This document shows, piece after piece, positions 1 through 64,000 of a DNA stretch of 64,000 bases. How positions within the stretch are numbered: position 1 is the stretch's first letter; every line of letters starts with the position of its first letter. The DNA is taken from NCBI GenBank assembly GCA_015680685.1, contig MNCI01002702.1, positions 63,450 through 127,449 of the forward strand, read 5' to 3'. The notes below the pieces were generated by a model that did not search any database, had not been told where the DNA came from, and was given only the letters and a program-made list of their open reading frames with translations. This DNA comes from Gnetum montanum. Taxonomy: Eukaryota > Plantae > Gnetophyta. The translations under genes were made by a program, and so were the position numbers.

Positions 1-247
1 TGGTGTGGTGGCTAGGTAGAAAAATTGTTGATCACACACCCGATTGTTATATGTATGGTGGGTTTGGATATGAGGCATGTTAAAATTGTGGATTGGCCCA
101 GTATTGCACCCTTGAGTATGAGATGGTATGCATGGATTCATTTGTCTTCCCATGTTTGTAGATTCATTGGTTGAATGTGGGATTGGAGTATAGACAGATG
201 GTGGCCCTTGTGTATGGTTGGAGGATGTTAGTTTAGACCAGGAAGGT

Positions 248-865
248 TGATGGGACGTGATATCGCATACGCGATATCGTAGCCCGTCACCTTGTCTATA
301 AATAAGAGGCGGCTTTCCCTTGTAAGATCATCTAGATCTAGACCCTTAGCTAAACTCTAGCAATTTTGCCATTCCAGAGATAGAATAATTTCCATGTGCC
401 NNNNNNNNNNNNNNNNNNNNNNNNNNNNNNNNNNNNNNNNNNNNNNNNNNNNNNNNNNNNNNNNNNNNNNNNNNNNNNNNNNNNNNNNNNNNNNNNNNNN
501 NNNNNNNNNNNNNNNNNNNNNNNNNNNNNNNNNNNNNNNNNNNNNNNNNNNNNNNNNNNNNNNNNNNNNNNNNNNNNNNNNNNNNNNNNNNNNNNNNNNN
601 NNNNNNNNNNNNNNNNNNNNNNNNNNNNNNNNNNNNNNNNNNNNNNNNNNNNNNNNTAAAAAGATAAAAAACATAAAAATCATATACCTCAGACTTACTT
701 AACCATACAACCGTGACAATACAAGTAAGTCTGGGAAGACAATAATTGATTAATCTTAAGTGTTCCATTAGGGTGCATAAGCACTTAGTCCTTGGAGTTT
801 GATCGGATCGCGCATGCATGCTCGTATTCATATGGTTGAGTGTAGGGGTACCTTGCCACTCATCA
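248..865 (+). repeat. 5' LTR of A1 (interrupted by N gap 401-656)
   Basis: Both sides of the gap align to 9130-9911; TATAAATA at ~297; ends CCACTCATCA. Confidence 0.93.
401..656. other. Assembly gap
   Basis: 256 N. Confidence 1.
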
Positions 866-866
866 T

Positions 867-884
867 TGGCACCGTTGTTAGGGA
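867..884 (+). promoter_or_regulatory. Primer binding site, tRNA-Asp type
   Basis: TGGCACCGTTGTTAGGGA right after the LTR, close to the Athila PBS TGGCGCCGTTGCCGGGGA. Confidence 0.8.
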
Positions 885-1022
885 CTTAGTTGTTTGTGCG
901 CTACGTAGAACATAGGAAATCATTCACATCATTGGGAGCTAAAACGAACCCTTAGGGTTAATCAAGAAAAAAATAACATAACGGTAAACAACACACTGAA
1001 CAAAACTAAAATATCTTCTTCT

Positions 1023-3420
1023 TTGAACAAAAGCACTTCATTGCCTAGGAACAACACTAGAGACAGTCGGTGGCACAACACACATAACCAAAATCCACCA
1101 GTTCCTCAACCATTCAGTGTGGTATATATTCATCATGATGAATATATACCTGACTTTACCTTTTTCTTCCATCAAGATGAACAACTACGTTGGAGAGACT
1201 TGGAGGGTAACATAGTGTTGCGTCCAGACAGAGCAGCCCCCAACATGCTCCTTCATGCCCTTACACAAATAGGCATGTCACAATTATACGCTGAGTACGT
1301 TGCATGGAATTACAATGCAAGGGACTACCATCCCACAGAAGTGTAATGTTAGCAGTATTCGTGGCAGGGGAGTCACCACGCATTGTTGAAGGGCAAAGGA
1401 CCCCATAATGCTTCACCCATCATAAGCAAAATTAAGGGTGGTGAACCTATTTCAATAGGTTCTCCACAAAATGATGTTCCCCCTCCTAACGATAGTGAGG
1501 AGGTAGTATATTAGAATCTTCACTCCACAATTGACAACCCTGGTTCTGATCCCCACAAACACCAAGTGTTCAATGAGGAAACACAAACACAAGTTAAGTA
1601 CGAGCATTCTAATCGTCATCATGATCAGGGTTGAGATCACTGTCATGGTGATGGTTCTCCTTCCTCTTCCCCTTCATCATCACATTCACCCTCTTCTTCA
1701 ACATTTGGACACAGTCATAAGGAACCTAACCATGAGGATAAGGGTAAGTAAAATGAGAGACCTCGATGAGAGAGTCGAGAGTGAGGACGAGGGCATTCTA
1801 GGGAATCACAACATGGAAGAAGGGAAAGTAGGAAACCGCGTAGGCATCATAGAAGCCATGAGAGAAATGACCATGACGAACCCCTACTTGCAACCTGAAG
1901 CATGTTAGACATCACAGAGGCCATTAGAATACCTACAAGGCACCAAAAAGATAGCTGGATCAAGAGACTAGTCATGAATAATATCCCACGATTTGAGGGA
2001 GGATACAACGCTGATTCTCAGAACCACTTATAGGCATTTCATGATGCTTGTGCCTTGCAGAACATTGAAAACGAGTGGTAAAAGTTAAAGTTGTTTCCAA
2101 GGATACTCATAAAAGAAGTGGAAAGCTAGTATCGGTCCTTAGAGCTGGAATCCATTCGAAGGTGGAGTACGATGCTAGAACTATTTAACGATAAATATCA
2201 GACGTACTCTTGAGTGTCTAACTTGCGAAAGTAGATCCAAGGATGGAAGCAGGGTAATCATGAACCCTTGGATGCTTCCATGGGCTGATATTATGCACTA
2301 TTACATTGTTGCCCAGGCCATGGTTATGCACAATGGGATCAACTACGCCATCTCGTAGATGGGCTAAGACATGAAACCAGGAGAACCCTTGGAACATATG
2401 CCCAAGGGAAATTATTAGAGCTTAGGTCCCATGAGGTTCATAGATTGTTGGAGCAAGTAGTAGCTAAGGAAGAAGGAGAGCTATGTAAGAGAGAAAGCGT
2501 GGAAGAGTATAACTACGATCCTTCCCTTCGAAAGAGGGGAGTGAGATTCTGTGAGGAGGAGGATGAGTCACCACTTGAAGAGTTGATGAATCGGAAAACC
2601 TTGTCACTTCAGAAATTAACAACAGAAGTGTTAGCTAAGGTAGATTAAATGTGGGACTCCTTAGATAGTAGATTTGAAACTGTTTTAAAAATCGTAGAGG
2701 AGTCTAAGGAGCAAAGTAGTGACCATGATAGAAAAAGAAGAGGGATTTGGACCATGCACGTAACAAAGGTAAGGGTAAAATGACCATCACTGAAAAGGTT
2801 GTGAATTCTGATATGGACAATGACGGTGGATGTGAGATATGCCAATATGACCATCCTAAGGGATGTTGCCCAATAATCTTACATCTATAAGAGTCTAGGG
2901 TGTATGCACTTAACCCATGACTTAAAAAATGGGAAGCACCCCGACGGTTACCTTATTCCCAAGGTAACCCAAGGCAGTTCCACCAACCACTAATGTATTA
3001 TCCAAGTGGAACTCCACCACAACCTATTGAGCAACACCAGCAATGGAAATACCCATAGTCATGGGGGATGCCATCGCCAAGGCAACAATACCCTTACCGA
3101 CAACAGGATCCATATGGCTACTACATGCATCAGCCAATCTCTCCAAGTGACTCTATCAGTCACGCTACCCCACAATGTCACTACCAAGCTTAGGAGTACT
3201 ATACGACTCCTTCTCCTAGGAGAGACACACCACATGCATACCATCCTTCGAATCCATTCGCGACTCTTACACCAATAGCTCCACTACCACCCATTCCAAC
3301 AATGTAAGGGATATTCCCCACTCAACTATAACAACCCAATGTCACGAGGGCTTCGAATCCTTAAACCACAGTTGGTTTTGAAAATCTTATGCTGAAAAGA
3401 CCTTTGTTCAAAACCAACAA
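1023..3420 (+). pseudogene. gag: A1 gag, with N-terminal extension and Pro/His/Tyr-rich C-terminal tail
   Basis: From 1975: MNNIPRFEGGYNADSQNHL.AFHDAC...KLKLFPRIL...CCPGHGY, an Athila-type gag core with stops. Confidence 0.85.
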
Positions 3421-3629
3421 TCCAACTAAGCCCTCACCATCACAATCAGTTGAACATATAAACACCTCTGTACCAAATAAAGTTTAGGGACCTCCTTCAA
3501 TCCAAAAATCGAGCTTAATGCACACGGTTATGTTAACACATGCCATTACTGACTAGATTAAGGTGGGCCACCTTCCCAGGAAATTCTCTGATCCTAGAAG
3601 TCCTTTAATCTATCTCCAAGTCACTGGGA

Positions 3630-6600
3630 ATGAACCATGTAAAGCTCTTCTGGACTCAAGTTCTGAAGTCAACCTAATATCATAGGAGATGTACAAAGCC
3701 TGGAACCTCCCTCCACTAAGGAAGAGTAATATTCGACTAGAGCTGGCTGACCAGTCCATCATAGTCCCTTTGGGACTGGTGGAGGGCATCATTACCACTG
3801 TGAGTGATTGGTCATATCTAGTTGATTTCCTAGTGATACAAGTAAACAACGGTAAGGGGGACTTCCCAATAATAATGGAAAGAGCATGGCTAAGCACTAT
3901 AGATGCACACCTAGGAATCCGCAATCTTTCCCTGGAAATATCTAAGAAGAACACTTTTGGAAAGATCAAGAAGAAGAAAGTTCCATGCATCGCATACAAT
4001 CACACAGGGTGTCATTGCGTGCAGAAAGCATGGGTGATGTGAAGTTTGGCGTTGCCTTCATGCGATCGGTGTGCACAAGAAACTAATATACAAACATGCC
4101 TATATGCAGTAGCCACACAATAAGAGGACACCCAGTGGCTGATGGCTGATCAAGAGAGCAACTCGATAACATGCATGGAATTAACTGAGGGAATAACTAG
4201 TACTTACATTGGAAGCATAGACCCACTTGAGCAAGTCCATTGCCAACTTCCAAACGTTAGCCTTGAAAACATCAACTGGGGGAAGTTGGAAATTCCTGAG
4301 AGATCTAAATAATAGCCCCTTGATTTGAAATCATTGCCTACCGATCTGGAGTATATGACCCTCGAAAATGGAAAATCGGTGATCATCAACGCAAAACTTT
4401 TTCCCAAATAAAAAGAAATACTATTGAAAGTGATAAATAAGTGGTCAGAAGCCTTTGCCTGGTCATACCCCGAGTTAACTAGAATAGACCCTAGGATATG
4501 CCAGCATAGGATTTACACGGACCCCTCCATGAAACCTCAAAAACAACCATAGAGGCGATTGAATCCAAAATTGAAAAAAATAGTAAAAGAAGAGATAGAA
4601 CAACTTCTTAAGGCTGGGTTCATATATCCCATTGCCGATAGTGAATGGGTTAGTCCTATGGTGATCGTGCCTAAGAAGGGAGGTAAGTGGAGGGTGTGTA
4701 TAGATTTTAGGCTGCTAAACATGGCAACATTCAAGGATCATTTCCCATTGCCATTCGTTAACCAAGTCTTAGACACTATAGCAGGGCATCGCTATTATAC
4801 TTTTCTGGATGGGTATAGTGGATATAACCAAATACGGATAGCACTAGAAGATCAAGCCAAAAGAACATTCACCAGTCCTTGGGGAATGTTTGCATATAAA
4901 AGAATGTCATTTGGCTTGTGCAATGCTCCTTCCACATTTCAATGTTTAGTTCTAAGCATATTCCAACAGCAGATAGGGAACGGTGTAGAAGTCTTTATGG
5001 ATGAATTCTCCACTTATGGGACAAGCTTTGACCAAGACTTGGACCGATTAGAGAAAGTGCTAAAACTATGTGTAGAAACCAAGTTAAGGCTCAACTGGGA
5101 GAAAAGCCATTTGGTGGTCCAAGAGGGTGTAGTACTTGGGCATAATATTTCGCATTCAGGAATAGAGGTAGACCCAAATAAAGTTAGGATCATCCAAGGA
5201 ATCACATGACAACCAGAAACTGTGAAAGACATTCGGTCATTCCTCGGACACACTGGCTACTATCGAAGATTCATTGAGAACGTCTCCAAGATTTCCAAAC
5301 CATTGGTAGAACTAACGAAGAAGGATGCACCATTCGAATGGACCAGGGAATGTGAACGAGCATTCCAAACTCTGAAACAAAGGCTTGTAGAAACTCCCAT
5401 TCTACGAGCCCCTGACTGGTCCAGATCGTTCCATATAATGACTGATGCATCCAATTATGCCTTAGGAGTCGTACTTACATAGTTAGATGACCAAAAATGA
5501 CCTTATTACATCCACTATGCAAGTAAGAGTATCGCTGGTGCACAACTTAACTACACAACTACAGAAAAAGAATTAATGCTTGTAGTGTTTGCACTTGACA
5601 AGTTTAGGCACTATGTGTTAGGTTACAAAGTGTACATTCATATGGATCATAGTGTAATTAGGTTCCTCATGAACAAGCCAATGGTTAGCCCTCGTATTAT
5701 ACGTTGGCTGGTAATTCTACAAGAGTTCAATCTAATGATGATAGATCGAAAGGGCACCGAGAACGTAGTTGTAGATCACTTATCTCGGTTGCACTGGGAC
5801 AACAAAGAGGATGAATATGCCATATTTGATCATTTTTGAGATGAAGCCCTCTTTGCCGGTGTAGTGAATAACCAACCCATGGAAAAAATTGGTATAGTAG
5901 CATTCTTACCTATCTCCTTTCCCAACAAACACCACAGGAGCTGAACTTTAGGAAGAAACAACAGTTTCTCCATAGAGCCAAGTACTTCATGGAGATCAAC
6001 AGACAACTTTACAAAGTTTGTCCTGATGGCTTGGTTCAATGGTGCATGCTCGATGTGGACCAACTAAGAGTTCTCCAGGATGCTCATGAGGGCCCTTGTG
6101 GGGGTCACTATGTAGGGAGACAAACGACTATTAAGATCCTGCTTGCAGGATATTATTAGCCAACACTATTTTGGGATGCCGATCATTTTGTCCAATCCTG
6201 TGAGCACTGTCAGTGTGATGGAGGAATGACTGCTAGAATGGAGGGTCCGCAACAATGGATTCAACCTTTGGAACCCTTCGACATTTGGGGAATAGACTTT
6301 ATGGGGCCCATTACACCAATGTCCAATGGAAAAGCTTATATCATTGTTGTCGTTGACTATCTAACAAAATGGGCTGAAGCAGCTGCTGTAACAGATTGCA
6401 CATCATCTATAGTTGCATGATTTGTACAACAACAAGTCGTAAATAGGTTTGGTGTGCTACGTGCACTTATCTCGGATAATGGAACACACTTCATGGGTGC
6501 AACCTTTTGGAAGTTGATGCAACGCTTAGGGGTTGAACATAAATTGACTACACATTATCACCCCCAAGCTAATGGCTAAGCTGAGGTCACTAATCGGGAG

Positions 6601-7110
6601 ATTACTAAAATATTAACAAGGAAAATTAGCAAATATAGCTGAGATTGGAGCACTAAACTAAACGATGCTCTTTGGGCATACCGCTCCACTTGGAAACTCC
6701 CTACAGGCTACTCTCCCTATGAGCTAGTATATGGAAAACTTCCAAAGCTTTCAATTCAAATCGAGCTTTGTACACTATCCATGGCATGTGACCTCCATCT
6801 TGACCTTGATTTAGCACAAAAATAAAGATTAACAACTCTAAACGTGCTAGACGAAAATCGATTGGTTGCCTTGTCATCAAATGAGTTGCACAAGGCACAT
6901 AACAAACAACATCATGACTTAAAAATTCAAAAGGTTAAGTACCAACCAGGAGATAAGGTCTTTTACTAGAACCCCACACATGTGCCCCAATGCATAAAAT
7001 TTCAAACATTGTGGGAAGGGCCTTACATTATTCACACAACTTCTCCCTCAAGAGCCATGACCATATACAAACCTGAAAGCCCTGATAAGAGATTATTGGT
7101 CAATGTGCAA
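3630..7110 (+). pseudogene. pol: A1 pol: protease, RT, RNase H, integrase
   Basis: KALLDSSSEVNL; WVSPMVIVPKKGGKWRVCIDFR..KDHFPLPF..FLDGYSGYNQI..FGLCNAPSTFQ..VFMDEF; TDASNYALG; PFDIWGIDFMGP..VDYLTKWAEA; WEGPY; multiple stops and frameshifts. Confidence 0.95.
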
Positions 7111-9129
7111 TAAACCAAACCCTTCCATGAACTTAGAACAGCTGGTGCACATAATACCTCTAAGAGAGGACAACCTCGCTCATTATTTCAAATCTCTTCC
7201 TTTCAATACAGTCATGGGGGAGATGGTCACCTATGCTGATCATTTGCAACCCTCAGTTTCTTTTTATGTTTTTTTTACACATTTTTTTTTACAAATTTCT
7301 TTAACTTTTCTTATTTTTTTTACAACATCATTTATACTCTTTCATTTCTTGGTTTGTTTGTTTATTTTGTTTGATTCGTCACCTAATAAGTGCTTCGAAG
7401 ATGGTATGAACTGTATTCCATTGATTGCTAATGTTTGGTTTTTACATTTAAGTTATGATATTGACACTAAGGTATGGTTCTTTTGATATAACAGGCAATG
7501 AGTCCACATCATCCATGCATCCATAAAATTCTATGGTCTCTCTTGGCTTGGAACTGTACAGTCCCTTTTTCTCAAAATAATAAGAACTATCAACGAATTG
7601 GTGACTGAGTATTTCTCAAACTAAGGAAGGACTCAAGGATTGAAAATGGTGTGACTTCAAGGGAACTTGATGCATTTGTGCTGGCCATTCTCTTGGGTGC
7701 TTGGATGTTTTCTTCTTGAGTTTTTTTACCATTTCGACGTTATCCCATTATCGGGAAGCTGACCAAATAAAAATAATAAGTCTTTGCATGGTGTGGTTCT
7801 CACGCAAAAAACAAAAAAAAAAGTGAGAATTCAAAGCACATACCTTAGACAGAATAATCATCTAGGCTACAAGCACTGGTTATGAAACTAAATTAAAAAA
7901 ACAAAGTTCCCTCTAACTAAGGCCCTTCCTTGCTTCCTACCTTCTCGCATTTCGTCGGAATGGTGGTGGCTCTTTGGTGGAGACATTCTTATTACTTCAA
8001 GTGGATGGATTGGCCAAACGTATTAATGCGAAGTCACTGGATGTGGTTTGTTTGAGGCTAGATTTGGAATGAGATCTACTAAGTCACATTAACCATTAAT
8101 ACACAAGGGGCTGTACACCACCTTGTTCTTGGGACTCCATTCCATTCTCTTCTTGCCATCCCCCTTTCTCCATTTTTACCTCATTGTCGGTTGTATCAGT
8201 AGTCTGTATTTTGGTTGATACATTGTTTTCTTTTTGGTAAACTCTTGTGGTTAAGAATTTAACTCTTATCTTCAAATGACATTCCTAGAGCCCATGTACT
8301 CTTTGAATGTGGAATTCTCATGGCATTAAGGGCATGAGCCTACTTTGGGGAGGACCCACTAGCATTCCTATTTGGTGCATCAATTAATTTCTTTCCCTTA
8401 AAACATTTTCGCAATCACCATTTATTTTGTTCATTTCCATCTTTAACATCCATTTTATTGGCGTGGTCATTGTTTCTTTTTCTCCATCTTTCTTATTCCT
8501 TCTCTTTTTCCATTCTATCGCTACGGGAGGTTTGCTCTCAATCATGGGGGTCCTAGTCCAATTTTTTCAATTTTCTTGTAATCCCTACACCTCGGGTGGT
8601 CACCAGTATTATATCTCCAGATCCACATTAGCCATATCACAACTCAGCCAATGGACCTTACACTGAGGCAAGGTATTAACTGCACTATGATTCATTTACC
8701 CTTACTAATGTCAGACTGTGTTGTGTGTGTAGATGACAATCATACAACAACGGATTGGATCTAGAAGGAACACTTGGAATGGACTAGTGCTGAAGTAGTT
8801 ATGCAAGGAACAAGATTGATGATGCACTTATGGATGGACAATAAAAAGCACAATCTTGGCGTTGGTAGCAACAAACTTCTTCTTTTCTTCTTTTCTCCTT
8901 TTTTATCTCTCTTCTCTCTTCTATCCCAACTGCCAAGTAAGGCTGGATGTCAAGTGTGTATAGTGTTCACTCTTGTTGTCGTGAACACTAAATTTGGTCA
9001 TGTATTGTAATGATGATCCATTCACATGTCACCCCATCTACCATTAGTGTCATTCAAGTCAATAATCCCATACCTTCCTAATATTTTCTAAGGAACTCGA
9101 GGACGAGTTTTCATTTAGTCATGGGGGTA

Positions 9130-9911
9130 TGATGAGACACGATATAGCATGGGCCACGATATCGCGTACGCGATATCGCTGCCCTTCGCCTTGTTTATAA
9201 ATAAGAGGCAGCTTTCCCTTGTAAGATCATCTATATCTAGACCCTTAGCTAAACTCTAGCAATTTTACCATTCCAGAGATAGAACAATTTCCATGTGCCT
9301 GCAGTAGGAGTCTCAAAGTGAACGGATCTTTATTCCAGCAAATTATACCTAAGCACACATTTGTGTACGGAAATAAAGATGAACTTTTTGATAAACCTTG
9401 CAATGCATGGACTAAGATAAATAAGATTTAATTAATGTTAAATGTTTAAATGATTTCTTAGATAATTAATCTCTCTCAACCCTTTACTCTCCTAGTTAAG
9501 TGCATTCAGTACAATCGCTTCGAGCACATGTGTAACGCTTGGTAACCCAGTAACGAGTAGCGTTTGGTAATCCCAGTAGCGTTGCACAAGTTCAGGGTGT
9601 GTACGGCAAGTGGGGATAGATAGTGATGCTAGGACAATTAGAACTTAGTTAATTAAAACTATTCATTTAGTTTCTTCACCATTCACCTCTTAGCATAGGT
9701 GTTAAAAAGATAAAAGACATAAAAATCATATACCTCAAACTTACTTAATCATACAACTGTGACATTACAAGTAAGTCTGGGAAGACAATGATTGATTAAC
9801 CTTAAGTATTCCATTAGGGTGTGTAAGCACTTAGTCCCTGGAGTTCGACCGGATCGCGTATGCACGCTCATATTCGTATGGTTGAGTGTAGGGGTACCTC
9901 GCCACTCATCA
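9130..9911 (+). repeat. 3' LTR of A1 (782 bp)
   Basis: TGATGAG...CTCATCA, preceded by PPT CATGGGGGTA. Confidence 0.95.
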
Positions 9912-12085
9912 AAGGTGGTGCACAAGATTGGCCTTATGCAGGCTCAGATGATGTAATGGGTTCACACATGGTTTGCTTCAGCTTATGACCTTTCCTCCAA
10001 AAGGGACATTTTCGACATTGCGGTTGGGACCCATTGGTGTTAGCATGGCTATGCACATTTGTAGCACAAGTGACACTTATTCATTGATACTGTGGTGGTA
10101 AACCTTCTTGAGTTATTGACAATGGAATTGGAGGATGTGAATTATGAAAATATTGAGGGTAAGTTGGATGGTAAGAGGCGTAAGGTGGTGATCCTTCAGG
10201 TGATGTCATGTATTGATGGTACTTGAGAGAGTGGTAGTGGCAATTTGAAGTGGAGGATGTCGAACTGGTTGGAGAAACAGGGTGTTGAACATAATAGCCA
10301 TGTGTTTTTGGCAGATATGGTTGATTTGGTGGTGGCCTCCTCCACGACTATGGTTATTGCCACTATGGTTGATGACTATGTTGAGGTTGGTGGTAAGTCC
10401 CGCTAAGATGGTACAATTGATTGTGGGACTATTTATAATTACCTTGTGGGAGAGGAAGTCTCATGGGCATGTGCTTTTACACAAATTTTTGGTTTAAGGC
10501 ACTTGCCCAATACTCCTCTAGATGCAACAATACAAGGAATTGGCCCTTTAGATGGTCATATATGCATAGTTCGCATTCATCATCTTCGTTTGTGGTGGAG
10601 TATTTAGCCTCACTTTCTTCAACCCTTTTTTTCATCTACTGAAAAGTGTTCCTAACTTTTTCTTGGTTTTGTGTCCTCTATTTATAATGTTCACCTAGTG
10701 TGTGTTGTATGATCTTCTTTGCAACTATCTCAATAAGAGTTGTGAAATTTTTGTTTATCCATTTGGACATCCTATTAAACTTTTCTTCTAGATCATTGAG
10801 ACTCCTACATCAGCAAGGTTTGTTATTGGATCACGTTATCGAGAGTAGTTTCATTTTCCTTACCATAAATTTGGATCTCCTTCGACTGAAGAGTTGGGTC
10901 CCATTGAGATTGCTTGACTTTCTTCCATTTGCACATCTCTCCTTATTATTTTGCCACATGCTCTATTATCTAATGGGCTTAATGCTCATATAATTGCCTT
11001 GGGGCATACATCCCAAGCATCACCCTTGTTTCATTACAAAGCCCATCTATGATGTGGTAAAGTTGCTCTCCCTCGAAGAAACCATGGCCTGGGCATTGAT
11101 TTAGTAAGGCATAATATCTATCTAAGACCATGTCTAAGGGTTCATTTTGTTCTTGCTTCCACTCTTGGATTTGTCTCCTCAAATTGGACACTCTTTCATA
11201 GGTTTGGTATTTCTCGTTGAAAATTTCCAGCATTGTAGACCATCATTGGATTGAATTTTGTCTTGACGATCTATACCACACTTTGGCTTTATCAATTAGT
11301 GTCCTAGGAAAGAGCTTAAGCTTTTTCCATCCACTTTCAATGTTATAGTTAGCATAGGCATCATGGAAGGCTTGTAAATGAAGTTGCAGATCTGAATCAT
11401 AACCTCCTACAAATTTTGGAATATTATTCATGCCAAACTTAGGTAGTCATCTTTTTGCGATGCCTGTGAGATATCTTAATTGCCTTTATGATATGCATTA
11501 GGCTCTTAATGGCCAACAAGGGTTCATCATCATCAAATATATTGTGAGGGAAATTTTTATGTTCATGGTGACTTCTTCGACTTTTCCCGTGGGTTTGATT
11601 CTTGTTTTTAGTCCGACCCTTTAATGGAGCTTTATCCCTATACCTATGTTCATCTTCATAAAAATTAGAGATTGAAGGGAAAGAGGAAGATAAGGAACTT
11701 GAAGAGTTACCATGGCTTCTATGGTGTTCCTTAAGGTCCCTTATTTATTGTTTCTAGTTTTCAAGGAGGTCTTAGGCCTTGAGGCCTCCCCTAGTTTAGG
11801 ACCTGTGTCATCTCTTTTGAGATTTTCTGGCTTAGGTGAATGTAGTCTTTGAGTGTCGTCAGGGTGGCCATAATCATAAGAAACCCCTACATAAGGTTGA
11901 TCACTCCAATCTTCTTCATCATATATTGCATTATTTATCCAATGAATGTGTTCACTATATCGTGCATTATCACTTTTATGTGAGAGAGACATTGTTCTTG
12001 GTTTATGGTGTGTGTGAGCTAAGAGTTTCTAAAAGATATATCGTTAATTCCTTTTTAGTGATTGTGTATAATATAACTAAGCCAA
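9912..12085 (-). mobile_element. gag: Minus-strand Athila-like element A2, gag region (continues at 1-247), interrupted by A1
   Basis: ORFs 11243-11431 (MNNIPKFVGGYDSDLQLHLQAFHDA..KLKLFPRTL) and 10979-11233 (..LLNQCPGHGF) homologous to A1 gag; P/H-rich tail split by the AAGGT TSD. Confidence 0.88.
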
Positions 12086-12670
12086 TGATGAGTAATGAGG
12101 TACCCCTACACTCAACCATATGAATCACAAGTGTTCATGCACAATCCAGTCGAATTTCATGGATGGGACTAGTTATGGAATCTAGATCCTTATGCTTTGA
12201 TCGCAGTTTACTATCTTCCCACTTAGACTAGTGGTATCTTTATCATGTAAGGTCTAGTCCAAAGTGAGGCATATGATGTGGTCTAATTTCTATGCTAATC
12301 CTGATGAAAATAAAGAGATAAATTAATTAAACTAATAAATGATATAAAGCAAGATCTAAACTAGCCTAATATAAGTAACTACCCCACTTTCTTGGACACA
12401 TCCTAAACACATATGGCACTTCTGGGCTACCAAACATTAAGCATTGCTGGGTTACCAAGTACTATATGTACATTTCAAGTGGTTGTTCTTGTGTTCATTA
12501 ACAACCAGAAATAAATTACTTAATTCAAATGCATTTAAGTAGAAAGCATGAAAGTAAAGTGCATTAAAGGAAATAGTAATCTATTCTCAGTGCTGCAAGG
12601 ATTATCAAAAGAGTTCATTTTAGTCCCATCACATTAATACGCTTAGGTACATCAGTGTTGAGCATACTTC
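12086..12670 (-). repeat. Truncated 5' LTR of A2
   Basis: Reverse complement of the ...TGGTTGAGTGTAGGGGTACC...CTCATCA end shared with the A1 LTR; similarity lost near 12670. Confidence 0.75.
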
Positions 12671-14379
12671 GAGTCACCAATAGTAGTTCATCATCATTGC
12701 TACGTCGATGATGCAGATGATGGTTTTGACCACCCCTTTGATTTTAGTGGCCTTTACAGTCATTGTTATCTCACTGATCACCTTCATCATGGTTGTTTCA
12801 ATGGTGGCTTCCATGAGAACCATCAGATGAAGAGGAACATTCAGAATCAGATGAAGAGGATGAAGAGGAAGGTAAACCACCATCACCATTGCAGTGTCTG
12901 CCACCACTCTTATGCGTATTATGATCCCTTGTTTTTATGATGTTTACCCAAGTCCATATCTTGGCTATCACTCTTTCCTAAACCCAATTTGTAAATAGTG
13001 GATCGTAGGATCAGGTTCACATCGTCACCATCAATAGCAAGGGGTGGAGAATCTTCATGCTGAGAACCTTCCAAGGGAGGATCCTCATTGTCATCTTGGT
13101 GTAGTAGGAATAAGGGATTAGTGTAATGTTTCCCCTTTGTAGCTTCATGGAGTTTCTCCTAACGTTGATCTTGTTTGCATTGTGTTTTAGTGGGATAGTA
13201 GTTTTTAATAGCATTCTAGGCATAGATCGATTGGCAAGCAAGACAATATTGCCCTCCATATCATGCCATTGCAGCTGTTCATCCTGATGTAGGATGAAGC
13301 TGAAATTTGGGACAAACTCATTTGGATGAGTGTATACCACCTTGCATTCTTGTGGGACTAGTGACTTGGTATCTTTGTGCTTGCGAGAAGAAGAAGACAT
13401 TTTGCAAAAAAAAAAAAATGCAATTGTCAATGTGCTTTTATAATTCTATGTATAGTGGGAATGATATTGACCTTTAGGTTCGTACAATGATATAATGGTA
13501 TTCACTTAGACCTAAATAGTGCATGTTCCACAAAAAAAGTCCATGGAAGCAATGCCAATGATGAGCAACAAGGTACCCCTATGCCCAACCATACAAACCA
13601 CAAAGCGTTCACATGCAACTTGGTCGAATTTTGCAAACTTTATCATTTGTAGTACACTAGTCCTTTAAGAAGTGAATTTAGCCCTAAGCTCAATCGTTGT
13701 CTTTGCAATTACACTTGTGACATTTGTTGGTATGGTTAAATGGAACTGAGGCATTCAATTTTTATCATTTTTTATGTTTTATAGTTGGGTGCTTTAATTG
13801 TAGATAAAAAGGGATTTGATTAACTAATCTAAATTAACTAATTAACTAATCTTAACATAAGTATCCATTCCCACTTTCCGTACATGTCTTGAACCCATGT
13901 ATCTATTGTTGGGTGACCAAGTGCGTTATGCTACTAGGCGTACCAAGTGATTACATGTTACGCTCACTTGGTAATAAATGACTAAAAACATTAAATGCAT
14001 AAATGAAATAGCAAATCTATCCAAAGTGCTACAAGGTTTATCAAAAATCTCATCTTTATTGCCGCACATACTATCATGCTCAAGTACAACAATGCTTGAA
14101 TAAAGATCTGTACACTCAATGGCTCCTGCTGCAGGCACTCGAAGGAAAAATTATAACTTTGAAATGGAAAAAAATGTAAGAGCTCCAATGCAACTACAAT
14201 CTACTTATGTCATAAATGTAGCTGCAAATGTGTATTTATAGATAACACATGATACTACATTGACAGGGCCACGTTGACACATGATATAATGCATCAACTA
14301 GGCCTTGTTGACAAGGCCTAGACGACAAGGCTACGTTGACAAGGTTTCATTGACACAATTGATAGAATGCAACTCATCA
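12671..14379 (-). mobile_element. 5' end of a third Athila-like element A3 (LTR 13559-14379, degenerate PBS, gag N-terminus)
   Basis: TGATGAG/CTCATCA termini, TATAAATA on minus near 14235, ORF 13017-13430 homologous to A1 ORF 1023-1346. Confidence 0.85.
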
Positions 14380-14898
14380 CAAGGGTATCATAACCTTTAC
14401 AAAGTTTGAGCTTCACAAGGGGTGTTTTCACATAGAAACATATCCAATCCTGGAAGGTCCAAACAAGCTCAAATGATGTCTTCTCACAAGAAGCAGATCA
14501 ACCTTGTAGGGCTTACAAAGAAAGAGAGGAAAGATCAAGGAGAGAATGCAACTACAATTATGGATTCCTTTCTTGGAAGCTCTCAATAATTATAATATAC
14601 AACAAAAGCTAAGGAGTTGAAGTATGAAACAATTTTAAATATGTATAAAATGATGATAATCTATTAGATGTTAGTTATTAATCCCTTGATAACAATGTTT
14701 GAGAAACTTCATTGAATTTATTGCATCCTTGTTCCTAACCTTAGGTTGGAGAGTGTTACTTAGGGTATAAACCCCTAATGAAACATTTATGAATCTACAC
14801 AACGAAAGAAAATTGAAGGAAAGGTTATAGTAAAGACATGAGCAAGGACATAATGAAATTGACAAAGTGAAAGAAAAAATGTATCATTTAAATTATAC

Positions 14899-15852
14899 TA
14901 TACATGGAGTAGGTTCACTCCAATATTAAAATCATCTTCCAACACTAAATCTAGATATTATGAAAAGATAATTTATTTGATAAAAACATGAAAACTAACT
15001 ATCTTTAATTATTTAAAAGAGAAGATTAGAATAGGGTTCCCAAAACCCACAAAATTATAAAAACCTCTCTAAACACTCAAACAATGCTATAGAGCATGAG
15101 GCTGTACAATCACATAATGGTTGTTCTCAATGCAAGACACAAGTGATGGAGAATCTCTTCCACAAATTGGAACTAAGATCTTAACTCATAAGTAATACTA
15201 GAACATGTAGGCCAACACACAACACAATTGATCTTGAAGTTAAAACCTCTATGTACTTAGTTAGTGTGCTCTCTAAATCTTTCGTTCAAGTTTAACACAA
15301 GAACTTACATGACATCTCTTTGTATCTTCAAGTGTGTAACAAGAATGAAACATCAAAAATATTAATTAGAAAATAAGATAAAAACCTAGGAAACCTTCCA
15401 CAAGCTCAATTTAGAGTTTCCATGTTGTTTCTATATTTTTCAATCTTCTCCCTACTATTTCCCAACTTGTAATAGTTAATTCTAGAAGTTTCTCTAGCCA
15501 TACAGGTTGTCTCTAGTCTCCTTGGGTCATCTCTATAAAATTCAACTTTTAGAAAAGATATCTCTTGAGAGTGGAAGATGTCTCCTCTAGCTGAGTTGTC
15601 TTATCTATCTAGGAGATGTCACCTCTTAGACATCTTTACTTCTAGAAAGATGTCTCCTATTAGTGAGAGACATCTCCTGCAAAGACTTATCTCTTGGTAG
15701 AGACATCTCTTGCATGTCCCAAACATCTCTTGTAAAGTCCCATCTCCTAGACAAGACACCTCATTGACCTCCAAGATGTCTTCATAGAGACTAAAACCTA
15801 AAAAAAATTACACATAGAAAAACACAAGGGGATTGGAAAAAATGTTCCTACA
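14899..15852 (-). repeat. Chromovirus 3' LTR
   Basis: Colinear with 52447-53403; starts TGTAGG on minus; PPT GGATGGGAGAG at ~15856-15867. Confidence 0.85.
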
Positions 15853-15899
15853 TGAGCTCTCCCATCCTTCAAAGAGTGAACTCATGTGAACAAGGAAGT

Positions 15900-16111
15900 A
15901 GGGGTTGAAGTGATTCCCCACTCATGGAGTTTGGTTTCATGGACTCATACAACATCATCCATGAATTGATCCTTCCAATGAATTAGATGTTCATGCCTCT
16001 TAACTCCCCCAATTATAGAAGCTTTCCTCCACTTGAGTATGATTATCTTCTTCTCCATTGAAGGCTTGAACTGATCAGTAGCCCCTTTTAACTCATCAAT
16101 GCCATCTTGTA
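15900..16111 (-). pseudogene. Integrase C-terminal chromodomain remnant
   Basis: Minus strand reads IIILKWRKASIIGGVKRHEHLIHWKDQFMDDVV*VHETKL, fitting the chromodomain pattern YLVKWK..EDATWE. Confidence 0.65.
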
Positions 16112-17401
16112 TGATGAAACATCACTAAGAAAATTCATGTTGCAACTTTTTAGCATTGTAACCTTCACCATTAGAACTTGAGGCTGAACTTTATTATAAA
16201 ATGTGAGGTTTGTAGCCCATGAAGTGCAATCTCATATACCTTGAATTTTTGGGGCTAAAAAATTCCTCATAAGTTGTTGTAGCCCCGCTTCCTAAGTGGA
16301 AAAAGCAATGCCATGTCTATATTCGGGCTTAGGAAGGCTAAAAATTCCTTGGGAACTACCAAATTTTGGTTTTTTCATGGGTTTATGTTGGTCATAGCCA
16401 AAACTAAATTGGAGCCACTTACACCCAACATTGGAATTGTTGAGCTTTCATTTTTCCAACATGGCCAACATCATTCCAGCAAGGCCAGTGTGGTCCTAGA
16501 AAGGCAAGCGAGGATTCCATGTGGTCAACGAAGGTTCCATGAAGCCAACAAGGATTCCATGAAGTCGATGAGGATTTCATAAAGCTAGCATAGTTTTCCA
16601 AGGCTAACATGGTTCTTGTGAAGCCAACATAGTTTTCAAAGTTCATTTACTTTTTATAGCACTCAATGTAGTTTTGATAGCCTTAGGGCATAAAAATTAC
16701 CATAAGTGAAAAACTATGCTAAAAATGAGGGCCTATCACACTTGCAAATTACATCAATTTGTTAGCACTCATGGCAGAAATTTATAGCCTCAAATTGGCA
16801 ATCGTATAAAGAATAAAAGCAAAATTTGAATAAACTAAACAAGCTCTTCAACATTCTTGAGCTCTGGAACTTTTGCAACCTTTGGCATTTTTGGAGATCT
16901 TTTGGAGCAAATTGAAAATTGATTGAGCATTAAAAACTCTCAATGTAGTTCCATAACATCAAAAGGTCAAGTGCAATAACCACCACTTCACAACTAGTGT
17001 TACAGATCCAACTTGAGAACCAGTAAGAAGTTTTGACAATTGAATCTAGGAAGTACCTAGATTGTGAGGCTGACTACAGAACATAAGCTACTACCTTCAA
17101 CAGTCTTCAAGCTTCATCTATGTAGCTCCCTATCCACTTGGGCACATTAATTTGTACACATTTGGACTCTATACTTTCAATAGTTTATTAGTGCAATAAA
17201 TTTTATAGTTCATTTATTGTGCAAGTTTATTCTACATTTAAATTTTGTGCTTTCTCTTAAATTGGATTTGGATTTTTATTTAAATTATTTAATACCCGTT
17301 TATGCTTTTGAAGTCTGTGGGTGATCGACAAGACCATCCATAGTGCCTTGGATCCTCTTTCTTGGGGACCCTTGGGATCCAAGGTTAAACTATTTTCATC
17401 A
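16112..17401 (+). repeat. Tat 5' LTR (1290 bp) containing a 20-bp tandem subrepeat at ~16500-16600
   Basis: TGATGAAA...TTTCATCA; 16112-16785 colinear with 41608-42280. Confidence 0.88.
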
Positions 17402-18232
17402 AAGATCTTTGGTTTTTCCAGATTGAATTTTTCTGGCGCAATAGTTTCTGCTGCTAGAAGGATGACCTTTGCCCAAGTTCTTTGCCTAAATCTTGTATTG
17501 CCATTGCTTGATTTCCAGTTTCAATCATTGTCTACCTTTCTTAACATTAAAAAAAAAACTCTAAATTTCACCAAGAAAGTTGTCCATGAAAGCCAACACT
17601 GCCACTCATTCCCTTGCAGTTCCTACTTAGTGTATCAATTGCAAGTGGTTTGGGTGCTTCCAAAATTTTCATAGTAGTTTCTAGACTTCCTAAAGCTAGC
17701 ATACTTTCCTATCAAAACCTACTACTTTATTTGATTGAAATATACCTTTGGTGTACCTTAAAGGCCAACGTTTTTTTCCACTCAATTACCCAACTCCCTA
17801 GTGTGAAATTTCATGAGAAAGACTAGCATGATTCTTCCCAAGATTCCAACATAGTTTTGGGAAAATCAACACTTCACGGTTACCTTTTGAAAACTAGCGC
17901 ACATTTTCAAGGAGAGAGTATTCCTAGTGTAGTTTTGCTAGGTAGAGAAATCATTTATTGCCTACCCTCTAGCATAGTTCTTATTGGTAAAGCAAGCATA
18001 GTTATTTCTACCAATATTAAACTTACCAGATTTTGCTAGGTGCAGTACATACAACTATTTCTACAACCTACACTGCACTTACAGTTGTAGTTCCAACCTT
18101 TGTTACAGCCATAACTATTTACACATTGGGCAATTTCACTTGTTGGAATTTTGAGTTGAAAAGAAAAAACAAATTAAAAACATTGCCAATGCGTTTTAGC
18201 AAATCCATAGTATTGCCCATTAACCTTATCGA

Positions 18233-21200
18233 TATGACCACCAACAAAGCTGCTATGAAGGTGTATGACCTAAGGGATTCGGCTGTGGTTGAGTGTATGT
18301 AATAGCTCAGGAAAAGGGGATAAAAACTAGATTTTACCATTATAAATGAAGATTATATAACTTCATATGTGTTAAGATTCAAGTTGGCTTACTCATCCCA
18401 TGCATAGAAGTTGAGTCCAAGCATGAGTTTGAATTAATTCACAGAAATGGGAAGGAGTACATTCCTTCCTCCTATGAAAAAATACAACTAAATGACATCC
18501 ACATGCACATATTGGCCCAAATGATAGAGATGGATGAACTAGGTGGAGAAACTAATTTAGAAAGTCAACATGAAGAATTAGATGGGTTTAATGCCAAAAT
18601 TGAACCTGATAATTTCATTGGGAGCCTTTTCCAAAAATCGGCTTCCTAGGCTACTGCACCCAGTTTGTCCTCTCTTGCCTCTTCTAGAGGGCAAGTTCCT
18701 TAGCCCTCTTCTCCTATTTACCCTACTATGTTAGGGCCAAGACCCATCATAGTAGCCCACTAGGCACAATTTGTGCCTCAATTGACTTCCATTTTTTCCT
18801 TCGTGCCTTTCACCATGCAGCCTTGATCTACACGATCATCACCTATGGTATTCACCACAGCACACCCCTTTTTCATCCTAGTGGACTCCTCAATAGGACC
18901 CCAAGCAACTTAGGAATCTCACACCCCACTTCCCCCCTTTATCCCTCAACTACTTGCTCCAATGTCATTTTCACTATTCGGTTCCCCTAGAACCATGATA
19001 ACCTTACCTCTTCCCTTTGTACTATAATCCATTGCTAGGACACAAGCCTCCCACTTTACTTCACAATCATTTGTTCAAACCCTACAACCCACAGAAATGC
19101 CTCAAGGCTTGGATTAGGCCTACCAAATGATCCAAGGCCTTATAAAAGAGTTATGAAAACTTAAAGCCTCAACTATGTAGATAGTCAGGATCATGGACTT
19201 TTATCAAGATGATCCTATTAATCTACTTGTTTCACAAATAACTCTTCCCCTAGGCATTCCCATACCCTAGTTTACAAAGTACAATGATGAGGATGACCTC
19301 AACGCTCACCTCATCACTTTCCACTTTGAGTGCTTGTTGATATAGGCTTGGCCTAATATACCATAATGAGAATCTTTCCTATGTCTCTTGTGGAGAAGGC
19401 CTTAGACTTGAAGACTTGATACCACAATTTGCAAGCCATTTTAAGTACAACTTGAAACCAAATACCACCCCAAATCAACTGATGAAAATCAAATAGGGGC
19501 CCCTTGAACCAGTTCAGAAGTTCATCCAAAGGTGGAATGCTCTAATGAATGAGATTCCAAAACCCATAGTTGAGATCCACCTTCTAGCCATCTTTAAGAG
19601 GAGGGTCAATGACTTTATTACCTAGTCCCATAGTCACTCAATCAAGCCTTCTCATAGTCTAAGAACATAGAAGATGCTTCTAAGGCCAACCATGACCTTG
19701 CCTATGTAGCATATAAAATTAACACACATGAAAGGATAAGGAGAAGGGGAGGTAAAACCATGTAGCCATGGCCACTTTGGCCAAAGACAACAAAACCATG
19801 TAGGGGCCAAAAACAAACCAACACAAGGCCCCTATCATAAACAACCAACCATCAACATCTAGGGCCTCTACATCAAGCAATGCAAGGCCTAACTATGAGA
19901 GGAAGGATCAGTCAAAGTACACTAGGATACTTCTAAAATTGTCTAAACTCCTTGATCAGTTGCTTAAGAGTGGATAGATCTAGTACAAACAAATGATAGA
20001 GAATGCCAACAAGAGGCATGATTGATTATGTGAAATTCAAAATAATCCCACACTTACAACTAAGGATGACTTGCCTACACCTAAATATTTCAAACTTGAC
20101 CATTTTTTCCATTATCATCAGCTACCAAGTCATGATATTGGCTTCTACCTAGCCTTGAAGGATGACCTATAGAAGATGATAGGTAATGAGGAGCTTATGC
20201 TCAATGCCTCTAACCTCGGTAGACTACAATACTAGTCAATTTAGGTCTATAAAGACCCATTAAATGCCAACAACAACCCTTACACCATAGCTACATTCAA
20301 CATAAGCAACAATTGAAGACTTGTGTGGGAGCTGTTTGTGATTTAGATACCTCCTCATAATGAAAAGGACCCTTCAACTTCATCTAGTTCAAGGACTTCT
20401 TTTGTTGTAAGGATATCATCACTAGTTCCTTCCAAAGAATCCTTTGTGATTATAGAATCCCTCTTGTTACAATCAAACCTGCAACTACCATCGAATGATG
20501 TCCTCCCATAGTGGCCAATGTGATGACTTCTTTCGCAACCCAACAACAATAAGAAATCACTGAGCAAATAATGCAAGAAGTCTGCATCAAAGCCTAAAAC
20601 CAAGGATAACAAGTAGGCCAAGTCATGGAAGGAGGTGGGCCCACTTAAGCCTACTCCTATCTCATCCATCCCCATGAGCTCTAATGCTCAGGTTGCTTCA
20701 ACTAGTCAACCAAGGGAGGACCCCAACCCACAAGGGAATGGGAAAGAGGCCAAACCATAATAATTAAAACATGAAGTTGGCATCTTGAGGCACATGAAGG
20801 AAGTCAAAATCAACAAGAATGAGAAGCCATCAGCTAATGACAAAGACTTCCTTAATGCTATGGAATAGGTGAAATAGTTTTTAAAATAGAAGAACACTTC
20901 CCTTAGCTTGTATGACCTAGTAATGACTTCTACTACTTACCATGAGGTCCTAGTAAATATGTTGACTTCAATTCCTATCGATGAGGAAATCCCAACTAAT
21001 GAAGATTCCATCCATGCAATGATGGTTCCAACCTCACCTAGGGAAGAAGCAAAGTCAACTACACTAGTATTATGTGATAGTGAAATCAAGATCAATCCCT
21101 AGGATGGTGAGATAAAAAGGGTTCCTCTCTTCATAACCATAAAGATGGGGCAATACAAGGTACATATGATGCATGTTGACAATGGGATGACCACTAACAT

Positions 21201-21720
21201 TATACCCTATATTATCATTGAACTGTGGTCTAATAGAACACATGCAAAATACCTCTACTTCCATCCTTAAATCCTTTAACAAATCTTGGGTTGCAGTAAA
21301 TGGTTTAATCTTCCTAGATTATGTAGCAGGGGAATAATTCCCCACAACAGCCAACTTCTTGGTGCTAGAAGAGATACCAAGATTTAACCTCATCCTAGGG
21401 AGGCCTTGGCTAGCTTACTTACAAGTAGTTTCCTCATCCATCCACTTAGAAATTCACTTGCCTTATGAGGAAGGTGAAATAATTATTCATGGTGACAGTG
21501 CAGTTTCCTTGGCAATCAACAATGTTGATGTAGAGTAAGGGTTTGAAGTGGAGTTTTAGGAAGAAAATCCTACTGTTAAAAACAAATTCAAAAATCCTAA
21601 TAGACCAGAAGATTGCAAAATCGACAACAATAGGACCATGTATGCACCATGGGAAGAGCTCACCTTTAACGTGATTAGTGAGGGTAATGGGGAGTATAAA
21701 ATCATGCAATGGAACCATAC
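18233..21720 (+). pseudogene. gag: Tat gag-protease remnant
   Basis: FTKYNDEDDLNAHLITF gag motif ~19270; protease-like MMHVDNGMTTNII ~21170 and FNLILGRPWL ~21385; many stops. Confidence 0.7.
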
Positions 21721-22559
21721 ACCTTTCCTTATCTTTTAAAGATTAAGAAACACCTACACTGTTAACATACATTTCATACTCACTTGCCCGTATGTTGATA
21801 ACTGTGTAACCTTCTCTTTTACTTTCTTAGCCTAGTTTAAGCTTTATTTACATGCATCATTTTTTTGCATTACTTTATTTTGCCTTGTTCTAGCTTTATT
21901 TCACACATACCTTATGATTTATTCTTATTTATAGTTTACCTTTTTATGCCTTGCCTTTTCTAAAACATGAAAAATGAAATAATAAATTTTAAAACTAAAA
22001 AATCCTTAAAAAATTTTAAACATAAAACTTACAAAAATTTTTACAACTGGCTAAGGCCTAAAACTAGCAAAACCATGGCCTTCCAAGGCTTTAAACTGGT
22101 GGTCAGCCAAGGCATTAAACTAGTAACTCCTTTATAACTTATTTCAAGTTTATCTTCATTATAGCCCTTATACCTTAGTTTACATTTTATTTTCCTAGCT
22201 AGTTTACATTTTGATGTACCAATTATTGGCTTATAACTACATGCTTTTAACCAACATAGCCTCATAACATCAATAAAATGTATAATGCAAAAAATGCCTA
22301 AAGTTACAAATGTTAAAACATATAAGAAAAATTAAAAATAATGATAATCAAAATGTCCATAACCCATAGCCATAGTTACACAGTGTGAAAAAAGTTCAAA
22401 TGACATATAAACTAAATAAGAGTTCAATGGCTATAGTTACACTACATAGCAATAAAATAAAAAATTAATAAGTAGTCTCCTAACAACCAAAGGCTAAAAA
22501 TAGCCATAACACCATAACATCAACAACAAATAGCCAAGAGCATGATCAAATTGGTGGGA

Positions 22560-25500
22560 CTAAGGTACAACTAGATGGGGAGGAGGAGCATGATCAATGT
22601 TATCACTACTAGGGCTATTACTATCACTTGGTACCTATACTAATCAGAAGAACAAGGGTCTAATCAGTAATCAACAAAACAAGAAACTAAATTAAAAATT
22701 GAACCAAACTAAAATATACTAGAATAAGTAAATTAATTAAAAAATAAAAAAACCTAGTAAGATTTTGGTGTAACATCTTTGGCAAGGAAGTTACAAAGAT
22801 TAGCCTCTAGATGATGGAGAATCTAATCTTCAGGCATGTTGGCCCAATCCACTTCCCCAAGATTAAAACCTGTCAAGATGTTCCTCTCGTTGATGTTAGT
22901 CCATGTGGGTGTCTCTTGTGAAAGGATGGTAGTAGTTTCTTCCCATAAAGTGATGGTGATTTGAGTAGGGGAATCGAAAACAACTAGAGAACCTTTAAAT
23001 AACTTGAAGGCCTTCCCTACATTGATTTCCTTCATGAACATCTCGAACTTGTGCGTCTCTATGGACTACTCCTGTAATCACTTTAAGTAATTGTTCTATT
23101 TGGCCTTGTATTTCTTTTTGTGGTTCTTTTGTGGATAGCCCCACTTAAGGACCCTAGCACAATAGTCCCTCCACTCCCTAGCTTTGTGTCACAATAGGTC
23201 CATATGTAACTTTTTCTTCACAAGGCTCTTGGCAAGAGTAACCTTACCATGGATGGCATTCTAGTAACATTATGATTCAATTTTCTTAGTTCACAAGTAG
23301 TCTCTATTAGTCACCTAGGCTTCTACAAACTCCTTATGATTCCTAAGGTCTCTTATCTCCTCTGTTTGTTGTTTGGTTTTCTTTTCCAACACTACAACTC
23401 GTTCTTAAAGGAATTCATTGGAATGTTAGATATCCCATGAAGTCTTAGCACATGAGAGCACATATTTAGTGATACTCTCGTATAACCTTCATGGAACATT
23501 CTCCACCTTAGGTAATAAGGGGAACAACTCTTCAAGCTTAACGGTGCATTTGGGATCCCATCCAACCTTGGACACTAAAAAAAATATAACAAAAATAAAC
23601 ACATAAAAATAGTAAATAACCAAACATAGCCAAAAATACTTTAAAAAACTAAAACCAAAAGACCAAAAAAACTTGAAAGACCATGGAACAAAAAAAATGA
23701 TAAATACACATAAAACAACAAAATAAATTAGATAAAGTATGCTAGTGTTCTTACCAACATCGGGAATAATTTTTTGTAACTGATCAATAATGTCTTTAGC
23801 TACGCCATGCATAAACTTAGTTTTGTTAGGAAATTCTAGCCATGGTTTAATTTTGAATGTAGAGGTGGATGCTTCTTAGCATGGTTTAGGCACTACAACA
23901 AGTATAACCATTAACTAAGGATCAAAGCCAAATTCCAACATAAAACCATAAGATGTATTACATAAAGAAAAATTCATAAGTACTTGGAAGATCATTTGGG
24001 ATAATAATGTGAGGTTAACCTAATTGTTAATCTTCAAATATGACATCAAGGACATCCAATGTGACATTGGATAGCCCTTCATCCTCATGTTGTTCTACCT
24101 CTACTGTTGTTGTTTGGGCTGCCCTTTCTTGTTGTTTACGTAAAAGAAGAATGAAAATAAAACATAGACCAAGTTAGCATACATTGTCTAGAACAAAACA
24201 ACATGACCATATACTATAAAACATAGATGCAAAATAACTTAAGCAAAAATGCAATTAGAACATACATATAACCACATGATGTGCTTGGCTAAGTTTGATG
24301 AAGAGTTTCTTCAAGGCAAGCTGCTCAACAATTGGTGCTATCTCCTCCACCATAAGCCTATTCAACTTTTCTTTGGCTACATCGTCAACCTTTGAATGTA
24401 ACTCCTTGGCCTTGTTAGCACTTCCATGGGTAACTTGGGGTTCAACCCACATGCTGTCATGGGAAGGACAATGCATACCACTAAAGTACTTAGTAGTGAG
24501 AGACAATGATTTCTTAATATGCTCTGGTAGGTTCTGAGCCTGCATGGTTGGAACAATATGTTTTACCAAAGGTTTAGAGAGTTGGGATGGATCATGACTT
24601 ACACATCTTCCATCCCTCTTCACAACCAAGAACTCCGTGAATCTCCTTAGATATGCTACAAAAAATGCAAAATGCATATGACATATTGTCCCAAGCTTAT
24701 TTCAAATTTTCAGGATCTCCTCTCGTAGCTCAAAATCCAAGTGAGTAGCCTAGTTGAATTGAGCATCCTTGGTGAGGACATTTTTCATGGTTCATGCTTG
24801 TTGAATGCCCAAGATCTTATTCTATGACAGTAATGTGGGGAATGCCTAGGACTGGAATAATAAGTACATGTAGTTAACCCCTATGACTTGGCATTGGTCT
24901 AGGGGCAATCTAGCATGACCACAACAAGTGTTTAGCCATTCTTCCACCTCCTTTTTATGGCTCACCTATTTCCCTACTTTGTTGGAAACCTTCATGTCCT
25001 CACAAGGGATGCCAAAGAGGTCACTAAAGGTAGATTCATTAATGGCCAAGATGATAGGCACATCGTGAACATGAGTGATGAAATTCTTGATTCCTTTGCC
25101 AAAGGAGTCTATGACATTCACCATCTCTAGGATAGGTATGGTTTGGTTAGGAGCCATAAATAAGTCAAGCAAACTTGCATTGGCAATCCTCACTTAGATG
25201 TCTCCATGTGCTTGGCTAGTCAACCAATGCTTTGCTGAATCCACCTCACAAAATTTGAGAGGATAAGTGTCTCCTCCACACATCTTGAAGTGATCACAAC
25301 AATAGTGGATGTAGGTGTAGCCCTACAACACAACAAAAATAGCCCATTAGATTTGGCATAGGTACATCATACGAAAAAAAATGATAAGAAACATAACAAA
25401 TTAAAATAAAACTTGCCACACCAATAAAACTAGTCAAAGAATTAAAGCCTAGATAACTTAACAACTATATAATTAGAAATCATTGGAATTGTATAAAAAA

Positions 25501-27900
25501 ATTTAAACATAATAAATAAATAAAAATTCTAAATTTGGTTACTTGATGAAGGAAACATGGGGACCTTAAGAGGTATATAGGCATGTACGCCAAAATCTAG
25601 GATACCCCACCAACTATGAGCTATCCCGTTAGCTAGGCAGTTATGGTTAGCTTAAGAGTAGCATGAGGTATACCTCTCAAAGTCATCCTTGAGCTATTCC
25701 ATCACTGTGAGCCTTACTACTTGGCTTTTGGCAAAGACCTGTAGTGCTGTGTGAGCCAAGTGCAAGATTTGGTCATTCTTGATCAACCCTTACCCTATAC
25801 CTACAACCATTTAAACCCAAAAAAAATTGTTAAACCATAATTGCCTAGTGAAACTAAAAGATGAACAAAAAAAACTTAAAATTACACTTATTCTTTCAAA
25901 TAGTAGAAAGTGCCAAGAGGCTTTTGGAACAAGGTGTGGACACGATGACTTATCATTAACATATTGTTGGCATTGTACTAAATCAACTTACACATATCCC
26001 AAATTTTGTATAACTTACGTGTGCTTGTGGTGTACATGCCATCATAACAATCATCTTCCACATGAGTGTCAGGGTCATCAACTATGAATTTAATGATGAG
26101 GTTGGTAGAATGGGGTAGTAGGGTCTCCATGATGATAGTTCCAATATTCGATGCCAAGTGTGACTATACAATCACACTAAAGTTCTAAAGCAAAAAGGCT
26201 AAGAACTCCTTGGCCCCTAGCCTATACCAAAGAGAGTCATTATCCAAGATCATATTAGTAGGTAGGGTGTTGGATCCTAGTGTTTGTATGTAGCAAAATA
26301 GCCTAACCAACTCAACCACCACTAGGATAGGCTTAAAGAAGGCCCTGCACAACCCAACAATGACCATTACAACCTTGTGTGACCATAACGAAAATTCAAC
26401 AACTGTTTAACAAAAATTATAAGCATGATGTCAATGTTTTCACACAAGATCAAACAAATAAAATCACAAATTTCAACTAGAAAAAAACAAAGCAAAATTT
26501 AACCAAAAGTTAAGCAAAAACCGAATAGCCCATTAACATCGATGGCAATCTCATAGTAGAAATACACAAAAAATTATAGAAATTTTATGCAAAAATTTTT
26601 AAAAACTATGATAACAAGCCTATACCAAAATTTAACCCACAAAAATAGTTATAAAATTCCAACTCGAACTTGATGAGATTTTGACTAGAAATCCTAGTTT
26701 ACGGTGAAATAGTTGTAGTAAAACTCTAGGAAAAATAGATAAAAAATTTCAAAAAAATTTAAAGAGATGTTGTAAATAACCATTAAAGACCCAAAATATT
26801 CCCAAAAGTATACCAACAGTACCTATAAAATTTGGGAGGCTTGCAGTTTCAAGAGTTGAAATTACAACTGTAAAGGGTAATTCACACTAACAAAAAAAAT
26901 GATAAGGTTTTACTAAAATTTGTTTTCTATGTCTAGGCATTGCAAATACACAAAATTTAACGAAGATTTGACATCAACATTGTAATTTTAGGCCAAGAAA
27001 AAATTCACATGACAACCTAGAACCATTTTGAAACTTTGAGGAAAACCTAGTTTGCAAGAAAATAGCTACAATAAGAGCCTTGAAAAAAATATGAAATTTT
27101 TTTTAAAAAATTTGAAATTGATACCAAACCTTCCCACATAGCCCTAAGGATCCTTAGGAAGTTGGGACATTGCCTAAAATTTTTTTTTTCAAGTGTCAAA
27201 GGGGTAAAACAACAAAAAAAAAAACCAAAAAATCCTTGTTCACTAACTTACAAAAAATTCATAAAAAAATAACCATAAGTCAAAAATTAGTGATTGAACC
27301 ACCAATTTGACCATTAAATAATGAGAAATTACCCTATGGATTTAGAAACCAAATATTCTATCCCTATTTCTTATGAAAAAAAAATTGAAAAGTAGCATTG
27401 CTTTTTGGTAAAAAAAAATAGCAAAAACGTGTAGGGTAGGCTAGATAAAAAATTAAAAATTTTGCACAGGAGGACCCTAAGGCAAAAATAACACTATGAA
27501 CACATGTTTGAAATCTAAACATAACACTTAAATGGTAGAAAATTAAATTTTCTTTGAACAATAGCCTTAAATCTTGTAAAATGCCTAAGTTTTAAGCCAA
27601 AATTGAGAAAAAATAGCTAACCAAAGGCACTTGGAAGTCATAGTTGAATAACCTTCTCTAAGAAAAGGCAATGGTATCTTGGAGATTCCATTGGTAGTAG
27701 CATTTTCCTCCTCTAGGGTTGGGTTTTTTTCTTGTGGATGCTCTTCTCTTGGATATCTTAGGCAAGCAATGGTAGAAAATCTTCAAATATCCTACCTCTT
27801 CCGTGTAGCTATGTTGATCCTTGGTGAATTTAGCAAAAACTACACTTAGGATGGATGGGATTGGAGCCAAAATTAATGGGGAAGCCTTGATTTGAATCAT
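22560..27900 (-). pseudogene. Spliced antisense accessory gene inside the Tat element (plant-transposon/env-like domain plus coiled coil)
   Basis: Co-framed minus ORF remnants (24966-25193 with 24255-24677; 23489-23812 with 22823-23041) separated by AT-rich GT-AG introns, e.g. 23575-23754, 23800-23983, 25323-25542, 25801-25885, ~22660-22753. Confidence 0.7.
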
Positions 27901-28299
27901 TTCTTGTGGGAGATGAGCTAGGAAAATAGATTTTGGTAAAATTACAATGTGAGAAGTATTTCCACACTTATGCAACACCCACACAACTCATAGTGGACTC
28001 CATGTTCATAAGATGAAAGTCAAAACTTTTTTTGGTTTATGGAAAATTTTAAACCAAATTACAATTTAAACTTGGGTGGGCTCACTAGGTGCCTCCTAAG
28101 TGAAGAAACAAAAATCCCAATACAGTGGGATTTACAACCTCTACCCAAAACTACGTTGGGATTAACTCCAAAATAAGCCTTAGAATGGGTTCCAAGCCTC
28201 AACCACTTCCAAAAATCATTTCCTAACCATCCATCCTTAAGTGATTAAAGCCAAAAGAATCCCCATATTAAAATTGGAAATTAACTATGATTACTCGAA

Positions 28300-30200
28300 A
28301 GTCTTAAACATCAAGAATACCCAACACATAGCCAAAACTAGTCATTCTTGAGAAACTACATTGGCCAAGAGAAAAACTATGTTGGCTAGCATAGTTTCAT
28401 GGGGGATGGGAATTCTCACCACTAGCTAAGCTTCTAGCCAACTTTGAAATAATTGCACCAAGTCCCAATCCCTATCCAGAGCCTCTGACAGCCCTGGAAC
28501 CTCTTGAAATTTATCAAAAGATGCGAAAACCCATGATTCTTGGGAAACCACATTGATGGAGCTTAAAACTAAATTGGCCAACATATTTTCCTAAATTTTG
28601 GTCATCATGAGAGTTAATTGAACGTCTAAAAACCTTCAAAGTGGCAAGCCCTAGCCTTTAAACCTTCCTGGAGCCTTTAGTGACCTTGGGATGCTAAATG
28701 AATAGGCAAAAACAAGGTAAAATTCATCTTAACCTTAAAACTACATTAGGGAAGTCTAAAACTATGCTAGCCAAGGTGGTCCTAGCATGGTTTTTCCAAG
28801 GAAATTTAAGAATGGACCATTAACTAGTCAAATCAACCTCAAAATGTGTCAACCTAACCCTAGAACCCTACCAGAACCTTCAAAGACCACCAAACCATGA
28901 AAATTGACTTGAAAATGACCAAAACTAATCATTTTCTCCAAAACCATGTTGAGGCCTTCCAAAAATACACTAGTCAACATAGTTTTGGGGGAATGTGGCA
29001 ACATCAAGGCTTAAATGACATCTTGAATCAACAATTTTAAGGTTAAATCCTAGCCATGGACCATGGTAACTTTAGAAGCCCAAAAACTTCGTCAATTGAC
29101 CTCCTAAGCTACCTAGAAATTAATATTCTCTTGACACTACATTAAGGAAGGTCAAAACTACCATATCTAGTGTAGTTTTGGTTCTTGAGGTAGCCTTAAT
29201 GGCCCAACCACACTTTGAATGGCTTGAAATTCAATTAAGGAGGCATGGAGAAGATTGGAATCTTGAAGCTTGAAACCAAAGGCCATTTGAACTTGATTTA
29301 AGCATGAACATCCTAATTTTCATCAAAACTATGCTGGATCCTCCAAAAATTATGTTTGCTAGTGTATTTTTTAGGGGGATGACCATATCAAGGCTTCAAT
29401 AATCTCTAGAATCGACAATTTTCATCCTAAACCCTAGCAATGGGCACCAGAAACCCTAGGAGTTTGAGAACTTAGTCAATTGATCATCAAAACAATCCAA
29501 AAGTCAAGGTTCCAATTAAACTATGCTAGCGGGGATGAAAACTATCCTAGGTAGTGTAGTTTTGATTTCCATAGTAGTTTTGGTGGCCTAACAGCACTTC
29601 GAATGACTTGAAACTTAACTAACAAAACCAAAAACCCTAGATCCTAGAACGAGTTGTCGTTTGGGCTCATTTTGACCATGAAAAGATCAAGTTTTATCAA
29701 ACTATGTTGAGGCCACCAAAAAGTATGGTAGTGGGTGTAGTTTAGGGATTCAAGGCTTCAAGCTTCAACTTTAGTGACTTGTTTGGCCTTTGAATTACTA
29801 GGCTACAACCCTAATGCATTTGTGCTACCCTATTAAGTTGATGGAGCACAAATTTCAACCCTGAGAAGCCACAAATCAAATTTTTCCATGAAACCACACC
29901 AAGGTCATAGAAAACTATGCTAGCTAGTGTAGTTTTTAGCTTTTTGCGATATTTAGTATCTTTAGTAGGTCAAACCAATGCAAAAGTTGACCAATCTCCA
30001 CTCTTGGTCCACTATGTTGATATCTCAAGCCATTAGAAATCCAAAACTTTTTCTAACAAATCTTGGAATCTACATTTTGGTAGAAACTATGCTGGGGCCT
30101 ACCAAAACTACACTAGCTAGCATAGTTTTTGAAAGAAGCCTCATTTTTATCTTCAAACAGCCTTAAAATGACCTTCCCAAGTGCCCAAACTCCCCTATCG
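28300..30200. repeat. Degenerate ~192-bp tandem array (~10 units), each with an AAAACTAYRCTAG/CTAGYRTAGTTTT palindrome
   Basis: Palindrome cores at ~28373, 28565, 28758, 28961, 29155, 29346, 29538, 29719, 29911, 30103. Confidence 0.8.
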
Positions 30201-30259
30201 ACCTTGTAGCCTTCCATCATGGCCTGCTAAGGCCTAAAACTAGCAAAATGTGACTTTGA

Positions 30260-31150
30260 TTGAACAATATTGGTCATGTTTCATTTCCATGTTTTTGACC
30301 TTAATAGGTTTAACCTTGTTCTATTTTGTTTTGACTTGTTTTGACCTTGTTACACATTGTTAACCTTTATTGTTAGATCATTTGGTGTTATTTGGCTTCA
30401 TTTTCATCATTGTAGCATCATTTGGTTTTGATTTTACCAAATGTTTTATCATTTAGCATCATTTAACCTTAGTTGACTTGATTTGAGATTATCTAATGCC
30501 ATCCGACATTAGCATGACCTTGTTTGACCATCCAGAACATCATTTGATGGGGTTTGACCATCATTTGGACTTCATTTGATCTGATTTGTCATCATTTGGT
30601 TATCATTTGGCTTTGTTCCACCTTAATTGGCCTTTGATTCACCTCATTTACCTTGTCCTCTATCCTATGACCTGTGTTAACCATGCTTTAACCATGATTA
30701 ACATCATTTGATTGGGCTTGATCACCATTAGGTCATCGTTTTGCCCCTTTTGATCATCATTTAGCCTTATTTGATCATCATTCAGCTTTCATTTGGCCTT
30801 ATTCCATATTATTTCACCCTTAGTTCATCTTATCCACTTTATCTTTTCTTTGATGGCCTCCATTGACCATGCTTTGACCCTGATTGATGCAATTTGATGG
30901 AGTTTGACCATCATTTAGCTTTCATTTGATTTTGTTCTACCATCATTTAGCCTTCATTTAACCTTATTTTACACTATTTAGCCTTTGTTTCATCCTATTT
31001 ATTTTAACCTACCTCTTATAACCTTTGTTGGCCTTATTTGAACCTTTTTTGACCATTGAAGTAACGTATCTTGGCTTATCCATGCATTATTACTAAAGTA
31101 CTTTATATTATTTTGGCATTATTTGCTCATTTTATCACAAAGGTGCCACT
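30260..31150. repeat. T-rich low-complexity array of CATCATTTG/GACCTT-like motifs
   Basis: Dozens of degenerate short repeats. Confidence 0.7.
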
Positions 31151-31359
31151 TAATGTGATTATGACTGATACATAGGATTGGAGTATGGATACTTGGGAGT
31201 AATTTAGGTTGCCTTTGAGCCTACACAAGCCTCATGGTGATGTTAAATAATTCATTGACCTTAATTACTTAGATTTTTAGCTTAAGAGCCCAGTTAACTA
31301 CGTAGGCTCGATAGAGAAACCTCTTGAGTGACCAAAGCACCTAGTTAAGACCCTTGACC

Positions 31360-32540
31360 TTGAGGTTGGTGATATTATTGAAGACTCTCTAGTTGAGGTT
31401 CCTATCACGACACATAGTGGTGAGGAGAAAACACTAAAAATAAGTTCCTCATTGGAACCTCAACAGGCCCGAGACATCACCAAGGTCCTCCAAGACAACA
31501 TTTAGGTCTTTGGTTGGTCATATGAAGAAATGCTAGGTCTTGATCCACGCTTGATGCAAAATAATATCATACTTGGTCCTAGTATCAGGCTAGTTAAGCA
31601 AAACGTTCACAAGATTAGACTAGATTTGGCATAGGCAGCTCATGTTGAAATCATGAAATTGTATTAAGCTCATTTCATTTGAGCTATTGATTATGTAGAT
31701 TGGGTGTCTAACATAGTGGTAGTCCCTAAGAAAAATGGGAGTATACATACTTGGTCCTAGTATTAGGCTAGTTAAGTAAAAAGTTCACAAGATTAGACTA
31801 GATTTGGCATAGGCAGTTCGTGTTGAAATCATGAGATTATATTAAGCTCATTTCATTTGAGTTGTTGATTATGTAGATTGGGTGTCTAGCATAGTAGTAG
31901 TCCCTACAAAAAATGGGAGTATATATATTTGTATTGATTTTTAAGACTTGAATAAGGAAACTCTCAAAGATTACTTCCCTTTGCCTATTATTGACCAACT
32001 TATTGACACTAAGGCTAGACATGCCTTGCTATCCTTCATGGATGGATTCTCAAGATACAACCAAGTTAGGATTAACTTAGAGCATCAACTTTGTATGACC
32101 TTCATAACCTCTTGGAAAACCTTTTGCTACATCATGATTCCCTTTAATCTAAAGAATGTAGATGCAACCTAGCAATGAGCAATGACGTATATCTTTAGTG
32201 ATTATATGCTAGGGTTACTTAATGACTATGTGGATGACATAGCTATTAAATCCAAAATGGCCAATGATATGCACATGATCTTGACCTCGTGTTGAAACGA
32301 TGTCTCAAGTATGAGCTTAGGCTTAACCCTAAGAAGTGTCTCTGGTATCAAACCCAGCAACATGCTTGGCTTTGTAGTATCTGATGCAAGGATATGGGTT
32401 GATCTAAATAAGGTTAAAGCCATATCCCACTTGGGAGCACCAACTAACCTTAAGAAGCTCTAGGGACTACTAGGTAGATTATAATTAATCCGTAGGTTCA
32501 TTGCTAGGCTTACAAATAAGTTACAATCCATGCAACAATT
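31360..32540 (+). pseudogene. pol: Tat reverse transcriptase remnant
   Basis: VFGWSYEEMLGLDP; WVSNIVVVPKKNG; KDYFPLPIIDQLID..LLSFMDGFSRYNQV; YVDDIAIKS. Confidence 0.92.
31571..31926 (+). repeat. 178-bp tandem duplication within the RT
   Basis: 31571-31748 repeated at 31749-31926. Confidence 0.92.
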
Positions 32541-32860
32541 ATATTCATGTTGTTGAGCTCGACATACACATCCGTTCTCACTTCAATTATAGATTAAATA
32601 ACCCCTATTGGATAGCCTTAGTTGACTGATGGTTCAAGAATTTTAAAGATGCCATAATCACACAAGCTAAAGGTAAATTAGTATTCGATGCATTGGTTGT
32701 CACACTTCTCAACTTTGCTCTTTCTCTCTAGGATCATAATTTATCAAGTAGTTTAATGATTACTGTTTATATTCCTTTAGATATGTAATTAGGAACTCTA
32801 TTAGTCTTTAAATTATTTCAAAGTGTAAGTATCGAAATACTATTACCCTTTGGAGAACAG
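32541..32860 (+). pseudogene. 30K-family movement protein core
   Basis: YIHVVELDIHIRSHFNYRLNNPYWIALVD*WFKNFKDAII...NFALSL*DHNLSSSLMI fits the caulimovirid MP pattern (YIH..L.D.R..F.D..NF..SL.D..L). Confidence 0.78.
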
Positions 32861-34039
32861 TAAGTTTCTTGTGGTACAACTAATATAGAATATGGATCAA
32901 CCCTCAACACCAAAGATCTACCGATCTATACCCTGTACCCTTAGCTGGATAGTACATTAGAGGAATTCTATGAGCATTTCATGCCTAAGAAGTCATCTCA
33001 TGATTTAGGAAAATAACATTATTAGGTTTAATTAAAAACATCGAGGTTTACTAAAGAAGACCCATTTAATCCTTTAGCTTAAGGAGAATCCTACCTCCTA
33101 TCCAAAACCCTTCTACCTTACTTCTAGGAAGAAGATCCTTCCAAGAGCTATCCAAAAAGGATGAATGAGGAAATCTAGTTTCTAAAGAAACCATTAGATG
33201 AGTCTTCAAGGACCTAGGAATTACTTACGATGTTAATAAAATCATAGGAAAAAATCCTAAAAAAACCTTTGTAGATACAAGAACCTATTCTCATTAATGA
33301 GTCCTTAGGACCATTGAAAACTAAGCAAGTAAGGATTGCAACTCTAGAAGAAATTTCTAAAGGTAAGAAACCTATAAAAGAGACTGAGGATACTACATCT
33401 ATAGTGATAGTGCTTTAGAATCCTATTCTCATTACTCTACCATAAAATACGATCACCAATACCACTGTTCCAAGTGTGATGCCTTGTTAAAAATCAGTAT
33501 GAACACCTTGAGTAATAAAAATGGTGAGCCTATTACTTAGAGTAAAGAATCCAAATGAAAAGAGACGGAAGAAGCCAATAAACTTAGAGAAAAGGTTCAT
33601 ACTCTTTTTCAAAAACTAATAGTAGATCTATTCTCTAATACTATTTGTATGCAAAATTGAGCAAATAATATGCTTAGTCAACTTTTTATGAAATAGTACT
33701 TAATAGATAATAAAGGAGTTAAAAGTAGAAACAAAATAGATATGATATATGCTAAGGTTAAGCTCATTAGTAATAAAAAATTTTCTCCTAAACAAAAACC
33801 TAAAATCCCATATCATGGTATTCCAGAGTATGGCACCAATATAGATTCACCTAGTTCTTAGACACAACATAAACCAAAATATACAAGAGAATGAAAGGAA
33901 AAATCTTGAGGAAAACAAATACGTAAGGTCCTATTATTATGCAAATAGATGAAGAACTAGTCATAGGATCAGATGAAGAATCACTTCTTCAAAATCCTGG
34001 CACTTATGATGAAGATCCACAAGAGTATCAAGTTATATC

Positions 34040-34900
34040 CTCTAGACCTATTAGTGAATGAGAATTAAAATTCAACATCAATAGACTCTCACCCTTAGAA
34101 AGGCAAACATTGATCGATAGGATCTCTGGATTTATTGAAAGACAAGTCATTCTAGATAAGAATATTTCTAAACATGTCATACAAAATACTATGTTCGATT
34201 TCACAGGAAATCTAAGGTGTAGGTGGAATTAGATACACCGATACATTATAAAGAAACTTTTGACTAGTCCATCTCTCTTATTTATTAACGCCATTACAAA
34301 AGAATTTATAGGTAATAAAGAAAATTATATCATAGAATGTAGGGATATGTATTTTTCCATTATATTAAATAGGATTTAGGACACAGAGGCATTCCTAAAT
34401 CAAATGGAAGATTGGTACTACCACAGAAAGATAACTCATGACAAATTCGCTAAAGAACATTTAATATGCACTTTCCCATGACCATTTGTTAAGAATATCA
34501 ATTAGAAATCAAGTTTAGAGAATGGTCTCTGGATGATATGAGCTTTAATTACATTAAACAATTGATAGGAGACATCAACCATGATCTTTGTAGAGATTTG
34601 CAAGAACAAATAGTAATGAAATAATTAAACAACCTAATGGGAAGATCATTCTGTTACAAGATACTTCAAAAACAACAATGGAAATGAAAACAAGAACCTT
34701 GTTGCTCCAAACAACATCGTAGATATTGGAAACCTAGGAAGCCTAGATGGACTAAACATCCTTCTCATCCACAACCACAAAAAATGTTCTGTGGCATGTT
34801 CAAACGTTGAAAATCCAAACTCCCTCATGGACAAATTTAATGATTCCTTTATTAAGGAAACTATTTTGCTTGAAATTTTCCAAATAAGGGCTAAGGTCCC
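34040..34900 (+). pseudogene. Caulimovirid coat protein remnant
   Basis: FNINRL..DFTGNLRCRWN..ITKEFIG pattern; decayed zinc-knuckle-like segment ~34840-34885. Confidence 0.6.
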
Positions 34901-35679
34901 AAACAAGCTAATTTTATTAAGCATTACAATTTATCGAAACAATATTATGAGTTTATGGAAGATGCATCCATCCCTTTTGAGCAAGCTAACATTTACATTG
35001 AATCTAATCAATATTATGATGGTGGTATCATCATCAACCCTAACCCTCTTTCTTGTGAGGGGGGAGATTGTGGTAATGGAGATTCTGAAGATTTTGATGT
35101 ATTCTATTATGCCATGAACTGACATGGTACCAAAAGACCATTATGTAGGTTGATAACCTCTAGGTCAATGTATGCCTCAGACTTGGAAACCTCTTGAAAT
35201 AAGTGACTTTGATCCCTCAAAAGATGATTCAATCTGCCAAATCATATGAAAATAGTTGATTAACTTATAAAATCAATTAGAAGAAACAACCATAGATGAT
35301 ATCAATAGGATTATGACTCTCAAAAGAAGGGTCAAATAAAAAGCCCAAGAGCCAAAGGAACAAAGGGAATTAATCTTGGAAAGGACATGGAAATTCCTAG
35401 ATTCCCAACCATTAGAATCTGAAGAAGAAGAAGAAAGTCTTGTGTCTAAGCTAAGAGAAAACCTTGTAGAGCAACTGAGCAAGAAGCAGGTAACTCCTTT
35501 GAATGAATCTATAATACAACAACATAGGATAGCTCAACTCCATAAGTATGTCCAATGGGCTACCAATGAACTAGAAGAACTAGAGAAGCTCAAAGAAAGC
35601 TACCAATGATAGAAATATCACGATGACTCTAGTGCTATGCCTATCAACATAGTAAATAAAAATAGTAGCCTTACTACCT

Positions 35680-37520
35680 TACCCATGTGTACATTCCTGG
35701 TTAAATTTAAAGACTACAAGACTTACCTCACAGATGCACTCATAGATAATGACAGTGAAACTAGTTTCACTAGCTCAGTGAAATATCATCCCATCTCACT
35801 TCTGGAAAAGAAAAGGCAAAACATATGTCACGTTCAATACCTAGAAGGGCCCACTTGAATACCAAGCTAGTATCCCAATCAAAACTTTAGATGATAGATT
35901 AATATATCTAGAAGTATATTGTTTTGATATCAAGTCTTATAATTTGTTATTAGGAACAGACAATTTAGCTAGATTAGAACCTTATATGATAGGAAAGGAT
36001 TATATCCTTTTAGCTAATCATATTTTTAATAGGATATATAATTATAAGAAAAGATTTCAAACTCTTCATCATATTAAACCAACTACTAAATCCTAGGTAA
36101 TAAATAGTGTCAAAAAAATGAAAGGAACAACTTGAACAAGTTCACACCAAACTCATGACACTAGCTAATGAAGATCCCACAATATGCAGACATAAAAAGG
36201 AACATTCGTACAAGATAGAACTTAGAGAAGACATAAAGATTAAGGCTAAGGCACATCACATAGGTATGCCCCCATCCCTAAAGAGAGAATGTGATGCAAA
36301 AATACAAGTACTCCTAAATATAAAACTCATTAAGTAGAGTACTAGTATGTTTGCTTATGCAACCTTCTATGTCAATAAAAGAGTAGAACAAGTCCATGGG
36401 AAAAAGGAGTTACTAGTGAATTACAAGCCTCCTAATGAGCTCATCAAAGTAGTACAACATCCTATATCAAGTAAGGATGATTTGTTTGAATGATTGCTCC
36501 ATACTGATGTATATTCAAAGTTTGATTTAAAATTTGGATTTTGGCAAATTTAGGTAGAAAAAGAAGATAGATGGAAGACCGCCTTAACAGTCCTAGGAGG
36601 CCTATATCAATGGATTGTGCTTCCATTTGGAACCAAGACAACCCCTTCTATCTTCCAAAAAACTATGGACGAAATCTTTGAATAATATTCATTTATTATG
36701 GCATATATAGATGACAGTCTAGTCATGAGCAAAACCCCACAACAACACTTAGAGCACCTCAATATATTTTATGATATTATGGAAAAAAAATGATTTAGCA
36801 CTCTTTCCTACAAAGATGCAAATAGCAAAGGATACTATCGAATTCTTAGGATTAAAAATATCCTAGGGATCCATTACTTTGCAAAACCATATTTTAGAAT
36901 CTATCAAACATTTTCCCAATGAATTAAGGGACAAAACATAGCTGTAGAGGTTTTTAGGATGTATCAATTATGTGTTTGGATTCTATGAACATCTAGCTCA
37001 AGATAGAAAGCTATTGAATGAACAACTTAGCCAAAACCCTCCACCATGGATCCAAAGACACACTGATACGGTCTTACAAATAAAAGATAAATGCAAAACC
37101 TTACCAAAGCTACAACTACCAACTGATGGGACTTTAATATTGGAAATAGAGATATCTAATGATTTCTAGGAAGCAACCCTAAAAGAGGAGAAAGATAAAG
37201 TAATTAGAATTTGTAGATATGCATTCGACAAGTTTTCTGAGACTCAAAAAAATTATCATAGCACACACAAAGAATTACTTGCCATCATTAAGGGTGTAGA
37301 AAAATTTAGGCTCTTTTTATAGCATACCCATTTTATAATTAGAAGCGACTTAAAACACTTTGATAAGTATTTAAGCTTGATGGCCTTGAATAAAGTCGCA
37401 CACACTAGGATTATAGGATGGACATTATATTTGGCTAATTTTGATTTTTCTTGTGAATATATTGATGGTACTAAAAATAGCTTAGCTAATTTCTTAACCA
37501 AAGAGTCCCAACTCTCTATG
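35680..37520 (+). pseudogene. Caulimovirid protease-RT-RNase H
   Basis: DALIDNDSETSF; YSKFDLKFGFWQI..LYQWIVLPFGTKTTPSIFQKTMD..YIDD; ICRYA..KNYHSTHKELLAIIKGVEKF..EYIDGTKNSLANFLTKE. Confidence 0.92.
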
Positions 37521-37561
37521 TAATTACTAATAGTACTTCTCTCTTGTAGATTTGCTAATAA

Positions 37562-38320
37562 ATGAAGGATGGACTCTTCATTCTTCAAGACGCCTTAGAA
37601 GTTGCAGATTTGGAGAAAGTTATAAGGCTACATTAGAATAAGACAAAATCTTAAACTATCATGAATTTAGTTTTATGAACTTTTGTTGTTATTTAGACAA
37701 TCTAAATAATTATCTCCCACAGTCCTGTATATACCATAAAATACTGTTCACTTGTTCTGAAGATAGAACCAAGTCCTATCTTTATCTATCAACCCACCTA
37801 GAGCTCTATTCACTACAATGGCCATTTGACCTTAATATCCTCATGTGGCCATATTTTCAGCCAACTCCCTATCACGTCTATACTATCAAATTAAATCCTT
37901 GGAGAAGCTATGGAAACCCTTCTGAAGGATTTTGGACTTGGTGGTCAAATTTTGGGCATTCACCTACCCATTATCCTCCTTCCTATCCCCTTGATTTATT
38001 TTTGAGGCATAATGAATATCATGGAGATTATCTATTCTCCACAGATCTTGATGTCAGAGAATGACATTTTTGTGAAGAAAGTGTCACACTAAGATACTTT
38101 CTAGAATCCAATATTGGTAAAAGAACATATTAGCAGAATCCATGGTAGCAGGCATTCTATCATGATATCTATACCAACAATCTGATTAATATCCAAGCCC
38201 ACTGTGCTACTCATACTATTATTGTAATAATTCTCAATCTTTGCACCCTAGCTCTTTGGGTGGATCAAATGAGAAGAGAAGGTGCATGTGATCATGACAT
38301 CTATCAAGTCAAAAAACCAT
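37562..38320 (+). pseudogene. Caulimovirid accessory ORF of unknown function after RNase H
   Basis: 129-aa ORF 37675-38064 rich in W/Y/P, with apparent extensions past stops. Confidence 0.5.
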
Positions 38321-38554
38321 GTTCTCCATAATTTGTAAGGGATTGATCTAAATCTGATAATGATTCTAGTTGACTCCATGAATAGTAAAAGGTGCCTTGT
38401 ACAATAAAAGGTGTCTTGTAAATTAACACTTGTGAAGCTACAATTGTAAAGTCTATTTGAGGTTATCTCAAATCTAATTATATTGTTTTCCACTATGTAA
38501 TAATGTGGTGTGAGTTGGAAGTCACTTAGAAGGATTAAGAGGTAGTTTCCTCTC

Positions 38555-38563
38555 CTATAAATC
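38555..38563 (+). promoter_or_regulatory. Probable pregenomic-RNA TATA box of the caulimovirid
   Basis: CTATAAAT after the last ORF, in the expected intergenic position. Confidence 0.55.
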
Positions 38564-38979
38564 GAGTCGTGCTGCAACACTAAGAGGCATCGAAGAATGA
38601 GAGATCAAAAGAGCTGCTCACTACACCTTTCAAGCATTCTGTTTCTCAAAAATCCCTTAGTGTGCTGAGAGATATCGAGAAGTAGAAGTCAAGAGGTTCT
38701 ACACCTTGCAACTTTTGAATGTTCTATTTCTTAAGCATCGCATAGCTTCTTCTTGTTTGTACTCTACCTCTGGTACTTTGAATAATATGAACAAGGATGT
38801 CATTTGCAACGTCTCTCTATGCATTATTGCTATTGTTTTCCATCGTGCCATGAGTATTTCCATTATTGTAAGTATGAAAGTTTGTAAGAAAAGTGATTGA
38901 GTAGTGAAGTATGAAGGCCAAAAGGATCCGAGCGATTGAGTAGTAGAGTAGGAACGCGAAAAGGATCTAGGCAAGAGTT

Positions 38980-40519
38980 GAGTATGAAGGATTAATAATA
39001 GGAATGATGATAGCTCATGACTAAGGAATCAAAAACCTAATGATAAAGGGTGATTCATAACTTGTGGTTAACCAAGTAATGGAGGTTTACGCCTACAAAG
39101 CTAAACATTTGTAACCTTATTGTGACCTAGGTAAGAAACTAATGTAACAATTTACAGATGTTGGTATCCAACATATACCTTAGACTAAGAACACGTTAGT
39201 TGATGCCATTGTAAAGTTAGCCCTAAGCATGATGCCTGATGTGTTTATCAAATTACCTTCTTTAACTGTGAATTGTGCTATTCCCATTACGTAGAAAACT
39301 AAAGGTACCTCCATAGCATCTGTTAATACGACTTCTCAAAAAGAGTGGTATGACAACATCAAGTTTTACTTGAAAGATGTTGAATCTCTATAGGGCTTGA
39401 ACACTTCTCAAAAATATGTTGTACGTAAAAGATCAAAACAAGATGTTATTTTAGGTGATAACACATTATCTCAATAGTCCTATGATGACATATTATTAGT
39501 GTGATTGGGCAAAACTAAAGCTTGCACAATCCTTGAGAAAGTTAATGAAGGTATGTGTGGGGGGACATATAGGACCTAGAGCCATGGCTACAAAGATGAG
39601 ACAACTAGGTTATTATTGGTCCTATATGAAAAGTGTTTTCTTGCAGTAAGTTAAATCTTGTGATACTTATCAATGGCATAGTAACCTAATACATGTGTTA
39701 CCAATTAAGTTACATACTACTTAGATAACTTGGCCATTTCACAAATCCTTCATCATCACTACAACCAAATACTTTACAAAGTGAATTCATGTTATTTCCC
39801 TAAGGAAAATAACATCTCAACAAGTCTATAAATTCATACTTGATAACATAGTAAAGCATTTTGACATACCTTTGACCATAGTCACAAATAATGGACCACA
39901 ATTTAGTAGCCAAGAAACGTAAGTCTTTTGTTAATACCTAGGCATCAAGCATTCCTTTTCATCACCATATTACCCTCAAGCTAATGGAAAGGATGAAGCT
40001 AGCAACAAGGCCATCATAAACTTACTTAAAATGATGCTAAATAATAGTAGACACAAGTGGCATGAGCAACCTATCCATGCACGTTGGGCCTATTGAACTG
40101 CAACTAGTGTAATACCAGATAGCCTGGTTTATGGATCTGAAGCTATTTTGCCTCTTAAATTGTAGGTTCCATTGCTCAGAGTGGCTCTATCGGACTTCAT
40201 CAATAATGAGCAGAGCAAGGAGCTATGTACCATTACCCTAGATTCAATGGAAGAGTAGCAGGTACAAACAATCACTCCTATTAAATGGTACAAAGAGAGG
40301 TAGAAACAATAGCATCACTATGACATGAACAAACGAAAGATTAAGGAAGGAGGCCTAGTTCTTAAGGCTATTCATGAACATGTAGAGAAGTTCTCAGCTA
40401 ATTGGGAGGGGCCTTTCTTGGTCATCAAGTCCTATGACAATAAAGCCTTCAGGGTGGTAGACATGGATGGAAATGAATTGGCCAATCTGGTCAACCATTC
40501 CTATCTAAAATCTTATTGA
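38980..40519 (+). pseudogene. pol: Tat additional RNase H (C-terminal half) and integrase
   Basis: EYEGLIIGMMIAHD*GIKNLMIKGDS*LVVNQV..QHIP*TKNTLVDA; TNNGPQF; SSPYYPQANG; KFSANWEGPF. Confidence 0.9.
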
Positions 40520-41607
40520 ATTTGACATGATTTTCTTTATAGCTATAAAATGGCTATTGACATCAATGGTCCTCATAACTAATAATAAGCTAGCCTGCAC
40601 ATTCTCTATCTATCTATCTATTCAGCAAAATTAACGAACTGCAAGCTTGTTAAAGCTTATGCACATCACAAAAATCTCTCTATGTTGTAACCATAATGAC
40701 CTATGGTGATCTGGTTGGTTGGTTGTCTTGTGTGGTTCTATGCATTACCTTGTAACAACATGTTTTCTGATCCTCTTGAAGTTGTGCTTGTAGGATGAAG
40801 CTTGGAAGTCATCACAAAGGTACAACTCATTGTGGTAGGAAGGTACCATGTGATCTTAATGCATAAGATTTGGTTAGCTTGTACTACCTTACTGAGAGTG
40901 CTTGTTTCACATCACTTCCATTACCTCTTCTTGAGCCACAATCTCATAGCCTAACTATAACCTTTCTTGCCCTAAAACAACAGTCATGATGTATATTTGA
41001 CATTCATGTAGTGTGGTCATGTGACATCTCCTTTGTCATGCTCCACCATCAAGTTTGTTGGATGTAATACATCGCATTCAATAAGAAAACCAAACTAAGT
41101 TCAACCTTGGCAATGAAACCCAATGAAGGTTTCACCCTGCCAAAAAAAAAGAGTGAGCAAATTATCAAAAAAGCCAAGAAGGCCAATGAAGATCAAAAAG
41201 ACAAATCATTGGCTCCAAACACACAAAGGAAAAAGCCTAATGGCCAAAGAAGCCTTAGAGTGAAGTGTTGGTTTCTCAAGAACATTATCGAGTGATCATC
41301 ATTTTAAAACATGAAGTGTGAAGATCTTATTGATCATTCAGCACATCATTTCCATACTGTAACCATGATGCCAACATGTGGAATTTAGTGTTGACCCTTG
41401 TAACCATTTCCTTGTAACCAAATATAGCCTTTAGCCTATATCATTTTATCATTAACTTGTCTCATTATCACAAGCACTCTTTGGCATGGTTTGATAGTTA
41501 CTAAATCAAGCACAAACAGGAAACATCAATGATGGACCTATAGTGATGTTTTGTATTCTTTGTTGATGTCTCTCAGGTTAATTCTTAAAACATCAACAAA
41601 GAGAGGC

Positions 41608-42280
41608 TAATGAAACACCACCAAGAAAATTCATGTTACAACTTTTTGGCATTGTAACCTTCACCATTAGAACTTGATGCTAAACTTTATTATAAAATGT
41701 GAGGTTTGTAGCCCATGAGCTGCAATCTCACATATCTTGACTTTTTAGTGCTGAAAAATGCATCGTAAGTTATTGTATCCTTGTTTCCTAAGTGGAAAAA
41801 GCAATGTCATATCTATATTTGGGCTTGGAAAGGCCAAAAATGCCTTTGGAATTGCCAAATCTAGGTTTTTTTATGGGTTTTATGTTGGTTATAGCCAAAA
41901 TTATGTTAAAGGCACCTACACCTAGCATTGGAATTTTTGGGATTTCATTTTTCTAGCATGATCAACATGGTTCTAGTAAGGCCAGTGTGGTTCTAGCAAG
42001 GTCAGTGAGGATTCCATGAGACCAGTGAGGATTTCATGAAGCCAACAAGGATTCTATGAGGTTAGCAAGGATTCCATGAAGCTAGCGTAGTTTTCCAAGG
42101 ACAACATGGTTCTAGTGAAGCCAACAAAGTTTTCAAAGTTTAACTACTTTTTATAGCACTCAGCATAGTTTTAATAGCCTTGGAGCATCAAACTTATCAT
42201 AAGTGGAAAACTACGCTACAAATGATTCCCTACCACATCTACAAATTACATCAATCTATCCGTAATCATGGTAGAAAATT
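41608..42280 (+). repeat. Truncated Tat 3' LTR
   Basis: Colinear with 16112-16785, preceded by a PPT, then abruptly joins Athila protease sequence. Confidence 0.88.
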
Positions 42281-45200
42281 TGTAAATCTCTACTAGATTT
42301 TGTATTAGGAGTGAATTAATTTCACAAGATATGTACAAAGCTTGGAATCTTCCACCACTATGGAAAAGTAATATCATATTAGAGCTTGCAGATCAATCAA
42401 TTACTATTCCACTTGGACAAGTGAATGATGTCATCATCATCATAAGTGGTTGGTCTTACCCTAATGACTTCTTAGTAATACACATGGGGAAGAACAAGGG
42501 AGTATTTCCTATAATCATGAGAAGAGCATGACTTAGCACTATGGATGTTAAGTTAGGAATTAGAGACTTTTCCTTGGAGATTTACAAGGAATATAAAGCT
42601 GGAATTATACAAAGATGTCAAGTTCCATGTATCATGTACAATGATAACAAGTGTAATTGTGTGTGGAAAATCTGGGCTGTGAAACAAGGAATTAGTATAA
42701 CATGCAATCAATGTGTATGCAGCAATGTTTGTATGGAGTAGCCACCAAACATAGTGGATAGTTACTGATAAAGAGATGGAATCCAAATATACATAGAACC
42801 AACTAATTAGATCATAAGTGCCTATGTTGAAGAAACTGATAAGTTAGAATAGTTAAGGAGGAAACACCCCCATATAGATTTACATTAAGATGAAGACATT
42901 GAATGGAAATAGTTAGAGATCCTAGACAAGTTTGAATCAAAATTGTTAGAGTTAAAAACCCTACCGAACATGCTAGAATATGATTTTCTAAATAATAAAA
43001 AACCAATAATCATTCATATTAACCTTGATAAAGACCAAAAGAAAATATTATTGAAAGTAGTCAACAAATGGCTAATAGAATTTGCATGATTCCTTAATGA
43101 AATAACAGGCATTGACAAATGTATATGTTAATACCAAATTTACATAGATCTAGCTATCAAGCCATGCCACCAGCCTCAAAGAAGATTGAATCCTAAGCTC
43201 AAAAAAGTAGTAAAATAGGAATTGGCAAAATAATTCAATGTACGATTCACCTATCCAATTGCAAATATTGAATGTGGTAGTCCCTTAGTCATTGTCCTAA
43301 AGAAAGGTGGTAATTGGAGGTTCTACATCAATTTTTTGTTGTTGAATTCTATGACATTCAAGGATCATTTTCCTTTGCCATTTGTTGACTAGGTCCTCTA
43401 TACCATAGCAGGGCATCAGTACTACAATTTTCTTGATGAGTATAGTGGGTACAACCACATTTGCACTGCATTGAAAGATCAGGAGAAGACTACATTCACC
43501 AGTTCATGGGGGACATTTCCCTAACCTTTTGGGTTGGGCAATGCACCTGCTACTTTCCAAATGCTAGTATTAAGTATCTTTCAAAAACAAACTGGTAATG
43601 GTGTTGAAGTATTTATGGATGATTTCTCTACTTATGGGCTACATTTCAAGAAGGCATTAGACCATTTAGAGTAGGTTCTAAAAAGATGTGTTGAAACTAA
43701 TTTAAAGCTCAAATGACAAAAGTGTCATTTAATCATCCAAGATGGGATTGTTTTGGGACATAGAGTATTACAAAAAGTAATAGAGGTATATTCAAATAAG
43801 ATAAGAGTAATTTAGAATATCACCTAGAGGCCACAAACCATTAAGGATGTTAGATCATTTCTAGGCCATATTGGATATTATAGAAGATTCAGTGACAATT
43901 TTTCATAAATACCAAAGTCGTTGGTAGAGCTAACAAAGAAAGATGCATCATTCTAGGGGATGAAATAATGTGAGAAGGCATTTAAGACACTAAAACAGAA
44001 GCTAATTGAAACACCAATCCTTTGAGCTCTGAATTGGTCCCAAGTCCTTTCACATAATGATAGATGCTTTCAATTATGCACTGGGCGTAGTACTGATGGA
44101 ACGTGATGATCAAAAGAGGCTATACTACATGCATTATGCTAGCCAACACATCACCAGAACACAACTTAGTAAAATCACTATGGAAAAGGAGCTTATGACC
44201 ATGGTGTATGCACTAGAGAAATTAAGACATTATGTGCTTGGGTACCCTATTTATGTTCACACGAACCATAGTAAAATAAGATTTCTAATGAATAAATCAA
44301 TGGTGAGTCCAAGGGCTATAAGATTGCTCATAATACTATAAGAATTTGACATCACTATGATTGACAAGAAAGGGATAGAGAATTTCGTAGTAAATCACTT
44401 GTTAAGGCTAACATGGAAACCATGATAGTAAGAAGAACCATTATCAAACCAATTTTCCAATGAGAATTTGTTCACAAAGACAACAATGGTTGTCAACTCA
44501 ATAGAGAAGTCATGAATCATTAACTATATGACTTATTTTGTCATAAAAGAACTTCCTATTGAGTGAAATACAAAACAAAAAGAGTAGTTCCTCCATAAAG
44601 TAAAGTGATATACAGAAATAACTGGAAATTTGTACAAGATCTATGCTAATGGATTAGTAAGATTGTGTGTTCTAGAAGAGAAACAAAAAATAATTCTACA
44701 AGATGTACATGAAGGACCTTGTGATGGTCACTACACGGGGCATAGGATAGCACTAAACCTGATGATGGCAAGCTACTTCTAGCCTACCATATTACAGGAC
44801 ACACACAACTTCATCTAGTCTAGTGAAAGATGTCAACATGATGGAAGAATAACAACTAGGAATGAAGGACTATAATAATGGATTCTACCATTAAAACCAT
44901 TTAACATTTGGAGAATTGATTTCATAGGGCCCATCACACTGATGTCAAACGGGAAAGAATATATTATAGTGACATTTGATTATTGTACTAAATGGGCAGA
45001 AGCAACTACAATTAAGGATTATACAACAAAAAAAATTGTTAAATTCTTTCACTAGCATGTGATAAATGGGTTTGGAGTACCATGTATGCTCATATTCGAC
45101 AATGGAACACACTTCATAGGTGCTACATTCAAAAAGCTCATGCAACTACTTGGGATGAACCATAAGCTAACTACATCAAACCACCTCCAAGAAAATGGTC

Positions 45201-45700
45201 AAGTGGAAGTGACTAACCAGAAAATCACAAGAATATTAACTCAAATAGTTAGTCGATTTATAAAGAATTAGAGCAGTAAATTGAATGATTTTCTATGAGC
45301 ATATAGGATCACATGGAAACTTCCCATAGGATACTTGTCCTTTAAACTAGTTTATGGAAAATTGCCTATGCTACTAATCCAAGCAAAGCTACAAACTTTG
45401 GCTACTGCTAGAAAGCTTGACTAGACTTAAGCTTAGCTTAGAAAGAACATCTTATAAATATTAACCTTTTAGAAGAAGATATACTTGTAGTAGCCCTAAT
45501 GAGCAATGAAATACATACGAAATACTCCAAATATAGGCATGATTCATGCATACGACAAGTATCAATCCAACTAGGTGATAAAGTACTATATTAAAATCCC
45601 AATCATATACCACAAAAAGTGAAGTATTCCTCAGGCACCATGTAGATTTACCATCCAACTAGCACGTACAAACTTATTCTAGTCAATATTCAACAGGTCA
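42281..45700 (+). pseudogene. pol: A4 pol
   Basis: MYKAWNLPPLWKSNIILELADQS; KDHFPLPFVD; DAFNYALG; FDNGTHF; many stops. Confidence 0.92.
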
Positions 45701-47913
45701 AACTATAATATGAACATTCCAACTCCTTTATGGATTCTACCTAGCTTGCTAAATTGTCCTCAATCCATTCAATCTTCTAATGGACTACTTCCAATAATAG
45801 TCATGGAGGTGCCCCATGTAACACTTAGGCACTGCATTGAATCTATTTTTTTCTCTTATTACTTTTTCATATTCTTTGATATCTTTTCATTCTTTTATAC
45901 TTTTTCATTTCTTAATCATTTGCTATTCTTTGATATCTTTAAAATTCTTTCTCTATTTTTTCATTTCTAATCATTTTTCTTGTACATAATTTTGTTAATT
46001 TTTCAATAAAGTGAAATGGAATAAAGCAAGATGTAGTCCCAATAAGGTGAAGATTACCTTGTATTATTAGATCATGAAGGAATGATTCTATATACAGTGA
46101 GACCACATCATCCATCCACTCATTTCCAATAATAAGAGGTTCTTACCATGACCATAATGATATTCTTTTCACAATAAAACTAAAATAAACCTGTGATCAT
46201 TATGCCTAGATAAAAGAGTGAGGAACCAAGTGGGAATGAAAAGGGTGTGACATCAAAGGGATTTGTGGACTCTCTAAGACTACTACTATGAGTCTTATCC
46301 TCTTGTTAAGAGTGTATTATTTTCTTAAGTTCTAACAAAAAATTTGAAGTACAAGTACAATAAGTGCTACCTTACCATGTCACTGAAAAGACATGTTACC
46401 CATGCCTAAAGGTAGTCATCTAGTAAGGTTGACATAGTAAAAATATAATAAATGCAAAGAATAAAATTTCTAAGGGTCCCACTAGAAAGACATGTTACCC
46501 ATGCCTGAAGGTAGGGGGCTTCTCAAAAATCAAAAAATAAAGTGTGCTATTAATAAATTTCTTCCTTGAACTACATTGCCAAGTGATAATCCTTCTTGCA
46601 ATAGTGGTAGTCTTATAGTTGTTAGTTTTGAGATGATATAATGCAATTTCACTAGCAAGTGGTATGGACTTGGTTCGGACCTTGGACAAAAAAGCTAATG
46701 ATCACCTTAATCATACATTACACACAAGGATTCATTATGCCTATGGTAAGACACCTCACATCCTAATTTCTATGATCCCTTCTAATCCAATTCCATCTCA
46801 CTAATGTATATTATCATAATTCCATGGTTTTGTATAATATAGTACTAGTTTCCCATTCTAGTGATACTAACATGTATGTTTTGAAAGACATGTATGTTCT
46901 ACATTCAACTCCTTGAGTGCCTATGGAAACTTATAGATGTGGTTATATAAGGACACTAAGGACTTAAGCCTGCTTTGGGAAGGATCCACTTGTATAACTC
47001 TTGGATCCCATACCTAACGATCAATTCCACATCATCTTGTGCCTTATAAATACTTTAACCACTAATTTTTACTTCCCTAAGTCTTTATATCTAACCATAC
47101 CTTTGATAATTCTTGATCTATCTCATATATATCTAATTGACCTTCATTGTCTGAGATTCCTTCCTTATGATCTTTGAATGCTAACGTTTTGTAATCTGAG
47201 CATCATCTATGATTTCAAGATCATTTCCGCAACCTCTACATCTTCCAAATTGTCTAATTGACTCAATTTTTCAATCAAAAACTACCAAAAATCCAAAAAA
47301 TTTTAGCTATGATGTCGTATCTATGATGTCATATTACCTACAATGTCACAACTATGATGCCATGCATATAAAAATCTATATATATGCATGGGGAGTTAGA
47401 AATCTTTTCATTCTACCAATTCATAGAAAGAGGAGTTCATGTAGCTTTTTTGAGCTCTTACACCCAAACTTGCCAACATCACAACTTCCTTATAGCACCT
47501 CCAATTTGTGTGATTCTTGAACCTTATTGATCCTAGAGTGCTCAACTTAGTTATGGGAGCTATATTGCGTGTAGATAAGGAAGGTTCAGCCAAAGTTTCT
47601 TAACATCTAGAAAATAACATTAAGGGTAAGTATAAGAATAAATAAGAATATTTTAATCAACTAATAAAATAAAAGCCAATGGATTTAACCAATTCTCCTA
47701 ACCAACTATTCAACTGTGAAATGGCATAATAATTAAAGATACAAAAATTAAGTATTTCTTTTTGAAATTTCTCTAACCATACAATCATAATAAGGGTCAT
47801 AACTAATAATAAGAATAGAAATTAGATAAAACCAAGGATTTGGAAAAAGGATTATGAGCTATTAGGAACCTATTCAAAATTCATTAATAACCTTGAATTC
47901 TTAATGATTGCAA

Positions 47914-50710
47914 ATGGCTCATAAAAGACCCACCATCGAAAGACCTTCATAGCCAAAAAGCAAGAGACTAAGGCATTGAGGAAGAGCGCAAGTAGGAGAA
48001 CAAACTCTATAGGTCGAACATGTAAAGTAGGAGGCCTAATCATTTAGCATCCATTAACATATCCCTGCTACTAAATGATCTACACAAGCTAAAGTAAAGG
48101 TACCACTAGCACTAGAACAAGGACAACACCTCACACTATCAGTAGAATGCCTCCAAGCCATCTAGATAAAGTTCATAATGTCTAGGATCATTGTGGAATT
48201 AAATTTTGAACTATTTACGGAGTTTGCTCCTGAAGTTGTTAAGACACAACTTCAAGCCTCTTCCTTATGTCCAACCTTATTAAGAAATGTTGATTGGTAT
48301 TTGGGAGAAGTCTATCAATTTTGTAAGAACAAGCAAGATGATGCAATAGTTAAAATTGAAGGAGTCTTAGTGTCGTATTCTATCGAGACAATTACCAAGG
48401 CATTGAACATTCCAAATGTTAGAGCCAATGTCATGCAAATATCCACAAGGACTAACATAGATGCAAAGAAGTTGTTGCTCCAAAAAGCATATGGAAAAGA
48501 AGATAAGGACTATAGTGAACTCACTATTGAGTAGAAAATTTACTTCAATATTGGAACCTATCACATATTCCCAACAAAAAGACTCAATAGGATCTCTACC
48601 TACATAGCTAGAGGAAGTGAAATCTTGATAGGAAAATTCAACACCAACATTGCCCATTTTCCCTTCTTACAAATCCAAAGAAGGTTCAAGGAAAAGAAGG
48701 TAAGGAAATTTACATTGTTATTTCCTTGCCTAATTAGGAAGTTGTGCAAGCGAGTAGAGATCTTGGGCTACATAAATGATGTTATGAGAAAAGTGTAGAA
48801 TGCATCCTATGCAGAGATGTCAAAGTTAGTGCCACCCAAGAAGGATCAGCTAGAGAAGCCAGTAGGCACTGAGGGAGCATTAGGTTCTACACTTGTCGAT
48901 AATGTTCCAGCTATTGAACAACAGTAACAAGTAGGACCTAGTGGGTCAACACCTATTGGTGATAGGCCTGAATAGTAAGCTTCACCACCACAATAAGACT
49001 ACAGCCCTTCAATGAGTCATCTATAGCAAATCACAAAAATCATCAGCTAGGGAGAAAGGGAGGGATCCACCCTATATAAAGTAAGAGACAACTCCGTAAG
49101 ACCTATGATCTCCATAGGACCTGCTAATGGACAAGTATCTTTGTAGGTAGAAGAAGATGATGATTGGGAACAACAGATATTAGGGAACATTGCATCATTC
49201 CAGATGATGTTAGAAACCGGAGAAGGTGCCACTGTAGTGGTCATGTAACACCAGGATACAATAGGAGCAACAAAGATGATCACCAATCATATCAAAGAAT
49301 CTTTTAATATTCCCTTTATGCCATTGGTCGATATTTCTAGAGCCAAAGATGCTCAAATTCTAGCTAGAACATCAATGATCCCAATAGAGTATGAAGATGT
49401 TCTTGATAGATTGCTACAAATGGGCCAAGTGATGTAGAATTTCTTTGATATCCCTAGTTATATCACTACAATGCAATCTGATCTTATAGCCACTAAAGGA
49501 GAGTTGGTTATGATAGAAGCAAGGTGGAACAGGCAAAGAATGAGGTGAAGAGGCTACAAGATGAACTAGTATCTCTAAGAGCAAAGAAAAGGGACCCTAC
49601 ATAATTTGTAGCTCCAAACTAGCTAGAACAATTCAGAATAGATCAAGTTAGGCAGTTGATTGCAAGGAACATTCAAGTTGAGATGGAGAAGGAAAAGGTT
49701 ATGTGAAATGCATCAATGGATGAAACCCAAACATACACATACACACACCAAAATTATCACTACCTTAGAAGAGGAGAATAAGAAGCTTGCTACTAACAAT
49801 ACATAATTAACAAATGTTGAGAAATAGAAGAATGTTCTTGAAGAAAGTATTCATTAGCTGCGAGAATAATTCATTCGTGTCAACTAGGATATGAATAAAT
49901 TGGCCCAAGAAAATCACACCCTGTCAATGAAAGAAGTGAACATAATTTCCTAGAAGTCAGCATTATTCGATAGAAGTTAATAGTCAAAATAAGTGCATGG
50001 TAGAATGAGGCCAAAAAGCATAAGAAGCTCAAGGAACAATTTAGGGATCAAGTGGGCATGTACAAGTAGATCAATGAGAAGCAGATTTAGATGGTAAAGG
50101 CCAAGATTAATTCCATCACTACATAGACACTAGATTGACAACCCATTTTGGACAGCCTTACCTAGGTCCACTGGATTGAAATGAAAAATAAATACCTGTA
50201 GATCGAGGATTTAATAGGATACATGGGGTTAGTAAATCTTTGGTATGCTAATAGTAGGGTAGCCACGAAATGAGCTTGAGCAGCAAGTAGCAATAGTAAA
50301 TGCAATGTATGAAAAAGAGTTTGCAAATTAGAAGGATTCATTGCAAAAATTACATGTGATAAACTCTGAGCTTGAAATTATCAAAGCTAGCTACCAAGAG
50401 AAAAAATATGTTGTAGCAAACCTAACACACTCATTGTCTAATTATCAAGAATTAATAAGGTGTCTAGAGCTTTTGAAGAGGAAAGAAAACAGTTTGTTGC
50501 ATGGTATGTCAAAGAAAATAAGATGTTCCTATAACTGCCATGCCCATGGGATGTATCGACTCCATTGAACATTGCATAATATACATGGATGGTATATGAC
50601 CTTAGGACAAAAGAAGAAAAGCTTAAGGTGTTCCTGAATAGATATCAATTTCAAAAGCCTAATAATAAGGGGAAAAAGTCAAAAGAGGAGCCTCCACCAC
50701 CTAGAACATA
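47914..50710 (+). pseudogene. Athila env-like / putative plant transposon protein ORF with coiled-coil C-terminus
   Basis: VYQFC..VKIEGVLVSYSIETITKALNIP...LLFPCLIRKLC, followed by K/E/Q-rich heptad-like segments at 49.5-50.5 kb. Confidence 0.72.
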
Positions 50711-50935
50711 GAGGGCACATCAAGCTACTCTATTTTGTTTTGTTTTATTTTGTCTTATCTTATTATTGTCAACTATGTTAATGTTGTAAAAACACCACTC
50801 AAATCATAATGCAGTATTTAGTGTCATGTATATAGTTAAGTTATGTCAAGTTTGAGTCTACCTCTGATTTTATAAGGGATTCTATCCTCATTTTGTTCTA
50901 ACTCGAGGATGAGTTTCCAATCAGTCATGGGGCTA

Positions 50936-51813
50936 TGATGAGTCCTTTTTTTGGCAAGAATGATATCGTAGATATGATATCACATCTACAATATCATAGC
51001 CCAACCTACATCATCGTTAATGTAATGTCTTGGGAGCTATGCGACCCTATAAATACTGACACTTAGGTTCACCAACAACAAAAATTTTTATTACATCCTT
51101 AGCTCAACTCTTGATGTTTGTTTTTGTAGTTAATGATAGAGTGAATGCTCGTAGAGTGGTATTTGGCATTTGTCCAGAATCTTTATTTTAGTGGGTTGTA
51201 CTTTGGTACAATTCATGTTTGACAATGAAGATCAAAATTGCTTTTCATCATTATAGCAGCCACTTAGTTCTTTTGTTTTTCTTAGCTTAATTTTCATGTT
51301 TACTTAGTTAACTCTTTATATTTCCAAAGTATTTTACTTTACATGTTCATTAGTAAAGGCAAAATGAGTATGACTAGTTTCGAGTGTTAAAGTGTAATCG
51401 TTTGGTAAACCAGTAGTAGTTTCACTTGATTCACCTAGTAGTAAATTAACTTGGTAATCTTAGTGATGGTTACATGAACTCAAGACATGACCAGTAAGCC
51501 AAGAACAAATGCTCATCACCATAGGCTAGAGTAGATTTACATTCCTGTCATTACTTAGACTTAGATTTTAATCACTTTCACTATGTCTGTAGCTAGAAGA
51601 ACAATGAGCCTAACAACATCCACAGATCATATGCCTCATTGAGAGTTAAACCATACACTTGAACTTCACTACCTCAAAGTAGGAATACAGTGATCATAAA
51701 TCAATTATCATCTCCTAGCATACTTGCATTGTCCATTCACAGATGACAATCTTGTCACATGCATGCACTCATGACTTGTATGGTGAAGTATTGGGACATC
51801 TCACCACTCATCA
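50936..51813 (+). repeat. A4 3' LTR (878 bp)
   Basis: Family termini, PPT TCATGGGGCTA, TATAAATA ~51048. Confidence 0.88.
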
Positions 51814-52300
51814 CTTGGGACTCCTTTTCCCACCAAGTAGAATTCATACCTTCTAATCTAGATTCATTTATAGGTACCCTTAAGTTATTTAGTACCTCTT
51901 CTAACTCAAAGAGATTCTCAAGGTTCTTCAATCAATTCGAAAAAAGTATTGGTATCATATATACAATTGAAAGCCTTCAACTCAATGTACAAAAGTCTAA
52001 TAGTATTTCTGAATGTTCTAGGAAGCCTTGCTTCATCTTTCTTATTAAGCTTGCCTAGTGAAGAAGTATTTACCACCATTAGAGCCCTCCAAATTCTTAT
52101 ATGTGGGACAGAATTTACTTCCATTAGAATCCTTGGTTGATGGATTCCCACACTTTCATAGCTTGATTTTCCTTCCTCATCATCTACTCCATATCCATCT
52201 AGTTGTGAAACTTCTTCATCTGAATAAGTATGCTCATCTCCTTCGTGTCTCTGAATATGGCTAGGACTAATATTTATACCTTTGCACTGATCTCGTCCAA
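51814..52300 (-). pseudogene. gag: Chromovirus gag N-terminus
   Basis: Frameshift-corrected IELKAFNCIYDTNTFSN*LKNLENLFELEEV...RLEGMNSTWW, a CRM-like gag pattern. Confidence 0.65.
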
Positions 52301-52433
52301 TTGAGAAACCATCATCTAGAAGGTAGATTTCATGCTCTCTATGTCTCTATTTAGGACTTAAACCTGTTTATTCTTAGATGTAATCTAAAATTAACAAAAT
52401 TCTGTACCAAATTCAAGCAATAATTAATACAAA

Positions 52434-52445
52434 GCTCTAATACCA
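52434..52445 (-). promoter_or_regulatory. PBS, tRNA-iMet type
   Basis: Minus strand TGGTATTAGAGC versus canonical TGGTATCAGAGC. Confidence 0.8.
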
Positions 52446-52446
52446 A

Positions 52447-53403
52447 TAACACTAGAGCAATTTACTCCAATATTAAAATCACCTTTCCATACTAAATCCA
52501 AATATTATGAAAAGATAATTTATTTACTAGAAAATAAGAAAAATAGCTATATTCAATTATTAAAAAGTGAATATTACAATAAGATTCCCAAAACCCACAA
52601 AACCACCAAAAACTCTCTAACCCCTCAAATGATGCTACAAAGCATGTGACTCTACAACCACATAATGGTTGTTCTCAATGCAAGACACAACCAATGAAGA
52701 ATCTCTTTCATAACCGAGAACTAAGATCTCAACTCTCAAGAAAGACTAGAACACATAGGCCAACATACAACACAATTGACCTTGGAGTTGTAGCCTCTAT
52801 GCACTAATTTAATATGCTCTCTAACTCTCTTGCTCAAGTTCAACATAAGAACTTACATGACATATCCTCTCCATATCTCCAAGTGTGTAACAAGCATGAA
52901 ACAACAATAATATTTAGTTGAAAACAACACAAAATCCTAAGGAAACCTTCCACAAGCTCAATTTGGAGTTCCCATGCTCTCTCTATCTTTTTTTTTTATC
53001 TTCTTCAGGATGTTTTCCAACATGAAATGGTTAATTACAAAAGTTTCCCTAGCCATATAGGTTGTCTTTGGCCTTCTAAAGTCATCTCTATAAAAATCCA
53101 TCTTTCAAGAGAGATGTCTGCTAAGAGTGAAGGATGTCTCCTTCATGGGTGAGATGTCTCCCCTGAGACGTCTCCTCTAAGACATCTTCACTTCTAAAGA
53201 GATGTCTCCTGTCAATGAGAAATGTCTCTTGCAAAGACTTAGCTCTTGGCAAAGACGTTTGCTACATGTTCCAAACATCTCCTATGAAGTCCCAGCTCAT
53301 AGACAAGATGTTTCCTTGACCTTCAAGATGTCTCCACAAAGACCAAAACTTGTAAAAACCACACATAGGGAGTAACAAGAGATTTAGAAGAGGTGTTTCT
53401 ACA
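52447..53403 (-). repeat. Chromovirus 5' LTR
   Basis: Colinear with 14899-15852; AGAYRTCT motif cluster at 53110-53340. Confidence 0.85.
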
Positions 53404-55700
53404 ATAATACATATATGCTGAAAACTTAAAACTAACTAAAATAAATGTTATATCTTAAACTAAAAATATAAAATAAATCAAAAGAAATATAACTCTAACA
53501 ATGATAACAATATAACTACAAATCTGAAATTTCATAAATAGCTAGCATGATAATAAGGGTCTAACCATACATAATTTATGAATCTAAATGCATAAAGATA
53601 AAGAGATAATATTAGAACACATAGCTAAACAGCCAAATACATGAATAATTAAACAATATCCAAAGTTGGAAAGATACCAAGATATAAGAGCTCTAAATCA
53701 TCCATATCCTCAAATGTCTCCATGCTCCAACTAGTCTTGGAAAACTATATAAAAAAGAAGGAAATATCACTGTAAAACTGAGGAACATTGGCACCTTCTC
53801 TAATTGAAGAGTGAACAAATGCCATGATGGCTATGTGAGGCATGGTTGACTTGCAAAACATGTTAACATGGATACACATACCAAGCAATCAAAGTTGTAC
53901 AGCCATAACAATCCAAACCAAACATTCCTAACCCAAACAAATCACCACTCCACCTATCAACCTACAAACAAGGAGATAACACACACTACACTTAGTATCA
54001 AATGTGTTAAAAGTTGTCATGTGTACTTGATCATTTTCAAGTACCAAACTATATCCAAACCTAATATCAAACTATCATACACATTGATTTATTACTTGTC
54101 TCAAACTAAACAAGAAGCATCATCCAAGACTCACTTCTTATGTTTCAACTTATTAGTGCTAAAGACATCTGCCAAGACTCATCTCTAACATTCTAGAGAC
54201 ATCAAACAAAAGGACCAATAAGCAATGGAATTACCCTCTCGTGTAGCATGGGCCCTATGACGAAAGCCATATTAATGCATCCCAATGATGGATCAATGCA
54301 CAAACATCTCTTGGAAGCCCATCTCCAACTAACCACACAACTCGGTGCTCACTCCTACATCCATCCATCCAGTAAACATACAAATATAGCAAACCAAACA
54401 TTGATGGTGAAGGGCAACAAACAAACTAAAAGAAACTAATAATCCAAAAGATTCCATCAAGAGGTACCAAAACAATATGAATAACTTGCAATCATTAATT
54501 CCTAAATGGATCAAACTGAATTCTAACAATATTAGGAAACCAAGATCATTAACAAGGAAAGCTATGAACAACCAAAAACATTAATCAACATTTCCAACTT
54601 ATCCAAATGAGTGTTCCAATACTTGGATTCTTGTTGAGCAAATCATAGATTTGAATATGAATGGATGATTTCAAAATGAGTTTGGGAAGTTACAAGACCA
54701 AGAAGACCTATTAAGAGGCATACCAAAAGTCTAGGCTTAAAAACTAATGACTATATAAAAACAATTCTGTTTATAGGGAAAAGTCTTTTGGTTTTGGAAG
54801 ACTTCTTTGGCAAGGTGAAAGAAATCTTTGGATTTTGAAAGAAGTATTTAAGCTTTGAAAGACGTCTTTTAGTTTTAGAAGATGTCTTTGGCATCTAAGA
54901 AACATCTCTAGAAAGACATCTTTTGAATCTAGAAGTCTCATTTTACATTGGTGAAAGATGTCTTGTCTAAGGCAAAGATGTCTTTCTAAGATTGCTTAGC
55001 TTGCAGAAAAGACATTTTTTAAACTTTGAAGAATTCTTGTTTGAGTGAAACAAAAGTGGATTCGACTAGACAAACACCAAAACAAGGGATCAAACATCGA
55101 GTACAGAGGAAATTAAAGATTCAACAATAAGGAAAGAAAATTGAGACAAGTGAGAAGCAAGTAAGATCAAATCCAACGAAAAGAATGAAATTCACAAAAT
55201 ATCAAGGAAAAGAACATAATCACAACAAAGAGATTTGATGGAAACCCAAAGATAACAAAGAAGTTCTCACAATTAAACAAATACGAAAGACCTTGGAAAG
55301 AATGATCATAGCAAAATCAAGATGTTATGCCAATGAATCAAAACTTGAAACTCTAAACTATCCACGAAGACTGAGCAATCCACACATATGATGAAGATAA
55401 TGTGTTGGCTAGAAATCACATGGAACATTTAGCTAGAGCAAAACAACCACATTTTTCAATTGAAACAAGCCCTCTACCTACTTAAAGTGGCTATAAAAGC
55501 CATGCATTGCCTTGATAGATGGAGGCAAACACATTTCCAAAACTAGCCATTTTGGGCTCTCTAAAGTTAGGTGTTTCTTTGGCAACAATCGCATTCTAAT
55601 TACAAAAAATAGGTCATACCCACAATTTGGCATGTTGATGCCTTAGGCCAAACCCACACATTAGCTTATTAGATATTTTACTCTTGATGTCGATGTCACA
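53404..55700. mobile_element. Older unclassified retroelement-like sequence, probably continuous with 14380-14898
   Basis: A-rich composition matching the left flank; AAGAYRTCTT repeats at 54780-55020; no coding motif recognised. Confidence 0.35.
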
Positions 55701-56119
55701 CTACTCTACAATCTTTATTTCCACCTTCTCTATAGATTCAACTAAGAAGTTGTTCAAGACATGATTTGTTTGCCTTAGCTTCTAGCGGTTGAGCTACATT
55801 GCAAGTTGACAAAGGTAGTGTCCTCACAATTGTATATGATTCACCATGAGGGTTTCTTGGAACTACTCATCAAAGTCGCAAGGGATCTACTAACACAAAC
55901 ACAACCCTCCATCCTAACCCTACCTACCCCCACCCTCCCAAAGGATAAGGCACAAGAAGCACCTTTACACCCATAACCTCCCTTGACACATCGAATGAAG
56001 AATTCGAAGATAAAGATGTTGAAGTCATCAATACCCTAGGTGCTCATTGACAACAACGCCATTCTATCAACATGCCTTGTAGGCCTTGACCCAAGTACTT
56101 TGTGCAACGAGTACTAGGC

Positions 56120-56557
56120 CAAGTACTTCCACCCCTTCAACCTCTTACCCAAACTACATGTTCTGCCCGTATCGTAGATTTGGGGGCAAAGAAATTATCT
56201 AACTCAACTGCAGCAAAGTACTTCCACCCCTTCAACCTCTTACATGTTCTGCCCGTATCGTAGATTTGGGGGCAGAGAAAGTATCTAACTCAACTGCAGC
56301 AAAGTACTTCCACCCCTTCAACCTCTTACATGTTTTGCCCGTATCGTAGATTTGGGGGTAGAGAAAGTATCTAACTCAATTGCAGCAAAGTACTTCCACC
56401 CCTTCAACCTCTTACATGTTCTGCCCGTATCATAGATTTGGGGGCAGAGAAAGTATCTAACTCAACAGCAAAGTACTTCCACCCCTTCAACCTCTTACAG
56501 GTTCTGCCCGTATCATAGATTTGGGGGTAGAGAAAGTATCTAACTCAACTGCAGCAA
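56120..56557. repeat. Five-copy ~86-bp tandem repeat
   Basis: AAGTACTTCCACCCCTTCAACCTCTTAC...CTCAACTGCAGCA units starting at ~56121, 56216, 56302, 56388, 56471. Confidence 0.95.
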
Positions 56558-58130
56558 TGCATGCACAATGCACCTTTCTAATGTCAAACCAATTCATCAC
56601 AATTTCTTTAGCAACCTCCTCTTGAATGCTACTAAACCTCTTACTCCCTCACATTCCCATTCGTGAAAGCACTAGGCATAGCAATTCCTTTGCAACTCTC
56701 CAGAAATCCCCTAGGCCCCACCCCAGATTGTTCAGCTCCTATCTTTGTTGTTGGGCCTCTCGACAACGACGTTGTACATTGAAGACGTGAATACTTAACT
56801 GCAGCAATGACACGCTCACAACTTGCTCCAACACAAGCCCTCAAAACGCACACAACAAAACGCCTCGGATGGCATGACCTGTGGAATGCATGCAACTTGG
56901 ATATTGATGCAATCCAATTTGTATTTGATACTTTGAATACCCTGATTTTCAGGAACCATCAAGCCCCATCTTTTGATATGATCATGTATATGTTAACTGT
57001 TGTCTGGGCAGGGCTCTTTCCTGTTTTGTTTATGGTTGGCCTAACTAATTGGTCCATCTTTCCCCTCTAGGGTTATTTCATACTAATATATGCATCTATG
57101 CCTTCTTTTAATTAATTTAATTACCATTCTTTGCTCTGAAAAACACAATCGATTTCTTGTTTATCCCTTATTCAGTGCATATTATCATTTTCTTCGCCGG
57201 CATGGGTGATTTATTTGTTAATTGGAAGAAGAGATTCTTCTCCGCAGCTACAATCCAAGGACCAGCCAGAGGCCGAGGGCAACGACGCGAATTCTTGCCT
57301 AAGAGTTTCTATTAATAAATATTCGCAAACAATCATCCTTGCTCTCTGTTTTAAGGCGCAGGATATGTTTTTAGTGGATGGGTGCCATTTCAATATCTAC
57401 TGCTTAATATTGGAATCCATCCCAGATACAATGGAGCGTTTCATCTGAGTTCTGAACCTTCATTTTGCCCAAAAATAGTCACATATCCATCCAAGGTTAT
57501 GCAACTCAATTTTTACATGGGATATCCATTGAACTTTATCAAATTAAAAAAATATATTGGAAATTTTTTTTCTATGGCATTGTAAAGTTTGCAATCCCTC
57601 ACATTTTAGGGGCTTAAGATAGTCTTAAACGGTCATCACCGGACATGTCATTGCAAAACACTTCCTTCAAACAGCATAGCTACAAGCCTGCAACTTATTC
57701 AAACGCCAAAACAAGGATCTTGAAGCACTAAATGATAAAATTTACAGAGGTAACTCTGCATGCCAAATACATCCGTTGTTTGGATAAGTAAAAGCATTCA
57801 CATGCATACTAAATATGACTACTACATTGATGCACACGAATACAACTGGAGCATACATGTCTGTACATCCAACGTAGCAGATTTCAAGAAGGATCAAAAA
57901 ATGTAATGAAATTGGCAAGCTGTCTGAGTGATGCATGTTCATGACAATCAGGGTCAATTACTTTTTCCTTTAGATGGTGTTCAACACCTCCATCTGCTGT
58001 AAGCAAACAGCTACCGTAATTCAAGGTATTGACAAAGCACCTCAAGCAATTATTGAGCTCTGCTGCTGCTGCTGTCTGAGTTCTTCATTCACTAAACATT
58101 TTGGAGGGAAAAGATTAAAAGTTTGTTGAT

Positions 58131-59452
58131 TCACTTTGTACCATCGGAACATGATAAAGAAGTTTGTTGGCTGGGTATTTCTTCATTCCAACTGCGGTCA
58201 ATTGCAGGTAAAGTATACTCATCTGGTTTCAAAGATACTGCGAAGTCTGGCAATTTTGGCAACGTTTCTGAAACCCTGAAATAGTAAATGCAACCTTTTA
58301 TTGAATACTGAATATAAAAGACAACATATACAAGAATGAAATGCAACTTTCCAAACAGAAAGGCCCCTCAATTTGAGTTTGAAAATTAAAATCTATTCCG
58401 ATTTTATAGAATTTATTGGGTCTCCTGAGACATAATAAAATCCAGTTTCCAGTTTATTTCGAATGAATATTAGTCTACAAACATAAAATTAGTTCCTCAA
58501 TTCCAAATCATCTGTAAATAGCTCAAAATTCTATCATTAGCAACAAATAGAAGTGAAGCCGATGTTTTAAAGGAAGACTTGTCAATTTCATAGTGGGATA
58601 GGCATCCAAGCGTTTGATCCTCTAACCTTTTATATCATTAGATATTGAAAGCTAAGAAATTGCGGTATTCCTTAAAATATGATAACTATGGTTTAAGACA
58701 TATCTAGACTTCATACAGTGTGATATGACCGAATAGGATGGTTAAAATTTTTTTTGATAATCTTGTATCACTGATGATGCTATATTAAGGATCTCCTAAC
58801 GTTTCATCATTTTTATGATGAGAACTGTTCCAAAAACCAAAAATGTGTTGGGCATCAAACCTGCTTCAATCATCACAACAAATATTACAATTAACAGAAC
58901 AGAGTTCCATTAGAAAAAAGTTGATCCTTCTCAAAAAATAAAAAATCTAATTACAGGAGCATCACTGATTGCTTCAACAAAAATATTTTCAATGATAACT
59001 TTTTTATTACACAAGAAGGGAAAACGATTCTGATACCAAATGAGTTAAGTGCTTGAAAAGAGAATGAGATAGCGCATCTTAGCTTATTACTTACTTATCA
59101 CTGGCGTTAGAATCCCTTCTGATACGTGTCTTATTTGCAACATCTCTTGGAATTTTCTCAGATAAATGCTTTACAGCACCCCAAGGGGGAGGTAGCCTGT
59201 ATTTATTTGAAACGTAGAAATAAAGAAAATGCTTAGTCATCATTATCTGATTATTATAGTATACTATCAGATAATTAGCTTTGAACCGGAAAACTACCTT
59301 GTTTCTGGTGCTGCCTTAGAAAAATCTACACATGCCTTCTTACTTTCTCTCAGAAATTGCTCTGCTGCTTTAAGACATGCTAATGCTTCAGCATGACTAT
59401 TTTCTCCAACACTCTCATCTAAAATCAAACCATGGTAATAATATGCTGCAGC
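58131..59452 (-). CDS. Endosomal-targeting BRO1-like domain protein, last three exons (59298-59452, 59095-59196, 58131-58275)
   Basis: Spliced in frame with GT-AG: AAAYYYHGLILDE..ESKKAC..R/LPPPWGAVKHLSEKIPRD..K/VSETLPKLPDFAVSLKPDEYTLPAIDRSWNEE*; resembles the Arabidopsis At1g17940/At1g73390-type C-terminus (from memory); upstream exons not seen in the window. Confidence 0.9.
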
Positions 59453-59754
59453 CTGTGGGTAGCATGATACAAGTTCAAAATTTAACAAAGCAGTGCAACC
59501 GTCAATATTATTTCATCACTCCTAAAAGAATTTGATTAGTTGCACACTCAACTTATCAAAAAAGTGCTCAACTGATAATAGCTGACATTAGAATATTAAC
59601 ATTAACTATACTCAAAAGAATATACTTGATAAATAGGCTATTATCAAAAGATCAGCGGTGAGAATTGTCAATAAATGGGAAATAACCATCTCTATGCCAT
59701 GTGAAAAAAATATAATGACAAAAGTTAAAGATAACAAGACAGACTAAGAGTAAT

Positions 59755-60440
59755 GTCGTGACGAGGACATCACCTCAGTCCCAATGCACTTTTCCTCATG
59801 TGTGTCAAGTGTTTTGAGCATTTTGAGTCAAAAAAGGCTCAAGGATTGAATGTCGGATGCTACTTAAGGATCAAAGAGGATTGCAGATGAGACATCTAGA
59901 ACCCTATAGACGCCTTGACTGAGGCTCACCCCTGCATTATTAAGATGTCTTGAATTCCTGAGTCGTCTTGGCAACCATGCCTGACAATGCAGGGCATCCT
60001 GATTGTTCAGCATGGACCTTCTTCCAGTGAAACATCTTCCAACTTCTAGGACATCTTGGCTTTTCCAAACTGGATGGCCAGTGAAGCCGAAATGACACCA
60101 AGGAACTGAAAGGTAAACCAAAAAGGCTATAAAGGAAGAGCTTGAATGCACAAAGAAAGAGAGGCAACTTGGAGAGGGAAAGTGAAGTGAGGCCGAAAGA
60201 GTGCCTTGCACCTCCTTGTCTGAGTGTATCTCCACTGTGAGAGAGTCCCTCTTGAGTGTTGTGAGTGTGTAGGACTTTGAACTTGCTGTGTGTCTCCAGG
60301 TTCTTGGGATTTTGAGTTGAGCTTTGGTCCTCCATTGTGGTTGTATTTCTTCAGTTCAATATAATTGTGGGAGAATTATTCCATTTCTTCTTGTTCTTTC
60401 TCCAAGTCAATTCAAGTTGGAAATGTTGTGGAATTGTGAG
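59755..60440 (+). repeat. Possible LTR fragment in the intron
   Basis: Starts TGTCG, higher GC than flanks, CTATAAAGG at ~60127; no second copy or TSD found. Confidence 0.3.
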
Positions 60441-62829
60441 TTTGGGGCTTGTTGGTCAAACTTGCATAATGTGGCTGCTGTAAATTAAAGTTACCAAATA
60501 CATGTCTATAAGGCTGATATAAAATTGGTAAAGGAGAGGGTACAAAGATCAACTTAATACATTCTAAAATAGCATTCACAACATATAAATATTAAAATGT
60601 GCTTCTTATTAGCACTGACAAGAGCAATGCCGTTACAAAGATTTATGGAATTTTATTGGAATAACACTTAACCCACAAAGAACGTGGGCCGGACCAGTTT
60701 TATATTATCTGCATGAATTGATTGATATGTTTGTCTCCTTGTGAGTGAACTTTTATATTGGTGACGCAGCCACAATAGATCCAGGGTTGTCCATTTTATC
60801 CACGGTACACGGGACAAAGAAAGAAAAAACAAAACAAAACAAAGTTATCTTCCTAGCTTATGGCAGAAGAATGAATCGTTAATAAATGCTTTAGAGGATT
60901 AGACGGTTGATTCTGTGCTTGAATGTGGAGAACAGGTATCTGTTACTTCAATAAACAAAGGTGATTGTAGAAGAATGTTTCGTGATATTAACATTTCATA
61001 ACTTGCTAGACCTTATCATCCCTACATTCAGAAGTGTCTCTTCATGACTTATTAGTTAAGGACTTTTGACATGCATCATAAAAGCCACAGGTTCAATTCC
61101 AGTGTGTTATGTTGATATCTACAACCATTGTGTAACATATAACTGAACTAGCCCACCAGATCCCTAGGGTCTCCACATGCACATGATAGAAAACCTTCAC
61201 GACTTGTTAATTTAGTATTCACACGGTTCTAGTTTCCCAGCTTCCCTTCTCCAAAACTTTTATAACTTTTAATGTATTGCAACTGTAACAACCCTCTTCT
61301 TCAGGGATTGTGTTAGGATGTTTTGTGATATGTTTTTCAATATTTTCTATTTCTGGTTTTCTTGATGTGATTGTGTTTTGGAAATGAATATGGCTGACTA
61401 TTATGGCAACTGAGGCTATGAATATGGCGTGATTCTGGCTCTGTGGCGGGGGGCGGCAGCAACCCTCCTCCTCTGCCCCCCACCCCCAACCCCCCACCCC
61501 CAACCACACCCCCCCCTCCCCCCCCCTCAGACCTAAACCTGGATCTGTTTGAAAAAATAAAAGTAACTGCCATAGAAAGTCAGTTATATTAAAGAAACAA
61601 AAACCAAAACTGTAACATGAGTAAATAAATAGGGTTAGGCAAAGGGAAAAAAGGGATGAAGAAAAGAACAGAAAGGAAAGGAAGAGAAGACAGGAGGATT
61701 ACAGGAACAGCAACTACTACTACTAAGCAACTACAATAATAAGGGGCACATCCTCAGCAGCACACAGGTAGACAAAAATAATATTAACGAATATAAAAAC
61801 ACAGAATGAAAATGATTGCACCGGCTCAACAATGAAAATAAATGAATACTTATGGCTAGAAAAAGTGGTCATTCAAAGGAGGGTTTTGAAGGCTGAACAA
61901 GGTGGATGCACAGTTCCTCCCTAGCTTTACTTTTGGTTGGTGTATGATTTTATTTTCAGAATTCTTTCACCATCTTAAATGTTTTCTAAATCATTTTTGT
62001 TTTCTATGACATTGTGGATTGTTGAATCTTCGTTTTTGTGGATCTCTCCACCCATCTTCACATTCTCAGGCCTAAATAACTTGGATGAGAGTTGTTTCCA
62101 AATAGACTTGGAAACACCCATAAAGATTTTGGGGCAGTTTGGCCATAAAGGCTTGCCAACAAGGACCAAGGATCCTTGATGAGGAATGGTACCATCAGCA
62201 GAAAGCCAAGATGAGCCCGGAGTGGCGGCCTCGCTTCTACTATTGCAGAGCGGCCAAAAAAAACCTAGGCATGTTAACCCTAACTCCCAATTTAAGGCAT
62301 TTGAGGAAAGCAAAGTGGATGCCTTGGAGTTTTGACCCATTGCTAGACTATACAAAAAATCGGTCCACAAGATCCGTCGCTCAGGCCCAGATCCAAGGCA
62401 GAGAGGATCTAGGAACTTGTTTGCTTTGTGTGCATGGCACCAGCCCGTTGAAGAAAATTTCGACATCTTGTAGCTTGCGTGTGGAGGGCAAAATGATTTC
62501 GCCATCGGCCTAGGCCCCCAGACACCTAGCAATCGAGGACTCAATGATGATGACCTCAATGCCCCTAAAATAGGTTTGATCCTCGTGCCAGTTAGCAAAA
62601 AATGCATCGTCTAGGAGGACCGGGTCACCAACTAGCTATTGCAGGGCATCACTCCAACCGCATTACTCCACCAGCTACCACAACTCCTCATCTTCTTGGA
62701 TGCCGCACAGTCAAGCTCGTACGTTGGCATGACCCCCATCGCTGCTTCAATCTCTTTCCACGCAACTTCGGCTTAGGAAACCACCTATGGAGGGGCGGGG
62801 GGGAGGGGGGGTGCGGGGGGAGTCTACAC

Positions 62830-64000
62830 AACTGGAAGATTTTGTGATTTCTCATCTTCCATGCTACCCATAAAAGTAGCGTGGCTTGAGAATCGCCTGT
62901 GAAGTTCATTGGGGGAACCGCACCTGCAGTACGCCACGTGGAGCGCATGTAGGCACATTGATAAATGAAGTGTTGCACAATCTCAGGTGCAGTGCCACAT
63001 AGAAGACAGGTGTCATCCATAACGAGGCCTCGTCTGCATAAGAGTGCTCAAACAGGCAGCACATCATTTTTAATCAACCACAGGAAAACTTTAATTTTCT
63101 CGGGCAACCATCCCTGCCAAATCTACCACCAGCCTGGTACCAACGGGTACATGGCCATCAACAGGCAATGCGGCTCGAGAATCGACCACCCTTGCACCTG
63201 CATTTTGCATGCATGGCCGTAGAGCATTTGCCAGGGCCTCGAGTCCTACGCTCCCACCTCCCACCGTTTGTATTTTGCATTCATTACTCAGACCCATTGG
63301 GCTGGCTCCCCAAACTGGCTCATGAAACGGAGTAACAGGCGTTGCTGCCCCATCGTCAGCTCGTCCTCAAACTTTGAAACGCCTAGCCCCCACCCCCCCT
63401 CTCTGCCCCCCGACCAAACAAACTGACAAATGCGCATGTTAAGGTTGTCTATAATGGCACTTGGAGGGGTGGCAACTGTAGCCACGAAGTAGGTTATTGT
63501 CGTGAGTACCCCAGACGCCGCCACCAACCGCCCCTTCCTAGTCAGGAAACGATTGGCCCAGTGTCCCACCCATCTTTCAACCTTTTCCAAGAGTGTTCCC
63601 CAAGACATACACCACCCCACTGGAAAAGTGGGATACCCAGGTAAGTATCTCTACCTATTTAGGACTTGTATTACTCAGCTCTTTATCTATGTGTCCACGT
63701 TGACAAAATGAGCCGTTGACTTAGCCATGTTAATCTCTAGCCCCAGCTCATCCGCCAACCATGAAAGTGCCGCATTGATGCATCGCGCTTGTGGGACCCA
63801 GGCACAACTAAGCAACATTGTGTCATCCGTGTAATGCTCAGTCAGACATTCCACCCCCGCAATTTCTAGACCGCCAACCCCTGCCGCCCTACAGTAATGT
63901 TGCATCAAATCAATAGCAATAATGAAAAGTAGGGGCGAAAGGGGGTCTCCCTGCTGCAACCCCCTCCCAAGTGAGGAGAGACCCCACAACTGCACCCCCC
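62830..64000 (-). mobile_element. L1-clade LINE ORF2 remnant (RT plus zf-RVT)
   Basis: RGLQQGDPLSPLLFIIAID..YTDDTMLL; LTRKGRLV; CLLCGTAPEIVQHFIYQC..WKMRN. Confidence 0.9.

Follow-up and report, generated by a model that had tools for sequence, protein, structure and literature searches.

This locus raises the question of what occupies the unusually long interval between the protease (PR) and reverse transcriptase (RT) regions of a single LTR retrotransposon. In the window (the whole stretch of DNA analysed, 64 kb long and crowded with nested insertions) the two regions had been placed about 9.5 kb apart by a first-pass annotation, and the measured distance of 9,415 bp agrees with this. The features discussed below are collected in Table 1.

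Judged from its PR, RT, aRH and integrase (INT) sequences, the host element is a Tat-type Ty3/gypsy LTR retrotransposon, old and decayed. The domain diagnostic of Tat elements, aRH, was found at 38974-39273 (RVT_3, E 1e-14); it comes after RT and directly before INT, and the gypsy RH is absent from this decayed copy. Assignment to TatI, TatII or TatIII was ruled out because these need aRH before RT or after INT, and here it is located between the two. Retand was also ruled out: the distance between INT and the 3' LTR is only ~1.1 kb and the cassette lacks PF04195 (Transposase_28). The two LTRs (16114-16783 versus 41610-42280) are 83% identical. No TGG lies within 5 bases of the inferred LTR end of the decayed copy, and a tRNA-Arg PBS was not found there. 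Both Pfam matches in gag were below the cut-off (Gag_p24_C, E 0.004; Retrotrans_gag, E 0.095). The PR region (~21.1-21.76 kb), in which no Pfam PR family was matched, gave tblastn matches to 2 of the 9 Tat polyproteins tested (E 2-3e-4), and RT begins after 31175 (RVT_1, E 0.0015; tblastn identity 37-45%). At the caulimovirid-like insert (MP, E 3e-4; RT_RNaseH, E 3e-16; RVT_1, E 1e-20) ~235 pol residues are absent from the element. Among the matches listed, the integrase was 67% identical to P0001 and 28-35% identical to 119 others, named angiosperm proteins; with P0001 as query no viral contigs were found.

Table 1. Features of the element and of its PR-RT spacer (positions in the window)
Feature	Position	Strand	Basis or remark
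5' LTR, TGATGAAA..TTTCATCA	16112..17401	+	3' limit inferred from terminal inverted repeat
Leader, 5 copies of the element motif (at most 2 mismatches)	17402..18200	+	motif count 5 versus 0.5 expected
gag and protease, decayed	18240..21760	+	sub-cut-off Pfam matches; tblastn for PR
Candidate sense intron of 9,415 bp with GT..AG borders, both in phase 0	21761..31175	+	inferred
Tandem unit of ~30 bp, three degenerate copies; left cassette border	22050..22127	+	other copies extend into longer arrays
Exon 8, 24 codons and stop	22560..22634	-	
Exon 7; coiled-coil-like stretch judged by eye	22754..23574	-	diverged relative transcribed
Exon 6	23755..23892	-	
Exon 5, acidic	23984..24127	-	acceptor picked for phase
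Exon 4, ~350 codons, matching no known family	24266..25322	-	most repeated part of the cassette
Exon 3, out of phase with both neighbours	25543..25800	-	
Exon 2, FCP1/NIF (HAD-fold) phosphatase-like, without catalytic aspartates	25890..26402	-	profile comparison
Exon 1	27653..27770	-	start codon decayed, position inferred
Upstream region, inferred promoter; 15 copies of AAAACTAYRCTAG (at most 1 mismatch), often in inverted pairs	27771..30210	-	
Tandem unit; right cassette border	30226..30248	+	23 bp identical to 22050-22072
Reverse transcriptase with 178-bp tandem duplication	31176..32541	+	RVT_1, tblastn
Caulimovirid-like insert	32560..38970	+	occupies the expected place of gypsy RNase H and aRH start
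aRH (3' part) and integrase	38974..40516	+	RVT_3, E 1e-14; rve, E 6e-11
3' LTR, truncated, purine tract just before it	41608..42280	+	match to 5' LTR

The spacer has T-rich ends, and the phase of its GT..AG termini would fuse PR with RT. The donor at 21761 scores poorly, and an ATG is located 9 bases 3' of the acceptor. The first-pass annotation had proposed a giant sense intron with its acceptor near 31175; the in-phase GT..AG ends fit this proposal, and no PR-RT splice joint was seen in four RNA runs, in which the region of the decayed copy is almost without true coverage. In other copies the summed depth, which does not equal copy number, was ~900-1150 at 21730, 60-77 at 21770 and 2600-4750 at 31165. 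The drop at 21770 and the high depth at 31165 indicate that the first border behaves as the edge of a coding region and the second as an acceptor under constraint. It is likely that the antisense cassette described below sits in a PR-RT intron of the Ogre kind that has expanded to 9.4 kb.

On the minus strand the spacer was resolved into eight exons (~1,040 codons) and seven T-rich introns: seven blocks with a GC content of 0.20-0.28 and a T content of 0.45-0.60 alternate with blocks of GC 0.35-0.44 and T 0.20-0.33. Six of the seven introns have GT..AG ends, the donor of intron 2 being decayed, and the earlier description of minus-strand ORF remnants split by AT-rich introns was thus confirmed. 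Several of the intron limits proposed earlier were corrected: intron 5 (23983-23800) to 23983-23893, so that 23892-23755 becomes an exon, and the end of intron 1 to 26403, whereas intron 4 (24265-24128) and intron 7 (22753-22635) are best fits picked for phase among candidate sites. The reading phase carries over at five of the seven exon joins, two of which rely on sites picked in this way, and is broken at joins 2-3 and 3-4. Exon 4 contains 7 stops in frame versus 22 and 28 in the other frames. Compared with best-of-three-frame shuffles, stop depletion was significant in only two of the eight exons (exon 4, p = 0.001; exon 2, p = 0.029), the value for exon 7 being p = 0.19. In relatives the stop at 26165 is a sense codon in ~97% of the DNA depth, and the stop at 22825 is a sense codon in relatives' RNA.

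Exon 2 was compared with our own profile of NIF sequences, built from 19 of 130 pattern loci after filtering (the 7 of these that were compared with Pfam all match PF03031). It scored 11.5 bits (E 0.011), the top of 1,281 window targets, and this score was reached by none of 2,000 shuffles. With hhalign the value was 69.8%, as against at most 2.2% for 150 shuffles. The alignment covers ~95 residues of the FCP1/NIF core, addition of exon 3 did not raise the score, and the Pfam model PF03031 itself did not match exon 2. At the aligned positions of the DxDxT and DD motifs aspartate is absent from exon 2 of the decayed copy. These comparisons suggest that exon 2 resembles the FCP1/NIF phosphatase fold and is probably inactive. 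NIF was the second domain idea tried on exon 2; a JmjC (KDM4/KDM5) reading was rejected, the score against a 42-sequence profile (42 of 114 pattern loci kept) being at the shuffle median. No homologue of exon 2 was found among 208 candidates of 301-2,000 residues, the PDB gave chance matches only, and the predicted structure had a pLDDT of 41.

The product had been proposed to contain an env-like/plant-transposon domain. This was not supported: the peptide on which the proposal was based lies in exon 4, which has no Pfam match and for which a HMMER search of 1.84 billion representatives returned nothing. A word search among 861 candidates was equally negative for exon 4, and Foldseek found no match with its single-sequence AlphaFold model (pLDDT 40). 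In Pfam, through which alone the plant mobile domain was compared, neither the env-like, plant mobile (PF10536) and plant-transposon families nor any transposase family matched the cassette exons; a sequence pattern for the plant mobile domain yielded a single locus, which was left out.

The segment is multi-copy: it was found so in sequencing runs labelled as three organisms. In these runs 28,374-33,797 contigs per run matched it, more than half of them less than 90% alike, and all 30 bins were covered. A fourth run, from another organism, contained neither the cassette nor RT, so that cassette and PR/RT were co-present or co-absent across the four runs. Summed depth, again not to be equated with copy number, was 1,700-3,200 in the exon 4 bins and 3,400-5,800 in the PR bins, compared with 6-8 for near-identical single contigs, and the first RT bin was ~10 times deeper than exon 4. 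In three of the four runs contigs joined 22070 to 30218-30225, skipping ~8.15 kb. These joints may be array artefacts, since their short side comprises just 18-29 letters and lies inside the tandem unit; it is likely that relatives without the cassette exist. The left border near 22127 was spanned by a few diverged contigs. Neither a second full-length copy nor a long contig linking PR, cassette and RT was found among the contigs of the runs.

The proposal of an independently transcribed, spliced antisense gene was borne out in part. A diverged relative of exon 7 was transcribed in all four RNA runs (5, 4, 27 and 23 reads), and in the two runs that looked stranded all 9 of its reads were opposite to the plus-strand poly(A) noise, that is, in the predicted direction of the gene. 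This expressed relative, which matches at 80% or more over just 37 bases, could be a host gene. Antisense splice joints were found in none of the four runs, in which the region of the decayed copy had almost no true coverage and most matching reads were poly(A) noise on the A-rich introns.

A 13-bp motif, AAAACTAYRCTAG, is common to the region upstream of the antisense gene, both LTRs and the leader. With at most one mismatch the window has 21 matches, all of them within the element: 15 lie upstream of the gene, 4 in the LTRs and 2 in the leader, and none occurs in the 37.8 kb of the window outside it. Because the motif was chosen by visual inspection of the spacer, only the LTR counts (3 and 3, with 0.3 and 0.2 expected) and the leader count (5 with at most two mismatches, 0.5 expected) are independent. 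The motif clusters flank the cassette gene on one side only. The idea that the upstream region is a copy of the LTR was rejected, its matches to the LTR being only of motif length. No metagenome contigs with the motif pair were found. The shared motif supports a tie between the antisense gene and the element.

Taking these observations together, we consider it reasonably probable that the antisense gene with its introns is native to a Tat-type subfamily, which it would serve as an accessory gene, and that it lies inside an Ogre-like PR-RT intron. That the cassette is instead a separate mobile unit nested here, either a DNA transposon that is non-autonomous or carries only an accessory gene (one derived from a CACTA, MULE or Helitron, for example) or a parasite aimed at the tandem array of the intron, appears improbable. 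Accessory genes with several introns are common in DNA transposons, the cassette lies between 23-bp direct repeats, joints bypass it in three runs and the window is rich in nested insertions, all of which would fit such a unit. On the other hand, the cassette was examined as a DNA transposon in its own right, and neither a convincing TIR/TSD pair nor a CACTA or Helitron end (short ends could be hidden by decay) nor a transposase family was found. The presence of the motif in LTRs and leader and on one side of the cassette only, the joint presence or absence of cassette and PR/RT in the four runs and the few diverged contigs that cross the left border also speak against it.

It is quite improbable that the gene is a native passenger, a host gene that was captured and then amplified along with a single subfamily and has no role in transposition, with a host factor binding the motif. 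The host-type FCP1/NIF domain, here devoid of catalytic residues, and the large excess of RT relatives over cassette relatives would be expected of a passenger. Nevertheless, the frame stays open in relatives, one of which is transcribed, and exons can be aligned across many diverged copies where introns and upstream DNA fall off, a weak argument as depth is not copy number. Very unlikely is a native gene in an intergenic spacer, with pol expressed from its own start or from an internal promoter in the motif-rich region: the weak donor, the ATG beyond the acceptor and the lack of a PR-RT joint in the four RNA runs would agree with this, but the in-phase GT..AG, the T-rich ends, the conserved acceptor region and the Ogre precedent, as given in the available part of PMC6317226, argue for an intron.

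If the spacer does hold a native accessory gene within an intron, the element would make three RNAs. An unspliced sense RNA of ~20 kb would encode Gag-PR and be packaged, carrying the cassette with its antisense introns intact into new copies; sense RNA spliced at 21761-31175 would encode the full polyprotein; and a minus-strand mRNA starting in the 27.8-30.2 kb region would be spliced to ~1,040 codons. The cassette may have arisen when a gene with introns was captured, at the DNA level, into the intron's tandem array. Its protein would consist of a probably inactive FCP1/NIF-like domain, a helical domain and a coiled coil. Tentatively, and by analogy with VANC, it might be a nuclear trans-activator drawn to AAAACTAYRCTAG clusters that sustains transcription from the LTR and from its own promoter. 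Rather doubtful is the proposal that a pseudo-phosphatase fusion encoded in a 9-kb intron recognises the LTR/promoter motif and works on RNA polymerase II or chromatin as a sequence-specific anti-silencing device of a retrotransposon.

In the literature we did not find a spliced antisense gene placed inside the PR-RT intron of a plant retrotransposon. According to the sections available of PMC6317226, Ogre elements have a likely intron between GAG-PROT and RT (a gap of 274 bp on average, without a gene), and their extra ORFs, mostly of the plant mobile domain, lie 5' of gag or 3' of pol. The present element resembles them in the adjoining aRH and INT, the likely PR-RT intron, the tandem arrays and its size of ~21 kb, inside their range of 7.7-24.1 kb (PMC6317226, same sections). 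It differs in that its gap, 34 times as long as the mean for Ogre, contains a multi-exon gene, the extra gene is between PR and RT and has no PF10536 match, and INT is just 28-35% identical to named angiosperm proteins among the matches listed; the tRNA-Arg PBS of Ogre was also not found in this decayed copy. Retand, Grande and RIRE2 also have an antisense accessory gene in a Tat element, gene23 of Grande with its own promoter (PMC7264820, PMC11963269, both as far as available). In contrast to the present gene, theirs occupy the interval from pol to the 3' LTR, are treated as ORFs ('intron' as a word is absent from the available text of PMC11963269) and mostly carry Transposase_28, for which there was no match here.

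VANC of the Mutator-like VANDAL elements is likewise an element-encoded accessory protein accompanied by a dense, family-private non-coding motif (PMC5735166, available part); VANDAL, however, is a DNA transposon, and VANC motifs have one orientation whereas here they form inverted pairs. The likeness is in layout alone, without a sequence or structural link. Orchids have Ogre-related elements in which an ORF encodes an AlkB demethylase, another case of a Tat element that kept a captured host enzyme domain, albeit a different domain, with cofactor residues kept and with Gag and Pol in one ORF (PMC9289625, available part); in comparison, the domain here looks inactive and the gene has seven introns. 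From FCP1/SCP (NIF, PF03031) CTD phosphatases the exon 2 domain differs by its fusion to unfamiliar domains and by lacking, in this copy, the DxD/DD aspartates.

In the available part of PMC6317226, the catalogue of extra genes in plant LTR elements covers only positions 5' of gag or 3' of pol, in the form of single ORFs of at least 250 codons. Because screens seek such single ORFs, a multi-exon gene inside pol would be overlooked, and annotation pipelines would take such genes for host genes or break the element up. What antisense accessory genes do is described as an open question in the accessible text of PMC7264820; as a candidate target motif and a candidate domain accompany the present gene, its function is directly testable. 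The layout shows a route by which an entire gene, introns included, can pass through reverse transcription as part of a retroelement.

In the minus strand between the protease (PR) and the reverse transcriptase (RT) of the decayed Tat-type element, seven AT- and T-rich blocks are interleaved with eight blocks richer in GC. The antisense multi-intron gene that the first-pass annotation had proposed at this place was borne out: an eight-exon model could be built (3,124 coding bases in its best version), six of the seven introns have GT..AG ends, and two frames are backed by relatives, which carry a sense codon at two of the window copy's stops and thus confirm those reading frames. Exon joins 1-2, 5-6 and 6-7 are in phase without adjustment, 4-5 and 7-8 only with splice sites picked among candidates, and 2-3 and 3-4 are out of phase; near the beginning of exon 4, at 25257, the length of other copies differs by 2 bases. 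Stop codons in the frames adopted (3/170 codons in exon 2, 7/350 in exon 4, 12/273 in exon 7) match in frequency the decay of the element's RT (10/268), integrase (INT, 10/319) and PR (4/170), and stop depletion was better than in shuffles for exons 2 and 4 only. The antisense gene is a real feature, and its window copy is dead. A possible 5'-UTR intron (28070-27916, minus strand; GT..AG, AT-rich) was seen by eye only.

Features of the element and of the best model of the antisense gene (window positions)
Feature	Position	Strand	Remarks
5' LTR	16112-17401		starts with TGATGAAA; end inferred, placed at inverted TTTCATCA
Element interior, in order			decayed gag, protease region, 9,415-bp spacer, RT, 6.4-kb caulimovirid-like insert, 3' part of aRH (additional archaeal-type RNase H), integrase
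Exon 1	27770-27653	minus	
Exon 2	26402-25890	minus	
Exon 3	25800-25543	minus	
Exon 4	25322-24266	minus	
Exon 5	24127-23984	minus	
Exon 6	23892-23755	minus	
Exon 7	23574-22754	minus	
Exon 8	22634-22560	minus	
Introns 1-7		minus	1250, 89, 220, 138, 91, 180, 119 bases; GT..AG in 6/7

By self-comparison the LTR pair (16114-16783 and 41610-42280) is 83% alike. Since the 3' LTR is cut at ~42280, the target-site duplication cannot be read. The domain order indicates a Tat element of Ogre/Retand layout, as set out in the accessible text of PMC6317226; its gag is decayed, with weak Pfam matches. INT was 67% identical to P0001, the protein listed as its closest relative, and shared 28-35% identity with the remaining 119 proteins of the list, which places the family at a distance from annotated angiosperm elements. 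P0001 itself is a chimera of a Pol_BBD domain and a partial aRH whose first residue nearly coincides with the point at which the window aRH resumes. Without the caulimovirid-like insert the element would measure ~21 kb. That insert (32560-38970; movement protein, RT and RNase H by Pfam) is decayed and occupies the place of ~235 missing pol residues (gypsy RH and the start of aRH); possibly it links the halves of two distinct element copies. The element's RT contains a 178-base tandem duplication (31568-31931, 91% alike).

A second LTR pair (14914-15852 and 52461-53403, 78% alike) accompanies a gypsy pol at 42317-45400, and the Tat element appears to be inserted into this outer gypsy element, whose LTR pair encloses it. 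Another gypsy element (250-9911; LTRs ~91% alike, pol at 4.3-7.1 kb) is related to the outer one at 42.3-45.4 kb (67-68%). An 86-base repeat stands in four to five tandem copies at 56118-56557.

The giant sense intron proposed earlier is a likely reading. The PR frame stops at 21760 ahead of a GT and the RT frame begins at 31176 directly behind an AG, both in phase 0. Conservation among other copies falls off steeply from 21730 to 21770 and is high at 31165. The donor is weak, and no PR-RT joint was found in the four RNA runs. Degenerate T-rich tandem repeats of 10-32 bases fill the 3' part of this putative intron (30320-31060). According to the accessible text of PMC6317226, some transcripts of pea and Medicago Ogre have the PR-RT gap spliced out as an intron; across Ogre elements the gap averages 274 bp.

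With no long record bridging PR, the cassette (the gene with its upstream region, 27771-30210) and RT, belonging to the element had to be judged indirectly. Allowing one mismatch, the 13-base motif AAAACTAYRCTAG has 21 matches in the window, of which 15 lie upstream of the gene, 4 fall in the LTRs and 2 in the leader (17402-18200); every match is within the element, and the 37.8 kb of window outside it contain none. Because the motif was picked from the spacer, the LTR and leader counts are the independent test; at two mismatches these were 3, 5 and 3 versus 0.3, 0.5 and 0.2 expected. The upstream region as a copy of the LTR was rejected by sequence comparison. A search of the cassette for terminal repeats with duplication, CACTA ends and Helitron ends found none, and Pfam found no transposase family in it. 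Copies of a ~30-base tandem unit, which extends into longer arrays in other copies, flank the cassette. Two observations speak against membership: contigs in three runs connect 22070 to ~30220, bypassing the cassette, though with a short side of only 18-29 letters inside this unit, and RT relatives are about ten times commoner than exon-4 relatives. The best account is a cassette-bearing subfamily inside a larger family.

Of the 21 sequencing runs listed, 8 contained all or part of the stretch. When contigs of four DNA runs were aligned at 80% likeness, about 28,000-34,000 aligned from each of three runs, labelled as three organisms (more than half under 90% alike; 30/30 bins covered in each), and from the fourth next to nothing over cassette or RT. 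Summed depth, which by the tool's own caveat is not copy number and from which only repetition and co-travel with the family are therefore drawn, was 1,700-3,200 for exon 4, 1,240-1,850 for exon 2, 620-980 for the exon 7 core, 56-324 for the upstream region, 3,400-5,800 for PR and 26,000-41,000 for the RT start in the three runs, near-identical single contigs (depth 6-8) serving as reference. What is drawn from these alignments is that all of the segment is repeated and that it accompanies the family from species to species. One contig (depth ~320, two runs; side of only 25 letters) joined 23577 to 23962, skipping exon 6, and a common relative may thus differ in exon structure.

Alignment of four RNA runs (about 2% or 26% of each sampled) gave mostly poly(A) noise. 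The check for antisense and PR-RT splicing called for by the first-pass annotation yielded no joints passing filters in these samples. One diverged sequence, aligned with exon 7 over 22813-22849, was present in all four (5, 4, 27 and 23 reads). Beyond its loose end, judged by eye, 20 of the following 30 bases of the window agreed and the frame stayed open; at a second loose end, at 23186, the figure was 21 of 30. In two runs that look stranded the first mate lay on plus in 9/9 of these reads and on minus for poly(A) noise on plus-strand A-runs, an opposite orientation showing that this RNA runs in the gene's direction. A diverged exon-7 relative, element-borne or not, is thus transcribed in that direction.

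Exon 4 had no detectable relative in Pfam and sequence searches, and the env-like or plant-transposon likeness claimed for a peptide of the product was a motif impression only. Exon 7 contains a coiled-coil-like stretch (by eye). For exon 2, a JmjC reading failed the profile test. An FCP1/NIF motif prompted a profile of 19 viral NIF proteins (7/7 checked in Pfam match PF03031), with which exon 2 ranked top among 1,281 window targets, at 11.5 bits and an E of 0.011; it outscored 2,000/2,000 shuffles and was still first after removal of the closest member (8.6 bits). Values of 69.8% (hhalign against NIF; at most 2.2% for 150 shuffles) and a pairwise E of 2e-7 against the best of the 19 proteins were obtained; Pfam's own NIF model did not match exon 2. 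All catalytic aspartate positions are changed in the window copy, a degree of change that decay by itself probably would not produce, and from its sequence we read the domain as a putative pseudo-phosphatase. An FCP1-like fold might be able to attach to the tail of Pol II.

The gene is likely an antisense accessory gene of the Tat kind whose position, number of introns and domain are unusual. In the openly accessible literature searched (PMC7264820, PMC6317226, PMC4408406, PMC11963269, PMC12786077, PMC9289625, PMC13547354 and PMC11244446 included), neither an antisense gene with introns placed between PR and RT nor an LTR element with a NIF domain was found described; extra ORFs are classed there as 5' or 3' only, and NIF is absent from the listed domains (PMC6317226).

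In the working we consider likely, unspliced sense RNA would give Gag-PR and be packaged, so that the cassette would be copied whole, its introns, antisense to this RNA, not being removed; spliced sense RNA would give the polyprotein. In its PR-RT split the element, a candidate member of Ogre, works as Ogre does. The accessory mRNA would come from a promoter on the minus strand within the motif-rich region. VANDAL21 has, in its non-coding parts, a dense motif private to the element, and VANC21 binds this motif (PMC5735166, accessible text). By analogy, the antisense-gene protein would be drawn to the motif clusters and favour transcription of a 20-kb RNA.
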